Source: Planctomycetota bacterium (lineage in GTDB: Bacteria; Planctomycetota; GCA-002687715; CAIWVZ01). Taken from it: a DNA stretch of 64,000 nt. The notes beneath the pieces were generated by a model. That model saw only the letters and a program-made list of their open reading frames with translations, had not been told where the DNA came from and searched no databases. The DNA lies in the NCBI GenBank assembly GCA_044222185.1, contig JBGANV010000002.1:288001-352000 (forward strand), read 5' to 3'. Positions 1 through 64,000 of the stretch are shown here, in pieces. The position numbers and the translations under genes are program-made. Positions within the stretch are counted from its first letter, which is position 1. Each line of letters begins with the position of its first letter.

Positions 1-326
1 GCGAGACCTCCGGGCTCGCCGGGGAATCACCCGCGAGGTCTCAATCGCGGCAAGGTGGGCCGGACGACGCGCCCGCTCTGGCATCGCACGCGGCGGGTTC
101 CCGGCAGGGCTGGAGCCCTGCCGTCCAGCCGCGTGAAACGCGGCGCTCCGGAACGCCACGATCCGCGTGGCCGGTTGGCGAGACCTCCGGGCTCGCCGGG
201 GAATCACCCACGAGGTCTCAATCGCGGCGAGGTGGGCCGGACGACGCGCCCGCGCTGGCATCGCACGCGGCGGGTTCCCGGCAGGGCCGGAGCCCTGCCG
301 TCCAGCCGCGTGAAACGCGGCGCTCC
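1..326. repeat. Tandem 177-bp REP-like palindromic unit (~1.85 copies, cut by window edge)
   Basis: GCGAGACCTCCGGGCTCGCC... starts at 1 and again at 178. Each unit holds hairpins GGCAGGGC(T/C)GGAGCCCTGCC and GCCGCGTGAAACGCGGC. The same modules recur at 35286-35727. Confidence 0.9.
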
Positions 327-1435
327 TATTTCTGCGGGCGCGTCGCGGGGGGTACGCGCGGCGGCGCGGTGCGGGACAACGCTTGGAGGAATGCAACGAG
401 AGAGTCGACGTCGTCGTCCGTGAGATCGACCGGGCGGAGCAGCGGATCGAGTGCCGGATTCGCCCCGCCGCCGCGGGCATAGAACGTGACGACGTCGCGC
501 AGCGTCGCGAGGCTGCCGTCGTGCATGTACGGCGGCGACAGGGCGACACCGCGAAGCGACGGCGTCTTGAACCGGCCCAGGTCGTCGGCCGACCGGGTGA
601 TCGCGGCGCGGCCGGGCTCGGGCCGGCCGTCGATGACGCCCACGCCAGTGTTGTGGAAGCTCTCGTCGGTGAAGTTCGCGCCCGAGTGGCAACGCCAGCA
701 ACCGCCCTTGCTCTCGTAGATCCACAGCCCGGTCCGTTCAGGGCGCGTGAGCGCTTCCACCTCACCGATGCGGAAGCGATCGATCGGGCTGTCGCCGATC
801 AGCAACGTCCTAACGTGCGTCGCGAGCGCGTGAGCCACGCCAGCCCCATCGGGCGGCCCCCCGAACGCGGTCTCGAACGCCGCCACGTACTCCGGGTTCT
901 CGCCGATTCTCCGGACGACCCCCGCCAGGCTGAATCCCATCTCGTCCTCGGCCGCGATCGGAGCGACGACCTGCTCCTCCAGCGTGCTCGCCCGGCCATC
1001 CCAGAAGTAACGGACACCGAATGCGCGATTGAATAGCGACGGCGCATTGCGATGCGTCGTGCGCCCGTTCACGCCGCGCGAATGCGGGCGCGAATCCGCG
1101 AACCCATGATCGGGCAAGTGACACGATCGACACGCGATGGAGCCGTCCACCGACAGGGCCGGGTCGTCGAAAAGCCTCCGGCCCAATTCGGCCTTCTCGA
1201 GCGACCAGGGATTGGTCGGTGGGAACTCCAATGCCGCCGCAAGTCCGAAAGGCGGGGCGGGTTCGCCCTTGGCTGTCGCGGGGCGCGAATCCTGCGCGGG
1301 CATTCCGCCGCAGATCGACATCACCGTCACATAGACGAGGATCCGCGAATTCGCGGAGCGCGGCGCTGACCGACTGACCGCACGGTGCTCGTCCGTCGAT
1401 GGCGTGGACGCCCGCGCATGGGTGGATACAGGCAT
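326..1435 (-). CDS. Di-heme cytochrome c peroxidase (CcP/MauG family)
   Basis: Two CxxCH motifs (CRSCH, CWRCH), LGRRLFDDPALS, YFWDGRA, FKTPSLR and PPYMHDGS family motifs. The true start may be downstream of 1435. Confidence 0.9.
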   Translation of the reverse strand: MPVSTHARASTPSTDEHRAVSRSAPRSANSRILVYVTVMSICGGMPAQDSRPATAKGEPAPPFGLAAALEFPPTNPWSLEKAELGRRLFDDPALSVDGSIACRSCHLPDHGFADSRPHSRGVNGRTTHRNAPSLFNRAFGVRYFWDGRASTLEEQVVAPIAAEDEMGFSLAGVVRRIGENPEYVAAFETAFGGPPDGAGVAHALATHVRTLLIGDSPIDRFRIGEVEALTRPERTGLWIYESKGGCWRCHSGANFTDESFHNTGVGVIDGRPEPGRAAITRSADDLGRFKTPSLRGVALSPPYMHDGSLATLRDVVTFYARGGGANPALDPLLRPVDLTDDDVDSLVAFLQALSRTAPPRVPPATRPQK

Positions 1436-1537
1436 CGCCGGAGCCTATCACAACGCACTTGCGGCGTGTCCGGCGCATGCGCGCGGGCGTCGCCTGCGGG
1501 CCGCGCTCGAGAGCGCGGCCTGCCAGCCGCCGACGGA

Positions 1538-1834
1538 TCAGACCGACTTGGCGGTCTTGCGGGCGGCCTTCTTCGCCGGAGCCTTCTTCGCTTTGGGTTT
1601 GGCGGCGGGCTTGGCCGCGGCGGGCTTGGCGGGGGCGGCCATCACCGGAGCGGGAGCGGCCTTCGCAGCCTTCGCGGCCTTCTTGGCGCGCGTCTCGACC
1701 TCGGCCTTCGACGTCTTGGCGAGGTCCGCGCGGTGTGAGCGCTCGAACGTCTGGATGTCCTTGAACTGCCCTTCGGCGCTGCGAACGGCGTAGAGCTTCT
1801 TACCGGCTGAGCTGCGGTGGGTCGTGCGCTTCAT
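1538..1834 (-). CDS. Small basic protein with Lys/Ala/Pro-rich histone-like tail
   Basis: MKRTTHRSSAGKKLYAVRSAEGQFKDIQ... followed by AKKAAKAAK/PAAKPKAKKAPAKK repeats. Purine-rich RBS-like GGGGAG upstream. Confidence 0.75.
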   Translation of the reverse strand: MKRTTHRSSAGKKLYAVRSAEGQFKDIQTFERSHRADLAKTSKAEVETRAKKAAKAAKAAPAPVMAAPAKPAAAKPAAKPKAKKAPAKKAARKTAKSV

Positions 1835-2046
1835 CTGCTTGAGTCTCCCCTGGAGTTCTCGATCACGATGGATCGGGAACGATCGCGTCGAACACGTATG
1901 CGCGTCGCAAACCAACGACGCGACGGCGCAGTCTACTTGCTGCGTGCATGCATGTCACCGGTGAAACGGCCGCGTTCATGCGCGGCATCGTCACGAATCA
2001 CGACGGGCACCAGTCGTGCTATGACTCGCGCACGAAAGGAACGCTC

Positions 2047-4758
2047 ATGGTTTCGACGACTCCAGCCCTCCGAATCGCACTCGCCAGCCTCGCGCTCACG
2101 ACGCTCGCGTCCGCCCAGAAACTGCCGTTCGAGAAGTACAAGCTCGACAACGGAATGACGGTGATCCTGCACGTGGATCACTCGCTGCCGAACGTCACGA
2201 TCAACACCTGGTATCGCGTCGGCGCCCGCAACGAACCGCCGGGACGGTCGGGCTTCGCCCACCTGTTCGAACACCTCATGTTCATGGGCACGCGGCGCGT
2301 GCCTGGCAACGCCTTCGACGTCGTGATGGAGACCGGCGGCGGCTGGAACAACGCGAGCACGAATCTCGATCGCACCAACTACTTCTCGTCGGGACCCTCG
2401 GACCTCCTGCCGACGCTGCTGTGGCTCGACGCCGATCGCCTCGATGAGATGGGGCGGACGATGACCAAGGAGAAGCTCGACAAGCAGGTCGACGTCGTCC
2501 GCAACGAGATCAGGGAAAACGTGGAAAACACGCCGTACGGACGGGCCTACGAGGGGTCTTTCAGCCTCCTGTTTCCCCAGGGCCATCCCTACCACAACGG
2601 GGTCTACGGGACGCACGCCGACCTGACCTCGGCCACCGTCCAGGACGTGAAGGACTTCTTCTCGACGTTCTACGTCCCGTCCAATGCGTCGCTGGTGATC
2701 GCCGGCGACTTCGACCCGGCGGAGATCAAGCCGCTGGTGGCGAAGATGTTCGGGACCCTGCCCGCAGGCGCAGCCCCCACGCCGCGTGCGGTCGCCGACC
2801 CCCAAGTCGAGGGCGTCGTCCGCTCGACCATGCTCGACCGGGTGGAAGTCCCACGGCTCGCCATGTCCTGGATCAGCCCGGGCGGATTCGCGCCGGGAGA
2901 CGCCGAGCTCATGCTCGCCGGGCAGGTGCTGACCGAGGGCCAGAACAGCCGGCTCTATCAACGCCTCGTGCTGCAGGAGCCGCTCGCCGTCTCCGTGTCT
3001 GCCGAGCAGGAGAACAGCCGGCTCAATTCCATCTTCCGGCTCTCCGTCGAGGTCAAACCCGACGCCGACATGGAACGGGTCGAGGCGATCGTCGACGAGG
3101 AGATCCGCAAGCTCCAGGAGTCGGGGCCGACCGAAGACGAGCTCCGCCAGCGGCAGGCGACAGCGGAGCACGAACTGCTCACGAGCCTTCAGAGCGTGGC
3201 GGCCCGGGCCGACAAGCTCAACGAATACGAGTTCTACCTGGGCACTCCGGACGGGCTCGAAAAGGACCTTTCGCGTTTCCGCGGCGCGACCGCGCAGGGC
3301 GTCGCCCAATGGACGAAGCGCGTCCTCGACCTGTCGCATCGCCTGATCATCCGCGTGCTGCCCGATGCCGTGGAGCCGGGGACGTCAGCCCGCGAGTCGC
3401 GCCCCGCCGCGGCCAGGCCTCGCCCGTTCGCTCCGCCGGCGCCGGAGACGTTCAAGCTCCAGTCGGGGATCACGGTCAACTTCTGGCCCATGCCCGACCT
3501 GCCCCTGGTGACGGCGCGGATGACGTTCCTGCCCGGTGGGCCGCTGGATTTGCCCAAGGAAGCGGGAGCCGCCGTCCTCATGGCAACCATGCTCACCGAG
3601 GGTGCCGGCGCGCGCGACTCGGGGGCGTTCTCCGCCGCGCTCCAGCAGCTCGGTGCGACGATGTCGGCGCATGCCGATCGCGAGGCCGTGACGGTGGGCC
3701 TGTCGTCTCTCGCCCGCAACTTCGACAAGGCAGCCGAGCTTTGGGCCGATGCGGTCCTGCGACCCCGATTCGCCGAGGACACGTGGAAGGTCGTTCATGC
3801 GAACCACGTCCAGGAGCTCGAGCAGGATCGTGAGGAACCCACGACCGTCGCGCTGAAGGTCGCCACGCGCGCGCTGTACGGCGACGAGAGCCGATGGGCC
3901 TGGCCAACGGCCGGGCTCGTCGCGACCGTCGGGCCGCTGACACTGGATCGCATCAAAGCGCGCCACGCCGAGCTGGTTCACCCGTCACTCGCCACGATCT
4001 TCATCTCAGGAAGCCTCACGACGGATGAGCTGAAGCCGATCCTCGAGAAGGCGTTCGGGGGCTGGACGTCGGCCGCAACGGCCGCCAGTCGTGTGACGGA
4101 CGATCCCAAGGTGCCGCCGACGCAGCGCATGCTTTTCGTCGACCGGCCGAATGCCGTTCAAACGGTCATCCGGTTTGCGTCGCGCGCCGTTCCGTTCGCC
4201 GACCCGGGGCGAGTTCCCATGCGGCTCTTGAACGTGGCTCTGGGCGGATCGTTCACGAGTCGCCTGAACCAGAACCTGCGCGAGCGAAACGGGTACACCT
4301 ACGGCGCTCGTTCGTCCTTCGAATTCAATCGCACGCTCGGTGCGTTCACCGCTGGCGCCGCCGTGCGCGCCGAGGCCACGGGCGCCGCGCTGAAGGAGTT
4401 CCTGGCCGAGTTCGCGAAGATCCGCGCCGGCGATCTGTCGGATGACGAGGTCACGAAGGCTCGCCGCATGATGAAGACGGAGTTCGTCCAAGGGCTGGAT
4501 TCCATGGAGGGCCGCCTCGGGTTCGCGTCCGAGCTGCTGAGAGTCGAGGCACCGTGGGCGACGATCTCGAAGGACGTGGAGACGTCCGAGTCCGTGACCG
4601 CCGCGCAGGTCAACAAGCTCGCGAAGGATGCGCTCGCCCTCGAGCGCGGCGTGCTCGTGCTCGTCGGCGACAAGAAGCTGATCCTCGAACAGACGAAGGA
4701 CCTCGGGCTCCCGGCGCCCGTCGAAGTGGATGCCGATGGTGCGCCCGTGAAGCCGTGA
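2047..4758 (+). CDS. M16 (pitrilysin/insulinase-like) zinc protease, two fused halves, secreted
   Basis: HxxEH motif (AHLFEHLMF), NASTNLDRTNY, C-terminal SRLNQNLRERNGYTYG. N-terminal signal peptide and AAAGGA RBS. Confidence 0.92.
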   Translation: MVSTTPALRIALASLALTTLASAQKLPFEKYKLDNGMTVILHVDHSLPNVTINTWYRVGARNEPPGRSGFAHLFEHLMFMGTRRVPGNAFDVVMETGGGWNNASTNLDRTNYFSSGPSDLLPTLLWLDADRLDEMGRTMTKEKLDKQVDVVRNEIRENVENTPYGRAYEGSFSLLFPQGHPYHNGVYGTHADLTSATVQDVKDFFSTFYVPSNASLVIAGDFDPAEIKPLVAKMFGTLPAGAAPTPRAVADPQVEGVVRSTMLDRVEVPRLAMSWISPGGFAPGDAELMLAGQVLTEGQNSRLYQRLVLQEPLAVSVSAEQENSRLNSIFRLSVEVKPDADMERVEAIVDEEIRKLQESGPTEDELRQRQATAEHELLTSLQSVAARADKLNEYEFYLGTPDGLEKDLSRFRGATAQGVAQWTKRVLDLSHRLIIRVLPDAVEPGTSARESRPAAARPRPFAPPAPETFKLQSGITVNFWPMPDLPLVTARMTFLPGGPLDLPKEAGAAVLMATMLTEGAGARDSGAFSAALQQLGATMSAHADREAVTVGLSSLARNFDKAAELWADAVLRPRFAEDTWKVVHANHVQELEQDREEPTTVALKVATRALYGDESRWAWPTAGLVATVGPLTLDRIKARHAELVHPSLATIFISGSLTTDELKPILEKAFGGWTSAATAASRVTDDPKVPPTQRMLFVDRPNAVQTVIRFASRAVPFADPGRVPMRLLNVALGGSFTSRLNQNLRERNGYTYGARSSFEFNRTLGAFTAGAAVRAEATGAALKEFLAEFAKIRAGDLSDDEVTKARRMMKTEFVQGLDSMEGRLGFASELLRVEAPWATISKDVETSESVTAAQVNKLAKDALALERGVLVLVGDKKLILEQTKDLGLPAPVEVDADGAPVKP

Positions 4759-4957
4759 GTCCGGCGCACACCGCCTCGTGCGGCCACCGGAGCCTCTCGC
4801 CTTCAAGGGCCGGTCGGCCGCCGCGCGACGAGAGGCTCGAGCCGACCTGGAGCGAATTCGAGAGGGGTCGTGATCGGTCGTTGCCGATCCGGCTCGCGGA
4901 GTTCGAAGCGGCGTCGGTGTTCGCGCCGATCCCCACCGACTCTCCGCATCAATAGCG

Positions 4958-5369
4958 GGAACGCCAGGCTTCGCCTGGCCGGACGGCAGGGCTCGGCCCT
5001 GCCACGGAACGTGGATGTACTACGTTCGCTGCGGGGACACGGCAGCAGGCACGCGTCATCCGCCGTGCCGCTCGGCTGACCGCGGGGCGACCCTTCCAAC
5101 GTTCGCGGCGGGGCAGAGCCCCGCCGGTCCGGCCGCGCGGAGCGCGGCGCTCCTGGGCCGACCTTGCGCCGTTGGAACGCCAGGCTTCGCCTGGCCGGAC
5201 GGCAGGGCTCGGCCCTGCCACGGAACGTGGACGTGCTGCGTTCGCTGCGGGGACACGGCAGCAGGCACGCGTCATCGGCCGTGCCGCTCGGCTGACCGCG
5301 GGGCGACCCTCTCGACGTTCGCGGCGGGGCAGAGCCCCGCCGGTCCGGCCGCGCGCAGCGCGGCGCTCC
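4958..5369. repeat. Two tandem ~195-bp REP-doublet units (period 216 bp)
   Basis: GGAACGCCAGGCTTCGCCTGGC starts at 4958 and 5174. Each unit ends in an inverted GGAGC-hairpin (GCCGCGCG(G/C)AGCGCGGCGCTCC) and has internal hairpins. Confidence 0.9.
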
Positions 5370-5547
5370 GGTCTCCGACGGCCCGGCAACGATTTTCTGT
5401 CAGGAACGCGGGCGCGGTGGGAAGGGGGCCCGGAGGCCGATCCCGCGCGCCGCCTCCGGCCTCGCGATTCCCGAAGCCAACCACCGCGGGGGAGACACCA
5501 CCGTGTTCGACCGAAACTCAAACCTGCAACGGCGCGCCGGAAGGGCC

Positions 5548-8500
5548 ATGAGCACCTGGGCTGGGATGCTGCTGCTCACGGCCGCGATTCAGGCCCAGTT
5601 CTCGAACTGCTCGTCCAATTGTCACGTGGTCGGCGGCAACGTCGTCAACGGCGGGGCCGGACCGTTCCTCGCAGGCCACGTCTACCTGGTGAATTCGTCC
5701 CTCGTGGTGCCGGGTGGCCAAACCCTCACCATCCAGGGCGGCGCCGTCGTGAAGTTCGCCGGCGTCTTGGACTTCACCATCGGCGGAACGCTGAACGTGA
5801 CGGGGACCGCTGGGCAACCGGCGATCCTCACGTCCATCGCCGACGACATCGTCGCGGACCACAACGGCAACGGGAACGCAACGTTGCCGGCCCCAGGCGA
5901 TTGGATCGGACTGACCTTCAACGGCGGATCCATAGCGAGCCAGGTCACGGGCCTGAGCGTTCGCAACGCCGGGTGGAATGGGAACCCGGCCATTCGCTTC
6001 AACGCGGCCAGTCCGGCGCTGTCGCAGTGTTCCGTCGTCGCATGTCAGGCGGCGGCCATGAACCTGAGCAGCAACTCCTCACCCACCGTGACGGGCTGCA
6101 CGTTCACCGGCGGATCGCGCGTCGCCGTCAACGTGCCGTGGGCCGCAGTCGCCGGCTTCTCGTCGAACACGGCGAGCGGCCAGTCGGTCTACGACGCCAT
6201 CGAGGTCGACACGACGCTCGCCAGCGGCACGGTGTCGATCCAGAAGTCGAACACGATCAACCAGAGCGGGGCGATCGTGTGCAGTGGCAACGCCACCGTG
6301 GCCGGCAGTGCCACGCTCACGCTCGGCCCTGGCGTCGTCACCAAGATCGCCGTCGTCGCGTCATTCAACGTGTTCGGCACGCTGATCACCAACGGAACCC
6401 TGGCTCAGCCGACGGTGATCACGTCGATCGATGACGACACGTTCGGCGGCGACACGAACCGCAACGCGGGGGCGAGCGCGCCTGCGGCCGGTCAGTTCGT
6501 CCAGCTCTACCTGGGTTCGGCGGCGTCGTCGAGCCAGCTCAATTCGCTGCTGGTCCGCTGCGCCGGCTGGAATGGAAACGCTGCGGTGAAATTCGACCAG
6601 TGCAACGCCACGGCGAGCGGCCTTCGCACGCAGCTCTCGGGCGGCCCCTGTGTCGACCTGAGCAACAACTCGACTCCCACGATGACGGGGTGCGCGTTCG
6701 ACGGGGGCACCGTCGCCTCGACGAACATCCCCTTCGGAGCGCTCGCGGGTTTCACCGGATGCACCGCGTCCGGAAACGCGTCGTACGACGCGCCCATCGT
6801 GACGTCGCCAACCCTCGCGACCGGTCAGTCGGCCGTCGTCTCCTCGACGAACGGGTTCAACGGAAACGGCGTCATCGTGATTCCCACGACGCTCAGCGTC
6901 CAAGCGGGCGCCACGCTCACCTTGAACGCAGGCGTGCGCTTCAAGGTGACCGGCGTCAGCGGGATCTACGTCGCGGGTCGGCTGCTGACCAACGGCGCCA
7001 CCAACAACCCGGTGGTCTTCACCTCGATCGCCGACGACACCTACGGCGGTGACACGAACAAGAATGGGGCGAATTCGGTCGCACAGCCCGGCCAGTGGGT
7101 CGAGCTCAGCATCGGCAACAGCGCCGATCTGAGCGTGATGCAGGGCCTCCTCGTCCGGTGCGCCGGCTGGAACGGCAACCCGTCCGTGCGCTTCGACCAG
7201 TCGACGGCCTCCGCGACCGGGCTGCGCACGCAGTTGTCCGGTGGGCCATGCGTCGACTTGAGCAACAACTCGCGCCCGACGCTCACCAACTGTGCGTTCG
7301 ACGGCGGCACCGTCGCGGCCACCAACGTCCGCTTCGCAGATCTCTCTGCGTTCACCGGCTGCTCGGCGACGGGCAACGCGTCCTACGATGCGCCGCTGAT
7401 CACCACGCCGTCGACGGCTGCGGGCGAATCTTCGACCGTCCTCGCGTCCTACGGGTTCAACAACACCGGCGTCTTCGTGATCCCGACGACGCTGAGCGTC
7501 GTGGCGAACAGTTCGCTGACGCTCGGTCCGGGCGTCCGGTTCAAGGTGACGGGCGTCACGGGGATCTACGTCACCGGAACACTCGTCACGAACGGCACGG
7601 ACGGCGACCCCGTCACCCTGACCTCCATCACCGACGACACGATCGGCGGTGACACGAACAAGGACGGCGCGGCGTCCACGGGGCAACCGGGACAATGGGT
7701 CGAGCTGAACTTCGGCGCCGGATCGAGCGCGTCGATCGTGACCGGGCTTTCCATCCGATGCTCCGGCTGGAACGGCAATCCGTCGATCCGCTGCAGCCAG
7801 GCCAACCCGACGTTCACGAAGGTGCGGACGGCCCTGTCGGCCGGCCCGTGCATCGATCTCAGCAACAACTCGGTGCCTCTCGCCCGTTTCTGCCGCTTCG
7901 ACGGTGGAACCCTCGCCGCCACGAACGTGCCGTTCACTTCGTTCGCCGGGTTCAAGCAATGCACGGCGACGGGCAACTCGCAGGCGAATGCGCCGCGCGT
8001 CACCAATCCGACCGTCGCCAGCGGCTCGACTGCGGTCGTGCGTGCCATCAACACGTTCAACGGCAGCGGGGCGATTCACGTGCCAGGCACGATGACCGTC
8101 GCCGCCGGTGGCACGTTGGACCTGGGACCCGGCGTCGTGATCAAGATCGAGAACGTCGCCTCGGTCAACCTCTACGGCACGGCGCTCTGGCGCGGCACGG
8201 GACACGACCCGGTCGTCTTCACCTCCGTGAACGACGACACGTGGGGCGGCGACTCCAACGTCAACGGGCCCTCCGTCGGAACGAACGGCCAGTGGGTCCA
8301 GCTCTACGTCGACCCGTCGGCGACGGGCGAGCTGAAGCACGTCCGCTTGGCGTGTGGCGGATGGAATGGCAACCCGGCCGTGGTCGCGCGCTCGGCGAAC
8401 GTGACGTTCGATGCGGACCGCGTGGAGCGGTCGGGAGGCAACGGCTTCCAGATCGAGTCGTGCGCCGGATCCACCCTGGACAACATGGTCGCGTGGAACT

Positions 8501-9228
8501 GCGTCGGCACCGGCATCCGCGTCGACGGCGCGAAGACGCTCCGTCACGCGACGGCCGCCAGCTGCGGAACCGGCATCAGCAGCAACGGATCGGGCACCGG
8601 TCCGGGTCTCGCCATCAACTCGATCGCCGCCAACAACTCGACGAACTTCGCCGGCTTCGCCGCCAACGCGGTGACGTACAGCAACGGATTCGGGAGCGGA
8701 ACGGGCAACGTGTCGGGTTCTCCGGCGTTCGTCAACGTCGCCGCGGGCGACCTGAACCTCACGTCGGCATCGCCCTGCGTCGACACGGCGGACGTCGCCA
8801 CGGCCTTCGCACTCGTCTTCGACCACGACGAAGGCTCGCGGCTCTCCGACGGTCGCCTGATCGGCTCGCCGCTGCCGGACATGGGCGCGTACGAGCTCGC
8901 CGCCTATCACCTCGACGTTTCGGGCCATGCCTGGAGCTTCGAGACGATGACGGCCACGGTCGTCGGACCTCCGGGTTCGGCGGCGCTCGCCATCGGCCCC
9001 GGCGGGACGGCGGTTCCGTACGTGCCGTACGGCTTCCTCGTGCTCGGACCGCTGAACACGCTCACGGTGATCGGGATCATCCCGACGAACACGCCGTTCG
9101 TGTACACGCTGCCCGATGAATCGGCGAACGTCGGCACGACGTTCAGCTTCCAGGCCCTCGGCGTCCCGGCGACGAGCGCGACGCTCGGCGCCTTCACGAA
9201 CGTCTACCGCGGCGTTCTGGACGGCTGA
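5548..9228 (+). CDS. Large secreted parallel beta-helix repeat protein (five ~200-aa repeats, choice-of-anchor-Q-like segment, extra C-terminal domain)
   Basis: Signal peptide ending AIQA-Q. Five copies of TSxxDDxx(GG)D(T/S/H)N...GWNGN. DLNLTSASPCVD...PDMGAYE near the C-terminus. Confidence 0.85.
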   Translation: MSTWAGMLLLTAAIQAQFSNCSSNCHVVGGNVVNGGAGPFLAGHVYLVNSSLVVPGGQTLTIQGGAVVKFAGVLDFTIGGTLNVTGTAGQPAILTSIADDIVADHNGNGNATLPAPGDWIGLTFNGGSIASQVTGLSVRNAGWNGNPAIRFNAASPALSQCSVVACQAAAMNLSSNSSPTVTGCTFTGGSRVAVNVPWAAVAGFSSNTASGQSVYDAIEVDTTLASGTVSIQKSNTINQSGAIVCSGNATVAGSATLTLGPGVVTKIAVVASFNVFGTLITNGTLAQPTVITSIDDDTFGGDTNRNAGASAPAAGQFVQLYLGSAASSSQLNSLLVRCAGWNGNAAVKFDQCNATASGLRTQLSGGPCVDLSNNSTPTMTGCAFDGGTVASTNIPFGALAGFTGCTASGNASYDAPIVTSPTLATGQSAVVSSTNGFNGNGVIVIPTTLSVQAGATLTLNAGVRFKVTGVSGIYVAGRLLTNGATNNPVVFTSIADDTYGGDTNKNGANSVAQPGQWVELSIGNSADLSVMQGLLVRCAGWNGNPSVRFDQSTASATGLRTQLSGGPCVDLSNNSRPTLTNCAFDGGTVAATNVRFADLSAFTGCSATGNASYDAPLITTPSTAAGESSTVLASYGFNNTGVFVIPTTLSVVANSSLTLGPGVRFKVTGVTGIYVTGTLVTNGTDGDPVTLTSITDDTIGGDTNKDGAASTGQPGQWVELNFGAGSSASIVTGLSIRCSGWNGNPSIRCSQANPTFTKVRTALSAGPCIDLSNNSVPLARFCRFDGGTLAATNVPFTSFAGFKQCTATGNSQANAPRVTNPTVASGSTAVVRAINTFNGSGAIHVPGTMTVAAGGTLDLGPGVVIKIENVASVNLYGTALWRGTGHDPVVFTSVNDDTWGGDSNVNGPSVGTNGQWVQLYVDPSATGELKHVRLACGGWNGNPAVVARSANVTFDADRVERSGGNGFQIESCAGSTLDNMVAWNCVGTGIRVDGAKTLRHATAASCGTGISSNGSGTGPGLAINSIAANNSTNFAGFAANAVTYSNGFGSGTGNVSGSPAFVNVAAGDLNLTSASPCVDTADVATAFALVFDHDEGSRLSDGRLIGSPLPDMGAYELAAYHLDVSGHAWSFETMTATVVGPPGSAALAIGPGGTAVPYVPYGFLVLGPLNTLTVIGIIPTNTPFVYTLPDESANVGTTFSFQALGVPATSATLGAFTNVYRGVLDG

Positions 9229-9346
9229 TCCCACCAGGCCACGTCCCTTCGCGACTCGCTCGACGACTCCTGCTCGTGGACGCCTGGAACGGCGCGCCGA
9301 CGTGCGGGTTTCGCCGAGCGGGTTCGCGACGGGTACTCTGTGTCGG

Positions 9347-11848
9347 ATGATCGAAATGGACCGCACACACTCGCCCGATACGCCGAGCTCGTGGTTCGAG
9401 GACGACGCGACCTTCGCGGCCGTCGTCCGCGAGGCTCTGCGCGACGACTCGCCGACGCCCGGCGTACCAGGATGCAGCGAGCTGCGAGAGATCGGGCGCG
9501 GCGGTCAGGGCGTCGTCTACGCCGCGGTCCAGACGGCCACGCGGCGCCGAGTCGCCATCAAGGTGCTGACGGACGCGCCCGGCCGAACGCGCAGCGCGCG
9601 CATGCGGTTCGAGCGCGAACTCGAGCTCGTGGCGTCGCTGCACGATCCGCGGCTCGTCCAGATCTTCGACGGCGGCACGACGGACGACGGGCGTCCCTTC
9701 GTCGTCATGGAACTCGTCGACGGCGTCCGCATCGACGAGAGCCCACTCGTCCTGGCCGCCCGGGCGAGCGGCTTCGCGCGCCCCGCGGCGGATCCCGTGG
9801 TGTCGCTGTTCGCCGACGTGTGCGAGGGCCTCGATCACGCGCACCGGCGTGGCGTGATCCATCGAGACCTGAAGCCATCGAACATCTTCGTCGACCCGAC
9901 GGGGACTCCCCGCGTCCTCGACTTCGGACTCGCCAAGGCCGCCGGCCTGGCGGGCGAAGGATTCGCCACGACGACCGGCGCGCGGTTCGTCGGCTCGCTT
10001 CCGTGGACGAGCCCCGAACAGGCCGGGGGCCGGCTCGACGCCGTGGACGTCCGCTCGGACGTCTATGCACTCGGCGCCACGCTCTACAACCTCGTGACGG
10101 GTCGCCCGCCGTGCCCGACGGACCTGGATCTGCGGCGCGCGCTCGACGCCGTCATCCACGATTCGCCGACTGCGCCCGCGCGACTCGACCCGCGATGCGA
10201 TCGCGATCTCGAGGCCGTGATCCTGCGCGCGCTCGAGAAGGACCCGGACAAGCGCTACCCCACGGCCGGCGAGATGGGTCGCGACTTGCGTCGGATCCTC
10301 GCGGGCGAGCCCCTCGATGCGCGGCGGGACAACGCGTGGCGGACTCTCGTCAAGCTCGCGAAGCGCCGCCGCCGCCTCGCCATCGGCGCCTCGATCCTCG
10401 CCGTCGCCGCCGTCGCGGTGTTCATCACCACGTGGTCGCTGTGGCGACGTGCCGTCTCCGAGTCGAGGCGCGCCGAAGATTCGCTCGCGTTCTTCCTCGA
10501 CGCCATCGGATCCGTCGACCCGGCGCGCGATGGCGCCGACGCCAAGCTCGCGGATGCACTCGATCGGGTCTCGGCCGATCTCGATCGGCGGCTCGGCGAC
10601 GATGAACGGGATGCGAAACTCAAGTTCCGGATCAGACTGCGGGATCTCTACATTCGCCTCGCGCGCTACGACCGAGCGCTCGCCGAGGCGGAGGCCGTGG
10701 TGGCGCTTCAGCGCGGCGTCGAGCACGCGCCGGGGTCGGCCGAGTCCCGCTCGTACTGGAACGGCGAGGTCCAACGCGGCCTCATCCTCCACAACCTTCG
10801 ACGGGATCGGGATGCGCTGCCCGTCTACAAGGCGAGCTACGAGGGACTGCGCGCTGGGTTCGGCGACGCCGACGGCGACGCGCTCGGGGCGCTCGCGGGC
10901 ATGGGCCAGGTGCTGAAGGGCCTGGGGCAGTTCGACGACGCAGAGCGGGCGCTCCGCGAAGTGATGAGGTTCACCGATGGCCAGTTGCAGACCGAGCGGC
11001 AGTCCCTGTCGCGGGCGCTGGCCGCGGACAACCTGTCGGCGATCGCCGGCATGTTCGGGCGCTTCGACGAGGCCGAGCAGCATCAGCGCGAGACGCTCCG
11101 CCTGTTCACTCTCGTGCAAGGCGAGATGGGGCCGGATGCGCTCGGTGCCGAGTCGAACCTCGGGAGCCTTCTCGCAAACATGCAGCGCTACGCGGACGCC
11201 GAGCGCGTGCTCGCGTCCACCGTCACGAAGATGAAGCAGCGGTTCGGTGCGCGCCACCCGATGACGCTCACGACGATCCACAGTCTGGGCGTCGCACTCT
11301 CGGGCGCCGGTCGGCTCCCGGAGGCGGACACCGTGCTGCGCGAGGCGTACGAGGGGCGCGTCGCCGCTCTCGGCGCCGATGCGAGCGACACGTTGTCGAC
11401 GCTCAACGAGCTGGCTCTGAGCGCCGAACGGGGCGGCAAGCTGGACGAAGCCGAGCGATTGCTTCAGTTGCGGCTCGAGAGTGGACGCAGGGTGATGCGG
11501 ACGCAGCCGCTGGACGGGTTGAGCGCGCTGTCCGATCTCGGGTGGTTCCTCTGCCTCCGCGGCCGCCCTGGCGACGCGCGTCCGCTCTTCGAAGAGCTGT
11601 GCACCACGGCCGCGGGGATCCTTCCTCCGGGCCATTGGCTGAACGCCGACTACTCGGCGAACTACGCACGCTGCCTCACCGATCTCGAGCAATTCGATCA
11701 GGCCGCGGAACGACTGAAGGCGGCGCACGCCGCGCTTTCAGAGAAGCTGGGACCGAACGACGGGCGGACGACGCGGATCTCCAAGTTGATCGACCGCAAC
11801 GCGCGACGTCGCACTGAAGCGGCCACGCGGCCATCCTCGCGTCCCTGA
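9347..11848 (+). CDS. Hanks-type Ser/Thr protein kinase with TM helix and TPR repeats
   Basis: GRGGQG, VAIK, HRDLKPSN, DFG, SPEQ and DVYALG motifs. Hydrophobic helix followed by kinesin-light-chain-like TPRs (HPMTLTTIHSLG). Confidence 0.93.
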   Translation: MIEMDRTHSPDTPSSWFEDDATFAAVVREALRDDSPTPGVPGCSELREIGRGGQGVVYAAVQTATRRRVAIKVLTDAPGRTRSARMRFERELELVASLHDPRLVQIFDGGTTDDGRPFVVMELVDGVRIDESPLVLAARASGFARPAADPVVSLFADVCEGLDHAHRRGVIHRDLKPSNIFVDPTGTPRVLDFGLAKAAGLAGEGFATTTGARFVGSLPWTSPEQAGGRLDAVDVRSDVYALGATLYNLVTGRPPCPTDLDLRRALDAVIHDSPTAPARLDPRCDRDLEAVILRALEKDPDKRYPTAGEMGRDLRRILAGEPLDARRDNAWRTLVKLAKRRRRLAIGASILAVAAVAVFITTWSLWRRAVSESRRAEDSLAFFLDAIGSVDPARDGADAKLADALDRVSADLDRRLGDDERDAKLKFRIRLRDLYIRLARYDRALAEAEAVVALQRGVEHAPGSAESRSYWNGEVQRGLILHNLRRDRDALPVYKASYEGLRAGFGDADGDALGALAGMGQVLKGLGQFDDAERALREVMRFTDGQLQTERQSLSRALAADNLSAIAGMFGRFDEAEQHQRETLRLFTLVQGEMGPDALGAESNLGSLLANMQRYADAERVLASTVTKMKQRFGARHPMTLTTIHSLGVALSGAGRLPEADTVLREAYEGRVAALGADASDTLSTLNELALSAERGGKLDEAERLLQLRLESGRRVMRTQPLDGLSALSDLGWFLCLRGRPGDARPLFEELCTTAAGILPPGHWLNADYSANYARCLTDLEQFDQAAERLKAAHAALSEKLGPNDGRTTRISKLIDRNARRRTEAATRPSSRP

Positions 11849-11954
11849 TGCGCGAGGCCCCTGCAGCCTAAGCTCCCAGCTCAGGTCGATTCGCGACGCT
11901 TCCCGTCAGGCGTTGGTTTTGGCCCGGAGCACGCCCGCCCGGTACTCTTCTGGC

Positions 11955-12548
11955 GTGCCTCTGGACGTCTCCACACATGCCAGTCTGCTCGCCAAGCTTC
12001 GCGAGACGGGCGACGCCTCCGCCTGGCGTGAGTTCGACGATCGCTACCGCGAGCTGGTTTTTTCGTTCGCTCGCCGCCGCGGATTCCAACCGGCCGACGC
12101 CGACGACGTCGCGCAAGAGACGTTGTCGATCGTGCTTCGCGCGATCGGCCGGTTCGAGTACGACCCGAACAAGGGTCGCTTCCGAGGATGGCTCAAGACG
12201 ACGGCGCTGCACGTGATGATGAAGCACGCTCGTCCCGGCGTCGATGCGCTCGATCGCGCCCGCGACGGGACCTCGGTCGTCGGTGAAACTCCGTCCGATG
12301 CCGACGCCGATGCAGCCTGGGAAGTCGAGTGGCGCCGTTATCACATCCGCGTCGCCACGGCGAAGGTCCGCGGCGAGTTCAACGGCAAGGACTTCATGGC
12401 GTTCGAACGCTGCACGGTCGGGGGCGAGTCGGCGTCCGACGTGGCGACGGCGCTCGGCCTCTCCGTCGATTCGATCTACCAGGCCAAGTCCCGAATCCTC
12501 CGCCGCCTTCGCGAGCACGTGGAGTCGCAGGTCGCGGAAGAAGGTTGA
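11955..12548 (+). CDS. ECF-family sigma-70 factor
   Basis: STHASLLAKLR, AWREFDDRY, DADDVAQE, GRFRGWL, and a region-4 HTH (DVATALGLSVDSIYQAKSRILRRLR). Start uncertain (11913 TTG or 11955 GTG). Confidence 0.9.
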   Translation: MPLDVSTHASLLAKLRETGDASAWREFDDRYRELVFSFARRRGFQPADADDVAQETLSIVLRAIGRFEYDPNKGRFRGWLKTTALHVMMKHARPGVDALDRARDGTSVVGETPSDADADAAWEVEWRRYHIRVATAKVRGEFNGKDFMAFERCTVGGESASDVATALGLSVDSIYQAKSRILRRLREHVESQVAEEG

Positions 12549-12577
12549 CGCGCAGATCTCTGACCCGGAGCGGATCG

Positions 12578-12946
12578 TCGAAGGAGCGCCAGTCTTCCGC
12601 CGTCCCGGCGGAGACTGGCCGGATCTCCGCGCGTCCCGCGCGGGCCAACCGGCGTCGATCGCGGTGCGGTGCGAGATCACTGGTGGCTGAATGATCCTCG
12701 AACGTCCCGCGGCGAATCGACGGTCGCCGGACCGGACGCCGCCGCTGCCGCGGCGGGTCGACCAGCGCTCCGTACGCGATCGTTCGAGAGGCGGGCGACT
12801 CCCGGGTTGCGGGTCTCGGGTTGCCGCGCAATCGCGTCGGCATTCGAAGGAGCGCCAGTCTTCCGCCGTCCCGGCGGAGACTGGCCGGATCTCCGCGCGT
12901 CTCGCGCGGGCCAACCGGCATCGATCGCGGTGCGGTGCGAGATCAC
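12578..12946. repeat. Two direct 103-bp REP-like repeats (12578-12680, 12844-12946)
   Basis: TCGAAGGAGCGCCAGTCTTCCGCCGTCCCGGCGGAGACTGGCC...GAGATCAC occurs twice, near-identical. GGAGC head followed by a long hairpin. Confidence 0.9.
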
Positions 12947-13000
12947 CCGCCTCGCCCCGACCTTCGACGACGCCGACGCCGCGCTCTACAATCGGCTCCC

Positions 13001-13354
13001 ATGAGCGCTCCCGCGGTGCGACGATTTGGTTCGGTGATCGGAGTCAGGGCCGAGCGGCTCGACGAGTACAAGCGGCTGCATGCCGACGTCTGGCCGGGCG
13101 TCCTCGCGCGCATTCGCGAGTCGAACATCCGCAACTACTCGATCTACCTGCGCCGCCTCCCCGACGGCGAGCATTACCTCTTCAGTCATTTCGAGTACAC
13201 CGGCACCGACTACGACGCCGACATGGCGAAGATCGCCGCGGACCCCGAGACCCAGCGCTGGTGGACGTTCTGCGAGCCTTGTCAGAAACCGCTGCCCGAC
13301 CGCGCGCCCGGCGAATGGTGGGCCAGCATGGAAGAGGTCTTCCACTGCGAGTGA
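13001..13354 (+). CDS. L-rhamnose/L-fucose mutarotase family protein
   Basis: EYKRLHADVWP, IRNYSIYL, TQRWW and MEEVFH motifs typical of RhaM-like proteins. Confidence 0.88.
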   Translation: MSAPAVRRFGSVIGVRAERLDEYKRLHADVWPGVLARIRESNIRNYSIYLRRLPDGEHYLFSHFEYTGTDYDADMAKIAADPETQRWWTFCEPCQKPLPDRAPGEWWASMEEVFHCE

Positions 13355-13357
13355 CAG

Positions 13358-14227
13358 ATGCCCGTCATCGACGCCCACCAGCACTTCTGGGACCCGAACC
13401 GCGTGGCCTATCCGTGGCTCACGCCCAAGCACGGACCGCTCTACCGCGCCTTCGCGCCAGCGGACCTCGTTCCTGAAATTGCCGCCGCGGGCATCGACGG
13501 CACGGTGCTCGTGCAGGCCGCGGATTCGAACGAGGACACCGAATCCATGCTCGCCATCGCCGCGGAACACGACTTCGTGCGCGGCGTCGTCGCGTGGATT
13601 CCGCTGCTGGATCCGCCCGCCGCGAAGTCGGCGCTGGACCGTCTGCGCGCCAATTCCAAGGTCCGCGGAATCCGTCACCTCATCCACGACGAGCCCGACC
13701 CCGATTGGCTCGATCGCCCGACCGTCCAGCAGAGCCTCGCGCACGTGGCCGCGAGTGGACTCACGTTCGACGTCGTCTCCGCACTCCCCCGTCACCTCGA
13801 GCTCGTGATGGCGATCGCCGAGCGGTTGCCCCACCTCCGTCTGGTGCTCGATCACCTCTCGCGCCCGCCGATCCGGTCACGCGGGTGGGAGCCCTGGGCG
13901 ACGGTCATGGCGCGGTGCGCTGAATACCCCAACGTCTTCGCCAAGGTGTCCGGTCTCGGCACGGAGGCCGATTGGTCGACCTGGACCGCCGCCGACCTTT
14001 CGCCCTACGTCGAACATGCCCGCCGCTGCTTCGGCGCACAGCGTCTCATGTTCGGCTCCGACTGGCCCGTGGCGCTCCTCGCCGGTGACTACGCACGCGT
14101 CGTCCGCGAAACGCGCGCCTGCGTCGCCCACTGGTCCGCAGCCGAGCAGCGCTCGCTGTTCGGCGCGACGGCGGCGGCGTTCTATGGGATCCCGCGCGCG
14201 GTGGCGAGCGGCGGCTCCACCGCCTGA
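13358..14227 (+). CDS. Amidohydrolase-2 family sugar lactonase (L-fucono-1,5-lactonase-like)
   Basis: IDAHQHFW, VLVQA, GIRH, VLDHL, AKVSG and MFGSDWPV motifs. Translationally adjacent to the mutarotase. Confidence 0.88.
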   Translation: MPVIDAHQHFWDPNRVAYPWLTPKHGPLYRAFAPADLVPEIAAAGIDGTVLVQAADSNEDTESMLAIAAEHDFVRGVVAWIPLLDPPAAKSALDRLRANSKVRGIRHLIHDEPDPDWLDRPTVQQSLAHVAASGLTFDVVSALPRHLELVMAIAERLPHLRLVLDHLSRPPIRSRGWEPWATVMARCAEYPNVFAKVSGLGTEADWSTWTAADLSPYVEHARRCFGAQRLMFGSDWPVALLAGDYARVVRETRACVAHWSAAEQRSLFGATAAAFYGIPRAVASGGSTA

Positions 14228-14228
14228 G

Positions 14229-14840
14229 TCAGGGCACCGGCGCCCCCGCCTCGACCCACGCGGCGAAGTGGCGCGCGAACTCGGAGTGTGAAAGCGGCGG
14301 CAGCGATCGGCCCTCGCCGGGGTTCCAGCTGCCGAGCACGAGCGCGTCGTGCGTCACGTGATCGACGAGCTGTGCCAGCGACCGTCCCTTGGTCTGTGAA
14401 GGCTCCTTGAACTGAAGGGCCAGCTCTCGAGCGGAGCGTCCTTGGAAGATCATGGGTGCTTCGGGCGGAGGCAGGTGCCACTCGGGATTCCCGGGAGGCA
14501 TGTGCGCTCCGGGCACGTTCTCGGCCTGGTGGCACGCCGAGCAGGTCATGCCGAAGCGGCCATTTCCCGCCGGACCTCGCTTCACTCCCTGCGGGTGCGG
14601 ATGACTGTCGTCGCCCACGAGAGGCACGTCCCCCGCGGGATGACAGTTCATGCATCGTGGATGCATGAAGACCGGATAGGCCGCGAGGAACGAGTCCCAC
14701 GATCCGGAGGCGCTCCTGGCGGGCGTGATCGCGGTCGCTGACCCACGTTCGTCGGTTCGCTCCGATGCGCAGGCGGCAGCGAGCACGAAGACGACGGCGA
14801 TCCAGCCGGCGTGTTCCAGATTCCTGCGGCTCGTCTTCAT
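14229..14840 (-). CDS. Di-heme c-type cytochrome lipoprotein associated with isoquinoline-oxidoreductase-type enzymes
   Basis: HPRCMNCH and CSACH heme motifs, lipobox LAAAC. Start overlaps the stop of the molybdopterin subunit. Confidence 0.8.
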   Translation of the reverse strand: MKTSRRNLEHAGWIAVVFVLAAACASERTDERGSATAITPARSASGSWDSFLAAYPVFMHPRCMNCHPAGDVPLVGDDSHPHPQGVKRGPAGNGRFGMTCSACHQAENVPGAHMPPGNPEWHLPPPEAPMIFQGRSARELALQFKEPSQTKGRSLAQLVDHVTHDALVLGSWNPGEGRSLPPLSHSEFARHFAAWVEAGAPVP

Positions 14841-17011
14841 CGGAGGTCCTCCGCGCGAATCGGGAGACGACGAATGCGTTTGCCCGTCACCGCGAACAAC
14901 GCGTTCGCGAGCGCGGGCGCAACGGGAGGAACGCAGGGTTCGCCGACGCCTCCCATCTTCTCGCCGCTGTCCATCACGTGAGCTTCGACGGTCGGCATCT
15001 CGTTCATGCGCAGGATCGGATAGTCACGGAAGTTGCTCTGCTCGACGCGACCCTTGGCGAACGTGATCTCGCCGAAGAGCGCCGCCGAAAGCGCGAACGT
15101 CGTTCCGCCTTCGACCTGGGCCTTGGCCGCGTCCGGATTGACGACGGTTCCCGGGTCGATGACGCCGACGACGCGGTGGACGCGCGGTCGCCCGTCGGGC
15201 CCCACCGACGCTTCGACGACCGCGGCGCCGACGCTCTCGAACGAAGCGTGCATGGCGATGCCGCGCCCGCGTCCCGCGGCCAGGGGCCCACCCCAACCCG
15301 ACTTCGCCGCCACGAGGTCGAGCACACGCAAGAGCCGCGGCTGCTTCGCCAGGAGCGCGCGACGAAACGCCACGGGATCCTGCCCGGCTGCGTGCGCCAT
15401 CTCGTCGACGAGGGTCTCGACGACGAACGCCGTGTGCGAGTGTCCGACGGATCGCCACCAGAGCACCGGCACGACGCCGGGCGCCCGCATCCACTCGATG
15501 CGGACGTTGGGGATGGCGTAGGGCAGCTCCCGCACGCCTTCGACGGCCGTGTCGTCCACGCCGTCCTTCACGGTGAACGCCTCGAAGGGCGTCCCTGCCA
15601 TCAGCGATTGACTGGTGGTTCGGTGCGACCACGCCGTCGGCATTCCCGACGCATCGAACGCGATCGTGACCGCGTGATGCGCCCGCGGCCGGTAGTACCC
15701 GCCGCGCATGTCGTCCTCGCGCGTCCAGATGACCTTGACGGGTCGACCGACGGCCTTCGAGAGCTGCACCGCCTCCCGAACGAAGTGCGAGTCGACGACG
15801 GCCCGTCGCCCAAAACCTCCGCCGAGGAGCGTCGTGTGCAGCTTGACCTGCTCCTTCGGCAATCCGGCCTCTTCGGCGGCCGCGTCGCGATCACCCGTCT
15901 GGAATTGCGTTCCGACCCACACCTCGGCGCCATCGCGGCGAACGTCGGCGACGCAGTTGAGCGGCTCCATGGGGGCGTGGGCCAGATAGGGAAGGTCATA
16001 GACGGCCTCGATCGTGCGTGCCGCCTTTGCGATGGCGCCGGGGGCATCGCCGTCGTTGCGCGCCACCGCGCCCGGCCCGCGGGCGAGGGTCGCGTACTCC
16101 TCACCCTGGGTCTTCGAATCGAGCGCGCCCTGCGGACCGTCATCCCATTGGATCTTCAGCGCGTCGCGGCCGAGGCGCGCCGCGTGGAATCCGTCGGCGA
16201 CGACGGCAACCCCGCGCGGAATGGCGATGACATCCTTCACGCCGGGTGTGGCCTTCGCCACGTCCGCATCGAAGGAGATCATCCTCCCACCGAACACCGG
16301 CGGCCTGGCAATCACCGCCACGAGCATCCCCGGCAGCCGCACGTCCATGCCGAACACGGCGCGGCCGTTCGTCTTGTCCGGCGTGTCGACGCGATTCGTG
16401 ACGCGCCCGACGATCGTGAACGTCTTGGGATCCTTCAGCTCCACGTCCTTGGGCGGAGTCAGTCGCGCCGCCTCGCGCGCGAGACTGCCGAACGACGCGT
16501 GGCGCTTCGTGTTCGGGTGATGGACGTGACCGCGCTCGGCCCGGCATTCGGTCGTCGCGACGCCCCACCGCTGCGCCGCCGCGGCGACGAGCATCACGCG
16601 GGCGGACGCTCCCGCCTTTCGGAGCCGCTCGAACTCCGTCCACGTGCTCGTGCTGCCTCCGGTCATCTGCACGCCGTAGACGGTGTGGTTGTACGCCGGA
16701 TCCACGGGCGCCGACTCGGCGCGCACCTTCGACCAGTCGGCCTCCATCTCCTCGCTGACGAGCATGGCGGCCGTCGTGTACGTCCCCTGCCCCATCTCCG
16801 AGTGCGGCACGAGCACCGTCACCGTGTCGTCCTCGCCCACGCGAACGAAGGCGTTCGGCGCGAAGGGCTTACCGGATGCTTCCGGGCGCCCAGCACCCGC
16901 GGTGGCGCACCCGGCCGGCATGGTGACGCCGAGCAGGAGGCCACCGGCCGCGAGCGCGCCGAACCGCAGGAAATCCCGCCGACTGTGGCTCAAGTTGAGC
17001 ACGCCGCTCAT
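14837..17011 (-). CDS. Xanthine dehydrogenase family molybdopterin-binding subunit (IorB-like), Tat-exported
   Basis: Tat motif [41 protein letters not shown] and GGVGEP. Confidence 0.92.
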
Positions 17012-17478
17012 TTGGGGGCTCCCGTGCGCAGCGAATCGGCAGCGCGGTGGATCGCCGTCCGGATCCGACAGTAGGTTCCGCACCGGCAGAGGTTGCCCGA
17101 CATGGCGTCGTCGATGTCGTCGTCCGACGGTGATTTCGTTTCGGCGAGGAGGATTGCCGCGGACATGATCTGCCCCGATTGGCAGTAGCCGCATTGGGGC
17201 ACCTCCTCGGCGACCCAGGCGGATCTCAGCGCCGCGCCCGCGGGAGTTTCGAGCCCCTCGATGGTGACGACGCGCTTCCCCACGGCGCGCGAGACGGGCG
17301 CCACGCACGAGCGGACCGCCTCCCCGTCGATGTGCACCGTGCACGCTCCGCAGAGCGCGACGCCGCACCCGAACTTGGTTCCCGTGAGTCCGAGGGTCTC
17401 GCGCAGCACCCAAAGAAGCGGCGTGTCGGGCCGTACGTCGGCAGTGACCGCGTTCCCGTTGACGTTCAGTTCAAGCAT
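17008..17478 (-). CDS. 2Fe-2S subunit (IorA-like)
   Basis: [24 protein letters not shown] and NLCRCGTY motifs. Confidence 0.93.
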
Positions 17479-17536
17479 CGGGTCGGCCTTTCCCTTGTCG
17501 GCGAAGCGACGCCGATTGTAGGCGTGAGCCGAGTCA

Positions 17537-18745
17537 ATGACAGAGCCGACGTGTGCGACTAGAATGCCCGCCATGTTCACCCGTGACTCCGTGCTCTCGG
17601 CCGTCACCACGATCGCTCACGGGTTCGCGTCTCAGCGAAGCCTGCGCCAGCAGCGGCGCGAGCTCGACGCCTTGGATTTCGACGCCCTTCGACAGGCAGG
17701 CTTCGCGCGAGCGACCATTCCAGTGGAATCGGGCGGACTCTTCACGGACACGCGCGGATCGGTGCGCTTCCTCGCTGAGCTGTTGCGAATCCTCGCCACG
17801 GGTGATTCGTCCGTGGCCCTCGTCGCCGCCATGCATCCGGCCGTGATCTCGTACTGGCTCGTGCTCGCCGAGATCGCCGGCGCCAAGCGCGAGCAATGGA
17901 TCGCACAGAGGGATCGCATCTCGCTTGCCGTGCGGGGCGGTGCATGGTTCGGGACGATCACCTCTGAACCCGGCAGCGGCGGAGACATCGCGAAGACCAA
18001 GGCCGTGGCCATCCCGGGCGCCGACGGCGGACCCTGGGAGCTCACCGGGGCGAAGCACTTCGGGAGCGGCTCAGGAATCACGTCGTTCATGGTGACGACG
18101 GCGCGGGTCGGCGGGATCGGGGCTCCGGACATCTTCCTGTTGGACACCCGCACGACGGATTGGAGCGGGGCGTCAGGAATGAAGCTCGTCGCTCCCTGGG
18201 ACGGTCACGGGATGACGGCGACCCAGAGCCACGCGTTCCAGTTCACGTCCTTTCCGGCCGAGCGCCACGCGTTCGCCGACAGTCTGGAGTTCATCCTCGC
18301 GGCTTCCGGAGGCTTCATCGGCTGCCTGTTCGCCGCTGTTTTCGTGGGAATCGTCGAGACGGCAGTGGCCGAGGCCGAGCGAGCTCTGACCCCGCGCCGT
18401 GCCGACCTGCGCCCCTTCGAGCAGTTCGCATGGACACAGGCGGTGACCGATGCGTGGCTCGTGCGGCAGGCCTATGAAGGGATGCTGCGCTCGGTCGAAG
18501 CCGACGGCGGTACGCCCGTGGACGTGCTGCGCGGCAAGGCGGCCATCGCCGAACTCGCCGAATCGACGCTCCGCAACCTCTGCACCGTCGTCGGCGGCGG
18601 GACGTACTCGCGTCGTTCGCCGTTCGGGTTCTGGTTCGAGGACGTACGTGCGCTCGGGTTTCTGCGCCCGCCGCTCCCCCTCCTTCACGACCGACTGTTC
18701 CGCGCGTCGTTCGCTGCGACGGCGTCGAGCGCGCAGGACGTGTGA
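17537..18745 (+). CDS. Acyl-CoA dehydrogenase-fold flavoprotein
   Basis: [33 protein letters not shown] and GGGTY motifs. Start may be 17564 or 17573. Confidence 0.8.
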
Positions 18746-18990
18746 ACTCGAAGCTCAGCGGACCGTGTAGCCGATCGGCGTGGAGATGCAGCCCACGGCT
18801 GCCCCCGTCACGTCGACGCTGATCGCGCCGCGCGAACGACCCGGCGGCAGGCTGAAGGGACCGAACGTCGCGGTCGTCGACGAACCCCGTGGGTCAGATG
18901 TCCACGACCTGCCAGCCCGGACCGCCAAAGCGCGCGCACCGGGCGCCGCGGCGTTTCGCAGGCTGCCTCTCGCTCACGCACGGTCTCGTT

Positions 18991-20799
18991 TCACGGGATC
19001 CGAAGTCGCGCGTAGCTCGAGATCCGGAAGCCCGGCGGCAAGAGCGACCCGCAGACGGCCTGGGCGCCGAACGTGAGCCCATGCAGGTTCGGGTCGTTCG
19101 GAACGACGAAGCCGAGGGTGGCCGTGTCGCCGATCCCCGTGGTGAGCGTCCCCACCTCGAAGACGGGCCACATCCACACGACGCCGGGCAGACCGAGGTC
19201 GAGCGCTGGGTTCAACTCGTTGAAGCCCATGACGAACGTCGCCGGATTCCCCGCCGGCCACTGGACCCTCACGAAGCCGTTGCCCCCGAGCTGATACGCC
19301 GCCGCGGCATCGGAGGTGGTCAGCGCGGGATGACCGTTCAGCGGATCGATGTCGGATGCATTGGGAAGCCCGTCACCATCGGCGTCGCCCCCGTACTGGA
19401 ACAGGCCCATCATGCCCAGCCCCATGTGCATGACGTCGTGGCAGTGGATCACCCAGCGCCCGGGATTGTCGGCGATGAACTGCAACGACTGACTGCTCGC
19501 GCCGAGGCCGATCGGGCGGATCAGGATCGTGTCCTTGATCGGCGGCGCGGTCGTTCCGCCGGCCGTGTTCATCAGGCGCATGCGATGCCCGTGGAAGTGG
19601 ATCGGGTGCCACATCTCCCCGGTCATCATCATCATCGGCATGGTGTTGTTCAGGTTCAGTTGAACCTGGTCGTTCGGCGAGACGGCGAACGGAGTGACGT
19701 TGGGCCACGCCTGGCCGTTGAACGTGAACGCCATCGTCATGGATCCCATCATCCCGCTCATGGTCATCCCGAGGGCGATGGAGTAGTTGCGGTTCGGGGC
19801 CGCAGTGATGGCGGGGACTGGATCGGCCGCGGCCAGGTTCGTGTAGTCGAGCAGCGTGCCCGTCGAGACGTTGGCAGGGACGAACGATGCCGAGGGCACC
19901 GGGTTCGTCGCGCCGGCATAGGCGACGACCGCTCGAACGAGGGTCGCATTTCGGTTGGTGATCGCAGCAGCCGCGAGGCTCCACACCCCCGGATTCGTCA
20001 GATCGACGATGACGTCATAGCGCTCGCCGACCCCGATCGGGATCGCCTGGCGCACGACGGGAACGACGCGCCGTCCATCGGCATGAGTGACCGTCATGGG
20101 ATGGCCGTCGAGCGCCACCACGTAGTGCGTCATGGCCGCCGCGTTGATGAAACGCAGGCGGAGCCGCTGACCGGCCGTCACTCCGATGGGAACCTGGCCC
20201 GCGCTCGTCTTGCCGTTGATGAGGTTGCCGGTGAACGCACTCGTCCCAGGGAACGCCGGCATCGTCATGGAGCCCATCATTCCCATGCTCATGCTCAACG
20301 GGCCGACGGAGTCGTCGAGGATGATGGTGCGCTCCAGATCGAATGGTGGATCGGCGGCCGGGTTGGCGGGATCGACGATGAGCGCGCCCTGGAGGCCCGT
20401 GTTCATCTGGTTCTCCGCGTGCGGATGGAACCAGAACGTCCCGGACTCGTTCGCGACGAACTGGTAGGTGAACTCCTGGCCCGGCGCGACCGCCGGACGG
20501 GACACCCCGGGGACGCCGTCCATCCCCGCGGGGATCTCCAAGCCGTGCCAATGGATCGAGCTGGGCTCCGCCAGGTTGTTCACGAAGCGAACCTTCAGCG
20601 TCTGGCCTTCGGTCACGCGGAGCACGGGGCCCGGCATGGTGCCGTTGTAGGCCCCGACCGTCAGTGCCGTTCCCGGCTGGGGCTGGACCGTCGCGAGTCC
20701 GGCGGTCACGGTGTATTCGACGACCTGGGCGCGGAGGGCGCTCGCCAGCGCGAGAGCAACCAACGGCAACGTGAAGTTTCGACGAACGAAGAGCCTCAT
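18991..20799 (-). CDS. Multicopper oxidase, Met-rich, with additional C-terminal domain
   Basis: Copper motifs IHWHG, WFHPH, HPIHFHGH and HCHDVMHM...M. Met-rich loops. Tat-like RRNF signal peptide. Confidence 0.9.
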   Translation of the reverse strand: MRLFVRRNFTLPLVALALASALRAQVVEYTVTAGLATVQPQPGTALTVGAYNGTMPGPVLRVTEGQTLKVRFVNNLAEPSSIHWHGLEIPAGMDGVPGVSRPAVAPGQEFTYQFVANESGTFWFHPHAENQMNTGLQGALIVDPANPAADPPFDLERTIILDDSVGPLSMSMGMMGSMTMPAFPGTSAFTGNLINGKTSAGQVPIGVTAGQRLRLRFINAAAMTHYVVALDGHPMTVTHADGRRVVPVVRQAIPIGVGERYDVIVDLTNPGVWSLAAAAITNRNATLVRAVVAYAGATNPVPSASFVPANVSTGTLLDYTNLAAADPVPAITAAPNRNYSIALGMTMSGMMGSMTMAFTFNGQAWPNVTPFAVSPNDQVQLNLNNTMPMMMMTGEMWHPIHFHGHRMRLMNTAGGTTAPPIKDTILIRPIGLGASSQSLQFIADNPGRWVIHCHDVMHMGLGMMGLFQYGGDADGDGLPNASDIDPLNGHPALTTSDAAAAYQLGGNGFVRVQWPAGNPATFVMGFNELNPALDLGLPGVVWMWPVFEVGTLTTGIGDTATLGFVVPNDPNLHGLTFGAQAVCGSLLPPGFRISSYARLRIP

Positions 20800-21139
20800 G
20801 AGTCGATCTCCGGTGATTCGCTCCCGGCAACGGCGAGCCGGTTCGATTTGGACGCAGTCTACGGTGCCGCGGCGCCTGCCTGTGTCGTCTGCGCCGGAAA
20901 CCGTTGGGAACTGCGGCCTCCGACACCCTCCCCCACTCGCCAGACTTCGTACTCGAGCGAGTCCCACAGCCACGACGACACGCCGGCGAGCGGGTTCGAC
21001 TCCCTGCGGAAACCGCGCGACGCCGGAGCCGTGACGCGCGACATCGCCCCACACTCTCCACGGCTCCGTTCGAACGCCCCCGCTCCAATGCCAGCGAGGC
21101 CCTTCCTGTTTCGCGCATGTCCACGCACAACTACCACCG

Positions 21140-22606
21140 ATGACCAAGGTCGTGTTGTTGACGGGGGCTACGGGATACGTGGGCGGACGCCTCCTGCCCC
21201 TCCTCCTGCAGCGTGGATGTCGGGTTCGGTGCCTGGCGCGGAAGCCCGAGGCGCTTCGCGGGCGCGTGCCGGCAGAGGTCGAGGTCGTCGCGGGAGACGT
21301 GCTCGACGCGGAATCGCTCGCCGCAGCGATGAAGGGCGTGGATCACGCCTACTATCTCGTGCACTCCATGGGGTCGGCGGGCGACTTCGCCGAGTCCGAT
21401 CGGCTGGGTGCGGCGAATTTCGCCGCGGCTGCCGCGAAATCCGGCGTGAGAAGCCTCATTTACCTGGGTGGGCTCGGGGAGTCGTCGGCGCAACTGTCGC
21501 CGCATCTGCGGAGTCGTCAGGAAGTCGGCGACGTGCTGCGCGCGTCCGGCGTCCCCGTCGTCGAATTCCGCGCCTCCGTGATCATCGGGTCCGGGAGCCT
21601 CTCGTTCGAGATGGTCCGCGCGCTGACGGAGCGGCTGCCGATCCTCGTCACGCCGCGCTGGGTCCGCGTGCCGGCGCAACCCATCTTCATCGGGGACGTG
21701 CTCGCCTATCTCCTCGCCGCGTTGGACGTGCCCCGGGGACGGGAGCGCATCTTCGAGATCGGCGGCGCGGACGTGGTCTCCTACGGCGACGTCATGCGGG
21801 AGTACGCGCGCCAGCGAGGGCTTCGGAGGTGGATGATCCCCGTACCCGTCCTCACGCCGAAACTCTCGAGTCTGTGGCTCGGACTCGTGACGCCGCTCTA
21901 CGCGCGGATCGGGAGGAAACTCATCGACAGCATGCGCCATCCGACGGTCGTTCGCGATGCGGCCGCGCGGAATGAGTTCGCGCTCGGGCCCATCGGCGTG
22001 CGCGAGGCCATCGCACGAGCGCTGCGCAACGAGGATGCGGATTTCGCCGTCACCCGCTGGTCGGATGCCTTCTCGGCCGCACGCACGCCCCAGCCGTTCG
22101 GCGGGACGCGTCTTGGGAACCGGCTCGTCGACTCGCGGTCGCTTCCGGTTGCGGCCCCGACGGCGGCCGTCTTCGCGGCAGTCGAGCGCATCGGCGGAGC
22201 GAACGGCTGGTACTACGCGCAATCGTTGTGGCTGCTGCGCGGGTGGGTCGACCTCCTCGTCGGCGGCGTCGGAATGCGGCGCGGTAGACGGAACCCGACT
22301 CGTCTGGCAGTGGGCGACGTCCTCGATTGCTGGCGGGTCGAGTCCATCGAGCCAGGACGCCGACTGCGACTCGCGGCGGAGATGATTCTTCCGGGGCGCG
22401 CGTGGCTCGAGTTCGAGGTGACGGGTTCCGGCGACGGGAACGCGTCACAGCTCCGGCAGACGGCGATCTTCGACCCTCGTGGCCTGGCCGGTCTCGCCTA
22501 CTGGTACGGCATCTGGCCGCTTCACCAGCTCGTCTTCGCGGGGATGATCCGAGGGATCGCACGCCGTGCCGTCAGGGAGCAGAAGTCCGGCTCGCAGTCC
22601 GGCTGA
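21140..22606 (+). CDS. SDR/NAD(P)-binding protein with DUF2867 (YbjT-like)
   Basis: TGATGYVG Rossmann motif, YYLVHSM, HLRSR, IGGANGWY, RLAAEMILPGRAWLEF and FDPRGLAGLAYWY. Confidence 0.88.
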   Translation: MTKVVLLTGATGYVGGRLLPLLLQRGCRVRCLARKPEALRGRVPAEVEVVAGDVLDAESLAAAMKGVDHAYYLVHSMGSAGDFAESDRLGAANFAAAAAKSGVRSLIYLGGLGESSAQLSPHLRSRQEVGDVLRASGVPVVEFRASVIIGSGSLSFEMVRALTERLPILVTPRWVRVPAQPIFIGDVLAYLLAALDVPRGRERIFEIGGADVVSYGDVMREYARQRGLRRWMIPVPVLTPKLSSLWLGLVTPLYARIGRKLIDSMRHPTVVRDAAARNEFALGPIGVREAIARALRNEDADFAVTRWSDAFSAARTPQPFGGTRLGNRLVDSRSLPVAAPTAAVFAAVERIGGANGWYYAQSLWLLRGWVDLLVGGVGMRRGRRNPTRLAVGDVLDCWRVESIEPGRRLRLAAEMILPGRAWLEFEVTGSGDGNASQLRQTAIFDPRGLAGLAYWYGIWPLHQLVFAGMIRGIARRAVREQKSGSQSG

Positions 22607-22690
22607 CGGCGGACGGACCGTGGATCGAGACGCCCTGACGTCGCCCTCGTGACGACGGGGCGCGTGAGCGTCAGGCTGCCACCGTCGCGC

Positions 22691-25096
22691 TCAATCGTTC
22701 GGCAGCTTGGACATCGCGGCCATGACGTCGTTCAGCCGCCTCTCGTTGCCGAGTCGCGCGAAATGGGTGCGCGCCCAGGTGAACAGTTTGCGTGCCTGCT
22801 GCGTGCGACTTGGGAACTCGGCCGCCACGCGCGCGGTCGTGACGAGGATCTCCGGGTCCTGGGGCTCGAGCTCGAACACCACGTCGACGAAGTTCTCCGC
22901 CTCTTCCTTCGAGACGATCTCCGGATGGTCGAGATGGATCGCCAGCAGACGCCACGGTGCCAGCGGAGCCTGGGGGTAGTCCCGCAGGATCGACCGATAG
23001 TTCTCCGCGGCCTCCTTCCACTTCTGGTCACGTTCGTCCAGTCGGGCGAGGACGAACCGCGCGCCCTCGCTGCCCTTGCGGATGCGAAGCGCTTCTTCGG
23101 CGTAGGCGCGCGACCTGACCGGGTCCCGATCGAGCACCGTCAGCGCCAGCATCTCGTAGACGATGTTCGCGGAGACGCGCACCCGGTCGGCGCGCTGTTG
23201 CTTCAACTCGTTCTCGACAGTGCGTAGCGCCGCGTCGAAACGGGCGTTCCCGTCGGCCGTGGTGTCGAGGGATTCCATGGCGACGGCGACTGCACCGATC
23301 AACGGTTCGTCAGGCGCCAGCTTGAGCGCTTCTGCAAGCGTCTCCTTCGTCGACTTCACGAGTTCGGCGCGTTCGTCCCGATCGGCCTCGCGGATCTGGG
23401 AATAGCCCATGGAGACGAGCATGGTCCTGGCGATGACGTGATTGGGGTCCAGGTCGAGGAAGCTCTGGAGGATCTCCGTCGCCTTCTGGAATCGGCGGAG
23501 GCGGAAGTTCGCCAGCGCGAGGCCGAAGCGGCTCTGGGGCCAGGTCGGGTTCAGCTGCTTGGCTTTCTCGAAGGCCTCGGCGGCGTCGCGCGAGCGACCA
23601 TTCGTCACGAGGAAGATCCCGAGCGACGTCAAGCGGACGGGATCGGAGATGCCCTCGATCTTCGCCGACTCGAGCACGGTCTTGGCTTCCGCTTCGCGAC
23701 CCATGAATCTCAGCACGGTTCCGCGAGCGAAGCGGAGTGCGGCATCGTTGGGCGCGATCTTCAGTCCGCGATCGAACTCGGCGAGAGCCCGATCCGGCTG
23801 ATCCGTGTTGAACTGTACGAGTCCGCGCTGGAGATAGACCTCGACCAGCGACGGGTCCAACTGCTGCGCCTCGTCGAGCAGCGGGAGCACGTCGGACGGC
23901 TGTCCACCGATGGCGCGCATGAGGCTGCTCTCGAGTTTGGATCGGGCGAGTTGCTTGTCGTTCGCCTGACTGCGGACGAGTTGCCAGCCGATGATCACCG
24001 CGGCCACGACCACGAGCGCGGTGATCCCGACGGAAACGCGCCGGCGCCGCACGAACTTGATGATCCGCGTGAGCGTTCCCGCGGGTCGCGCGAGGATCGG
24101 CTCGTCCCTGAGGAAGTGCTCGAGGTCGTCGCCGAATTCGGCCGCCGTCGCGTAGCGGCGCTCCGGATTCCGCTCCATCGCCTTCAGGCAGATCACTTCC
24201 AGGTCGCAGGGAACGTCCGGGTTGTGGCGGCTCGGCGGAACGGGGTCGTCCGTCTGGATCCGCTGGATCATCAAGTGCGTGGAGGTCTCTTCGTACGGTC
24301 TGCGACCCGCGATGATCTCGTAGAGCGTGACGCCGAGCGCGTAGATGTCGCTGCGTCGCGTGATGGCTTCACGGCTCGCGGACAGCTGCTCGGGGCTCAT
24401 GTACGCGAGCGTCCCCATGACCTCGCCGGAGAGCGTCAGCGTGTCGCCCGCGGCTTCCGTGCGAGCGAGGCCGAAGTCGGCGATCTTCGCCACGTCGTGG
24501 AGATCGACGAGGATGTTGGCCGGCTTGATGTCGCGGTGGAGGAGGCCTGCTTCGTGCGCCGCGTGCAGACCCCGCGACGCCGCAATGAGGATGCGCAACA
24601 GGCGGCGCGTCTCCGTCGCTTCGGGGCGATCTCCGGGCCCACTCGGCGCGGAGACTCTCAGCGGGCTCCCGGCAGGGACGTCGACCGACGTGGACGGCGA
24701 CAGGACCTGATCTCCCAGCCGAACGGTCGACGTCGACTCGGCCGACGGAACCGTCAGCGGGTTTGCCGCGCCCGAGCGCTGGCGAAGCAGCCTCTCGAGC
24801 GGGCTGCCCTCGACGAACTCCATGGCGATGAACTGCTGCCCGTCCGACTCGCCGTAGGCGAACACCTGCACGATGTTGGGATGTGTGAGCTTGGCTGCCG
24901 ACGCCGCCTCGCGGCGGAATCGCTCGACGACCTGACGGTTCGAACGGTTGATCCCCAGGATGACCTTCAACGCCACACGCCGGTTCAGCGACGCCTGTCG
25001 CGCTTCATAGACCACGCCCATGCCGCCGCGACCGATCTCGCGAACGATCTGGAAGTCGCCGATGCGAAGCGGTGATGAAAGCGGTTCGATGGTCAC
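22691..25096 (-). CDS. Ser/Thr protein kinase with TM helix and TPR domain
   Basis: GRGGMGVVY, VALK, HRDIKPAN, DFGLAR and GTLAYMSPEQ motifs. TM helix then TPR-like helices. Confidence 0.92.
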   Translation of the reverse strand: MTIEPLSSPLRIGDFQIVREIGRGGMGVVYEARQASLNRRVALKVILGINRSNRQVVERFRREAASAAKLTHPNIVQVFAYGESDGQQFIAMEFVEGSPLERLLRQRSGAANPLTVPSAESTSTVRLGDQVLSPSTSVDVPAGSPLRVSAPSGPGDRPEATETRRLLRILIAASRGLHAAHEAGLLHRDIKPANILVDLHDVAKIADFGLARTEAAGDTLTLSGEVMGTLAYMSPEQLSASREAITRRSDIYALGVTLYEIIAGRRPYEETSTHLMIQRIQTDDPVPPSRHNPDVPCDLEVICLKAMERNPERRYATAAEFGDDLEHFLRDEPILARPAGTLTRIIKFVRRRRVSVGITALVVVAAVIIGWQLVRSQANDKQLARSKLESSLMRAIGGQPSDVLPLLDEAQQLDPSLVEVYLQRGLVQFNTDQPDRALAEFDRGLKIAPNDAALRFARGTVLRFMGREAEAKTVLESAKIEGISDPVRLTSLGIFLVTNGRSRDAAEAFEKAKQLNPTWPQSRFGLALANFRLRRFQKATEILQSFLDLDPNHVIARTMLVSMGYSQIREADRDERAELVKSTKETLAEALKLAPDEPLIGAVAVAMESLDTTADGNARFDAALRTVENELKQQRADRVRVSANIVYEMLALTVLDRDPVRSRAYAEEALRIRKGSEGARFVLARLDERDQKWKEAAENYRSILRDYPQAPLAPWRLLAIHLDHPEIVSKEEAENFVDVVFELEPQDPEILVTTARVAAEFPSRTQQARKLFTWARTHFARLGNERRLNDVMAAMSKLPND

Positions 25097-25236
25097 GTTC
25101 CGATCCCAGTGGGGACGAGCGGGAAAAATGAGGCAGAGGATACCGGCCTTCCCCGGTCCGACGGAAGGCGGCGATCGGAGGTCGTGGGACCCTCAGGCAC
25201 CCGGCGATCGGGGCCAGAGCGGAGCCGCGGAGTGGC

Positions 25237-25752
25237 TCAGAGCGTGCGCTGGTAGAAGGTGTCGCAGGCGCCGTGGCCCGTCTCACCGCGCGGCGAACAG
25301 ATCGAAGCAAACCCGCGCCGCTCGTAGAGCTTCCGCGCGGCCGTCATGTTGTGCCTGGTCTCGAGGTACATCGTCCGATAGCCGACACGCCGGGCGGCTT
25401 CGATGCAGAGGTCGATCAGCTTGCTGCCGTTTCCGAACCCGCGGCCCTCGGCGAGCAGATACATCTTGCGCAACTCGCAGATTCCGTCCCGCGGATCGGA
25501 TCCGGCGAGCGGGCCGAATCCCGCGCCCCCGACGACACGGGCGTGACCGTCGCCGTCGACGCGCTCGAGCACCCAGTAGCTCGCATCGCCGCCCGGATAG
25601 GCGCGCGACATGTAATCCAGCTCGGCGTCACTGCTCGCGAACCCAGGGCCCACGCAGGCGAACTCCGCCAGCGTCTGCCTCACGATCGCACCGATTGCGA
25701 CGTCGTCGGTCGCGTCGATCGGCCGGATCCGCCACGTCACGTCCTTCGCCAT
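25237..25752 (-). CDS. GNAT family N-acetyltransferase (YjgM-like)
   Basis: VVGGAG, CELRKMYL, RGFGNG, MYLET and ARKLYERRGF motifs. Confidence 0.88.
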   Translation of the reverse strand: MAKDVTWRIRPIDATDDVAIGAIVRQTLAEFACVGPGFASSDAELDYMSRAYPGGDASYWVLERVDGDGHARVVGGAGFGPLAGSDPRDGICELRKMYLLAEGRGFGNGSKLIDLCIEAARRVGYRTMYLETRHNMTAARKLYERRGFASICSPRGETGHGACDTFYQRTL

Positions 25753-25753
25753 G

Positions 25754-27793
25754 TCACCGGCTCCTGGACTCGGCGACCCTGCGCTCGCCGATGAGCGACC
25801 GGCGGATCTCGAGTTCCAGCGGCGTCGCCTTGGGATCGAGCTCGAGCTTGAAGTTCTCGACGATGCGCGGCGACGTGCGATGCTCGATCACCTTCTCGAC
25901 ACCCGAACGCCGTACGGTCACCTTCACCACGTCCCCGGGCGTGGGAACCGCCAGCGCCGCGCGAGCCTGCGCCAGGTTGGATATGGCCGTGCCGTTCACG
26001 GCGACGATCTGATCGTCGCCCATGAATCCACTCTTCTCCAAGGCCGAGTCTGAGGGTGGCGAGCCGATGACGATCCGGTCCTCGATGGCGCGCAGACGGA
26101 GTGCGGCCGAATCGGGTGACGCCGGGATCGTGACTTCGATCGTCTTTTCGTCCGTCGCGCGGCGGATCTTGATCGCGACCTTCTGTCCCACGTCGGCGCG
26201 CCGCAACGCCCGCGTGAGCGCTCCGCCCGAGCCCACCTCGACGCCGTCGACGGCGAGAACGACGTCGCCCGTCTTCAGTCCGGCTCTTCCGAACGCCGAC
26301 TGCTCGTCGACCCGCACGGCCACTCCGTTTTCCGCCGACGTCACTTCGAAGGCGACGGCGGGCACGACGCGTTTCGTGACGGCCGCGGTGCAACCCATGA
26401 AGCGGAAGTAGTGTCCCCAGTCGATCTCCTGTGCGGACGAGACGTGGCGCAGGAAGAAGTCGTGGAGGTCCACGCCGGTAGCGTCGTAGATGGCCGTGAC
26501 CACGTCTTCCGACTGGAACCCGACGGGTCCCGAGAAGCGCTGGAACATCAACCGCATGGCGTCGTCGAGGCACTTTGCGTTCTCGGTCCGCCCGCGGATC
26601 TCCAGGTCCATGAGGAGGCCCAGGATCTCACCCTGGGTGTAGTAGCTGATCGCGCCGCTGAGGTACGCGCTGTCCCAAACGGTCCATGACGCCTCCTCGG
26701 GCGAGATCACGCGACTCGCCGGATTGCCGACGAACCCCGAGATCGTGCCGTCGTAGGAGCTGATGAACTGCTCTTCGCTCATCAGCCCGGCGCGGGCCAG
26801 GATGATGTTGGCGTAGTAGCTCGTGAGACCTTCGCTGATCCACAGGCTCTTCGTGCGCACGGGGCCGTCGTAGTCGAACGGCCCCAGTGCCTTGGGCCGC
26901 AGCCGTTTGACGTTCCAGGTGTGGAAGAACTCGTGAGCCGTCACCCCCTGCAGCGCGTTCGGGTTCTGGCGTAGCGCCGTCGAACTCGTGCCGATGGTCG
27001 TCGACGTCAGATGCTCGAGTCCGCCGCCTCCGCCGTTGGAGTAGATGAACGTGTAGTGCTCGTACGGCACGCCACCCATGATGTCGCTCGCCGCGACGAC
27101 GATCCGACGCACGCAATCGACGACCTTCGGTGGATCGAACGGGATCGCCTTGCCCTGGTTGTCGTAGGCGACGCGGCACGGCACGCCCTTCACCTCGAAG
27201 TTCCAGGTTTCGATCTTTCCGAGGAGGACGGGGCAATCGAGGAGCCAGTCGGCGTTCTTCGCCGTGAACACCATGGGATCGAACGTGGGCGACAGGCCCG
27301 TGCCGACCTTCCAGTCGGCCGGGAGCTTGAACCGCACGTGGGCGGGCAGCTCCTTGTGGTCGCGCCAGTAGAGATAGTTGCGGGGGCCGTCCAGGAGCCC
27401 GCCATGCTGCGTCAGATAGCTGCGGTTGTTGACGCCGCGACCGGGCTTGTCGAAGGTCCACCGCACCGTGATCCGAGTCGCACCCTTGGAATCGACCACC
27501 CAGGTGAGGTCGTTCGGATGCGTGACGGCGCGCGCAGCTCCGCGCTCGTCGACGGCCACGACGTCCTTGATCTGCTTGGCAGCGTTCATCAGGCGGTATG
27601 AGCCCGGCGCCCACGCGGCGACCGACAGCGCCACTTCCGCGCGGTCCGGCCCGAAGATCTCCAGCGCGTGGTGGAAGGCGTCGAAATCGTCGTCCCTGAC
27701 CTCGACCTCGTACAGAAGCCTGGGCGCACCCTGACCGGCGGCCAGGGTCGCGGCAAACAGGATCGCGGCGAGAACTCGGATCTGGCGAAGCAT
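25754..27793 (-). CDS. M61 glycyl aminopeptidase with PDZ domains, secreted
   Basis: AWAPGSY, GGLEH, AHEFFHTWN, LWISEGLTSYY and SYYTQG motifs. C-terminal PDZ-like GLKTGDVVLAVDG and GDDQIVAVNG. Confidence 0.9.
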   Translation of the reverse strand: MLRQIRVLAAILFAATLAAGQGAPRLLYEVEVRDDDFDAFHHALEIFGPDRAEVALSVAAWAPGSYRLMNAAKQIKDVVAVDERGAARAVTHPNDLTWVVDSKGATRITVRWTFDKPGRGVNNRSYLTQHGGLLDGPRNYLYWRDHKELPAHVRFKLPADWKVGTGLSPTFDPMVFTAKNADWLLDCPVLLGKIETWNFEVKGVPCRVAYDNQGKAIPFDPPKVVDCVRRIVVAASDIMGGVPYEHYTFIYSNGGGGGLEHLTSTTIGTSSTALRQNPNALQGVTAHEFFHTWNVKRLRPKALGPFDYDGPVRTKSLWISEGLTSYYANIILARAGLMSEEQFISSYDGTISGFVGNPASRVISPEEASWTVWDSAYLSGAISYYTQGEILGLLMDLEIRGRTENAKCLDDAMRLMFQRFSGPVGFQSEDVVTAIYDATGVDLHDFFLRHVSSAQEIDWGHYFRFMGCTAAVTKRVVPAVAFEVTSAENGVAVRVDEQSAFGRAGLKTGDVVLAVDGVEVGSGGALTRALRRADVGQKVAIKIRRATDEKTIEVTIPASPDSAALRLRAIEDRIVIGSPPSDSALEKSGFMGDDQIVAVNGTAISNLAQARAALAVPTPGDVVKVTVRRSGVEKVIEHRTSPRIVENFKLELDPKATPLELEIRRSLIGERRVAESRSR

Positions 27794-27970
27794 GGGGACT
27801 CCCAAGTGGATGCAACCGGTCATGCGTGGCGAACAGTCTGCCCCCGGCGGGTCGCCCATCATACGGGAGAACTCGTCGTCCGCCTCCCGATGGCGCCAGC
27901 GCCCATGCGGATAGGATGTCCGCTCGTCGCGCCGGGCCCGGGAGCCGGTCTGCCGCGACCGGAGCCAGTG

Positions 27971-29209
27971 ATGTCACCACGCCGTCTCGTTCCGCTCGTC
28001 GTCCTCTTCGGGCTCGTCTCCGTCCTCGCGCCGGCGCAGGCGGCGGCGTCCCGCCCGACGATGAAGGGCACGCTGACGACCGAGAAGGGAGTCCGCGTCC
28101 TGCGACTCCATGGCTCGCACGAGGAGATGGGTTTCGCCCACGGATACCTGCTCGCCGCGGAGATCGTGGAGGGACTGGAGAGCTACATCATCAACTCTCC
28201 GGTCGTACTCGGCGCGAAGTCGTACACGGAGGTCGTGCTTCCGAAGGTGAAACGACTCATCGCGTTCTCCCCCGAGCACGAGGCCGAGCTCCGCGGGATG
28301 CTCGCCGGCATTCGCGAGGGCTTGGGCGGCAAGGCGCCCGTCCCGCTCCTCGGACGCGAGCTGGAGTTGATCGACCTCCAGGCGCTGAACAGCTACGGGG
28401 ACTGGTACCGCTTCGCATGCTCGAGCTTCTCCGTCTGGGGAAAGCTGTCGGCGGACGGCAAGGTGATCACGGCACGGAACTTCGACTTCCCGCCCAAGCC
28501 GATCCTCGAAAAGACCCAGCTCCTGATCGGCTACGCGCCGGCGGACCTCGCCGAGAAGCGCTGGGTCAACGTGGCGTTCCCGGGGATCATCGGACTGATC
28601 TCGGGCATGAGCGAAGACGGCGTGGGCCTGTTCGTGCACGACGTGGCGCCGAAGAAGGGAGCGGAGTCGGCCGGCGTCCATTCGCGGCTGCTCGCCCTCA
28701 GGGACGCGATCGAGGCCGCACCGGCGGCGGACGCCGTCGTCACCGTCCACAAACTCCTGCGCGACCGCACGACGTGGATGGGCAACAACGTGCACGTGAC
28801 GTCGCCCTGGGACGGGACGCTGCGCCCTGCCGGAATCATCGAATACGACGGCCTCGAGTCGCTCGACGAGGGCGCGACGCTCCGTCTCTCGGACGACGCG
28901 GACGAGTACGTGCTCTGCACCAATCACTACCGGCTGCGTGCGACCCCGCAGAAGTGCTCCCGTTACTCCCGACTCTCGAAGCAACTCGCCGAGCTGGCGG
29001 AGAAGGGGAAGAAGGTCGACCCGACCGTGGCGCGGTCGCTGATGTCGTCGATCACGCAGGATTCCTTGTTCTCCCGCACGGTTCATACCGTCATCTTCCA
29101 GCCGTCCGACAAGCGTCTCTCCGTGATGATGACGCATGGCGGCAAGGTCGCGCCGGCCTCGGAGCCGGTGACGTTCACGCTGGACGAATTGCTTCCGCCA
29201 CGACGATGA
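27971..29209 (+). CDS. C45-like Ntn-hydrolase (autoproteolytic acyltransferase/peptidase), secreted
   Basis: Signal peptide, GSHEEMGFAHG, nucleophile context ACSSF, ARNFDF, GMSEDG and CTNHY. Confidence 0.8.
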   Translation: MSPRRLVPLVVLFGLVSVLAPAQAAASRPTMKGTLTTEKGVRVLRLHGSHEEMGFAHGYLLAAEIVEGLESYIINSPVVLGAKSYTEVVLPKVKRLIAFSPEHEAELRGMLAGIREGLGGKAPVPLLGRELELIDLQALNSYGDWYRFACSSFSVWGKLSADGKVITARNFDFPPKPILEKTQLLIGYAPADLAEKRWVNVAFPGIIGLISGMSEDGVGLFVHDVAPKKGAESAGVHSRLLALRDAIEAAPAADAVVTVHKLLRDRTTWMGNNVHVTSPWDGTLRPAGIIEYDGLESLDEGATLRLSDDADEYVLCTNHYRLRATPQKCSRYSRLSKQLAELAEKGKKVDPTVARSLMSSITQDSLFSRTVHTVIFQPSDKRLSVMMTHGGKVAPASEPVTFTLDELLPPRR

Positions 29210-30498
29210 ATCGCAGTTTCCTGGTGTTCGTCGCGCTCGCTTGCGCGCTGCGCGGTCAGGAGTCGGCGCCAGCCGGATCTTCGGCCACGCCTCCGAGCGC
29301 CGAGCTGCGGGCCGCCATCGAGGCCTACCTCGACGAAATCTCCGATGGTGTCGCGGCGGGGCTCCTCGAGAAGCTCGTCGCGCGCAAGGACGCGGACGGC
29401 TACTCCGTGCTCGAAGCGTTGAAGACGTGCTCGGTTCCGCTCGCCGCGACCATGGAGGACCTGGTGCCGTATCGGGACCAGCACCTCATGACGCGAGCCC
29501 AGCTCCCGTCGAGTCACGCGCGCACGGGCCCGAGACGGCCCATCGTCTTCGACATCTCCGGCGGAGGGGCGGTGGCGCACCTGAAGCTCGACGACGCCAT
29601 CGTCTGCTTCGTCCACGGCGAGACGGAGATGAACAAGTACACGCCGCCCGAGTTCAGCGACGAAGGGCGGGACGGCTTCCTGAAGGTGCTGCGTCGGACG
29701 TGTCATCGCGCGCATGGAGATCCGAACCGCATGTGGCTGTGCGGGTTCTCATGGGCCGGACACGCGTGCTTCGACACGGCGATGCACCGGCCGGACGTCG
29801 TTCGCGGAATCATCCCGCTGGCTGGCGCGCCGCGTCACGTCGCGTTCAGGCTGCTTCCCAATCTGCGCACGACGGAAGTCGACGCGTTCACGGGCAAGAA
29901 GGACGATCCGATCCTCGTCTGGAACCTGGAGGAGGTCGGCCGGCTCGCCAACGCGCAGAAGCTCGTCTATCGGCTCACGACCGATCCAGAGGCGGGTCAT
30001 ACCCTCCCGTTGCGCGGCATCGACACGGTGGCGAAGACGGTCTCCGTCATTCCTCCACGCGATGACGGCAAGATCCTCTCGGGTGTGATTCTCGGCGACT
30101 CGGCCTTGGTCGAAGGTCCGTTCCTCCGCATGGACGCCATCGATGCGTCACGCGTGAAGGAGCCTGATCGCATCACGGTGCAGCCCGGTCTCTCGGAGGA
30201 GGAGCTGCGCCGCGTGCGCATCAAGTCCGTCGAGAAGAAAGTCGTCAAGCTCACCTGGAGTCTCGAGACGGCGAAGGGCGGCGCGTCGACGCTCTCGGTG
30301 GTTCCGGACGGGGTCACGGGATTCACGATCTTCCTCCGCGAGCCGTGGTTCACGCCGGGCCAGCACGTGACGGTTCGCGCCAAGGGCAAGACCCTCTTCA
30401 ACGGCGCACTCGTGCCCGATCCGCAGACGCTCCTCTCGGAGGCGCGCCGTACCGGCGAGCGGCTGCGCCCCACGTTCCGGGCGATCCAGGTCCGCTGA
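29206..30498 (+). CDS. Secreted alpha/beta-hydrolase-fold protein
   Basis: Signal peptide, nucleophile elbow GFSWAG, then DDP and GH. ATGA overlap with the upstream gene. Confidence 0.65.
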   Translation: MNRSFLVFVALACALRGQESAPAGSSATPPSAELRAAIEAYLDEISDGVAAGLLEKLVARKDADGYSVLEALKTCSVPLAATMEDLVPYRDQHLMTRAQLPSSHARTGPRRPIVFDISGGGAVAHLKLDDAIVCFVHGETEMNKYTPPEFSDEGRDGFLKVLRRTCHRAHGDPNRMWLCGFSWAGHACFDTAMHRPDVVRGIIPLAGAPRHVAFRLLPNLRTTEVDAFTGKKDDPILVWNLEEVGRLANAQKLVYRLTTDPEAGHTLPLRGIDTVAKTVSVIPPRDDGKILSGVILGDSALVEGPFLRMDAIDASRVKEPDRITVQPGLSEEELRRVRIKSVEKKVVKLTWSLETAKGGASTLSVVPDGVTGFTIFLREPWFTPGQHVTVRAKGKTLFNGALVPDPQTLLSEARRTGERLRPTFRAIQVR

Positions 30499-30562
30499 CG
30501 CCACGCGGTTGCCGGGTCGTGGATTCCGTGGTGTCATGGTGCCACGACGATCGGGAGACTGC

Positions 30563-31675
30563 ATGTCGAGAGAGGCCCTCGTACGGTTCGTCTGTGCGTT
30601 GTTCGCCGTGGTCGCCATCGGCTGGGCGCAAGCAGGCGGCCCCGTCGCACGACCGGCCTCCGCCGAGCCGCCTGCGTCGCGGCCGGCCATGGACGTGCCG
30701 CGCCCGCCGTTTCCCTACTACGTCGAAGAGGTCACGTTCGAGAACAAGGCCGCCGGGATCACGTTCCACGGAACCGTGACGCGCCCCGAGGGAAGGGGGC
30801 CGTGGCCCGCGGCGGTCCTCATCGCTGGAGCCGGCGCTCACGATCGCGACGAGACGGTCGGCCTGCACAAGCCGTTCATGGTGATTGCCGATCGCCTCAC
30901 GCGTCAGGGCATGGCGATCCTGCGTTACGACAAGCGCGGAGTGCGCGGCACCCGCGGCGACGTCATGAAGGCCACGAGCGTCGACCTCGCGAAGGACGCC
31001 GAGGCCGGGTTCGACTATCTCCGAGGACGACCGGACGTGGACGCGAGCCGCGTCGGCGTGATCGGGCACAGCGAAGGCGGGATGCTCGTCTTCATCATCA
31101 CGGGGAGCCGGCCTGAAGTCGCATTCGCCGTTTCACTCGCGGGCGTGAGCACGGACTGCGAGACGGCGTCCAAGCAGTTCGCACTGCTGCTCGCCCGCGG
31201 GGCAGGAGTGTCCGAGCTCATACTGATCCCGGGGCGCCTGCTCATCGGGCGGATCATCGACGTGCTCAAGGCTTCGAAGGATCAGGCATCGGCGGAAGCC
31301 GAGTTGCGGACGTTCGTGCCGGCCGAGTTCATCCCCTTCGTCGCCTCGCCGTGGGTGCGCTTCTTCGTGACGTACGACCCGCGACCGTCCATCGAGCGCA
31401 CGCACTGCCCGGTGCTCGGGATCTACTGCGAGAACGACGTCATGGTGTCGCCGACCACGAACGCGCGCGCGTTGCGGCTCGCCCTCGTGCGAGGAGGCAA
31501 CACCACCTTCGACGTGGAGACCTTCCCCGAGACGAATCACATGCTTCAGCCTGCGTCGAAGCGGCAGGCCATGGATTTCACGTCGAGCGCGTTCTCCATC
31601 GCCCCGCCGATCATGGAGAAGCTGACGACGTGGCTCGCGGCTCACGTGGGCAGGCCCGCCGGCGACTACAAGTGA
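30563..31675 (+). CDS. Secreted alpha/beta hydrolase (aminoacyl-peptidase-like)
   Basis: PPFPY..EEVTF, DRDE, LRYDKRG, GHSEGG, NDVMV and NHM motifs. Confidence 0.85.
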   Translation: MSREALVRFVCALFAVVAIGWAQAGGPVARPASAEPPASRPAMDVPRPPFPYYVEEVTFENKAAGITFHGTVTRPEGRGPWPAAVLIAGAGAHDRDETVGLHKPFMVIADRLTRQGMAILRYDKRGVRGTRGDVMKATSVDLAKDAEAGFDYLRGRPDVDASRVGVIGHSEGGMLVFIITGSRPEVAFAVSLAGVSTDCETASKQFALLLARGAGVSELILIPGRLLIGRIIDVLKASKDQASAEAELRTFVPAEFIPFVASPWVRFFVTYDPRPSIERTHCPVLGIYCENDVMVSPTTNARALRLALVRGGNTTFDVETFPETNHMLQPASKRQAMDFTSSAFSIAPPIMEKLTTWLAAHVGRPAGDYK

Positions 31676-31717
31676 AGCCACCGGCGAGCTGAAAACGTCA
31701 GACGTCCGTCAGAATCG

Positions 31718-32020
31718 TCACTCCAACGTGTGAGTCCCGTGCGCGACGGCGCCGCCCGCCCGGATCGCGGCCGCGACGAGCGTCGCCTCCGCCAGCTCCT
31801 GCTCAGTCGCGCCTGCCTTGCGCGCTTTCTTCGCGTGAAGCTCGATGCAGTATCCGCACTGGGTCGTCAGGCCCACGGCGACGGCCATGAGCTCCTTGTA
31901 CTTCAGCGGAATGGCGCCCTCGCCGAATGCCGCCGCGTCGAAGGCGACGAAGCCCTGCATGGCGGCGGGAGCCAATTCGGCGAGGCGTTTCATCTTGGTC
32001 AGGTTCTTCATGTCGTACAT
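31718..32020 (-). CDS. Carboxymuconolactone decarboxylase/AhpD-like protein
   Basis: KYKELMAVAVGLTTQCGYCIELH and AGATEQELAE motifs. GGAG RBS upstream of MYDM. Confidence 0.88.
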   Translation of the reverse strand: MYDMKNLTKMKRLAELAPAAMQGFVAFDAAAFGEGAIPLKYKELMAVAVGLTTQCGYCIELHAKKARKAGATEQELAEATLVAAAIRAGGAVAHGTHTLE

Positions 32021-32176
32021 CGTGGTCTCCATTCGTCGTGACTCGTCCGAGGCCCTGGGGGTGCAGGCCGCGGCACGTCGGAGACAACCTACGGATCGCG
32101 TCGCCGATCGGGAGTGCACTCGAGTTGCACCCCCCATGCGTCCCCCTGATACGTTCACACCTCTCGGAGGACAGTC

Positions 32177-32857
32177 ATGCCCTCGCCTGGGAAGAAGACC
32201 GTGACCGAGCTGTTCGGGCTCCCGGCACCGCCGCGAACGGGTCGTGGGCGACTCATCGCTGCGGCGATCGACCTTTTCTATCGCCACGGTTTCAGCGCTG
32301 TCGGCATCGACCAGGTGATCGACGCGGCGGGCGTCACGAAGACGACGTTCTACAAGCACTTCGAGAGCAAGGACGAGCTCATGGTCGCGGCCGTCGAACG
32401 TCGCGACGAATGGGAGACGGAAGCCTGGCAACGCGCCGTGCGGACCATCGCCGGAGACGACCCGCGGAAGTGGTTCCTGGGAATGCTCGACGTGATGGAC
32501 GTCTGGTTCAACGACCCGGACTTCCACGGATGCATGTTCCTCAACACGGCGGTGGAGTTTCCCAATCCCCACGATCCCGTGCACAAGGCGGCGGTCGCGT
32601 ACAAGCGCCGCGCGCGGGACGGCTGGCGCGACCTGGCACGATCAGCGGGTGCCGACGCCACCTCGGCGGACGCGTTCGCCGACTGCTACACGGCATTGAT
32701 CGAAGGCGCGTTGATCCTGCGGCAAACGCACGGACGCAACGACGCCGCGCGCGTCATCCGCCCGCCCGTCGAGCAACTGATGCTCGCGCACCTCCCCACC
32801 GTCGCGAAGAAGCGTGAAGGGCGACGCACTCGCGGGTCGCGGGCGAGCGGCTCCTGA
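32177..32857 (+). CDS. TetR/AcrR family regulator
   Basis: HTH GFSAVGIDQVIDAAGVTKTTFYKHFESKDEL. C-terminal FHGCMFLN motif with a Cys. Confidence 0.9.
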   Translation: MPSPGKKTVTELFGLPAPPRTGRGRLIAAAIDLFYRHGFSAVGIDQVIDAAGVTKTTFYKHFESKDELMVAAVERRDEWETEAWQRAVRTIAGDDPRKWFLGMLDVMDVWFNDPDFHGCMFLNTAVEFPNPHDPVHKAAVAYKRRARDGWRDLARSAGADATSADAFADCYTALIEGALILRQTHGRNDAARVIRPPVEQLMLAHLPTVAKKREGRRTRGSRASGS

Positions 32858-32875
32858 GCGGCGCGGCCTCCGCAA

Positions 32876-34444
32876 TCATCGCGTCGCCCGAGCCCGGGAC
32901 TTCCCGCCCTTCAACCCCAAGGCGCGCAGCTTCGATTCGAGCGTCGTCGGGCGAAGCCCCAGGAGCTCCGCGGCGCCGCCGGCCCCCGAGACCTTCCCGC
33001 CCGCCCGCTCGAGCGCGGCGGCGATGACGTCCCGTTCGCGTCGCTTCAGATCGGCCAGCGTCGTCGCGTCCGGTGCATCGCCCTCGGACTGACCCGCGCC
33101 CGGCGTCACCACCGTCGACGCGGGCGTCACCAACTCGGGGACGTGCAAGGTTCCCCGCGGCGACAGGATCACGGCACGCTCGACGACGTGCTGAAGCTCG
33201 CGGACGTTGCCCGGCCAGTGGTACTCCTGAAGCGTCCGAACGGCTGCGTTGGTGATGCGAGGCGCCGCCACTCCCAGTCGCTTCGCGGCGTTCGCCACGA
33301 AGTGCGCGGCCAGATCGGGGATGTCCTCGCGTCGCATGCGGAGCGGCGGAACCTCCACGGGGAACACGGACAACCGATAGAACAGGTCCGGCCGAAATCG
33401 CCCCTCGGTGGCTTCCCTGGACAGGTCCCGGTTCGTCGCCGCGATCACGCGGACATCCGTCTTGCGAGTGCGACCTTCGCCCACGCGCTCGAACGTCCCC
33501 TCCTGCAGGACCCGAAGGAGCTTGGGCTGCTGCGCCAGCGGGATCTCGCCCACCTCGTCGAGGAAGAGCGTGCCGCCGTCGGCGATTTCGAAGCGGCCGG
33601 CGCGATCGCGCAGCGCACCGGTGAAGGCTCCGCGCTGGTGCCCGAAGAACTCGCTCTCGAACAGCTCGGCGGGAATCGCCGCGCAGTTCACTTTCACGAG
33701 GGGACGTTCGCGACGGCGGCTGCGGTCGTGGATCGCACGCGCGACGAGTTCCTTCCCCACGCCGGACTCCCCAAGGACGAGGACGTTGGCGTCCGTCGGA
33801 GCCACCATCTCGATCTGGCGCAGCACTTTGTCCAACGCGGGGGAACGGCCCAGGATGTCGCCGAACGGCGCCGTGATCTCCTCGCGCAGATAGGTGTTGT
33901 CCTGCTCGAGCCGCGCGCGGAGGCGGTCGATCTCCTCGAAGGCGCGGGCATTCGAGATCGCCACGGCCGCGTGGTCGGCGAACGTGCGGAGCCAGGCGAA
34001 GTCGTCCGTCGTGATCGGTGAGCGGTCGAAGAACGCGAGGACACCGAGCACCTCGCCTCGAAACACCAGGGGCTGGGCGGCGAAGGACACCACCGACTCG
34101 GCCCGCACCCACTCGGGGTTGCAGATCCACGCGTCGTCGAGCGTGAGGTCGGCGAGCAGCACACCCTCACCGCTCGCGGCGACGCGTCCGATCTTGCGAT
34201 CACCGAGCTGGAACCGTGAGAAGTGCCCGTCGAGCCTGCGCGGGTCCGCACCCGGGCTCCGAAGCCGTCCCGCGCTCGCCGCCAGTTGGAGCCACTGCTG
34301 TCGCCCACGGTCGTCGTCGCGGGACTCCACAAGCCAGATCCGGGCGAGGGCCACGTTCGGGCAGTGGGCGACGCTCTCGACGATCTCCCCCAAGACGTCC
34401 TTGGTGGCGCGGGCGGCCGTGATGGCGAGCATCACGTTCTGCAT
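32876..34444 (-). CDS. GAF-domain sigma-54 enhancer-binding protein (FhlA-like)
   Basis: GESGVGKE, ESEFFGH..GAFTGA, LFLDEVGE, FRPDLFYRL, WPGNVREL and a C-terminal Fis HTH. Start uncertain. Confidence 0.92.
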   Translation of the reverse strand: MQNVMLAITAARATKDVLGEIVESVAHCPNVALARIWLVESRDDDRGRQQWLQLAASAGRLRSPGADPRRLDGHFSRFQLGDRKIGRVAASGEGVLLADLTLDDAWICNPEWVRAESVVSFAAQPLVFRGEVLGVLAFFDRSPITTDDFAWLRTFADHAAVAISNARAFEEIDRLRARLEQDNTYLREEITAPFGDILGRSPALDKVLRQIEMVAPTDANVLVLGESGVGKELVARAIHDRSRRRERPLVKVNCAAIPAELFESEFFGHQRGAFTGALRDRAGRFEIADGGTLFLDEVGEIPLAQQPKLLRVLQEGTFERVGEGRTRKTDVRVIAATNRDLSREATEGRFRPDLFYRLSVFPVEVPPLRMRREDIPDLAAHFVANAAKRLGVAAPRITNAAVRTLQEYHWPGNVRELQHVVERAVILSPRGTLHVPELVTPASTVVTPGAGQSEGDAPDATTLADLKRRERDVIAAALERAGGKVSGAGGAAELLGLRPTTLESKLRALGLKGGKSRARATR

Positions 34445-34479
34445 GGCGGCGAGGTTCACGGGGCGCAGATTGACGGAGT

Positions 34480-34526
34480 TTCGTGAATCCCCCAACGAAG
34501 ATTCGTGAATCACGAGATCTCGTGAA
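34480..34526. promoter_or_regulatory. Putative upstream activator sequence for the sigma-54 activator
   Basis: Perfect 16-bp palindrome TCACGAGATCTCGTGA (34510-34525) plus repeated TTCGTGAAT half-sites (34480, 34502), about 70-110 bp upstream of the -24 element. Confidence 0.6.
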
Positions 34527-34592
34527 GGCACGCCGAAGCCTTCGAACGACGTAAGTGAATGCAATCCAAGGATTTGATGAGTGTCAGGTGTT

Positions 34593-34609
34593 CCGGCACG
34601 AGGACTGCA
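34593..34609 (+). promoter_or_regulatory. Sigma-54 (-24/-12) promoter
   Basis: CCGGCACGAGGACTGCA has GG(34595-6)-N10-GC(34607-8), matching TGGCAC-N5-TTGC. Lies upstream of the AhpD gene and divergent from a sigma-54 activator. Confidence 0.8.
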
Positions 34610-34677
34610 AAGAGGGGGTGGAGGTCGCCCCGATCCGGGGCGGCCGCGAAGTGAACTCATCGACAAGGGAGACGACC

Positions 34678-35235
34678 ATGTCACGCATCCAGATCCTCGA
34701 TCCGAAGACCAGCCAGGGCCGCGCGAAGGAACTCCTCGATGCCGTCCAGAAGAAGCTGGGGGTGACCCCGAACATGATGCGCGCGCTCGCCAACTCACCG
34801 GCGGCGCTCCAGGCGTACCTGGACTTCGGCGGCGCGCTCGCCGGCGGAGCGTTGTCGACGAAGGTGCGGGAGCAGATCGCGCTCACCATCGGCGAGATCA
34901 ACTCCTGCGGGTACTGCCTCTCGGCCCACACGCTGCTGGGCGGCAAGGCCGGGTTGACGCCCGAACAGGTCCTCGCGGCGCGCCGAGCGACCGCCGATGA
35001 CCCCAAGGCGAACGCCATCCTGCACCTCGCGAAGGAGATCGCGCTCCGCCGCGGCGAATTGCGCGATCAGGATCTGCGGGCGGCGCGTGACGCGGGCGTC
35101 ACCGACGGCGAGATCGCCGAGGTCGTCGGGGCTGTCGCGCTCAACATCTTCACGAACTACTTCAATGCGGTCGCCGTCCCGCCCATCGACTTCCCCGAAG
35201 TGAAGCCCGGCGTCGCCGCGGCCGCCCACGCTTGA
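34678..35235 (+). CDS. AhpD-like alkylhydroperoxidase / CMD family protein
   Basis: PNMMRALANSPAAL, REQIAL, CGYCLSAH and NIFTNYFN motifs. AAGGGAG RBS. Confidence 0.9.
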   Translation: MSRIQILDPKTSQGRAKELLDAVQKKLGVTPNMMRALANSPAALQAYLDFGGALAGGALSTKVREQIALTIGEINSCGYCLSAHTLLGGKAGLTPEQVLAARRATADDPKANAILHLAKEIALRRGELRDQDLRAARDAGVTDGEIAEVVGAVALNIFTNYFNAVAVPPIDFPEVKPGVAAAAHA

Positions 35236-35254
35236 CATCCTCGCGCCGCCGAAA

Positions 35255-35727
35255 CGCCAGGATCCCCGATCTCATTAACGGGGAGCGCCAGGATCCCCGA
35301 TCTCATTAACGGGGAGCGCCAGGATCCCCGAGTCCGACGAGGGGTCCTGGCCGGTTGGCGAGACCTCCGGGCTCGCCTGATCTTCAACACCCCTCCAACC
35401 CGCCAACGGCCCCCCCGCTCGCATCATCGCGTGCGAACGTCGCTGCGACCTCCCGGCAGGGCAGGAGCCCTGCCATCCAGCCGCGTGAAACGCGGCGCTC
35501 CGGAACGCCAGGATCCCCGATCTCATTCACGGGGAGCGCCAGGATCCCCGAGTCCGACGAGGGGTCCTGGCCGGTTGGCGAGACCTCCGGGCTCGCCTGA
35601 TCTTCAACACCCCGCCAATCCGCCCACGGCCCCGCCGCGCTCGCATCACCGCATGCGAACGTCGCTGCGACCTCCCGGCAGGGCAGGAGCCCTGCCATCC
35701 GGCCGCGTGAAACGCGGCGTTCCGGAA
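35255..35727. repeat. Nested REP-like cluster: two ~220-bp units plus a duplicated 31-bp sub-unit
   Basis: CGCCAGGATCCCCGATCTCATTAACGGGGAG at 35255 and 35286. Large unit 35286-35505 is repeated at 35506-35727. Shares hairpin modules with 1-326. Confidence 0.9.
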
Positions 35728-35823
35728 TCGCCGCGCGCGTCGCGGGCGCTGACTATGATGGCGGTCCATTTCGCCGCGCCAGCTCGCTCAGGAACTGCGG
35801 GTCGGCACGTCGCTGGAGGCCCC

Positions 35824-38800
35824 ATGAAGACGACGTCCATCGCATGCACGGCACTGCTCGCCCTGGTCACCCTCGCGCCCACCTTCGGGCAGGGACCCCG
35901 GCCACTGACGCATGACGACTACGAGCAATGGAAGTCGTTGCGCGGCACGTCCTACAGCCTGGACGGCAAGTGGGTCGCCTACCAGATCGAGCCCCAGTGG
36001 GGTGATGGCGTACTCGAGATCCGCCAGACCGACGGCGACGTCGTCTATCACCACCCCCTCGGGTCCGGTGCTCGCTTCTCCAACGACGACCGCTACGTCG
36101 TCTTCACCATCAACAAGTCGAAGGTCGAGGAGCGCAAGAAGAAGATCGACGACCTCGTGAAGAAGGCCGAAGGCGCGGAGAAGAAGGAGGGGTCGACCGA
36201 GACCTCGAACGAGCCCGGTGGAGGCGGCGCGGCGCGGCCTGCGGGCGCACCGGCAGGGCTCGCGGGTCGCGGCCCGTTCGGCGGCGGCCGTCGCGGCGGC
36301 GCTGGCGGCCCCGGCGGTGCGCCTGGCGCACCAGCGGGCGATGAGGCGTCTCGCGATCGCGGCGACCTGGGAATCATGGACCTCTCGACCGGGAAGGTGG
36401 AGATCATCCCGAAGGTGAAGGGGTTCGCGCTCCCCGAAGAGTTCGCCGTCCTCGTCTATCACCTGGACAAGCCCGAGCCGCCGAAGGATGACGCGTCCGC
36501 CGACAGCCGGCCGGGCGCGGACAGCCGTCGTGCCGAGTCGAGGCCGGAGGAGGGTGCAAGCGCCGAGTCGCGCGGCCCCGAGTCGCGCCCCGAGGGCGGT
36601 CGCTTCGCCGGTGGGCGCCGGGGCGGCCGGCGCGGACCGGGCGCACCCGGCGGCGCGGGTCCCGGCACCGCGAGTGCTCCGACGAGTCGCCCCGAATCCC
36701 GCCCCGAAGATCCAATGGAGAAGAAGCGGCAGGACGGATCCGTGCTCGTGATCCGCGACCTCGCCACCGGCGTGGAGCGCAAATTCGAGGACGTCGTCAA
36801 CTACGGCCTCACACGCAAGGCCACGTGGCTTTGGTGGAACACCTCCGCCAAGAAGCCTGACGCGAAGAAGACCTACGGCCTCTTCGCCGTGAAGCTCACC
36901 GGTGGCGACGTGCGCACGCTCGTCGACGGCTTCGCGGACTTCGGCAACATGACGTCGGATCGCGAGGGGTCGGTTCTGGCGTTCACCAGCAACAAGAACG
37001 ACTTCGCCGCGGAGAAACCGCGGAGCGACATCTGGATCTGGAACTGCGACGATCGGCCGGCCGAGCGGATCGTCCATCCGGAAACCCCCGGCATGCCGAA
37101 GACGAAGGTCCCGGGCGGCGGGCTCGGCTTCTGCCGCGACGGCAGCGTTCTCGCGTTCTCCGTGCAGGATCTGCCGGAGCCGGACGCGACGCCGATCCTG
37201 CCGGACGAGAAAGTCGTCCTCGACATCTGGCACTGGAACGACGGGCAGTTGCAGACCGCCCAGGCGAAACGCACGGGACGCCGCAACAGCAACTGGACGG
37301 CCGTCTGGCATCGCGCCGAACGACGTCTGCAGGTGCTTGGTGACGCGACGGTCGAGAGCGTCCGCTTCCTCACGCGCGACGGATCGCGAGGCCTCGCGAC
37401 CGACGACACGCCCTACGAGAAGCTCTCGACCTGGGACACCCGCTATTCGGACGTCTACGTCGTCAACACGCTCGACGGGTCGCGGACGAAGGTCCTCGAG
37501 AAGCTCCGTGGCACGGTGAGCAACTCCCCCGAGGGCCGCTACCTCGTGTGGTTCGGGACCGACTACCACTGGTGGTCGCTGGACGTCGCAACGCTCCAGA
37601 AGCGCGATCTCACCGGCTCGCTGCCCGTGGCGTTCCAACAGACGGATGACGACCATCCCGCGGCCGATCCCGCGTGGGGGATCGCGGGATGGACCGAGCA
37701 CGACGCCGAGATCGTGTTGAACGACCAATTCGATCTTTGGCGCGTATCGCCGGCCACCGGCACCTCGGCCTGCGTCACGGATGGCTACGGCCGCGCCGAG
37801 ACGACGCGCCTGCGACTCGAGATCCTCGACCGCGAGCAGGAGCACCTCCCGACCGAGCTGCTGCTCTCCGCCGTGAACACCGAAACGATGGCCGAAGGCT
37901 ATTTCACCGACTCGCTGACGGAGCCGCGCAAGCCCCTCCGCCTCGTGAACGTCGACAAGAACTTCGGTGGACTCACCAAGCCGAAGAAGACGGATCGGCT
38001 GTTCTTCACGCTTTCCACCTTCGCCGACTTCCCCGACCTGTGGACCGCGCAACACGACTTCACGGGGATGAAGAAGCTGTCGGCTGCGAACCCTCAGCAG
38101 GCGAACTACCGCTGGGGCAAGGCCGAGCTCGTGCGATGGATCAACGGCGACGGCAAGACGCTGAAGGGCGTGCTCGTCAAGCCTGACGGATTCGATCCCG
38201 CGAAGAAGTACCCGATGATGGTCTACTTCTACGAGCGGATGTCCCAGAGCCTGCACGAGTACGTCGCGCCTTCGCCGGGCACGTCGCCGATCGCGTCGTA
38301 CTACGTCAGCAACGGCTATCTCTGGTTCATGCCCGACATCGTCTACGAGGTGGGCTACCCCGGTGAATCGTGCGTGAAATGTGTCGTCTCCGGAGTGGAG
38401 TCGCTCATCGCCAAAGGGTTCGTGGACGAGAAGGCCATCGGCGCGGCAGGACACAGCTGGGGCGGATACCAGACGGCATTCCTCGTCACGCGCACGAACA
38501 TCTTCGCGGCCGTCGAATCCGGGGCCCCAGTCTCCAACATGATCTCGGCCTATGGCGGGATCCGCTACGAGACGGGCATCTCGCGTCAGTTCCAATACGA
38601 GAAGGATCAATCGCGCATCGGCGGAACGCCGTGGCAGTACCCGATGCGCTATTGGGAGAACTCGCCGATCTTCTTCGCGGACAAGGTGAAGACTCCCGTG
38701 CTGATCCTCCACAACGACGCGGATGGTGCGGTGCCGTGGACGAATGGCATCGAGTACTTCACAGCCCTGCGTCGACTCGAGAAGGAAGCCTACTTGTTCA

Positions 38801-39069
38801 ATTACTCGGGCGAGGGCCACGGCCTGTCGAAGGTCCCCAACAAGAAGGACTGGACGCGCCGCATGTCCGAGTACTTCGGCTATCACCTGAAGCACGAGGC
38901 CATGCCCGCGTGGATGGCGAACGGCGTCCCCTATGCGGAGCGTGACAAGGAGAAACTCCCGCACACTCCGAGCTACGTCGAAGTGACCGCCCGCCGCGCG
39001 GAGAGTCGCGCGTCGGCGACGCCCAAGCCCGTCGCCGTCGACGCATCCCAGGCGAAGTCGGGGCAGTGA
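35824..39069 (+). CDS. S9 prolyl-oligopeptidase family serine peptidase, secreted
   Basis: Signal peptide, beta-propeller region, GHSWGGY nucleophile, HNDADGAV and EGHG. Gly/Arg-rich disordered inserts. Confidence 0.92.
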   Translation: MKTTSIACTALLALVTLAPTFGQGPRPLTHDDYEQWKSLRGTSYSLDGKWVAYQIEPQWGDGVLEIRQTDGDVVYHHPLGSGARFSNDDRYVVFTINKSKVEERKKKIDDLVKKAEGAEKKEGSTETSNEPGGGGAARPAGAPAGLAGRGPFGGGRRGGAGGPGGAPGAPAGDEASRDRGDLGIMDLSTGKVEIIPKVKGFALPEEFAVLVYHLDKPEPPKDDASADSRPGADSRRAESRPEEGASAESRGPESRPEGGRFAGGRRGGRRGPGAPGGAGPGTASAPTSRPESRPEDPMEKKRQDGSVLVIRDLATGVERKFEDVVNYGLTRKATWLWWNTSAKKPDAKKTYGLFAVKLTGGDVRTLVDGFADFGNMTSDREGSVLAFTSNKNDFAAEKPRSDIWIWNCDDRPAERIVHPETPGMPKTKVPGGGLGFCRDGSVLAFSVQDLPEPDATPILPDEKVVLDIWHWNDGQLQTAQAKRTGRRNSNWTAVWHRAERRLQVLGDATVESVRFLTRDGSRGLATDDTPYEKLSTWDTRYSDVYVVNTLDGSRTKVLEKLRGTVSNSPEGRYLVWFGTDYHWWSLDVATLQKRDLTGSLPVAFQQTDDDHPAADPAWGIAGWTEHDAEIVLNDQFDLWRVSPATGTSACVTDGYGRAETTRLRLEILDREQEHLPTELLLSAVNTETMAEGYFTDSLTEPRKPLRLVNVDKNFGGLTKPKKTDRLFFTLSTFADFPDLWTAQHDFTGMKKLSAANPQQANYRWGKAELVRWINGDGKTLKGVLVKPDGFDPAKKYPMMVYFYERMSQSLHEYVAPSPGTSPIASYYVSNGYLWFMPDIVYEVGYPGESCVKCVVSGVESLIAKGFVDEKAIGAAGHSWGGYQTAFLVTRTNIFAAVESGAPVSNMISAYGGIRYETGISRQFQYEKDQSRIGGTPWQYPMRYWENSPIFFADKVKTPVLILHNDADGAVPWTNGIEYFTALRRLEKEAYLFNYSGEGHGLSKVPNKKDWTRRMSEYFGYHLKHEAMPAWMANGVPYAERDKEKLPHTPSYVEVTARRAESRASATPKPVAVDASQAKSGQ

Positions 39070-40418
39070 TCTCGAACGCGAATGCGCTTCCGACCGACGA
39101 TGGCATTGGCGGGCGTGCCGCGGCTGAGCGAGCCGCGCGCCCCCGCCAGCGTTGGAGCCTGGCGCGTCGCATCGTCGTGATGCTCGCGTCGTGCGCGACA
39201 GTCCTCGCGCAGTACACGATCTCGTCCGTGACGTCGTCGCCGTCGTGCGGCACGGCTCCGTTGACGGTCAACGTGACCGTGACGACGGTGCCGGCCGTGG
39301 GTGCGACCTACATGCTGAATTTCGGTGACGGGGCCACGGGGTATGGAATCTCCGGCACTGGCGCCACGTCTCACACGTACACCACTCCGGGCGTCTACCA
39401 GCCGTCGTGCTTCGTGTTCGCCTGCGCGCCGTTGATCTCGTGCTTCATCACGGGGAGCCCGGTCGTCGTCGACGCCCCTGGATTCCTCTCGTCCGTCGTT
39501 CCTCCGGCAGGGCCGTCCTCGGGCGGGACGACGGTCACGCTGAATCTGGCTGGCAACCTCAACGGCACCAGCGTCACGGGCGTCTACTTCGGTGGCGTTC
39601 CCGCCTCCAACGTCGCGGTGTCCAGCCCGAACACGATCAGCTGCACCACGCCGGCGATCACCACATCGGTGCCCATCGCACCGCCGATCCTCATCGCGCT
39701 CGGCGGCACGAACTGCCCGCCGCTCGTCGGCTCCGGGTTGTTCACGTTCGACCCGGGCCTCGCCATCGCCGCGGCCCTTCCATCGAATCTCGTTCCCTTC
39801 GTGTCTACCTACACCCTGCTCGGGAGCGGCTTCGTTCCGGGGCCGATCGGCACATGGGCGAATGGGATCCCCGTCGCCGCGCTGCCTGGCCCCATGATCG
39901 CCGGCTTCGACACGCTCTCGGTCACGCTCCCGGCGACGGTGACGCAGTCCGGTGCGTCCGTGATCCTGGAACTGACGCAGCCGGCGCCGCCGAGCCAGTC
40001 GCGCCCATTCGCACTTCACGTATCCGGATTCGACAACGCGGGAATCGTGACGATCTCGCCGCTGGGCTTCGGGCCCGGATCCACCGCCACGACCCGTGTC
40101 ACTGGCCTCGACGCCGGAACCCCCGTGCTGCTCGCCCTCGACTCGACGCCGCCGTCCGTCGTGACGACGATCGGCGCACCCGCGAGTCACTTCGCCCTGG
40201 AACTCGGAAGCCCCTGGGTCACCCCGCTCATCGACGGGATCGGCGCGTTCGGAAGCGCGTGGCCGCCCGGAGTCGCCAGCAGCCTCGGCGAGTTGACGTT
40301 CGTGCATGCGCTTCCAACTCCACCGTTTGGATGGAGCGCCAAGCTGCAAAGCGCGTGGCTCAGTCCGTCGGCGCCGCTTGGCTACCGACTGACCTGGGCG
40401 TTTCCGGCGAACCTGTGA
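39066..40418 (+). CDS. Secreted PKD + IPT/TIG domain protein
   Basis: APLTV..NFGDG..SHTYTTPGVY (PKD) and VVPPAGPSSGGTTVTL..VYFGG..TISCTTP (IPT/TIG). Start could be 39180. Confidence 0.75.
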   Translation: MISNANALPTDDGIGGRAAAERAARPRQRWSLARRIVVMLASCATVLAQYTISSVTSSPSCGTAPLTVNVTVTTVPAVGATYMLNFGDGATGYGISGTGATSHTYTTPGVYQPSCFVFACAPLISCFITGSPVVVDAPGFLSSVVPPAGPSSGGTTVTLNLAGNLNGTSVTGVYFGGVPASNVAVSSPNTISCTTPAITTSVPIAPPILIALGGTNCPPLVGSGLFTFDPGLAIAAALPSNLVPFVSTYTLLGSGFVPGPIGTWANGIPVAALPGPMIAGFDTLSVTLPATVTQSGASVILELTQPAPPSQSRPFALHVSGFDNAGIVTISPLGFGPGSTATTRVTGLDAGTPVLLALDSTPPSVVTTIGAPASHFALELGSPWVTPLIDGIGAFGSAWPPGVASSLGELTFVHALPTPPFGWSAKLQSAWLSPSAPLGYRLTWAFPANL

Positions 40419-40442
40419 ACCGGTTCGACCTGGGTGAGCTGG

Positions 40443-42350
<1,908 letters not shown>

Positions 42351-42554
42351 GCACGAGCTTCAGCAGGCGCGGGACCCGCCAGGGGGCCCGCTTGCGACGC
42401 AAAGGGGAAGTGCGTCTCAACGCCACGAAGGCTGATTTCCGGGTCGCAAGCCTACGGAGCGGACGCTTGCGTGTCGATGGCTCATCCGGAACGACGCCAG
42501 GTTGTTGCGGCCGAGCTGGTGCCAGACGCTCCGCGATCGAATAAACTCGAAACC

Positions 42555-45230
42555 ATGCCCGACAGTCGCCGGAATCTGCGGACTTGCCTGACGGCGCTCG
42601 CCGTGTGCGGGACCCTGTCCGTCGGCGGTGTCGTCGCCTGGTGGCTTCTGTCCGAGCCGGACCTCGCCCGTTCGGACGTGGCGACCTCGGCAGTCGACGC
42701 GCCGGCGATGCTCGGTCAGCTCGAGTCCCGCGCGCACGACGCACCGTCGTCACGGCGGAATCGCATCACGCGAACCGCCGACGCCTCACAGCCCCTCCGC
42801 GGACCGGCCGCGGCCCCACTCTCGGAGATCGCGACGGGATCCGTTCGCCTCCACGTCATCGACGCGGACACGCGGCTCCCGATCGGCGGCGCCGACGTTG
42901 CCGTACGCGACGGCACCCAGGCCCGCACGTTGACGACGAGCGCGGGACCTGACGGTGTCGCCATCGTCGACGAAGTCCCCGCGTCGCGCGGTGCACTCGT
43001 GCGCGTGGTCGCACGCGGCCATGCACCGGTGACGATCGAGAACGTGACCGTCATCAACGGTGAGACGACGGATCTGGGCGACGTCAAACTCGAACACGGA
43101 ATCGGGATCCGCGGTCGAGTCCGGTCCGAGGCCGGCGAGCCCGTTCCCAATGCGCAGGTCTCGCTACACCGAACGCGCGCGCTGAAGACGACGGCGACCT
43201 TCGACCTCGTGGCGATGTACGACGAGATCTGGGAGCCGGCGAAACCCGTCGACGCGACGACGTCCGATGAAACCGGTTCGTTCTGGTTCGCGGCAGTCGG
43301 CAACGGTGACTACACGGCCGAGGTCCGTGCCGCCGGTTTCCAGGTGGCATTCACCGCCCCGTTCGCCGTCCTCCAGGACGTTCCCCCGGATCCGCTCGAC
43401 GTGGTCGTGCAGACGGGCACTCTGTTCAAGGCGCTCGTGAAGAACGAGGCGGGACTGGCGGTCGCGGGTGCCGAGGTCTTGATGCTCCAATCGCCGCGCG
43501 GGCTGCCGTTCAACATGCGGACGCAGAAGACCGCGACGGATGGCGACGGCGCGTTCCAATTCGACACGGCTCCCCTCGAGCCGTTCCAGATCCACATCCG
43601 TGCCGGCGGATTCGCTCCCTACAGCAACACGGAAGTCGTCGCGAAGGTCGACCCGGTCGAGTTCGTTCTGAAGCGCGGGGCGACGATCCAGGGGCGCGTC
43701 TACGACGTCGCGACGTCGAAGGGCCTGGGCGGCGTCCGCGTCGCGGCCGCAGTCGCGAACAAGTTCCAAGGGTTCTCATCCACGATCTCGGCGGACGACG
43801 GTTCCTACACGCTGAAGGACGTGCCAGCAGGGAACCGCGTGACTCTCGTCGCCAAGCGTGGCGGATACGCGCTGTTCCCGCCGCTCGGCGACGAACGCAA
43901 CGCCTTCGGAACCGTCGGCCTCGAGGTCGAAGGCGTGCTCCCGGACTCGATCGCGACGAAGGACATCCCCATGGCGGGGAACAGCGTCGTGACGGGACGA
44001 GTGATCGACGGCGACAGCGGTGCGCCCATCGCAGGCGCGGACGTCATGCTCCTGCGCGGAGGGAACGCCCGTGGGATCGCCCAGTTCCAGGCTCCGACGA
44101 CGCGGTCGGCACTGGACGGCACGTTCACGCTCATGCCGGCGGCGGCGGGAGCGTTCCGCATCTACGCCTGGGCGCCTGGCTACGTTCTCGCGCCGACGGA
44201 CCGCAAGAAGACGTTCGAACCGAACGCCAACGACGTGGCCGCCATGGCGCGCGTCGAGCCGGAGGCGACGCGGAAGGACGTCGAGGTCCGCCTCGTGCGC
44301 GGCACGGAGATCGAAGTCGAGGTTCGCGACGCCAACGGGCGCGGCATCCCCGACGTCTCGCTCCGCTGGACGGATGACGCCGCGCCCTTCGAGCTGAACG
44401 TCATCTCAGAACCCTACCGGCAGGCGACGATGCTGACGGACGCCTCGGGCCACGCCACCTTGGACGGACTTCCTCGATCGAAACGCATCCGCGTGGACGC
44501 GTCGCGCGCGGATTTCACGGCGGGCGGGACGGCGACGGTCGACACGGACGACGGCCAGCTGAAGCGCGCCGAGATCACGATCACCCGGGGCGCGACGATC
44601 ATCGGCCGCGTCTGCAAGCCCGATGGGCGCGGAGCCGCGGGCATTCCCATTCGCTACGTCCCCCGCGCGGGAGCACCGCCGGCGCCGCGCGTGGTGTTTG
44701 GCACGCGCAACGACCCGTACCGGGCGGTGAGCAGCGCCAACGGCTCGTTCGTGCTCGAGGGGATCCGCCAGGGCGACGGCCGGCTGGAACTCGCCACCTC
44801 CGATCCCGAGGGTGTCACCGAGTCGGCGGCGTCACCGCTCGCCTCGCCGGAGAAGTGGCTCCTCGACGCACCGTCCGTGCATCTGCCCGTCTCCGAGGGC
44901 CAGGAGGAACGGATCACGCTCTACATCGTTCCGTCGCTGGCGATCGAGGGGCGCGTGCTCTTCCCCTCGCGGCGTCCGGCCGCGGGCCTTCCCGTGAAAC
45001 TGCGCGGCGAGGGCGTGCTCGCCGCCGTCTCGAAGGAAGTGAAGTCGGACGGAGGCGGCGGGTATCGCTTCGGCGGCTTGCGGCCGGGGCGCTATCGCCT
45101 CTCGACGGAGTACATCCAGAAACCCCCGCCGAATCAGAAGCCGCCCGGTCGCCCGCGGCGCTTCACGGCGGGCCGCTCCGAGCTGGAAGCGGGAACGGGC
45201 AGCGTCGACCTGGTGCTGGTCGGACGATGA
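42555..45230 (+). CDS. Membrane-anchored protein with multiple carboxypeptidase-regulatory-like (prealbumin-fold) repeats
   Basis: N-terminal TM helix. Repeated GRV.D...G.P(I/V).GA.V ... T..DG.F motifs. Confidence 0.8.
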   Translation: MPDSRRNLRTCLTALAVCGTLSVGGVVAWWLLSEPDLARSDVATSAVDAPAMLGQLESRAHDAPSSRRNRITRTADASQPLRGPAAAPLSEIATGSVRLHVIDADTRLPIGGADVAVRDGTQARTLTTSAGPDGVAIVDEVPASRGALVRVVARGHAPVTIENVTVINGETTDLGDVKLEHGIGIRGRVRSEAGEPVPNAQVSLHRTRALKTTATFDLVAMYDEIWEPAKPVDATTSDETGSFWFAAVGNGDYTAEVRAAGFQVAFTAPFAVLQDVPPDPLDVVVQTGTLFKALVKNEAGLAVAGAEVLMLQSPRGLPFNMRTQKTATDGDGAFQFDTAPLEPFQIHIRAGGFAPYSNTEVVAKVDPVEFVLKRGATIQGRVYDVATSKGLGGVRVAAAVANKFQGFSSTISADDGSYTLKDVPAGNRVTLVAKRGGYALFPPLGDERNAFGTVGLEVEGVLPDSIATKDIPMAGNSVVTGRVIDGDSGAPIAGADVMLLRGGNARGIAQFQAPTTRSALDGTFTLMPAAAGAFRIYAWAPGYVLAPTDRKKTFEPNANDVAAMARVEPEATRKDVEVRLVRGTEIEVEVRDANGRGIPDVSLRWTDDAAPFELNVISEPYRQATMLTDASGHATLDGLPRSKRIRVDASRADFTAGGTATVDTDDGQLKRAEITITRGATIIGRVCKPDGRGAAGIPIRYVPRAGAPPAPRVVFGTRNDPYRAVSSANGSFVLEGIRQGDGRLELATSDPEGVTESAASPLASPEKWLLDAPSVHLPVSEGQEERITLYIVPSLAIEGRVLFPSRRPAAGLPVKLRGEGVLAAVSKEVKSDGGGGYRFGGLRPGRYRLSTEYIQKPPPNQKPPGRPRRFTAGRSELEAGTGSVDLVLVGR

Positions 45231-47620
45231 TGCTCCGCGCGCTCGCCGTCACCGGTCTCGTCGTCGCGTGGAGCGCAGCGCAGGCGTTGACCCTCCCGCT
45301 GGACGTGCCTGGTGAGGGTTGGAACGGCGTCACCATCGTCGCCGACGGAGTCCGCGGCGCGGCCGCGCGCTTCGCCGCACCCACGGCGCGGATCGATGCG
45401 GGCCCGTTGCCGATCACGTCCTCGGAGTCGTTCGCCCTTTCCGGCTTCATCCGGACGCGCTCGCCCGAGTTCGCCACGGTGCTCATCGCTCGCGACGGCG
45501 AGGAAGTCGGGGTTTCGATCGTCGTGGGTCGATCGCCCGGCCGCCTGTCATTCGAGGCCTGGTCGTGGAGGAACGTGAAACTCCTCTCGCGCGGACGCGT
45601 GGACGACGGCCGCTGGCACGCGTTCGAGGTCAGCTACGACGCCGGTTCGCGGACCGCGGCGCTCTACGTCGATGACAGCCTCCAGGCGTTCTCGTCGCTG
45701 GGCGCGGGCCAAGCGCGCGGTGCGCAGCTTCGGCTCGGGAACAACATCGGGTGCGAACAGCCGTTCACCGGAGATCTGGACGAAATCCGGTTCGATCGGA
45801 AGTCCAGTCGACCCTCGATCCATGCGCTCGCCGCCCCGATCGCCGGCGAAGAGGCGAGCGGCGCGGCACTCGGCGAGCTGCGCTCGCGCATCCTCGAGCG
45901 GCCGGGCAAGACCTACGCGTCGCTCGCAAAGGACGAGTGGCTCTCACGGCGCACCGTCGTGCGCCGCGACCTTTCGGATGCGCTCGGGCTCGTGCCCGAA
46001 CCGGCCCGAGGTCCGCTCGACTTCATCGTGCACGGCGAGATGGAGGAGCAGGGATGCCGCGTCCAGCGCGTGTCGTGGAACGGCTGGCCCGGAACTCGGG
46101 CGACCGGCTGGATGTGGCTCCCGATGAAGATCGAAGGACGGCTGCCAGCCGTCCTCCATCCGCACGGTCACTGGCCCGATGGTGCCATCGATGGCGTGGT
46201 GCAGGCACGCGCACGTCGATTCGCGCGGGTCGGCTACGTCTCGCTCGTCGTCGACAGCGTTCACGTGGAGGACGTCGCCGCGGGTCTTTCCTCCATCGGT
46301 GTGATGACGTGGAACAACGTGCGGGCGCTCGATCTTCTCTGCGCGCGCACCGACGTGGACCCGGCGCGCATCGGCGTGACCGGTGCATCGGGCGGCGGTC
46401 AACAGACCATGTACCTCATCGCGCTCGACGACCGCCCCGCCGCGGCGGCCCCCATCTGCATGGTGTCCGAGTTCTCGACGATCGTCGAGCATGGGTTCGC
46501 GCACTGCGGGTGCAATCACGTGGCGCGCGTCGGCTTCATCACGGATCAGCCGGAGATGTGCGCCATGTTCGCCCCGAAACCTCTCGTCATCGGAACCGTG
46601 ACCGGCGACTGGACGAAGACGTTCCCCTCGGTCACGCGCCCGAAGTTGGCGGCGATCTACGCGACGCTCGGGAACCCGGAGGCGTTCCAGTCGCGTCACC
46701 TCGCGGCAGGTCACAACTACGACCGCGCGTTTCGCGAGATGGTCTATGCGTTCTTCGATGAACACGTCGCCGGTGTGACACGCGATGCGACGGAGCCGGC
46801 CGCCGCCACCACGTCGATCCACGAGCTCCGCGCACTCGGACCGCCACAGCCATCCCTGGATCGCGCGACGCTGGCACGTGAGCTGCGGGCACGACGCCCC
46901 AGGATCGCCGACCTGCGAGCGGCCGCCCCGTCCCTCCCCTGGGCTCCGCGAAAACGCGAGCTCGTGCCCGCGAATGCCGCCGCGAGCGCCGGCGCCGAGT
47001 GGGCGCGTTTCGTGGCGCGCGCCGCCGAGTTCGCCTCCGGAGACCCGCTGCCGGTGCTCATCCGGGATCGCAAGCCCGACTCCGAATGGGTCGTCGTGTC
47101 GAGCCTCCAGGGCAAGCTCGCCCTCGCGACGTCACCCCCGTCGTGGATGAAGGATCTGGACCGCGTCGCGCTCTACGATCCCCACCTCGTGGGTGAGAGC
47201 GCGGCGTTCCTCGGGGGGTGGCGACGCAACGGCATCCTCTTGGGCTGCGGAGAGGGCTACATGCTCGCCCAGGACCTGGCTGACGTCGTGACGTCCTTGC
47301 CGGGGACCGGTCGTGTGACGGTGGTCGCGCTGGGCCAGGCGGGCCCATCCGCGCTGATCGCCGCGCAGTTCACTCCGCGCATCGGCTCCTTGGTGATCGA
47401 GAACCTGGGTCCGACGTTCGCGAGTGACGGCAATCGCATCCCGCTCTGCCCGGAGATCCTTCGCTTCGGAGACCTTGCGGAGCTGGTGGCGGCCGCGGGT
47501 CGTCGCCGGATCGTGCTGGGCGGTGCGCCCGCCGACTCGGGGTTGCCGCCCACGGCGCCGCTCACTCCAGAAGCCGTCGGCGCGGCCCTTGCGACGACGG
47601 AATCGCGGCCGCCTCGCTGA
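45227..47620 (+). CDS. Secreted LamG-domain + acetylxylan-esterase/dienelactone-hydrolase-like protein
   Basis: DDGRWH..LYVD..FTGDLDEI (LamG), PAVLHPHGH, RIGVTGASGGG and HNY. Confidence 0.75.
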   Translation: MMLRALAVTGLVVAWSAAQALTLPLDVPGEGWNGVTIVADGVRGAAARFAAPTARIDAGPLPITSSESFALSGFIRTRSPEFATVLIARDGEEVGVSIVVGRSPGRLSFEAWSWRNVKLLSRGRVDDGRWHAFEVSYDAGSRTAALYVDDSLQAFSSLGAGQARGAQLRLGNNIGCEQPFTGDLDEIRFDRKSSRPSIHALAAPIAGEEASGAALGELRSRILERPGKTYASLAKDEWLSRRTVVRRDLSDALGLVPEPARGPLDFIVHGEMEEQGCRVQRVSWNGWPGTRATGWMWLPMKIEGRLPAVLHPHGHWPDGAIDGVVQARARRFARVGYVSLVVDSVHVEDVAAGLSSIGVMTWNNVRALDLLCARTDVDPARIGVTGASGGGQQTMYLIALDDRPAAAAPICMVSEFSTIVEHGFAHCGCNHVARVGFITDQPEMCAMFAPKPLVIGTVTGDWTKTFPSVTRPKLAAIYATLGNPEAFQSRHLAAGHNYDRAFREMVYAFFDEHVAGVTRDATEPAAATTSIHELRALGPPQPSLDRATLARELRARRPRIADLRAAAPSLPWAPRKRELVPANAAASAGAEWARFVARAAEFASGDPLPVLIRDRKPDSEWVVVSSLQGKLALATSPPSWMKDLDRVALYDPHLVGESAAFLGGWRRNGILLGCGEGYMLAQDLADVVTSLPGTGRVTVVALGQAGPSALIAAQFTPRIGSLVIENLGPTFASDGNRIPLCPEILRFGDLAELVAAAGRRRIVLGGAPADSGLPPTAPLTPEAVGAALATTESRPPR

Positions 47621-47672
47621 CTCCCGCGCGCACCAGCGCTCGGATGTCAGCGGACGGCCGCGTCGGACTCGC

Positions 47673-48863
47673 TCAGAACTGCAACGAGTCCGTGTTGCTC
47701 GTGTCGAACACCGTGTTCTGGCCCGAGCCCGTCACGACGACGGCCTGGAACCACAGGGTGAGACCCGTGGGGATCATGGCGTTCGGCGGCAGCGCATGCG
47801 ACCGCGTCAGGGTCCCGCCAGCGGGGATCGTTCCAAACATGTGCATCTGGAGCGGCTGACCCAGGCACAGCGAGAGGCTGCCCGGCGGGAACGACAGTGA
47901 CCCGAGATTGCGCGACTCGACGAGGATCACGTGGCCGCCGGCCGTGCCCGTGACGCTCGTGGTGATCGTGCTGCCCGGCGTCACGACGCCGTCAGGCGTG
48001 ATCGTGAGTTGCACCGTCCCCGGCGTGCACGGAGGTGGAGGCGGAGCGGCGGCGAACGTCACCGTCTGCGTGTTGCTCGTGTCGACGGTGGGTGTCGTCG
48101 CACCGCCCGCGATCGTCACGGCCTGGAAGACGCGGACGGTGCCAGCGGGAGCATTCGCAGGCGTCGGGATCTGGATCGTCCGCGTGCCACTGGCAGGAAG
48201 CGGTCCAAGCGGCTGGCTCGTGAACGGGGCGTTCAGGCAGATGACGGTGCCCGCGAGCGGCCCGCCGCCGGGCCCACCGAGCGTCGTTGCGCCGGCGTTC
48301 GGCCCGCTGAAGAGCACGACGTTCGCACCTGCCGCGCCCGTCACCGTCACCGAGAGCGGAGTGCCGGCCGCCGGGTTGCTCGGCGTCACGGCGAGGACGA
48401 CCGTGCCCGGGTTGCACGTGGGCGGCGGCGGCGGCGGTCCCACCGTGGCCGTGACGACGTTGCTGGTGTCGACGGTGTGCGACGGGGACTGCGGGCCACC
48501 CGTCACCGTCACGGCTTGAAAGTTGACCGTGGCGCCGGCGGTGGAGGGCATGGGAACCTGCACCGTGCGCGTCCCCGACTGGGGCAGCATGCCGATCGAC
48601 ATGGAGTTGAATGGTGACGCGAGGCAGATGACGGTGCCGTTCAACGGCCCTTGCCCGGCCAGTGTCGTCTGACCGAGATTGGGACCACGATAGAGGAACA
48701 CGCCAGCGCCAGCCGTGCCGGTCACCGTGACGTTCACCGGCGCGCCCGCCGCTGGACTCGACGGCGACACCGAGAGCACGACGGAACCCGTCGGGCATTG
48801 GCAGATCGCAGCGGCGGCGATCAGCAACGCGGCTGACACCGAAACGAAATGACTGACCTTCAT
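47673..48863 (-). CDS. Secreted protein made of three tandem ~120-aa beta-rich domains joined by poly-Pro linkers
   Basis: Signal peptide, then three repeats C..G.V.L...P..VTG.AG..V.L..CL..P...G..P..GT....FQAV....DTSN. PPPPP linkers. Confidence 0.8.
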   Translation of the reverse strand: MKVSHFVSVSAALLIAAAAICQCPTGSVVLSVSPSSPAAGAPVNVTVTGTAGAGVFLYRGPNLGQTTLAGQGPLNGTVICLASPFNSMSIGMLPQSGTRTVQVPMPSTAGATVNFQAVTVTGGPQSPSHTVDTSNVVTATVGPPPPPPTCNPGTVVLAVTPSNPAAGTPLSVTVTGAAGANVVLFSGPNAGATTLGGPGGGPLAGTVICLNAPFTSQPLGPLPASGTRTIQIPTPANAPAGTVRVFQAVTIAGGATTPTVDTSNTQTVTFAAAPPPPPCTPGTVQLTITPDGVVTPGSTITTSVTGTAGGHVILVESRNLGSLSFPPGSLSLCLGQPLQMHMFGTIPAGGTLTRSHALPPNAMIPTGLTLWFQAVVVTGSGQNTVFDTSNTDSLQF

Positions 48864-49074
48864 GAAGATTCTCCAATGACGCGGACGGACCCGGGGGTCG
48901 GAACCGTCCCGTAGAAGCCGGGCTTTGAAGTGTCGGGAAACGCCAGGGTTCCGGACAGGCGGCCAAGTGCGGAGTCGCGGGCCGACGGGAGCTCAAAAAC
49001 CGCGATCCCACGCTCCCCATCGGCGGGCCCAGCCGCTATCTTCCCGCCTCGTTTTCGCACGGAGGTCCCAGCTC

Positions 49075-50703
49075 ATGTCGAACGCCCAGTGGCGCACACC
49101 GCAACCGACGAACGAACCGATCCTGAGCTACGCGCCCGGCAGCCCGGAGCGCGGGACGCTGCAAACGAGACTCACCGAGCTTTCGAGTCGGGAGATCGAG
49201 ATCCCGCTCGAGATCGGCGGCAAGGCCGTCACGACGGGGAAGCTGGGTGAGGCGCGCAAGCCGCACGCCCATCGACACCTCCTCGCCCGGTTCCACAACG
49301 GAAGCGCCAAGCACGTCGACGACGCCGCGCGGGCCGCGGCGCAGGCGTGGCCGTCGTGGTCGACCATGGCGTGGGAGGACCGCGCGGCCATCTTCCTGAA
49401 GGCCGCCGATCTCCTCGCGGGTCCGTGGCGCGCCACGCTCAATGCCGCGACGATGCTCGGGCAAAGCAAGAACCCGTTCCAGGCCGAGATCGATGCGGCG
49501 TGTGAGCTGATCGACTTCTGGCGCTTCAACGTCCACTTCATGACCGAGCTCTACGCCGAGCAACCGCTGTCGGGGCCGGGCATGTGGAACCGGTCGGAGT
49601 ACCGGCCTCTGGAAGGGTTCGTGTTCGCCGTCACGCCGTTCAACTTCACTTCGATCGGCGGCAACTTGCCCACGGCGCCCGCGCTCATGGGCAACACCGT
49701 GATCTGGAAGCCCGCTTCGACCGCGGTGTACTCGGCCCACTTCATCATGCAGCTCCTGAAGGAAGCCGGGCTGCCGGATGGCGTGATCAATCTCGTGGCG
49801 GGATCGGGATCGGAGATCGGGTCGCCGGCGATCGCGCACCCCGACTTCGCCGGGCTTCACTTCACAGGCTCGACGGGCGTCTTCAACGGCATGTGGAAGC
49901 AGATCGCGGAGAACCTGCCGCGGTACCGCGGATACCCGCGAATCGTCGGCGAGACCGGCGGCAAGGACTTCGTCTTCGCCCACGCGAGCGCGGACGTGGC
50001 GGCGCTTTCCGTCGCGCTCGTCCGCGGCGCGTTCGAGTATCAGGGACAGAAGTGCTCGGCCGCGAGCCGGGCGTTCATTCCCGCCACGCTCTGGCCCAAG
50101 GTCCGTGAACAGGTCTGCGCCATGCTCTCCGAGATGAAGATGGGTCCGCCGGAGGACTTCTCGAACTTCATCAACGCCGTCATCGACGGCGCCGCCTACA
50201 AGTCCATCAAGGGCTACGTCGACTACGCCAAGGCCAATTCGGCCGACGCTGAGATCGTCTTCGGTGGCAACTGCGACGACAAGGATGGCTGGTTCATCCA
50301 GCCCACGGTCGTCCGCACGCCGAACCCCAAGTTCAAGCTGCTGTGCGAAGAGATCTTCGGACCCGTGCTCACCGTCCACGTCTACGACGATCACAAGCTC
50401 GACGAGACGCTCGCCGTCTGCGACCAGGGTTCCGCCTACTCACTGACGGGAGCCATCTTCGCCCAGGACCGTCACGCGATCGTGAAGATGGCTGCCGCGC
50501 TGCGCCACACGGCCGGCAACTTCTACGTCAACGACAAGCCGACCGGCGCCGTCGTCGGCCAGCAACCGTTCGGCGGTGGCCGCGCATCCGGCACGAACGA
50601 CAAGGCCGGAAGCAAGCTGAACCTCGTTCGATGGGTTTCGGCCCGCACGATCAAGGAGAACTTCGTTCCTCCGAAGACCTGGCGTTATCCGTTCCTCGGC
50701 TGA
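49075..50703 (+). CDS. pruA: L-glutamate gamma-semialdehyde (P5C) dehydrogenase
   Basis: NEPILSYAPGSPER, AEIDAACELIDF, PFNFTSI, FTGST, GETGGKDF, FEYQGQKCSA and QQPFGG.RASGTNDKAGS. Confidence 0.93.
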   Translation: MSNAQWRTPQPTNEPILSYAPGSPERGTLQTRLTELSSREIEIPLEIGGKAVTTGKLGEARKPHAHRHLLARFHNGSAKHVDDAARAAAQAWPSWSTMAWEDRAAIFLKAADLLAGPWRATLNAATMLGQSKNPFQAEIDAACELIDFWRFNVHFMTELYAEQPLSGPGMWNRSEYRPLEGFVFAVTPFNFTSIGGNLPTAPALMGNTVIWKPASTAVYSAHFIMQLLKEAGLPDGVINLVAGSGSEIGSPAIAHPDFAGLHFTGSTGVFNGMWKQIAENLPRYRGYPRIVGETGGKDFVFAHASADVAALSVALVRGAFEYQGQKCSAASRAFIPATLWPKVREQVCAMLSEMKMGPPEDFSNFINAVIDGAAYKSIKGYVDYAKANSADAEIVFGGNCDDKDGWFIQPTVVRTPNPKFKLLCEEIFGPVLTVHVYDDHKLDETLAVCDQGSAYSLTGAIFAQDRHAIVKMAAALRHTAGNFYVNDKPTGAVVGQQPFGGGRASGTNDKAGSKLNLVRWVSARTIKENFVPPKTWRYPFLG

Positions 50704-50877
50704 TTCCGGGAACGCGCGCATCTCGCGTCCCTCCGTGGGAGCTGCCTCGGCCTGACCTCGTTCGGCCGGGACGGAACATTTGGGAGTCGCCCACCGGGAG
50801 AGTCGCTGCGCTCGGCGCCGTCGCGCGCGAGATCAGCGGCGCATCGCCCGCACGGCCGCAACCGGGACCACGGGGCT

Positions 50878-51717
50878 TCACCCAGGCTTGGTCTCAGTTG
50901 GGATCGCGGCGAGACGGGTGAACGTTCCCGCCTCGTCGACGCTGCCGAACGCGGGCGGTGGGCCCTCGAGCAAGGCGACCCAGTCGGCGGACTCGATCCG
51001 GACGACGTCGATCGACTGGCCGACCTTCGCGGCGAACTCCGCGGTGCCCTGCGCGTCGCGATGGGTGACCGCCACCAAGCGGCGCGTGCGACTCGAGAAG
51101 TCGAGCTCGCGGGCTGCGGCGATGCAGTGCTCACACCCGGGATCGAACACGAACACGTAGGCGTTCGACACTCCCGCGATCCGCACACGATGTTCGACAC
51201 CCGTCGGCGGTGCGCCTGACGCGCAGACCCACGCGACGACGGCGACCACGATGGCACCCGCGGCACTCGTGTGGACGAGCCCGGAGCGGCTCCACTCGCT
51301 GCCGGTCGACAGTCGATGCCAGCGCGCGACGAGCGCGACCGCCAGCAACTCCAACGTCGCGACGACTCCGAGCCATTTCGGCACCGCGGCCCACGCGCCG
51401 AAGCATCCACAACTCGAGCCTCGTGCCCACATCACGAGATGGTGAACGCCCAGGCCCGCAGCGAGGCCGATGGCGCCGCGTGCTCCGACACGGTTTCGGA
51501 CGAACAGCGCGAAGACGCAGGCCAGGGCGTCGACCGCCACGACGATCCCGCCCAGGAGGCGTGCGGGCACGTCGATCCCGTACCCGCTGCGAATCGCATC
51601 GTGAATCTCGGCAGCGGCGACGTGTGGAGCTGCAACCTTGGCGACGAGCGCCACGGCGAAGATCGCGGCCCCGACGAGGCCCGCTGCGGCGATGGCCCTG
51701 GCTCCGTTGATCGTCAC
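50878..51717 (-). CDS. MauE/DoxX-like membrane protein fused to a thioredoxin-like CxxC domain
   Basis: Hydrophobic helices with the MauE-type SCGCFG motif, then FVFDPGCEHC. GTG start overlaps the upstream stop (GTGA). Confidence 0.75.
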   Translation of the reverse strand: MTINGARAIAAAGLVGAAIFAVALVAKVAAPHVAAAEIHDAIRSGYGIDVPARLLGGIVVAVDALACVFALFVRNRVGARGAIGLAAGLGVHHLVMWARGSSCGCFGAWAAVPKWLGVVATLELLAVALVARWHRLSTGSEWSRSGLVHTSAAGAIVVAVVAWVCASGAPPTGVEHRVRIAGVSNAYVFVFDPGCEHCIAAARELDFSSRTRRLVAVTHRDAQGTAEFAAKVGQSIDVVRIESADWVALLEGPPPAFGSVDEAGTFTRLAAIPTETKPG

Positions 51718-52871
51718 GCCGCCGCTCCAGCAGCCTGCCGGCGGCGACGCGCGACGACTCGGGGAACCGCGAACGCGCCCGCGCAGAGAGCGACAACCCC
51801 GAGGGCCCACGCCGCCATGGGGATGGCGTGCGTGTCGCGTCCGGCGCCGAGCTTGGGAGCGCAGGCCGCCAGTCGCTCGATCAGTTCGTCGCCGGAGGTG
51901 GTCCCGTCCGTCGCATAGGACGTCCTGCCCGTTCGACCGTCCAGGATCTTGGCGACGGCACCGAGCTCACGCGCCGGTTCGATGGCGAGCGTCGTGCCCG
52001 CGGGCAGCGGCGCGATGCTCGCCACGTCGACCTTCGACCGCAGCATCCCGAGCCGCGTCCGAAACGAGGCCGCCGTCGGCATCACGACGGGACCGAAGGT
52101 GCGGAAGTCCCCGAATTCGACGACGCGCGCCACTCCACCCTGGATGCCGCCGAGGATCGGAACCACGGGAAAGTCCGGCAGGAGGAGGTCGTTCGGCATG
52201 TTCTCTCCGCCCTCCTGAGGTGCCTTGCAGACGACCGGAGTCTCGAGGAACTCGACGGTCGTGAGTCGCAGTCCTCCGTCGATCCGCTCGAAGTGGCAGC
52301 GCCATCCGAGCAGGCCGGTGACGGCTCGACCGGCCATCGCGGCCTTCACGACCTCCTCGTGGAGTCCGAACAGGACGATCAGTCCCGTGGGCGTTCGCTC
52401 GGCGCTGACGATGGGCGTGCTCTGCACCTGGTCGATCCAGGGCGAGCGCCCGAACGGGCGGAGGTACGCCATCACGGGTGACGTGGACATCTCCACGAAC
52501 TCCTCGTGCGGACGGATGAGCGCGTCGCAGTAGCCTTCACGGCGAGTGTTGAAGATCTGGACGCCGTCGCGCCACGTCGTCACCTGCAGCGGGGTCGATC
52601 CATCCTGCAACGCGAGCTTGGCCCACCGCGCTGCCCCGGTGATCGGATTCCCCTGAACCTCCCACCGGCCGACCTCGTGGACGTTCGAGCCTCCCGCGGC
52701 CGCGGCTTCGCAGCGGTCACGCCATCCGACGTTCCAGGATGGCGCGAGATCGGCCTTCGCGGCCGCGAGCAGGAGAAGCCTCGCCTGCGCGACCGGCAGC
52801 GATTGCGCCGTGGCGCCGGCAGACAGCAGTACGGCCGTGATGACGATCCGAACGTTGTGTTGTCTCGACAT
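51714..52871 (-). CDS. Exported hypothetical protein with C-terminal TM anchor
   Basis: Signal peptide (…LLSAGATA-Q). C-terminal hydrophobic helix followed by RRRR. Tightly coupled to its neighbours. Confidence 0.7.
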   Translation of the reverse strand: MSRQHNVRIVITAVLLSAGATAQSLPVAQARLLLLAAAKADLAPSWNVGWRDRCEAAAAGGSNVHEVGRWEVQGNPITGAARWAKLALQDGSTPLQVTTWRDGVQIFNTRREGYCDALIRPHEEFVEMSTSPVMAYLRPFGRSPWIDQVQSTPIVSAERTPTGLIVLFGLHEEVVKAAMAGRAVTGLLGWRCHFERIDGGLRLTTVEFLETPVVCKAPQEGGENMPNDLLLPDFPVVPILGGIQGGVARVVEFGDFRTFGPVVMPTAASFRTRLGMLRSKVDVASIAPLPAGTTLAIEPARELGAVAKILDGRTGRTSYATDGTTSGDELIERLAACAPKLGAGRDTHAIPMAAWALGVVALCAGAFAVPRVVARRRRQAAGAAA

Positions 52872-52885
52872 GACACTCTCCCCGC

Positions 52886-54520
52886 TCACTGCGGTTCCGC
52901 GACGAATGGGACGGCGAACCGTGTCGGCGAACTGGCCTTCACCTTCACGTCGAAATGGATCTCGCCGACCCCCGACTTCGCCACCCATGCGTCAGGGGCA
53001 GCGATCGAGTACTTCCTGGTCCTCCCCGTGACGTCGTTCGCGTTCACGACGACCCCCTGGCCATCGGCCGATACCGCGACGATCTCGGCCCCCTCGGGAA
53101 CGTCCACCGTGAACTCGCCCGACCAGCCGTGGTCGACCGTTCTCGCGAGGCGAACCACGTCCGGCGTCACGCCGAGTGGCTGAACGACGTTCCAGCGCAC
53201 GACGGTGTCGAGGCTCGTCTGCCCGACGTATGCCGTGATCGCCGCCGACCCAGGTCCAAGTCCGAACGGCTTCACCACGACCTCGGCCATCGTCGCCGTC
53301 GGAAGTTCGGCGACGGGGATTTCCGTCCTTCCATCCGTTCGGATGACCAGCGTCCCGGCACGCTCGACGACCCACGAGATCGGTCCGATCGTCGCCGACG
53401 GCCCCGCCAGGGCGCGTGCACCGTCCGTGAAATGGAGCAGGACCTTCCGCGACGACTCGACGCCAGGCGGGATGTCTCCGAGGTCGATGCTGCCTGCGAG
53501 TTCGAGGCCCTGCACGCGGGCGGCCGGCAGATGAACGGTCACCGTCGTGAGCTTCCCGTCGTCCTGCCGGAAGAACACCAGGATCGTCCGGGGCGTGTTC
53601 GCGACCTCGACATCGAGCGTGCAGACGCGTCGCTCGCCTGGTTCGAGCGGCTTGTCCGTGTGAAAGACGTAGGACGCGCACGTGCAGGACGCGAGCACGC
53701 GGTCGAACTTCACCGGCGACGGGGACTCGTTGACGACCGTGATGTCGTACTTCTGCCGTCCGATGAGCTTGGTGTCGACGGTGATGTCGAGGCCTGGCTC
53801 GAAGCGGAGACCACCGGTGTGTCCCGGCCGGCAGCCACCGAGTGCGACCGTCACCGCGGCGACCGCTGCCACGACTGCCGGACGAAGGCGGAGGTGGCGG
53901 AACTGCCACGCGAGTCCGAGGGCTCCCATCGCGAGGAGGGCAAGCGAGATCCCGCGGCCCCAGGTCATGCGTGGTGGGACTTCGCACAGCAGCATGGCGG
54001 GCAGCAGGTCACCTTTGAACTTCGGCCAGTACGATCCACCGGCGAACATCGGCGGATCGAAGTAGTCGACGCGGTCTCCCCCCGTTCCTCGAATCACGAG
54101 GAAGTGGGCCGGGTTGTCTCCACCGGCGGGGTGTCGGCGGGCGACGATCGCGATCTGATCCGCGGATGGAGCCTCGATGGGCCGCGCCGTCGCGCGAACT
54201 CCGTGCTGGCCCAGAACGCGCTGGATGTCGGCCATCGAGCAAAGGCCCGAAGCGCCGATCCCGAGTTCCTTCTTCAACTCGTCGAAGCCTGGAGAGGCAA
54301 CGTTCAGCAAGGACAGCGCGACGCCGGCGGAATAGGCGCCGCAGTCCTGCTCGAGAACGGCGCCGCGCGGGGTGGCGGTCTCCTGGCCCAAGCCAGCGAC
54401 GACGACTAGCGCGAGAGCGAGCGCCGACCGGAGCGAGATGCACGCGAGCCATCCGTCCTCTCGCATGGCGCGGCGTGCACGAGCAATCTGAGGGGTCGAT
54501 GTTGAGAACATGGGGTTCAC
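52886..54520 (-). CDS. Exported C39-family cysteine peptidase domain fused to DUF1573/Ig-like domains
   Basis: Signal-like N-terminus. EQDCG (Cys), SMADI, AHFLVI (His), YFDPP (Asp). Two hydrophobic segments ending LGGC, then VVNES..ASCTCA..LEPGE (DUF1573-like). Start 54520, 54511 or 54466. Confidence 0.75.
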   Translation of the reverse strand: MNPMFSTSTPQIARARRAMREDGWLACISLRSALALALVVVAGLGQETATPRGAVLEQDCGAYSAGVALSLLNVASPGFDELKKELGIGASGLCSMADIQRVLGQHGVRATARPIEAPSADQIAIVARRHPAGGDNPAHFLVIRGTGGDRVDYFDPPMFAGGSYWPKFKGDLLPAMLLCEVPPRMTWGRGISLALLAMGALGLAWQFRHLRLRPAVVAAVAAVTVALGGCRPGHTGGLRFEPGLDITVDTKLIGRQKYDITVVNESPSPVKFDRVLASCTCASYVFHTDKPLEPGERRVCTLDVEVANTPRTILVFFRQDDGKLTTVTVHLPAARVQGLELAGSIDLGDIPPGVESSRKVLLHFTDGARALAGPSATIGPISWVVERAGTLVIRTDGRTEIPVAELPTATMAEVVVKPFGLGPGSAAITAYVGQTSLDTVVRWNVVQPLGVTPDVVRLARTVDHGWSGEFTVDVPEGAEIVAVSADGQGVVVNANDVTGRTRKYSIAAPDAWVAKSGVGEIHFDVKVKASSPTRFAVPFVAEPQ

Positions 54521-54557
54521 CTCGCATGAGTCCCGAAGAGCACCGCGTCCACCCGTC

Positions 54558-56930
54558 TCAGGGCGACGTCTGGAGCACGCAGCGCACCGCCGCGGGCCAC
54601 GTCGCCTGGATGGTTCGTGCCGCCGGCATCAGCCAGCGCGACGCGAGATCGAGCGATCGAACGGGCCATCGGCCGATGCGGTCAACGAGAAGGCGGCACT
54701 GCGCAGTCGCCGTTACACCTTCGGGGGCGAGATCGTGAGTGTCGCGAGCCGGCACGGCCCGGAGGCCCGACGGCCCGCTCCTCACCTCGCGAACGTCGAG
54801 CGTCGGACCGCCGACGCAGACGAGGACCGGCATCACGGGATGGCAGCCCAGCAGGAGCGAGTCGCCCGTTCGGAGGACGGGCGCCAACATCACCCCGCAA
54901 TCGAGGTCGTAGGCCGCCAAGACCAGCTCGTGCTCGAGGAGCGGTCCGTCGAGCTGGACCCGCTGTTGCGCGCTGCTTTCCGGAAGTTGCCAATCGCCAC
55001 GCGTGGGTAGCTCAGAGCCTGGAACGAAGAGCGCGGTGGAACCGCAGCGCAGGCGAAGTCCCTGGCCCCCGCATCGGCGGACTCGCAAGGTCCCCGATGG
55101 ATCCGTCCGGACGACCGCCTCGTGAAACGCGACCGCAGGTACGACCGACACGACGACGTCGCAGGATGCGAGGGGCGCTCCACCGTGGCCCCTGATGGTG
55201 ATCTCGAGAGCCGGGCCCGCATCTCCGCCGACCCGGCCCAGGTCGACGACGGCGTCCGTCTCGACGTTCACCTTGCGAGACCAGAGGCTCCCATCGTCGA
55301 AGCGCGCCGCGACGACGTACTCACCCGGCGTGAGAGCGTCGAAGCGGAACGCCGTTCGGGGCTCCACACGGCGCTCCCTGTGCATCGTCGACCACGCATC
55401 CGCGGTGGGAATCACCGCGACGACACCGGACGCCCCGGCAACTCCGCAGACGCTGCCCGCACCGACGTCGTCGAGCGAGATCTGCGCCGTCTCTCCGTCT
55501 CGGACGACGAGTCGGCGGGAGACGCCCAGGCCATCCACGACCAGGGTGTAGGTGCCCGGCGGAAGCCAGTATTCGCGCGCATTCCCATCGATGCGATTCG
55601 CCGCTGCGACGGCCCCATACCTCGTTTCCAGGAGGGCGAGGCGGCGTGACTCCAATCGTGACGGGTCCGCGCTCGTGACGCGAACGCGCCCGCCGAAGTC
55701 ACCGAGCTCGATGGCGCGCGGCGCAGCGGACGCGAGCGCACCGACCTGGAAGGGTCGACTCACGCCTTGGAATCCAAAGAATCGGACGGGATCCGTGGGA
55801 TCGGGCCGGCGGCCGAGCACGACCGTGACGAGGCCATCGCCGTCCGTCCGCGCCTTCACCAGCTCCGCGCCGATCGACGCCTGGACGATTCCGTGGGAGA
55901 TCGACTGCGCCCCCGTGACGAGTCGAGCGCGCAGCGCTTCGATCGCGCCGAATTCCAGGAATGCGACGCGACCCTCGTCGGCGTCCGTCGGTGTCGCGTT
56001 CGCGCGGATCACGGCAGCGCCGTTCATGCGGACGGCACCCGTGATCGTCCGAGTCTCGGGGTCCTGGACCTCGAGCATTCCCATCCCGAACCTCAGGTCG
56101 ACGGGGCCGCGGCCCACGGACACCGAATCGGCTTGGATGTCGACATCGGTGAGCGTCGTGTGCTCGAAGCTCGCCAAGGCTGGAACGCTGACCGTCACGG
56201 CAAGGACGCGCGTCGCCTGGATTCGGATCAGCAGGTCCGTCTCACCGGGCGTCACACGCTCGCGGACGCGCACGATCCCATCCCGAGTCGCCTCGACGAA
56301 TGCGGAATCGAACGAACGGACGCCCTCGTACCGGAACGCGCCCTGCGCGTCCGCGGTCGTTGGATACATCCGGTCGGACGTGACGAGCGCGATCCGGGCC
56401 CCACCCGCGGGAGCACCGGCGGCGTCGACGACTCGGCCGGCGACGGACGTCGACCCCTTCAGCCCGACGACGACGCGATTCTGCCCGCAGTCGAGCGACA
56501 GATTCCGTTCCGCATCGGCGTAGCGGTGATGACGCACGACGAGCCGCACGCAATCGTCGACGCGCTCGACGTCGAGTCGCGCCCGGCCGGCTCCGTCGGT
56601 GAGCGCGATCGGTGGCGCGGATGGGGGATTCGAGAAGCTCGCAACGACGGTGGCTCCTTCGATCGGGTCGAGGGTCGATTCGTCGCGGACGACGACGTCG
56701 ATCGACCCGCTACCGGGGCCAGCGAACGGTCGCGGGCGCACGGATGCCGCGGTCGGGTGTCTCCACGTGTCCGTCGCGCTCGCAAGGTCGCCGAGCGCAG
56801 CGGACGGAGACGGGAGGTCGGTCCGCGTCGGCGCCGACCCGGTGTCGTCCATCACGGCGGCCGTCGCCAGGAGCGTTGCAACGAGTGCCGCGGCCGGGAG
56901 CCACGTCACCGCGCGAGGTCGTTTCGTCAT
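54558..56930 (-). CDS. Exported carboxypeptidase-regulatory-like repeat protein
   Basis: GGAGG RBS, N-terminal hydrophobic segment, VRDE..PIEGATV..TDGAG and VAGRVVDAAGAPAGGARI motifs. Confidence 0.7.
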   Translation of the reverse strand: MTKRPRAVTWLPAAALVATLLATAAVMDDTGSAPTRTDLPSPSAALGDLASATDTWRHPTAASVRPRPFAGPGSGSIDVVVRDESTLDPIEGATVVASFSNPPSAPPIALTDGAGRARLDVERVDDCVRLVVRHHRYADAERNLSLDCGQNRVVVGLKGSTSVAGRVVDAAGAPAGGARIALVTSDRMYPTTADAQGAFRYEGVRSFDSAFVEATRDGIVRVRERVTPGETDLLIRIQATRVLAVTVSVPALASFEHTTLTDVDIQADSVSVGRGPVDLRFGMGMLEVQDPETRTITGAVRMNGAAVIRANATPTDADEGRVAFLEFGAIEALRARLVTGAQSISHGIVQASIGAELVKARTDGDGLVTVVLGRRPDPTDPVRFFGFQGVSRPFQVGALASAAPRAIELGDFGGRVRVTSADPSRLESRRLALLETRYGAVAAANRIDGNAREYWLPPGTYTLVVDGLGVSRRLVVRDGETAQISLDDVGAGSVCGVAGASGVVAVIPTADAWSTMHRERRVEPRTAFRFDALTPGEYVVAARFDDGSLWSRKVNVETDAVVDLGRVGGDAGPALEITIRGHGGAPLASCDVVVSVVPAVAFHEAVVRTDPSGTLRVRRCGGQGLRLRCGSTALFVPGSELPTRGDWQLPESSAQQRVQLDGPLLEHELVLAAYDLDCGVMLAPVLRTGDSLLLGCHPVMPVLVCVGGPTLDVREVRSGPSGLRAVPARDTHDLAPEGVTATAQCRLLVDRIGRWPVRSLDLASRWLMPAARTIQATWPAAVRCVLQTSP

Positions 56931-57030
56931 GTTCCCCTCCTGGGCCGCGGGGAGCGACGCGTCGCGGGTCACCGGCGCATCGCCCACCGCCGACGTCGAG
57001 GACGGACGCCCCGATCGAGCCGTCACGAGT

Positions 57031-57549
57031 TCAGCCGCAGCTGAAGGCCGCACACGGCATGGTCGCGTTCGGGACGGGAACGCACGCCGCGCCGATGCAG
57101 AGGTGCGTCGTCTTGCCGGGTGCGCACGTGACTCCGGAGTCCGTCGCGGTGATCGTGCAGCTCCCCTGCCCGGCCGTTCCGCAGTCCAGGATCGTCGCGT
57201 TCGGGTCACACGAGCTCGGCTCGTTCGAGGTGGTGCAGAACTTCACGTACTTCTCGTTGTTGCAACCACTCGATGGACACGTCTGCTGCGTGTAGGGGCA
57301 CGGTCCGCACGAACGCGTGTTCTTGTTGCAGTACGAGCCGCGCTGCATCCAGGACGTGCAGCTCTCGTTGCCTGGCCAGCACTGCTTGTACACGAGCGTC
57401 AAGCCGCCTCCGGCGACCTGCCCGCCGATGATCCCGCCGAGCGACAGACCGTCCTTCGAATCCGGGCCGCTCTCCGGTGCGCCATTCATCAGGCCAAGAA
57501 CGCCCGAAATGACCAACGCCGCACTCGCGACGAACTTGATGGAATTCAT
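57031..57549 (-). CDS. Secreted cysteine-rich small protein (putative precursor peptide, 172 aa, 16 Cys)
   Basis: GGAGG RBS, signal peptide MNSIKFVASAALVISGVLGLMNG, Gly-rich segment ending QVAGGG, then a domain with 16 cysteines. Confidence 0.8.
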   Translation of the reverse strand: MNSIKFVASAALVISGVLGLMNGAPESGPDSKDGLSLGGIIGGQVAGGGLTLVYKQCWPGNESCTSWMQRGSYCNKNTRSCGPCPYTQQTCPSSGCNNEKYVKFCTTSNEPSSCDPNATILDCGTAGQGSCTITATDSGVTCAPGKTTHLCIGAACVPVPNATMPCAAFSCG

Positions 57550-57981
57550 GTGATCCTCCGCACGTGAGCCGCCGGACTGAATGGATGGACGGCGAGCGGG
57601 CGTCCCGCCATGCACGTTGGCTCAGCGGCGGCGTTGGCGGCCCGTCGATGCACGCACGTCCCGACACCGAGGCCCACGCCGACCATCGGCGTCTGTGCTC
57701 GGGTCGTCTGTAGAGGCGTCGAAGCACGTCGGGCGTTACTGCGGAACCATCGTCGGTGTCTCGAATCCTCGACACGGCCGCCCGGCCGCGCCAAAGGGAT
57801 GCTGAGCTCGATCCCACGGTCCGAAGAGTCGCGATCGAGTGGCCCGACGCGCAGTTGCGCGTCGCGATCGGTCACCCGGCGAGAGATCGTCCGCGTGGTC
57901 GACACCGTGGTTCGGCGAGCTCCGTCCGAGCCGGCTCGAAGCGGGCGCAGTGCCGGCGCCGGCCGCGCAGCGCAACGCTCC

Positions 57982-58908
57982 CTATTTCGAGAACTTGTTG
58001 GCCTTGCGATTGCCGAGTCGAAGCTTGTCCTCGAGATGCGAGCGAAGCGCGGCGTAGAAGTCTCGCAGGAAGCGATCGACGTCGACCTTGCGCGGGTCGC
58101 CATCCCAGCGAATGCGCTGCTGGATGCGCTCGGCGACGGCTCGGCGCGTCACCTGGGCGTCGACGGCATCGTCACGGCGCAGGACCTGTTCGAGCACCTG
58201 AAGCTCGTACTCGCCGTAGATCGCCAGCTGCGGGGGCGTGAACTCGTATCGCGCCGCGGTCGCCGCCTTCCGTGTCGCCCGACTCAGGTCCGCAAGCAAC
58301 GTCGCCTTCGGAGCGAGGACCACGCGCGTCCCACCCACCAGATCGCCGATGCGGAGCCGGTCCCGGTTGAAGATCGGCAAGCCCATGAAGATGAGGAGCC
58401 AGACCAGGGCGGCGAATCGCAACCACCCTGGCACCCCGGGGAAGAACGTGCTCGACCCGAACGTGAGAGCGAGCGGGAGGACCACCTCCACGTTTCGAAC
58501 GAGGTTGCGGGCGAAGATCGCCTCCGACAGCAGTTGGCCGCCGCGCGCATCGATCACCCGCAGACCGAGCATGCGCTTGCCCGGCGTCCGGCCCTGCCAG
58601 CGGATCTCGAACCACGGAAAGTAGGCGTTGATCAACAGGAACACGCCCAGGGTTGCGACGGTCATTCCCACCTCGCCCGAGGCCATCGCCGACGCCACCG
58701 CGAGCGTCACCACGAGAACGAGCGCGAGAACGATGATCACGGCATCCACGAGGAACGCCGCCGCCCGCTCGCCCGCGGACGCCAGAGTCACGCAGATCGG
58801 TACACCCTCGGGCGTGATGATCTCGCGCATTCGCAACGCGCGTGCGAATTCACCGACGCTCGCCCCGGGGATCAAGTGCGGCCCGTGGCCGGCGGCGACG
58901 GGCCTCAC
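57982..58908 (-). CDS. RDD family membrane protein
   Basis: TPEGV..LASAGERAAAFLVD, GRTPGKRMLGLRVID and RIGDLVGGT motifs. GTG start overlaps the upstream stop. Confidence 0.88.
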   Translation of the reverse strand: MRPVAAGHGPHLIPGASVGEFARALRMREIITPEGVPICVTLASAGERAAAFLVDAVIIVLALVLVVTLAVASAMASGEVGMTVATLGVFLLINAYFPWFEIRWQGRTPGKRMLGLRVIDARGGQLLSEAIFARNLVRNVEVVLPLALTFGSSTFFPGVPGWLRFAALVWLLIFMGLPIFNRDRLRIGDLVGGTRVVLAPKATLLADLSRATRKAATAARYEFTPPQLAIYGEYELQVLEQVLRRDDAVDAQVTRRAVAERIQQRIRWDGDPRKVDVDRFLRDFYAALRSHLEDKLRLGNRKANKFSK

Positions 58909-59894
58909 GCGGCCCTCCGCATGGGCCGTACGCCCAGGTAGAGGTACCACGCACAGGCGAACGCGAGCGCGACGGTCCATCGCACGGACGTGCTGGTGAC
59001 GGCCCCGCGAAACACGCCCTCCATCACGCCTGCGATCAGGAACATGACCATGGCTCCCGTCGCCACGCGGCCGGCTTCACGGCCGGCGACGAGCAGATTG
59101 TCGACCCGACTCATCCGGCCTGGAAACACCAACGCCTGACCGAGGACGAGTCCCGCGCCGCCACACAGGATGATCGCCAGGATCTCCGTGACCCCGTGAG
59201 GCAAAACCCATCCCCAGAACTCCACGCTCAGGCCGCGCGACATGAAGAGTGCGCCAAACGCCCCGAGCATGAGCCCATTCGTGAACATCAGGTACAGCGT
59301 GATGATTCCCCCCGCGAAGCCCAGCGCGAACGACCAGATCCCGATCTGCGCGTTGTGCGTGAAGAGCATGGTGGCGAATCCGCCGCTCGCCGACGCCTGG
59401 AAGAGCGTCGACCGCAGCGTCTCGGTCGACGCCGTCGGATCGCGACCCGAGGCGAGGTCGGCATCCACGAACGAGTAGAACCACTCGGGATCGCGTGCCG
59501 TCAGCACCCAACTCGTCAACCCACCGATGAGGAAGAGGCTCCAGGCCAGAAGCATGTGGTTTCGGTAGCGCCGAACGGCGGAGGGGAATCCCCACCGGAC
59601 GAACTCGCCCACGACGGCGAACGGATGGCGGCGAGTTCCATACACGCAGAAGTATGCCCGAAGCGTGAGCGCTTCCAGGTACTCGACCAGGTTGCGGTCC
59701 AGGGAGATCGCGCGCGCGAGGCTGAGGGACGACACGGCCTGACGGTAGAGGCGCGGCAGGTCGGAGAGATCCTCCGGTGCGAGGCCGCGGACGTTCCGCG
59801 AGCGCTCCGCGCGTTGCACGAGCTCTTCCAGCCGTTGCCAGGACGCCTGACGCTCGTGTCGGAATTGGAAGCTCTTCAGTCCCGCGTCGTCCAT
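58905..59894 (-). CDS. Stage II sporulation protein M (DUF95)-like membrane protein
   Basis: WQRLE..LYR, LFTHN, NGLMLG, LPHGVTE and IAGVMEG motifs. Standard member of MoxR operons. Confidence 0.88.
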   Translation of the reverse strand: MDDAGLKSFQFRHERQASWQRLEELVQRAERSRNVRGLAPEDLSDLPRLYRQAVSSLSLARAISLDRNLVEYLEALTLRAYFCVYGTRRHPFAVVGEFVRWGFPSAVRRYRNHMLLAWSLFLIGGLTSWVLTARDPEWFYSFVDADLASGRDPTASTETLRSTLFQASASGGFATMLFTHNAQIGIWSFALGFAGGIITLYLMFTNGLMLGAFGALFMSRGLSVEFWGWVLPHGVTEILAIILCGGAGLVLGQALVFPGRMSRVDNLLVAGREAGRVATGAMVMFLIAGVMEGVFRGAVTSTSVRWTVALAFACAWYLYLGVRPMRRAA

Positions 59895-61204
59895 CAGATC
59901 CGCTCCCGCCGCTTGATGTCGAGATAGGTCGAGAGGAGCTGCGCCGAGAGCTCGCCCGGGGCGCACTCGAGGCACATGGCGCCCGCGCGTCGGAGCCGCG
60001 TGAAGACGACCTCGCGCTCGCGGAGGAAGTCGCCGGCGACGGCGGCCCTGTGAACGTCCTCCATTGCCTGGAACGGCGCCTGGACGAGGGCAGTGAGCGC
60101 CGGATCACGCATGGACACGAAGAGTACGAGATGCCGCGTGGCGAGGTGTCCCACGGTTTCGAGCATGAGGCGCGCAGCCACGTCATCCACGAAGTCGGTC
60201 AACAAGACGACGAGCGACCGCCGCCGGAGCCGCGTACCCAGGACCGAGATCGCCAGCGTGTAATTCGATTCGTCCGTCGAGTACGCGAGCTCGCTCGACC
60301 TCTGCCGCAGAAGCCCGAAGCTCTTCGCGCCAGAGACGGGCTCGACCCAGGACCCTGGACGCGCGCCGAACGAATACAGTCCGATGCGATCGCCGCTCCG
60401 CAGCCCGCCCCAGGCGAGGAGGAGTCCGGCGGTGATCGCGTGGTCGAGCCGAGGCACACCGTTCAGGGGCTCGGCCATGAGGTGCCCCGTGTCGATGGCG
60501 ATCACGACCTGCTGATCGCGCTCGGCACGGAACTCCTGGCTGAGGAGCTTGCGGTGACGCGCCGAGGCCTTCCAGCTTATGGCTCGGTGATCGAGGCCTG
60601 GCACGTAATCCCGGAGCGAGTCGAACTCCGATCCTTCCCCGACGAACCGCATGCGCTTCGGCCCGAACCAGGCTTCGCGATTGCGCGCCACCGTGATCGC
60701 CGCCGTGTGCACGGGTTTCAGGTTCGGAACCACGATGACCTCGTGCGCGGTGTTCACCAGTTTGCGGCGTTCGAAGAGGCCGAACGGGCCTTGCCAGCGC
60801 AGCCACACTCGCTCGATCCGGCCGACACCCCGACGGCGCGCCATCAGCGGAACGGAAGCAAGGGCACGCCCGTCCGCACCCGTCGTCACGACGACGCCCG
60901 CGATCGGAGCGAAGAGCTCGTTGACCTCGCAGAGCATGGCCAGCCGGAGCCGCGAGCGCGACCCGGCGATGATGGTGACGTGGCACGCTCCGGCGGAACC
61001 GATCTCCAACGACTTCGGCGCCTGCGACTCGACGATCACGCGAGCGGCCGGCACCGCGAGCGTCAGGTCGATGACCATGAGGGCGACGATCAGCGCGGTC
61101 ACGGCAACCGCGGCGAGCCACAGCCCCGGCGCCACGAGCGCGGGAAGCAACGCCACGGGCAGCGCGGCGAGGAGGAGAAGGACGGCTCGGATCGTCGGGA
61201 CCAT
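59894..61204 (-). CDS. DUF58 domain protein
   Basis: GSEFDSLRDYVPG, ISWKASAR, IDTGHLM, GDRIGL and LVVLLTD motifs. Confidence 0.9.
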   Translation of the reverse strand: MVPTIRAVLLLLAALPVALLPALVAPGLWLAAVAVTALIVALMVIDLTLAVPAARVIVESQAPKSLEIGSAGACHVTIIAGSRSRLRLAMLCEVNELFAPIAGVVVTTGADGRALASVPLMARRRGVGRIERVWLRWQGPFGLFERRKLVNTAHEVIVVPNLKPVHTAAITVARNREAWFGPKRMRFVGEGSEFDSLRDYVPGLDHRAISWKASARHRKLLSQEFRAERDQQVVIAIDTGHLMAEPLNGVPRLDHAITAGLLLAWGGLRSGDRIGLYSFGARPGSWVEPVSGAKSFGLLRQRSSELAYSTDESNYTLAISVLGTRLRRRSLVVLLTDFVDDVAARLMLETVGHLATRHLVLFVSMRDPALTALVQAPFQAMEDVHRAAVAGDFLREREVVFTRLRRAGAMCLECAPGELSAQLLSTYLDIKRRERI

Positions 61205-61210
61205 GCTGTT

Positions 61211-62167
61211 TCAGCGTGGAGCGGGAACTTCCGCCAGCACCTGCCCGATCACCGCCTCCGGCGCGATGCCGTCGATCTCGGCACTGGGCGACATCAGGAT
61301 GCGGTGGCGCAACGCCGGCAGCGCCACGCGCTTCACGTCGTCAGGTACGACGAACTCGCGCCCGTCGAGGGCTGCCGCCGCGCGACTCGCCGTCGTCAAC
61401 ATGTTCGTCGATCGCGGCGACGCCCCGCAGAGCAGCGAGCTGTTCTGCCGCGTCGCTCGCACGATGTCGACGGCGTAGTCGATGATGGGATCGGCCAGCG
61501 TGATGTTCGCCAGAGCCGCGCGGGCCTCCGAGAGCGCCGGGCCGTCGGCCACGGGCGTCACGCCGAACGCGTGCGGATCCGCGAGCACCGTTCGGCTTCC
61601 GTGCAGGCGGACCATGGCGCGCTCCTCGTCCCGCGACGGATACCCAACCGGGATCTTGAACATGAAGCGGTCGAGCTGAGCTTCGGGGAGCGGATAGGTG
61701 CCCTCCTGTTCGATGGGGTTCTGCGTGGCGATGACGAGGAACCACGCGCCGAGCGGATGCGTCTTTCCGTCGATCGACACCGCCTGCTCCTGCATCGCCT
61801 GGAGGAGCGCCGCCTGCGTCTTCGGCGGCGTACGGTTGATCTCGTCTGCGAGGAGGAGGTCCGTGAAGATCGGCCCTTTCACCAAGGAGAAGGTGTTCGA
61901 CTGGAAGTTGAACAGGTTCGTGCCGAGGACGTCGCCCGGCATGAGGTCCGGGGTGAACTGGATTCGATTGAACGCCAGTGCGAGTGCCGATGCGAACGAA
62001 CGCGCGAGCAGCGTCTTCGCCGTTCCCGGCACGCCTTCCAGGAGGACGTGGCCGTTGCACAACAACGCCATCATGAAGAGATCGATGGCGTCGTCGTGAC
62101 CGACGATCACCTTGCGGACCTCCGCGCGCAGGCGTTCACCGAGGGCTTGGATCTCGACGGGGGTCAT
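61211..62167 (-). CDS. moxR: MoxR family AAA+ ATPase
   Basis: [62 protein letters not shown] and GASPR. Confidence 0.93.
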
Positions 62168-63486
62168 AAGTCTCCTGATGAGGATTGGACCGCGCCGGCG
62201 TCGCGAGGCAGGGCGGGTGTTCGTGACGTGGTGATGCGGCCTTTGTGTGCAAGTCCCCGGGGATCGAACTCCCGGGCCCACTGCTGGAGGCGGCGTGCGA
62301 GTTCGAGGAAGGTGTCGGGCGACGCCTTGCGGTCACGGCGCGCGGCGCCGATCTCTCCCGTCAACTTCGCGAAGTCGTCGGTCGTACCACGGGCCATCCC
62401 CAGTCGGGCGAGCGCCGGAACCAGAGTCTTGCGGTCGCCACGCAGATCGGCCGGCACCTGGCGAGCCGCCTCGTGCGTCACCTGATCGAGGATCCGGCGC
62501 AGGGACTCACCGTGGTGGCCCGCATGCGCGAGCAGTGACGCGGTGTTCTCGATGAGGAATGCCTTGCCCACCTCGAAGGGCGGAGCGAGCGGCGCAGGCG
62601 ATCCGAATCGGCGAGCTCCGGCCCACAACGCGAGCACCGCCGCGAGGAGGAACTGCACCGTGGCGACCACCAGGGGAAACTCGAAGAGCGTTCGGAAGAA
62701 CGACGTGGGCCGCACGAAGCCATGGATCGTCTCGTCGATGACGATGGGAGACCACCGTGTGGACCGGACCCGGTCGATGATCTTCAACGCCAGCGCGGCG
62801 TTGTCCCCGGCGTGCAGGCCATGGTTCTCGAAGATGTCGGGATCGGAGACGACGACGAGATGGGTTCCATCCACCTCGGTCTCGCCCACGAGGATCTGGC
62901 CGGCATTCGAGAGGATCGGTTTCAACGCGCCGGACCGGAGGAGTTGCGGCTGGGTCAACGTCGGGCGGGGGAAATCACCGGTCCATGCGTCGACCATCAC
63001 CGGCGCCGGCACCACGGTGACGCCGCGAACGAACGGCACGAGCACGCCCTCGATCGCCCGGATCGGTATGGGCGTGACCTTCTCCACCTCGGTCTCGTTG
63101 GTGGGGCTCGGGAATCCCCGCCATTTCGGAAGCACGAGCAGGACCTCGCTCGCTTCCCGCACGATCGCTGCGAGAGCACTCGCGTGAGTCGCGCCACCCG
63201 AAGTCACGTTCGGCTCCAGGACCACGACGGCGCCGTCCTCGCCGGCGCGCTCCACCGATCTGGCACGGCTCGTGATCACCGGGAGTTTCATCTCGCGCAG
63301 CAGCTCGACGAACGCGTGATGCCCGATGGCGGAGCGGCTGTACCCATTGGCCGCGACGGCCTGTTCGGCGTTCTCCGACCTGGCCAGGGTCCCAGCGGCG
63401 AAAGCGCAAACGAGGGAGACCACTCCCGACGTCACGAGGATCCCGGTCATACGGCGGGAGAAGATCGGTGGGTCTGAGTCGGTCAC
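62164..63486 (-). CDS. DUF4350-like membrane protein of the MoxR operon
   Basis: N-terminal [18 protein letters not shown]...DNA, IDETIHG, TM then RRFG. Overlaps the moxR start. Confidence 0.75.
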
Positions 63487-64000
63487 GCGGCCGCCGCTCC
63501 GAGCCGCGTGAATGCGTCGCGGCAGAACTCGAAATCCCGGGATCCCAGTGGATCGCGAGCGAAGACCGCGCGCTCAGTCCCCTGAACGAGCACCCGCAAC
63601 GGCGCCCGCATCTCCTCGGGGAGCTTGGCGGTGCGCAACACCTCCCGACTGGTCGAGGCCGTGGGAAGCTCGGTGCCCGTCTTCCGCACGACGAGATCCA
63701 ACGCGCGTAGCAGCAAGGCATGTATCGCTTCACCGAAACGTCCCGCCCGTGCCAATGCTTCGGCGTCCGGCACGTCCGACCCGGTCGACGCAGTCTCCGG
63801 CGGTTCGACGGGCTCGATGCGCGCCACGTTCGGCGGCGGCTCCGAGTCCGCGGCCGGGCGCTTCCATCCCCTCGCTGCGAGGACGAGTGCGACGACGACG
63901 ATGACGACGAAGGCAACGGCGGCGATCGTCAGGAATGCGCTCGCCGCCGTTCCGATCCCGCGCAATCGGTTCCGTACCGGTTCACGGGGTTCATCCGACG
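63483..64000 (-). CDS. DUF4129-like protein (5' end beyond window)
   Basis: Frame is open to the window edge. TM helix, AEALARAGRFGEAIHAL and TSRE motifs. Lies upstream of the DUF4350-like gene. Confidence 0.7.
   Translation of the reverse strand, partial: SDEPREPVRNRLRGIGTAASAFLTIAAVAFVVIVVVALVLAARGWKRPAADSEPPPNVARIEPVEPPETASTGSDVPDAEALARAGRFGEAIHALLLRALDLVVRKTGTELPTASTSREVLRTAKLPEEMRAPLRVLVQGTERAVFARDPLGSRDFEFCRDAFTRLGAAAA

Follow-up and report, generated by a model that had tools for sequence, protein, structure and literature searches.

A putative extracytoplasmic maturation cassette for disulfide-rich small proteins in Planctomycetota, pairing an exported C39 peptidase with double-glycine-type precursors

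The window analyzed here, a stretch of 64,000 nucleotides from a Planctomycetota bacterium (GCA_044222185.1 JBGANV010000002.1:288001-352000), contains a cluster of five open reading frames between positions 50878 and 57549, described as co-oriented in an earlier note made from the sequence alone, all of which lie on the minus strand when the stretch is translated (Table 1). In gene order these are P0001, P0005, P0002, P0003, and P0004. They are separated by gaps of 100 bp, 37-46 bp, and 11-14 bp, and P0003 and P0004 overlap by 4 bp (GTGA) if P0004 begins at GTG 51717. The flanks are unrelated to the cluster, with MoxR/DUF58/SpoIIM/RDD genes on one side and an aldehyde dehydrogenase gene on the other, and a Pfam scan of the five genes and their flanking genes found no ABC gene and no match to any family of methylamine dehydrogenase (MADH). 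All five genes recur in identical order in a genome of the same taxonomic order and another family, termed G013 (pairwise E-values along the gene order of 4e-22, 9e-15, 1.4e-49, 3e-35, and 2e-24), where the flanking genes differ from those found here. Given this recurrence, the grouping of the genes is not a matter of chance. In a further genome, G304, four of the five genes recur together with a MauE protein that has no thioredoxin domain. The locus is nevertheless sporadic: a search of 22 other genomes of this order found it in one. The C39 gene of G013 is without its first ~113 residues, including the catalytic Cys, and a deletion seems from the sequence to have joined the DUF1573 gene to the P0003-like gene; hence either the cluster can persist with a dead protease or the G013 copy is decaying.

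Table 1. Genes and predicted features of the cluster, with positions counted from the first nucleotide of the window.
Feature	Position	Strand	Description and basis
P0001 precursor, 172 aa	57031..57549	-	Translation; signal-like N-terminus, Gly-rich propeptide with double-glycine motif, 16-Cys core
P0001 predicted pre-pro region, residues 1-43	57421..57549	-	Hydrophobic segment 6-21, then ..DGLSLGGIIGG; proposed cut after G43
P0001 predicted mature protein, residues 44-172	57034..57420	-	129 aa, 16 Cys; Cys positions, leader comparison
P0005, 790 aa	54558..56930	-	Secreted CarboxypepD_reg/Ig-like repeat protein, accessory
P0002, 544 aa	52886..54520	-	541 aa from ATG 54511 (database form); exported C39 peptidase, two TM helices, internal lipobox, DUF1573, further beta-rich domains
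P0002 C39-like domain, residues ~45-185	53966..54388	-	Cys60 (QDCGAY), His139 (AHFLVIR), Asp155 (YFDPP)
P0002 TM hairpin	53831..53950	-	TM1 191-207, RHLRLR loop, TM2 215-230 ending in lipobox-like LGGC; sequence
P0002 DUF1573 and two further beta-rich C-terminal domains	52889..53803	-	Ig-like; SCTC 278-281; Pfam via relatives
P0003, 386 aa	51714..52874	-	385 aa from ATG 52871; signal-like N-terminus, C-terminal hydrophobic helix then RRRR
P0004	50878..51810	-	MauE-like membrane domain and thioredoxin-fold domain; likely start GTG 51717 (279 aa)
P0004 SSCGCFG, MauE CXC-FG motif	51397..51417	-	Cys134, Cys136; CGCFG 134-138; sequence
P0004 thioredoxin-fold domain, residues 203-310	50881..51204	-	C226-E-H-C229; AF2 model, VIA-align

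The first gene, P0001, has a Shine-Dalgarno-like GGAGGA upstream of its ATG and encodes a protein with a hydrophobic, signal-like N-terminus in which all 16 Cys residues fall within residues 57-171. The protein has no match in Pfam, NCBIfam, PDB, or Atlas, its family consists of only four clusters, and the homologs in G013 and G304 keep 15 of the 16 Cys columns. Comparison of the leaders predicts that cleavage is most likely after G43, a site that puts I at position -4 and L at -7, in agreement with 21 related precursors, with G39 or G48/49 as alternatives. The P0001 leader is itself a weak example of its type, having three GG sites (GG..GG..GGG) and lacking both the Glu at -8 and the Leu at -12.

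The assignments of the C39 and DUF1573 domains in P0002, which itself falls below both Pfam cut-offs, are supported, at the level of sequence, through its relatives. The N-terminal 200 residues of P0002 score 15.2 bits (E 0.02) against Pfam Peptidase_C39 (PF03412, cut-off 22), a cut-off that is reached by 12 of 18 scanned family members (26.9-59.3 bits), and P0002 scores 15.6-16.7 bits against DUF1573 (PF07610, cut-off 26.1), while aligned relatives score 40.2, 28.9, and 55.7 bits. Among 1.84 billion representatives, 41 relatives of P0002 are found at E<=1e-3, and in an alignment of 23 relatives the sole invariant columns are Cys60 and His139, which are also invariant in a set of seven C39 domains; this argues for catalysis. 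The Asp155 column is not conserved, being mostly Ser in the relatives, nor does the 23-member alignment contain a conserved Gln upstream of the catalytic Cys, where the positions of the third catalytic Asp and of the oxyanion Gln are presumed to be those of ComA. A profile of the seven domains, P0002 included, matches 11 PDB sequences, all of them double-glycine peptidase domains, such as LahT150 (E 1.4e-6), ComA (2e-5), and PCAT1 (2.5e-5). This profile matches P0002 alone in the genome (93.8% complete), which contains no Pfam C39 match and no PCAT. P0002 has no ABC domains in the Pfam scan, its C39 domain instead running into the TM hairpin and DUF1573, and no second C39 domain was found in this genome, in good agreement with the view of the earlier note that no ABC exporter is involved.

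The same note had placed the C39 domain outside the cytoplasm, and this is also the prediction from sequence, given its signal-like N-terminus and the TM helix, with R/K behind it, that lies downstream. Among 27 C39 ORFs, a hydrophobic segment lies upstream of the catalytic Cys in 22 and a TM segment lies downstream of the C39 domain in 24, mostly with R/K next to it, and several of these ORFs have AxA-type signal peptide ends. The Cys that follows TM2 in P0002 is kept in 19/19 aligned relatives that span the site, and in split versions the DUF1573 gene opens with its own lipoprotein signal.

P0004 falls slightly short of the Pfam MauE family (PF07291, cut-off 27), with 23.8 bits for the whole protein and 26.5 bits for its N-terminal 170 residues, and is absent from the whole-genome MauE family matches; the syntenic MauE protein of G304 scores 36.8 bits. 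The AF2 model of P0004 has, at low confidence, six helices ahead of a soluble domain, which is itself modeled with a pLDDT of about 65-83. There is no Pfam match to this C-terminal domain. When compared by VIA-align it superimposes upon 2f9s (ResA), 1kng (CcmG), 4grf, and 3eur with Z of 8.2-8.6, where a Z near 8 is moderately above the background of the tool, and an rmsd of about 3 A over 100-108 aligned residues. Most of the best 30 matches are thioredoxin folds, and the CxxC motif comes after strand 217-221. The same MauE-TM-CxxC architecture adjoins a precursor in another genome (G453, locus L062). The present genome holds a separate canonical MauE (83 bits), so that P0004 looks like a dedicated copy. 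The genome has no match to the VKOR and DsbB families, and the MADH light chain (PF02975) is matched neither in this genome nor in any of 14 control genomes. According to a recent preprint, the CXC-FG motif is the active site of MauE, MauE can replace DsbB through this CXC site, and 8.2% of the MauE entries in InterPro carry a fused thioredoxin-family domain (10.64898/2026.03.05.709764). The CXC-FG motif, the TlpA/ResA-like fold, and that report make the disulfide-forming module proposed for P0004 plausible.

Less can be said of the other two proteins. P0003 has homologs in G013 and G304, no Pfam family match, and Atlas matches only to unnamed Planctomycetota clusters; a LolA/TP_0789-like assignment (0.85 in Atlas) is a lead only. 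The P0003 group has no profile similarity to the proteins that occupy its position in family f7 of the C39 genes (hhalign probability 3%). P0005 matches Pfam CarboxypepD_reg (PF13620, cut-off 32.3) in two stretches (E 1.1e-17, 64.6 bits), has a syntenic homolog in G013, and has large counterparts at loci L038, L040, and L042. The proposal that Ig/prealbumin-fold proteins display or export the product is without support.

The neighborhoods of C39-gene relatives across Planctomycetota, a survey that the earlier note had called for, were compared at 28 loci, eight found with the full-length query and 20 belonging to family f7. The f7 loci were hand-picked from the top of the hit list, and because the genomes that carry the 28 loci are related, the locus counts are not independent. 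A small ORF with 8-16 Cys is found 0-2626 bp from the C39 gene at 26/28 loci, the two where none was found being L048, on a short contig, and L059. The pairing recurs, with differing gene order, in many genera. At 20 loci the Cys-rich ORF has a hydrophobic N-terminus, then a LSxxELxxIxGG-type leader, and immediately behind this leader the Cys-rich part. The adjacency at 26/28 loci, with 20 ORFs that have a double-glycine-leader-like motif behind a signal-like segment, upholds the view that the Cys-rich protein and the exported C39 protein are functionally linked. It does not extend to all five genes as one conserved system, as only 5/28 loci have MauE or thioredoxin-type genes, and CarboxypepD_reg proteins are found at 5/8 full-length-query loci with none seen at the 20 f7 loci. 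The sequence comparison thus indicates that the C39 peptidase and its Cys-rich partner recur across Planctomycetota, with the MauE-Trx and CarboxypepD_reg proteins as lineage-specific accessories rather than core components. In family f7, 12/20 loci have a DUF1573 gene next to C39 or fused to it, 12/20 have an N_methyl/DUF1559 pilin-like gene so placed, and translational fusions of C39 with DUF1573 or with a prepilin-type protein occur in relatives. A secretin gene lies near L059.

The leaders of the Cys-rich ORFs resemble those of canonical double-glycine substrates. The pattern [LIVMFA]xx[LIVMFAT]xG[GA] occurs shortly ahead of the first core Cys in 21/27 of these ORFs, from 20 loci, and is preceded by a hydrophobic segment of ~14-20 residues. 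At positions that the pattern leaves free, L is found at -12 in 11/21, S at -11 in 8/21, and E at -8 in 8/21, and this enrichment matches the canonical LSxxELxxIxGG leader. In a control, a stricter leader pattern gave 14 matches in the 350,057 bp of 27 loci and six in the whole 7.08-Mb genome, P0001 among them. The motif is ~57 times commoner per base in the loci than genome-wide. There is one weak match of a leader to the CCRG-2 RiPP leader model, and a GG/GA motif is absent from three of the 27 ORFs (L040, L061, and L062). The predicted mature parts that follow have 94-136 aa and 8-16 Cys, with an even Cys count in 20/21, and are strongly variable behind the conserved leader, such that 0/17 f7 precursors match any Pfam or NCBIfam family.

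The reading that we favor, and regard as fairly probable, is that the cassette serves the extracytoplasmic maturation of a small, secreted, disulfide-rich protein by means of Sec export, cleavage by C39, and disulfide formation by P0004. The P0001 precursor would cross the inner membrane via Sec by virtue of its hydrophobic N-terminus, and the propeptide behind this signal would end in the double-glycine motif ..LSLGGIIGG. The C39 domain of P0002, itself exported and tethered by the TM hairpin to the inner membrane, on the outer face of the latter, would recognize and cut this motif, thereby freeing the Cys-rich core. Disulfides would be introduced into the core by P0004, in which a divergent MauE domain, a DsbB-like, quinone-linked CXC oxidase, may work with the TlpA/ResA-like CxxC thioredoxin domain. 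In P0002, the DUF1573 part was probably once a separate lipoprotein and may still split off at the internal lipobox, and this part, P0003, and the CarboxypepD_reg protein could be accessories, with possible roles as a scaffold or chaperone, in immunity, or in further export. For the mature product, the likeliest role is that of a released bacteriocin-, signal-, or adhesin-type effector. The term RiPP-like, which had been applied to this pathway, is too strong, because there is no modifying enzyme besides the disulfide module.

The closest precedents are the PCAT exporters, the periplasmic FapD, and MauE as a substitute for DsbB. The peptidase domain of PCAT/AMS proteins (ComA, LahT, PCAT1, and CvaB) is homologous to that of P0002, with the Cys and His kept, and in both cases a LSxxELxxIxGG-type leader comes right before the mature part and the protease gene lies beside variable precursor genes. 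PCAT/AMS proteins are, however, fusions of C39 to an ABC transporter (TMD plus NBD), whereas no ABC transporter is present in the locus. Double-glycine leaders normally sit at the very N-terminus of the protein and are not known to have a Sec signal. In contrast, the precursors described here have a Sec-type hydrophobic segment ahead of the leader, and their mature parts, with the lengths and Cys contents given above, are not short peptides. The PCAT peptidase domain is cytoplasmic (PMC5557850), but the C39 protein here has its own signal peptide and TM anchor, and so its peptidase should face the periplasm.

A C39 peptidase in the periplasm is not unprecedented, since FapD precedes it. FapD, encoded by fapABCDEF of Pseudomonas, is described in the same source as a stand-alone, Sec-exported periplasmic C39 protein that has no ABC transporter and requires its catalytic Cys; the Fap proteins are described there as having no canonical GG leader, and the FapD substrate as unknown (PMC5557850). 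P0002 resembles FapD by description only, as an exported periplasmic C39 protein without an ABC transporter. Its partners bear a canonical leader and are rich in Cys instead of being made of amyloid repeats, and the peptidase itself has a membrane anchor and is in many cases a fusion with DUF1573 or a pilin-like protein. Like MauE/MauD, P0004 combines a MauE-like CXC-FG protein (CGCFG) with a CxxC thioredoxin partner, and the MADH small subunit, the client of MauE/MauD, is small and rich in disulfides, as P0001 is predicted to be. In P0004, however, the two parts are fused, the MauE score is slightly under the Pfam cut-off, and the genome has a canonical MauE besides. The fold of the P0004 domain matches the ResA/CcmG/TlpA type, and many of these proteins are reductants, so that oxidation and isomerization are both possible. 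The same logic of a membrane quinone-linked oxidase with a periplasmic CxxC thioredoxin fold is found in VKOR-thioredoxin and DsbB/DsbA, although the membrane part of P0004 is MauE-like; VKOR-thioredoxin-like fusions are mentioned in the MauE preprint (10.64898/2026.03.05.709764).

An alternative that we consider unlikely, if the strongest of three, is that the cassette builds a structure of the envelope or cell surface, with cleavage by C39 as a checkpoint for assembly or secretion, a role that has been put forward for FapD in the export of Pseudomonas amyloid. The Cys-rich protein would then be a structural or adhesive subunit rather than a released effector, working with the Ig-like DUF1573 and CarboxypepD_reg proteins and, in f7, with the pilin-like DUF1559 protein. 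The recurrence of such non-enzymatic partners in the survey, the fusions of C39 to DUF1573 or a prepilin-type protein, the CarboxypepD_reg genes at the full-length-query loci, and the secretin gene fit this proposal, as does FapD, a Sec-exported C39 protein required for fiber secretion (PMC5557850). However, the precursors bear a canonical bacteriocin-type leader that is absent, according to the same paper, from the Fap proteins, the locus is sporadic within its order, and the highly lineage-variable cores, among which no f7 precursor was matched and P0001 belongs to a family of four clusters, are a better fit to effectors. Somewhat less likely again is that the C39-like domain acts upon another partner, be it its fusion partner, P0003, or the pilin-like protein, or that it binds without proteolysis, in the manner of the C39-like domains found in RTX exporters. 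The Gly-Gly would then be no more than a flexible linker behind a normal signal peptide. The degenerate Gly-rich stretch of P0001, the three Cys-rich ORFs with no GG motif, and the retention of the precursor in G013 despite a C39 protein without its catalytic Cys would agree with this, and FapD is likewise described as acting on something other than a canonical GG leader (PMC5557850). Against it, the catalytic pair is invariant in the 23 relatives, the residues at the free leader positions (-12 L, -11 S, and -8 E) mirror the canonical C39 recognition motif, unlike a linker, and the motif is greatly enriched in the loci over the whole genome. That the five genes are chance neighbors, or that the small ORF is no real gene, is very improbable even though high-GC DNA gives many spurious ORFs and the sequencing runs listed are all of DNA, as it is contradicted by the synteny in G013 amid different flanks, the conserved Cys columns, the GGAGGA upstream of P0001, and the recurrence of the pairing, in different order, in many genera.

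No published description of this arrangement was found. A double-glycine leader with a C39 peptidase is the textbook sign of ABC-coupled export of bacteriocins, signaling peptides, and RiPPs, and this ABC-coupled pairing is what genome-mining tools seek. In the favored reading of the cassette, the leader/protease pair appears to have been relocated to the periplasm and freed from the ABC exporter, with Sec carrying out the membrane step. A wider interpretation, which taken as a whole is tentative and has the odds against it, is that these loci represent a widespread and unrecognized two-step pathway for disulfide-rich miniproteins, in which a GG leader behind a Sec signal is processed by a periplasmic membrane-tethered C39 peptidase as part of a new envelope machine. 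The C39 unit would act with a DUF1573 lipoprotein, a DUF1559 pilin-like protein, and a partner of ~350-480 aa, the machine would couple leader removal to disulfide folding and outer-membrane passage, and the fusions with lipobox or prepilin signals would be polyproteins that are split by LspA or prepilin peptidase after insertion.

Several of the locus-bearing genomes are complete or single-contig and so could derive from cultured strains, in which case bench tests of the proposal would be feasible. If true, there would be a second, Sec-dependent route for GG-leader substrates, and poorly understood periplasmic C39 enzymes such as FapD would gain candidate substrates. A dedicated MauE-thioredoxin disulfide module would likewise have a natural client, and the Planctomycetota, a natural-product phylum, would possess a large store of secreted, disulfide-rich proteins that are hypervariable and lack annotation.

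The five ORFs that fill positions 50878-57549 of the window, all on the minus strand (Table), have the contents that the earlier note had given them, and their full order recurs in G013, a genome of the same order and another family, with 15 of the 16 P0001 Cys columns invariant in three homologs. Hence the small P0001 ORF is a real, conserved gene; it has GGAGGA directly 5′ of its ATG, and its Gly-rich stretch (..DGLSLGGIIGGQVAGGG..) lies between the hydrophobic N-terminus and the Cys part. The intergenic gaps in the cassette are 100, 37-46 and 11-14 bp, and P0004 likely starts at the GTG at 51717, which overlaps the TGA of P0003 as GTGA, since the orthologous pair in G013 keeps the identical 4-bp overlap. 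The flanks are unrelated, namely a set of MoxR AAA ATPase, DUF58 (VWA-like), SpoIIM-like and RDD genes upstream, a neighborhood not kept in G013, and a convergent aldehyde dehydrogenase downstream. The genome contains a single copy of the locus, PADLOC matched none of the five proteins, and a promoter and terminator scan of the cassette gave nothing above shuffled expectation. The sequencing runs listed are of DNA only, from sludge and bioreactor metagenomes. Elsewhere in the window there is a secreted-looking 396-aa protein with three tandem repeats of ~130 aa, PPPPP linkers and conserved Cys in each repeat, for which Pfam gave no match.

Coordinates of the cassette genes and of other features in the window and at related loci (L-handles)
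Feature	Position	Strand	Description
P0001, Cys-rich precursor	57031-57549	minus	172 aa; hydrophobic N-terminus, Gly-rich stretch, 16 Cys in residues 57-171
P0005, CarboxypepD_reg protein	54558-56930	minus	790 aa; CarboxypepD_reg above cut-off, E 1.1e-17
P0002, C39-DUF1573 protein	52886-54520	minus	544 aa; database form begins at ATG 54511
P0003, hypothetical protein	51714-52874	minus	signal-like N-terminus; C-terminal hydrophobic helix, then RRRR
P0004, MauE-like/thioredoxin-fold protein	50878-51810	minus	CGCFG at residues 134-138, CEHC at 226-229
MoxR/DUF58/SpoIIM/RDD row	57982-62281	minus	432 bp upstream of cassette
Tandem-repeat protein	47673-48863	minus	396 aa
Internal targeting signal in P0002	53831-53878		
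L006 (G013:C41), syntenic cluster	8731-10522	minus	partly decayed in appearance
L041 (G114:C1), second Cys-rich ORF and DUF1573 gene	4904-6084	minus	
L044 (metagenome contig), truncated C39 gene	2553-3541		
L054, PMT_2-type and GT2 genes	2884-5660	same as cassette	
L061, PMT_2-type gene	3511-4920	same as cassette	
L059, secretin gene and P0003-like/C39-DUF1559/DUF1573 set	7244-10282	minus	

A search of 40 related genomes with P0002 gave one match, that in G013, and a second, weak one to the DUF1573 part only. On the G013 contig all five genes stand in unchanged order between different flanking genes, with pairwise E values of 4e-22 (P0001), 9e-15 (P0005), 1.4e-49 (P0002), 3e-35 (P0003) and 2e-24 (P0004). 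The locus itself looks partly decayed. Its peptidase begins at the equivalent of P0002 residue 114, the first ~113 codons and the catalytic Cys being missing, and similarity to P0002 stops near residue 442, at the very point from which the sequence resembles P0003 (residue 134 onward) in another frame, so that a deletion of ~700 bp seems to have joined the DUF1573 gene to the P0003-like gene out of frame. The precursor and MauE-Trx genes are intact despite the damaged peptidase. Another genome, G304, has a Cys-rich gene, a CarboxypepD-like gene, a C39-DUF1573 gene and a P0003-like gene; it also has another large CarboxypepD_reg protein and a MauE protein above the Pfam cut-off (36.8 bits), the latter lacking a thioredoxin domain. 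Word-index protein searches with P0002 and with the P0003 alignment each matched only themselves, and pattern scans of genome contigs returned nothing or the G013 contig alone. When the five window proteins were compared by tblastn with the first seven related loci, four of the five matched G013 only, and for this reason gene links at related loci were established by reading ORFs.

The peptidase is divergent. Alone, P0002 scores 15.2 bits against the Pfam Peptidase_C39 cut-off of 22, and ~16 bits against 26.1 for DUF1573. An exhaustive phmmer search of 1.84 billion representatives found 41 relatives at E ≤ 1e-3 and 18 at E ≤ 1e-10, with ~16 of full length (490-555 aa), and 12 of 18 scanned family members reach the Peptidase_C39 cut-off (55.7 and 59.3 bits in examples from other genera). 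Among 23 aligned relatives no columns are invariant but those of Cys60 (within DCGAY) and His139 (within HFVV); conservation does not extend to the Asp and Gln positions. A profile was built from seven N-terminal domains, beginning with P0002, and every one of the 11 PDB sequences that it matches at E ≤ 0.01 is a PCAT/AMS double-glycine peptidase domain (LahT150, 1.4e-6; ComA, 2e-5; PCAT1, 2.5e-5). The invariant pair and these matches identify the P0002 domain, at about residues 45-185, as a true though divergent C39 peptidase that has kept its catalytic pair. A hydrophobic segment lies ahead of the domain in 22 of 27 ORFs and a TM helix, mostly followed by Arg/Lys, after it in 24 of 27, an arrangement from which sequence rules predict that the domain faces the periplasm; among the stand-alone versions, several show a signal peptide that ends in a classical AxA. 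The absence of an ABC transporter, claimed in the earlier note, holds in that none is fused to P0002 and that the genome (93.8% complete) has no Pfam C39 match and no protein other than P0002 matching the C39 domain profile, which leaves P0001 without a PCAT to process it. A complex predicted between the P0001 leader and the C39 domain scored 0.01, which counts neither way.

Support for the pairing of such peptidases with Cys-rich substrates comes from 28 C39 loci, comprising the window, seven found by full-length alignment in 401 genomes of the phylum, and 20 from one family (f7), hand-picked among the best-scoring matches with a length unlike that of PCATs when 151 of its genomes were searched (43 genomes matched; 15 of the 68 matches listed are in open frames of at least 730 aa). 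Several genomes with such a locus, among them G114, G488 and G509, are assembled completely or into one contig. The Planctomycetota label comes from the database name of the G304 protein and from Atlas taxa. A small Cys-rich ORF was found 0-2626 bp from the C39 gene at 26 of these loci, the exceptions being L048, on a short contig, and L059. Gene order around the C39 and precursor genes varies among lineages, which argues that their pairing is maintained by function and not only by inherited synteny. One locus has a tandem pair, and 21 of the resulting 27 Cys-rich ORFs fit [LIVMFA]xx[LIVMFAT]xG[GA] no more than 16 residues from the first core Cys; by eye, GG or GA is also present in three others (L006, L063, L042), and three have neither (L040, L061, L062). 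At the positions left free by the pattern (n = 21), Leu (11, plus Val in 3) at −12, Ser (8) at −11 and Glu (8) at −8 together spell what reads as the classical LSxxELxxIxGG leader, as in ..LSFEQLHAITGG/GDC, ..LATELAAIQGG/V and ..LSTAEMHSIVGG/L, and one leader has a weak match, below cut-off, to the NCBIfam CCRG-2 RiPP leader model (E 5.5e-4). A signal-like hydrophobic segment precedes the leader in every precursor; leaders of the bacteriocin type are not known to have such a segment ahead of them. The predicted mature parts are of 94-136 aa with 8-16 Cys, an even number in 20 of 21.

A stricter leader pattern, applied in six frames to the whole 7.08-Mb genome, gave 6 matches, of which P0001 is one and the rest are not at protein N-termini, while the related loci gave 14 matches in 13 of 27 loci (350,057 bp in total), making the pattern ~57-fold commoner per base in the loci, a ratio between related genomes that differ in GC content. 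P0001 itself conforms poorly to the leader consensus: cut after G43, it would have Ile at −4 and Leu at −7 but lack the Glu at −8 and the Leu at −12, and cleavage could also fall after G39 or G48/49. Neither Pfam nor NCBIfam has a model for the precursors (0 of 17 f7 sequences matched in either, and the earlier precursors likewise gave no match), and Atlas and PDB sequence searches with P0001 were without match. Two other kinds of precursor were considered and rejected: a prepilin-type signal has its hydrophobic part behind the Gly, whereas in these precursors it stands ahead, and a lipoprotein would have a Cys behind the hydrophobic segment, where there is none. The earlier note had proposed that a Sec-exported precursor is folded by P0004 and trimmed by a periplasmic C39 peptidase, and had called for a search for Cys-rich ORFs beside C39 homologs; with that search giving the frequencies of ORF and leader just described, comparative evidence supports the central mechanism well but does not prove it.

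Several loci have features of their own. At L041 a second signal-bearing Cys-rich ORF (146 aa, 11 Cys) adjoins a stand-alone DUF1573 gene ~2 kb from the main cassette, without its own C39 gene. The metagenome scan yielded one truncated, uninformative locus, L044, where a C39 gene of the P0002 family ends early at ~170 aa and the DNA beyond translates like tRNA-type sequence on the other strand, possibly by insertion or rearrangement. PMT_2-type glycosyltransferase genes lie beside the cassette on the same strand at 2 of 20 f7 loci (L054, with a GT2 gene, and L061). P0001 has three N-x-S/T sequons (NES, NAT, NAT), and glycosylation of the product is possible.

In f7 the C39 peptidase is usually encoded alone, as a gene of ~200 aa. 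Next come a DUF1573 lipoprotein gene and a prepilin-type N_methyl/DUF1559 gene, each of which lies beside C39 or is fused at 12 of 20 loci. In P0002 the first two are thus joined in one protein, and the LGGC ending its TM2 looks like a retained lipoprotein signal, with a Cys that recurs in every one of the 19 aligned relatives spanning the site. In other genera C39 is fused instead to a prepilin-type protein that keeps its N_methyl motif, and the genome G322 has the split form. The sequences suggest that the C39 fusions may be polyproteins split after membrane insertion. Internal targeting signals, either a lipobox (..LGGC) before DUF1573 or N_methyl before DUF1559, occur in P0002 and at L043, L055, L057, L058 and L059; at L059 there is also a secretin gene (Secretin_N, E 3e-51) on the same strand, 1.4 kb upstream of its C39 set. 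P0003 has no family match in Pfam or NCBIfam, its AF2 model (pLDDT 40.6) is too poor for a fold search, and the one fold lead comes from LolA/TP_0789-like proteins, to which it is weakly similar in the Atlas (0.85). The f7 C39 genes are accompanied by a ~330-480-aa protein of no known family, and homology to it is not claimed because hhalign of the P0003 group against these positional partners gave no similarity.

P0004 is MauE-like with a CxxC thioredoxin domain, as the earlier note had it. Its N-terminal half scores 26.5 bits against the Pfam MauE cut-off of 27. In the AF2 model the membrane part is poor, and the usable residues 203-310 (pLDDT ~65-83), in beta-alpha-beta-alpha-beta-alpha-beta-beta order, align to ResA, CcmG and other TlpA-type folds (Z 8.2-8.6, rmsd ~3 Å, 100-108 residues), thioredoxin folds making up most of the top 30 structural matches; in this model CEHC lies at the expected thioredoxin active-site place. 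According to a 2026 preprint, MauE proteins substitute for DsbB in E. coli and have Phe-Gly directly behind their CXC active site, the MADH small subunit with its six disulfides has MauD as its thioredoxin-like partner, and fusion to a thioredoxin-family domain is a known architecture found in 8.2% of InterPro MauE entries (10.64898/2026.03.05.709764). The CGCFG of P0004 fits that description of the active site. The genome has a canonical MauE elsewhere (G000:C8:113904-114293, 83 bits), which makes P0004 look like an additional, dedicated copy. It gave no match to DsbB or VKOR, in keeping with the claim in the preprint that MauE can serve as the general enzyme of disulfide formation. In a distant genus (L062) a protein of MauE-like/TM/CxxC architecture (ESCGCLG ... 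CDKC) is encoded directly upstream of the precursor gene, its BLAST match to P0004 not being significant (E 0.06), and L053 has Redoxin and AhpC-TSA genes. A thiol-redox gene was present at just 5 of the 28 loci within the spans fetched and is therefore a recurrent accessory, not a core part; the five genes, which had been put forward as one system, are as such a lineage-specific set.

Membership of the mau operon was considered and rejected. PCAT/bacteriocin systems share with the cassette a homologous peptidase and the leader type, whereas their ABC transporter fusion and cytoplasmic peptidase are features that it lacks, the latter by predicted location. FapD of Pseudomonas is similar in being a Sec-exported C39 peptidase able to act in the periplasm; according to that report its substrate is unknown and the Fap proteins are without canonical leaders (PMC5557850). 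The full-text literature searched, with subscription journals outside it, contained no account of an exported C39 peptidase paired with Cys-rich proteins bearing a Sec signal and GG leader, and no description of C39-DUF1573 or C39-DUF1559 proteins. What appears to be new is the combination of a canonical GG leader behind a putative Sec signal on small disulfide-rich proteins with a neighboring C39 peptidase that is predicted to be exported and anchored in the membrane, in many cases accompanied by DUF1573 and pilin-like partners, a combination that recurs across Planctomycetota.

Follow-up and report, generated by a model that had tools for sequence, protein, structure and literature searches.

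The question raised by this locus, which lies in a window (the whole stretch of planctomycete DNA analysed) of 64,000 nucleotides, is how a small cysteine-rich protein could carry a double-glycine leader behind what looks like a signal for export through Sec. Double-glycine leaders and C39 peptidases are the textbook pair of cytoplasmic, ABC-coupled peptide export. The reading favoured here, with a probability of roughly 0.55, is that the protein would be exported through Sec, acquire its disulfides from a MauE module, and lose its propeptide to a C39 peptidase anchored at the outer face of the cytoplasmic membrane, no ABC exporter being involved. The leader and its protease probably act outside the cytoplasm, because the export signal precedes the double-glycine tag and the same cluster encodes an exported C39 peptidase. 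The cluster comprises five genes on the minus strand (50878-57549), in the order precursor (g1, product P0001), CarboxypepD_reg protein (g2), C39-fold peptidase (g3), C-terminally anchored protein (g4), and MauE-CxxC fusion (g5), with a convergent aldehyde dehydrogenase gene at its far end. Its features are as follows.

57555..57559, minus strand: GGAGG ribosome-binding site of g1, 5 nt before the ATG, read from the sequence
57031..57549, minus strand: g1, the precursor gene, stop codon included, encoding P0001 (172 aa); open reading frame and translation
57481..57549, minus strand: P0001 residues 1-23, putative Sec-type N-terminal hydrophobic segment (K5, then uncharged 6-20)
57421..57480, minus strand: P0001 residues 24-43, the candidate pro-segment APESGPDSKDGLSLGGIIGG, ending in a double-glycine motif conserved in the alignment
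57421..57432, minus strand: P0001 I40-I41-G42-G43, likeliest cleavage site (after G43), aligned with VIGG, LRGG, IEGG, ISGG, and LQGA of relatives
57406..57417, minus strand: P0001 V45-A46-G47-G48, cleavage site of the original prediction, not conserved in relatives
57034..57420, minus strand: P0001 residues 44-172, the core, 129 aa, 13.3 kDa, 16 Cys; composition and Cys positions
54558..56930, minus strand: g2, ~790 aa, N-terminal hydrophobic segment and CarboxypepD_reg domains (PF13620, 64.6 bits, cut-off 32.3)
52886..54520, minus strand: g3, 544 aa, with signal/TM segment, C39-fold peptidase, two hydrophobic segments, and DUF1573-like C-terminal region
53966..54385, minus strand: g3 residues 46-185, predicted C39-type peptidase domain with Cys60/His139/Asp155 (Foldseek, hhalign)
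51714..52874, minus strand: g4, ~386 aa, signal-like N-terminal segment, C-terminal TM anchor, and Arg-rich tail
50878..51810, minus strand: g5, 310 aa, MauE-like membrane domain (C134-G-C136; PF07291) and C-terminal domain with C226-E-H-C229

The precursor gene g1 is a genuine gene, and its family is conserved. Its GC content by codon position (0.48/0.60/0.86) is the coding pattern of the surrounding 68% GC DNA. The original prediction, which had placed g1 first in its cluster and credited it with a strong ribosome-binding site, is borne out on both counts, a 432-bp gap separating the same-strand cluster from an upstream RDD-family gene. It had also given the precursor a tripartite layout of signal, Gly-Gly segment, and cysteine core; this layout is largely supported, recurring in every relative and in unrelated Cys-rich proteins encoded next to peptidase genes of the same kind, and the cleavage site proposed with it is probably not the true one, as described below. 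A scan for promoters and terminators, together with a folding of the g1-g2 spacer, gave nothing above shuffled controls, and the window bears no signs of a genomic island (GC flat at 0.66-0.71, no tRNA).

The signal peptide call rests on an n-region with K5 and on the uncharged hydrophobic residues 6-20, whose mean Kyte-Doolittle value is 2.29; a comparable segment (2.1-2.6) is present in 8/8 sequences compared. A clear A-x-A site is absent from P0001; in five relatives, inspection by eye places A at -1. The sequence contains no prepilin signal, lipobox, or C-terminal sorting tag motif. P0001 could also be seen as a canonical cytoplasmic double-glycine peptide whose N-terminus is not a Sec signal and which leaves the cytoplasm through a peptidase-containing ABC transporter from another locus, this being the usual handling of such leaders (PMC10233263, PMC6363468). 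The idea is scarcely credible here, however: a 15-residue uncharged hydrophobic segment stands before the motif in all eight sequences, the peptidase domain of the cluster itself lies behind a signal/TM segment, and PF03412 has no match at E<=1 in the genome that carries the cluster (93.8% complete), i.e. no canonical C39/PCAT gene is detectable there, the A2 profile finding only g3.

Beyond the hydrophobic N-terminus the protein reads APESGPDSKDGLSLGGIIGGQVAGGG, in agreement with the text quoted in the original prediction, which set the cut after the VAGG of residues 45-48, before a further G. Because three GG pairs are present, the cleavage site is ambiguous from the P0001 sequence. If the leader ended at G48, with the cut there as the sole or the first one, V45 would fall at -4 and L37 at -12, which is the canonical spacing and just what had been claimed; in microcin PDI, moreover, tandem double-glycine signals are cut successively (PMC10233263), so that a second cut would be conceivable. 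Cleavage at this point is nevertheless improbable, since G42 would occupy -7 in that register and the site has no counterpart in the relatives P0006/P0003, P0004, and P0009, where the residues following the GG are acidic or unrelated. The motif that these relatives do conserve is L-x-x-I-I-G-G (37-43). The conserved element, running from L37 to G42, i.e. L-S/x-L-G-G-I-I-G-G ending at G43, has L37 and G42 invariant in the first alignment, and the GG motif is kept within an otherwise variable segment.

A weightier alternative, though still an unlikely one, is that the Gly-rich stretch is a flexible linker of a Sec-secreted, disulfide-rich protein and that g3 has some other substrate (g2, g4, or an envelope component) or binds non-proteolytically. 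In its favour, a bare G-[GA] is frequent after signal segments, being found within 35 residues after the hydrophobic core in 374/836 putative signal-bearing open reading frames of the same genome. The leader of P0001 is also degenerate: in the register ending at G43 it has I at -4, L at -7, and at -12 a K, which is not hydrophobic, and its residues -12 to -5 (KDGLSLGG) are Gly-rich and match a double-glycine leader poorly. In the co-crystal of LahT150, the peptidase receives residues -4, -7, and -12 of the leader in pockets that are hydrophobic (PMC6363468), and the known cleavage motif of such leaders is GG or GA (PMC10233263). Among the precursor lineages, G-[GA] is present in 7/7, a hydrophobic residue at -4 in 6/7 (the P0004 leader has G there), L or A at -7 in 6/7, and L or V at -12 in 4/7. 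Against a linker, 5-6 of the seven lineages have the hydrophobic -4/-7 motif immediately ahead of the Cys core, as compared with a background of 5-12%: [LIVMF]-x-G-[GA] occurs in 6/7 lineages vs 101/836 open reading frames (12.1%), and [LIVMFA]-x-x-[LIVMF]-x-G-[GA] in 5/7 vs 45/836 (5.4%), figures that overstate independence because four of the seven lineages are mutual homologues. In the precursors of G237:C113 and G322, positions -4 and -12 are both hydrophobic, and -7 is T or A. A further point against a linker is that two unrelated cores follow leaders close to the textbook form, L-T-Q-D-E-T-A-K-I-S-G-G in one and L-T-Y-S-E-A-D-A-L-Q-G-A in the other.

All 16 cysteines lie after the Gly-Gly segment, at 57-171, in a core that is rich in Thr, Ser, and Asn (36/129 residues from Q44 on) and that ends CAAFSCG, as had been stated from the outset. 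The cysteines of the core are spaced at 3-11 residues, CxxC occurs once and CxC clusters are absent, and 15 Cys columns are invariant across six sequences, the relatives being P0006/P0003, P0004, and P0009. Against Pfam and NCBIfam, P0001 gave nothing above noise, the sole row being Disaggr_repeat (E 0.027, 14.6 bits, cut-off 33.9), and a search of the ESM Atlas with the core returned no usable match. A match of the core to a known non-processed domain family had been named beforehand as evidence against processing; because no such match was found, the proposal stands in this respect. The AlphaFold2 model of P0001, built from a 6-row alignment, has a pLDDT of 31, at which fold and disulfide pattern are unreadable. 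With 16 Cys in 129 residues, the protein might be taken for a periplasmic, metallothionein-like protein that binds metal through cysteines kept reduced. Such a role is highly improbable, given that the MauE oxidase module is a conserved part of the cluster, that the cysteines are spaced as described, without CxC clusters, and that their even and invariant number suits a disulfide framework.

Matches to P0001 at E<=0.001 amount to three representatives among 1.84 billion proteins, namely a 99%-identical copy, P0003, and P0004; a word-indexed search gave the 99%-identical copy as its sole match, and a scan of metagenome contigs, in which 155 pattern matches were examined, gave no relative. Proteins sharing the leader type and varying in the core, for which the original prediction had proposed a search, do occur in other genomes (twice in G237, once in G322). 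In the genome of P0001 itself none was found, the two other matches there being weak (E 0.0096 and 0.18), and a screen of its small Cys-rich open reading frames (34) showed none with the P0001 layout.

The N-terminal domain of g3 is, on its predicted model (core pLDDT ~90), a C39 peptidase by fold and catalytic residues. The best Foldseek matches in the PDB (E 3.5e-6 to 8e-4) are the peptidase domains of PCAT1, LahT150, and ComA, for which E is 3.5e-6 to 5e-4 and the target TM-score 0.63-0.71, and the C39-like 3zua. Comparison with the N-terminal domains of PCATs by hhalign gave 95.4% probability (E 1.8e-8), and in the sequence alignment Cys60, His139, and Asp155 fall on the CG, HFVV, and DP of the PCAT domains; neighbours in the ESM Atlas are C39 clusters, a lead only. 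PF03412 and PF13529 of Pfam do not match g3; with PF03412, its relatives in G237 score 32.6 and 37.6 bits, above the cut-off of 22. A word-indexed search with the N-terminal domain found only an identical copy of g3. No match to the profile of the exported C39 subfamily (A4) was found among PDB sequences, and the only row from PDB sequence searches with g3, the A4 profile, and g5 was chymotrypsin inhibitor 2, a chance match at E 0.46. Prediction of a complex between the peptidase domain and P0001 residues 22-62 scored 0.01, which is evidence in neither direction.

Because the catalytic domain sits behind a signal/TM segment, it is proposed to face the periplasm. Such a segment precedes the domain in G000 (the g3 described here), G304, G237 (two loci), and G322, and in g3 the two hydrophobic stretches that come next are separated by an R-rich loop, RHLRLR, as would suit a catalytic domain in the periplasm, a topology that rests on hydropathy and charge. 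The protein has no ABC domains; TM segments and the DUF1573-like region follow the peptidase domain. Weaker matches to the A4 profile include two PCAT-like loci in G142, which are without a signal segment, and others in G232, G173, and G035.

Several features of the peptidases would also suit a linker in P0001 and another role for g3. The canonical C39 Gln six residues before the Cys, which is present in the PCAT copies L021, L028, and L032, is absent from the copies of G000 (Ala at -6), G304, G237, and G322, and in G322 the position of the Asp is taken by Leu. In G013, where precursor and cluster seem to be retained, the homologue of g3 begins within the domain and is without the Cys-bearing half, which was not found elsewhere in that genome with this query; the peptidase may be dispensable there, and the missing half is maybe an artefact, because an N run of the assembly adjoins it. 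For FapD, a periplasmic C39 peptidase considered below, the actual substrate is likewise unsettled in its report (PMC5557850). On the other side, Cys and His are kept in every full-length copy, which speaks against this alternative.

The neighbourhood of these peptidases weighs further against a linker. Exported C39-like genes were found at six loci, in 5/401 genomes sampled across the phylum, and at 6/6 of them an adjacent gene encodes a signal segment, a G-G or G-A, and a Cys-rich region; the GG motif played no part in choosing these neighbours, which were picked for their position and Cys content, and three of the cores have no detectable relation to P0001. Two other genomes preserve the gene order of the present cluster, and a third does so in part: each of the five genes has its match in L011, arranged alike, and G304 and G322 show this order as well. 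The second gene, g2, has a TM-like segment at residues 11-27 and a syntenic homologue in L011, and large proteins occupy its position in L019 and L033. The fourth, g4, which may start at 52874 or at 52988, has a TM-like segment at residues 350-366 and no match in Pfam or NCBIfam; it has a homologue in L011 and, by alignment, others in L019, L020 (two), and L034.

The last gene, g5, would supply the oxidizing power. MauE can substitute for DsbB in Escherichia coli and has a CXC active site (bioRxiv 10.64898/2026.03.05.709764). Against PF07291, g5 scores 23.8 bits (cut-off 27), its G304 homologue 36.8, and its G013 homologue 21.2; the CxC is kept in all three, and the CxxC in two. The C-terminal domain, which matches no family and no PDB entry, may be thioredoxin-like, as its CxxC and sequence context suggest. 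Since another MauE in the genome, away from the cluster, scores higher (83.4 bits), g5 looks dedicated to this cluster.

What we infer for export, topology, disulfides, cleavage site, the pairing of g3 as enzyme with g1 as substrate, and function can be put together as follows. P0001 would be made as a pre-pro-protein and mature once outside the cytoplasm. Its hydrophobic N-terminus would route it through Sec and would then be cut by signal peptidase or kept as a temporary tether; the MauE module of g5, a DsbB-like CxC oxidase with a CxxC domain, would oxidize the 16 cysteines to up to eight disulfides; and the membrane-anchored g3 would remove a short double-glycine propeptide, most likely ending in I40-I41-G42-G43. 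A disulfide-rich protein of ~13 kDa would thus be set free, with no part played by an ABC exporter. The most plausible guess is that the mature protein is a secreted antagonistic (bacteriocin-like) or an envelope protein.

Pediocin-type operons include a thiol-oxidoreductase accessory, and such an accessory is also present in this cluster. As in the PCAT/AMS systems (PCAT1, LahT, and ComA; class II bacteriocins and microcins), the cluster opens with the precursor gene, the cargo follows directly on a G-G or G-A whose -4 and -7 positions (in relatives also -12) are hydrophobic, and the peptidase has the same fold with Cys, His, and Asp. Unlike in those systems, the leader of P0001 follows a Sec-type hydrophobic segment and is not N-terminal; the peptidase domain of g3 is preceded by a signal/TM segment and, in place of an ABC transporter, has TM segments and a DUF1573-like region fused to it; g3 is also without the canonical Gln and unscored by PF03412; and the cargo is a 129-residue protein with 16 Cys. 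A second precedent is FapD of the Pseudomonas Fap functional-amyloid system, a periplasmic C39 peptidase that is catalytically required there (PMC5557850). Like FapD, g3 would be an exported C39 cysteine peptidase that works, independently of any ABC transporter, on Sec-exported substrates from its own operon. The two differ in that g3 has a predicted membrane anchor and carries a DUF1573-like region, its cargo is disulfide-rich, and a MauE oxidase is encoded in the cluster; no outer-membrane channel or amyloid protein was found among the five genes in general Pfam and NCBIfam scans. The maturation of the disulfide-rich small subunit of methylamine dehydrogenase by MauE/MauD is similar in that a CxC membrane protein is found beside a small, very Cys-rich exported protein, with a thioredoxin-like partner expected. 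Here, however, the partner is fused to MauE in g5, other mau genes are absent, and PF07291 is below its cut-off.

Literature searches, whose coverage ended short of subscription journals and supplements, returned no description of such an arrangement. If the favoured reading is true, the pair of double-glycine leader and C39 peptidase has been shifted to the periplasmic side and coupled to Sec export and a dedicated MauE oxidase. Defined candidate substrates and cleavage sites would then be on offer for the exported C39 peptidases, a class that the authors of the FapD report describe in it as uncharacterized and unclear in its target (PMC5557850), and the MauE disulfide pathway, proposed recently, would gain a candidate natural substrate. 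Small orphan proteins that are rich in disulfides and bear a removable tag could be of use in antimicrobial discovery and in the secretion of disulfide-rich proteins; were the segment left unprocessed, g1 would encode an ordinary orphan secreted protein. More tentatively, the locus could belong to an undescribed, ABC-independent double-glycine line on the outer side of the cytoplasmic membrane in planctomycete-like bacteria: after Sec export, a precursor held at the membrane would be folded by a dedicated MauE-thioredoxin fusion into a disulfide-knotted miniprotein of novel fold and be set free by an anchored C39 peptidase that recognizes a classical GG leader behind the signal peptide, and the interchangeable cores would form a new secreted antagonistic or signalling class.

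The sequencing data found to carry P0001 include none of RNA and consist of DNA contigs from sludge and bioreactor metagenomes. Among four contigs compared, one encodes a variant that differs at only two residues, E26A and K32I, both of which lie in the pro-segment.

The precursor gene, g1, is one of five genes arranged in tandem on the minus strand, as follows:

57031–57549, minus strand: g1, precursor open reading frame of 172 codons plus stop
54558–56930, minus strand: g2, CarboxypepD_reg domains (64.6 bits) behind an N-terminal hydrophobic segment
52886–54520, minus strand: g3, predicted C39-type peptidase
51714–52874, minus strand: g4, no known family, C-terminal TM anchor
50878–51810, minus strand: g5, MauE-like

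The precursor gene and its layout are real. Codon-position GC (0.48/0.60/0.86) is typical of a true coding sequence in 68% GC DNA, GGAGG lies 5 nt upstream of the ATG, and the start Met is shared with P0002, a near-identical protein in public collections. The product, P0001, starts MNSIK; next come a hydrophobic, uncharged stretch of 15 residues (6–20; mean Kyte-Doolittle 2.29) and APESGPDSKDGLSLGGIIGGQVAGGGLTLVYKQ. Its 16 cysteines span residues 57–171, and the C-terminal end is CAAFSCG. The original prediction had divided this protein into a signal, a pro-segment ending in VAGG (residues 45–48) and a 16-Cys core. All the sequence features that it named are present, among them V and L at positions -4 and -12 relative to G48, and the tripartite layout was largely right; the cleavage site had to be corrected, since VAGG has no counterpart in the relatives of P0001. 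A variant on a sludge-metagenome contig has just two substitutions relative to P0001, E26A and K32I, which fall in the pro-segment (window 57454–57475), and its core carries one nucleotide change that leaves the protein identical. The sample is small, but changes confined to the pro-segment would fit a spacer under little constraint.

The precursor is rare. Pfam, NCBIfam and the ESM Atlas gave no family for P0001 or its core, and an exhaustive phmmer search over 1.84 billion representative proteins returned three matches at E ≤ 0.001: a 99%-identical self copy, P0003 (35% identity) and P0004 (32%). No paralogue was found in its own genome, and among 61 related genomes only G013 holds a clear homologue (E 1.6e-19; locus L011). 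A six-member family profile, with eight first-look candidates scored per genome, placed the family in 3 of the 401 phylum genomes sampled (the source genome, G013 and G304), all three of which had themselves supplied profile members. Fifteen Cys columns are invariant in the six-sequence alignment. AlphaFold2 gave no usable model of P0001 (pLDDT 31), hence no fold or disulfide pattern.

The neighbouring genes accompany the precursor in other genomes. Locus L011 has matches to all five proteins with the order kept (tblastn, E 2e-13 to 2e-48). In G304 the order is precursor, large protein, g3-like, g4-like and MauE, and in G322 it is precursor, large protein, C39-like, DUF1573-like and g4-like, followed by the contig end. 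On one side the cluster meets an aldehyde dehydrogenase gene in convergent orientation, and on the other a 432-bp gap. Beyond the gap (57982–63965, minus strand) lie RDD-family, SpoIIM-like, DUF58/VWA, MoxR AAA+ and DUF4350 genes with one small gene; this run, upstream of the precursor on the same strand, is outside the conserved cassette. Composition is flat and the window contains no tRNA genes, so there is no sign of a genomic island. All four partner proteins (g2–g5) have membrane segments, which would fit assembly at a membrane.

Four lines of evidence, from sequence comparison and modelling, agree that g3 (544 aa) is a predicted exported C39-type peptidase. Pfam does not score the window copy, and a profile of its subfamily has no match among PDB sequences. 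The AlphaFold2 model of residues 19–200 is confident across the domain (pLDDT about 90), and a Foldseek search of the PDB with it ranked the peptidase domains of PCAT1 and ComA and leader-bound LahT150 highest (E 3.5e-6 to 5e-4, probability 1.00). Profile–profile comparison of four exported copies with three PCAT N-terminal domains gave 95.4% probability (E 1.8e-8), pairing CG with CG, HFVV with HFVV and DP with DP; at these motifs g3 has Cys60, His139 and Asp155. Two members of the g3 subfamily, both in genome G237, pass the PF03412 cut-off, and the g3 domain also matches an ordinary ABC exporter of G133 in its peptidase domain (E 6.4e-4); the ESM-Atlas neighbours of g3 are C39 clusters, taken as a lead only. 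The G133 exporter (L021 6768–8963, minus strand), from a low-GC member of the phylum sample, is a canonical peptidase-containing protein; genes for another ABC protein and an HlyD-like adaptor adjoin it, and it supplied the canonical C39 motifs used for comparison. All exported copies lack the canonical Gln at position -6 from the Cys, and in G322 Leu replaces the Asp.

The g3 domain stands behind a signal/TM segment instead of heading an ABC transporter on the cytoplasmic side. Read from its Arg-rich N-terminus, g3 has a hydrophobic segment, the peptidase, a second hydrophobic segment, an RHLRLR loop, a further hydrophobic segment and a DUF1573-like region; by hydropathy and the positive-inside rule, the peptidase and the DUF1573-like region alike would lie outside the cytoplasm. 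The copies in G304, G237 and G322 start with ordinary signal-like segments. The G013 homologue (L011 12575–13720, plus strand) begins inside the C39 domain, without the signal and the Cys-bearing half, which was not found elsewhere in that genome with the query used. This truncation is either a deletion across the end of g2 and the start of g3 or an assembly fault; the adjoining g2 homologue, shorter by about 140 aa, includes a run of N, and with this assembly gap next to it the truncation may be an artefact.

What the relatives conserve in place of VAGG is L37 and G42, i.e. L-G-G-I-I-G-G ending at G43. Exported C39-like genes were also sought by profile in the 401 phylum genomes, giving nine at E ≤ 0.01, five of them with the exported type. 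At all six exported-C39 loci an adjacent small gene, picked by position and Cys content with the motif not used, encodes a signal-like segment, G-G or G-A, and a Cys-rich core, and three of these cores are invisible to the 16-Cys family profile.

Leader ends of the precursors; a slash marks the predicted cleavage site, in the G43-anchored register for the first four entries.
Source genome: DGLSLGGIIGG/Q
G013 and P0003: KLDQVIGG/D
P0004: DLSAITGFGG/D
G304: GLRHLRGG/D
Unrelated core, G237:C70: SPLALIEGG/ACC
Unrelated core, G237:C113: ALLTQDETAKISGG/ACG
Unrelated core, G322: PLTYSEADALQGA/A

Cleavage by such peptidases comes after GG or GA (PMC10233263). Over seven lineages, four of them homologous and thus not seven independent trials, G-[GA] is present in 7/7, a hydrophobic residue at -4 in 6/7, L/A at -7 in 6/7 and L/V at -12 in 4/7. 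Among 836 putative signal-bearing ORFs of the source genome, G-[GA] occurs within 35 residues past the hydrophobic core in 44.7%, [LIVMF]-x-G-[GA] in 12.1% and the -7/-4 form in 5.4%. The G237:C113 and G322 leaders approach the pattern seen with LahT150, in which leader positions -4, -7 and -12 occupy hydrophobic pockets (PMC6363468). The P0001 leader is a weak example, Gly-rich, with K at -12 and three GG pairs; cleavage after G43 is the most likely option. G237 has two or more cassettes whose Cys-rich cores, 137 aa in L020 and about 148 aa in L034, are unrelated, and a contig end (L020 2–466) holds a fragment of a third C39-like gene; in L034 the C39 and DUF1573 parts are in separate frames.

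The last gene, g5, scores 23.8 bits against Pfam MauE, just below the cut-off of 27, and its G304 homologue scores 36.8 bits, above it. MauE proteins are reported to stand in for DsbB in E. coli and to have a CXC active site (bioRxiv 10.64898/2026.03.05.709764); the CxC of g5, C134-G-C136, is kept in both homologues (G013 and G304). The source-genome and G013 copies also have, after a hydrophobic strand, a CxxC-bearing C-terminal domain, which has no family or PDB match and is tentatively read as thioredoxin-like. A second MauE gene in the source genome (contig C8 113904–114293, plus strand) outscores g5 at 83.4 bits and is possibly the general disulfide oxidase of the organism, so that g5 looks dedicated to the cluster.

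The best-supported mechanism, as predicted from these genes and models, would be extracytoplasmic double-glycine processing with dedicated disulfide formation. The precursor would be exported by Sec, its 16 cysteines oxidized by the MauE module, and the GG propeptide taken off by g3 on the outer side of the membrane. The hydrophobic segment might be cut first by signal peptidase, or act as a tether until g3 frees the core; by eye, a plausible signal-peptidase site with A at -1 can be seen in five relatives and not in P0001. Weighing against the mechanism are the truncated G013 homologue of g3, the missing canonical Gln and the lack of a Pfam score for g3. No canonical C39/PCAT gene was detected in the source genome (93.8% complete), which makes the classical export route unlikely. 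The cluster can be likened to the double-glycine leader/C39 pair of PCAT-type systems, with processing here predicted from the genes, but it differs from that class in having no N-terminal cytoplasmic leader and a peptidase not fused to an ABC exporter. The nearest precedent is FapD of Pseudomonas, a periplasmic C39 peptidase needed for Fap secretion, whose authors call its target unclear and the class uncharacterised (PMC5557850). Unlike the FapD system, the five genes include none that the Pfam and NCBIfam scans scored as an outer-membrane channel or amyloid gene, and the cargo is predicted to be disulfide-rich. A literature search, largely of open-access articles, found no account of a protein with signal, GG leader and Cys-rich core accompanied by an anchored C39 peptidase and MauE.

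Other Cys-rich ORFs are present in the source genome. A small one on contig C16 (36275–36793, plus strand; 172 codons stop to stop, 13 Cys) starts MRFKTKDLL, without a signal-like start; its cysteines are closely spaced, its C-terminal half looks helical, and it might be the precursor of a modified peptide. Contig C1 encodes two exported-looking proteins of 12 Cys each (2105943–2106554 and 806048–806803, both minus strand), with similar Gly/Pro/Ser-rich cores and unrelated to P0001 by search.
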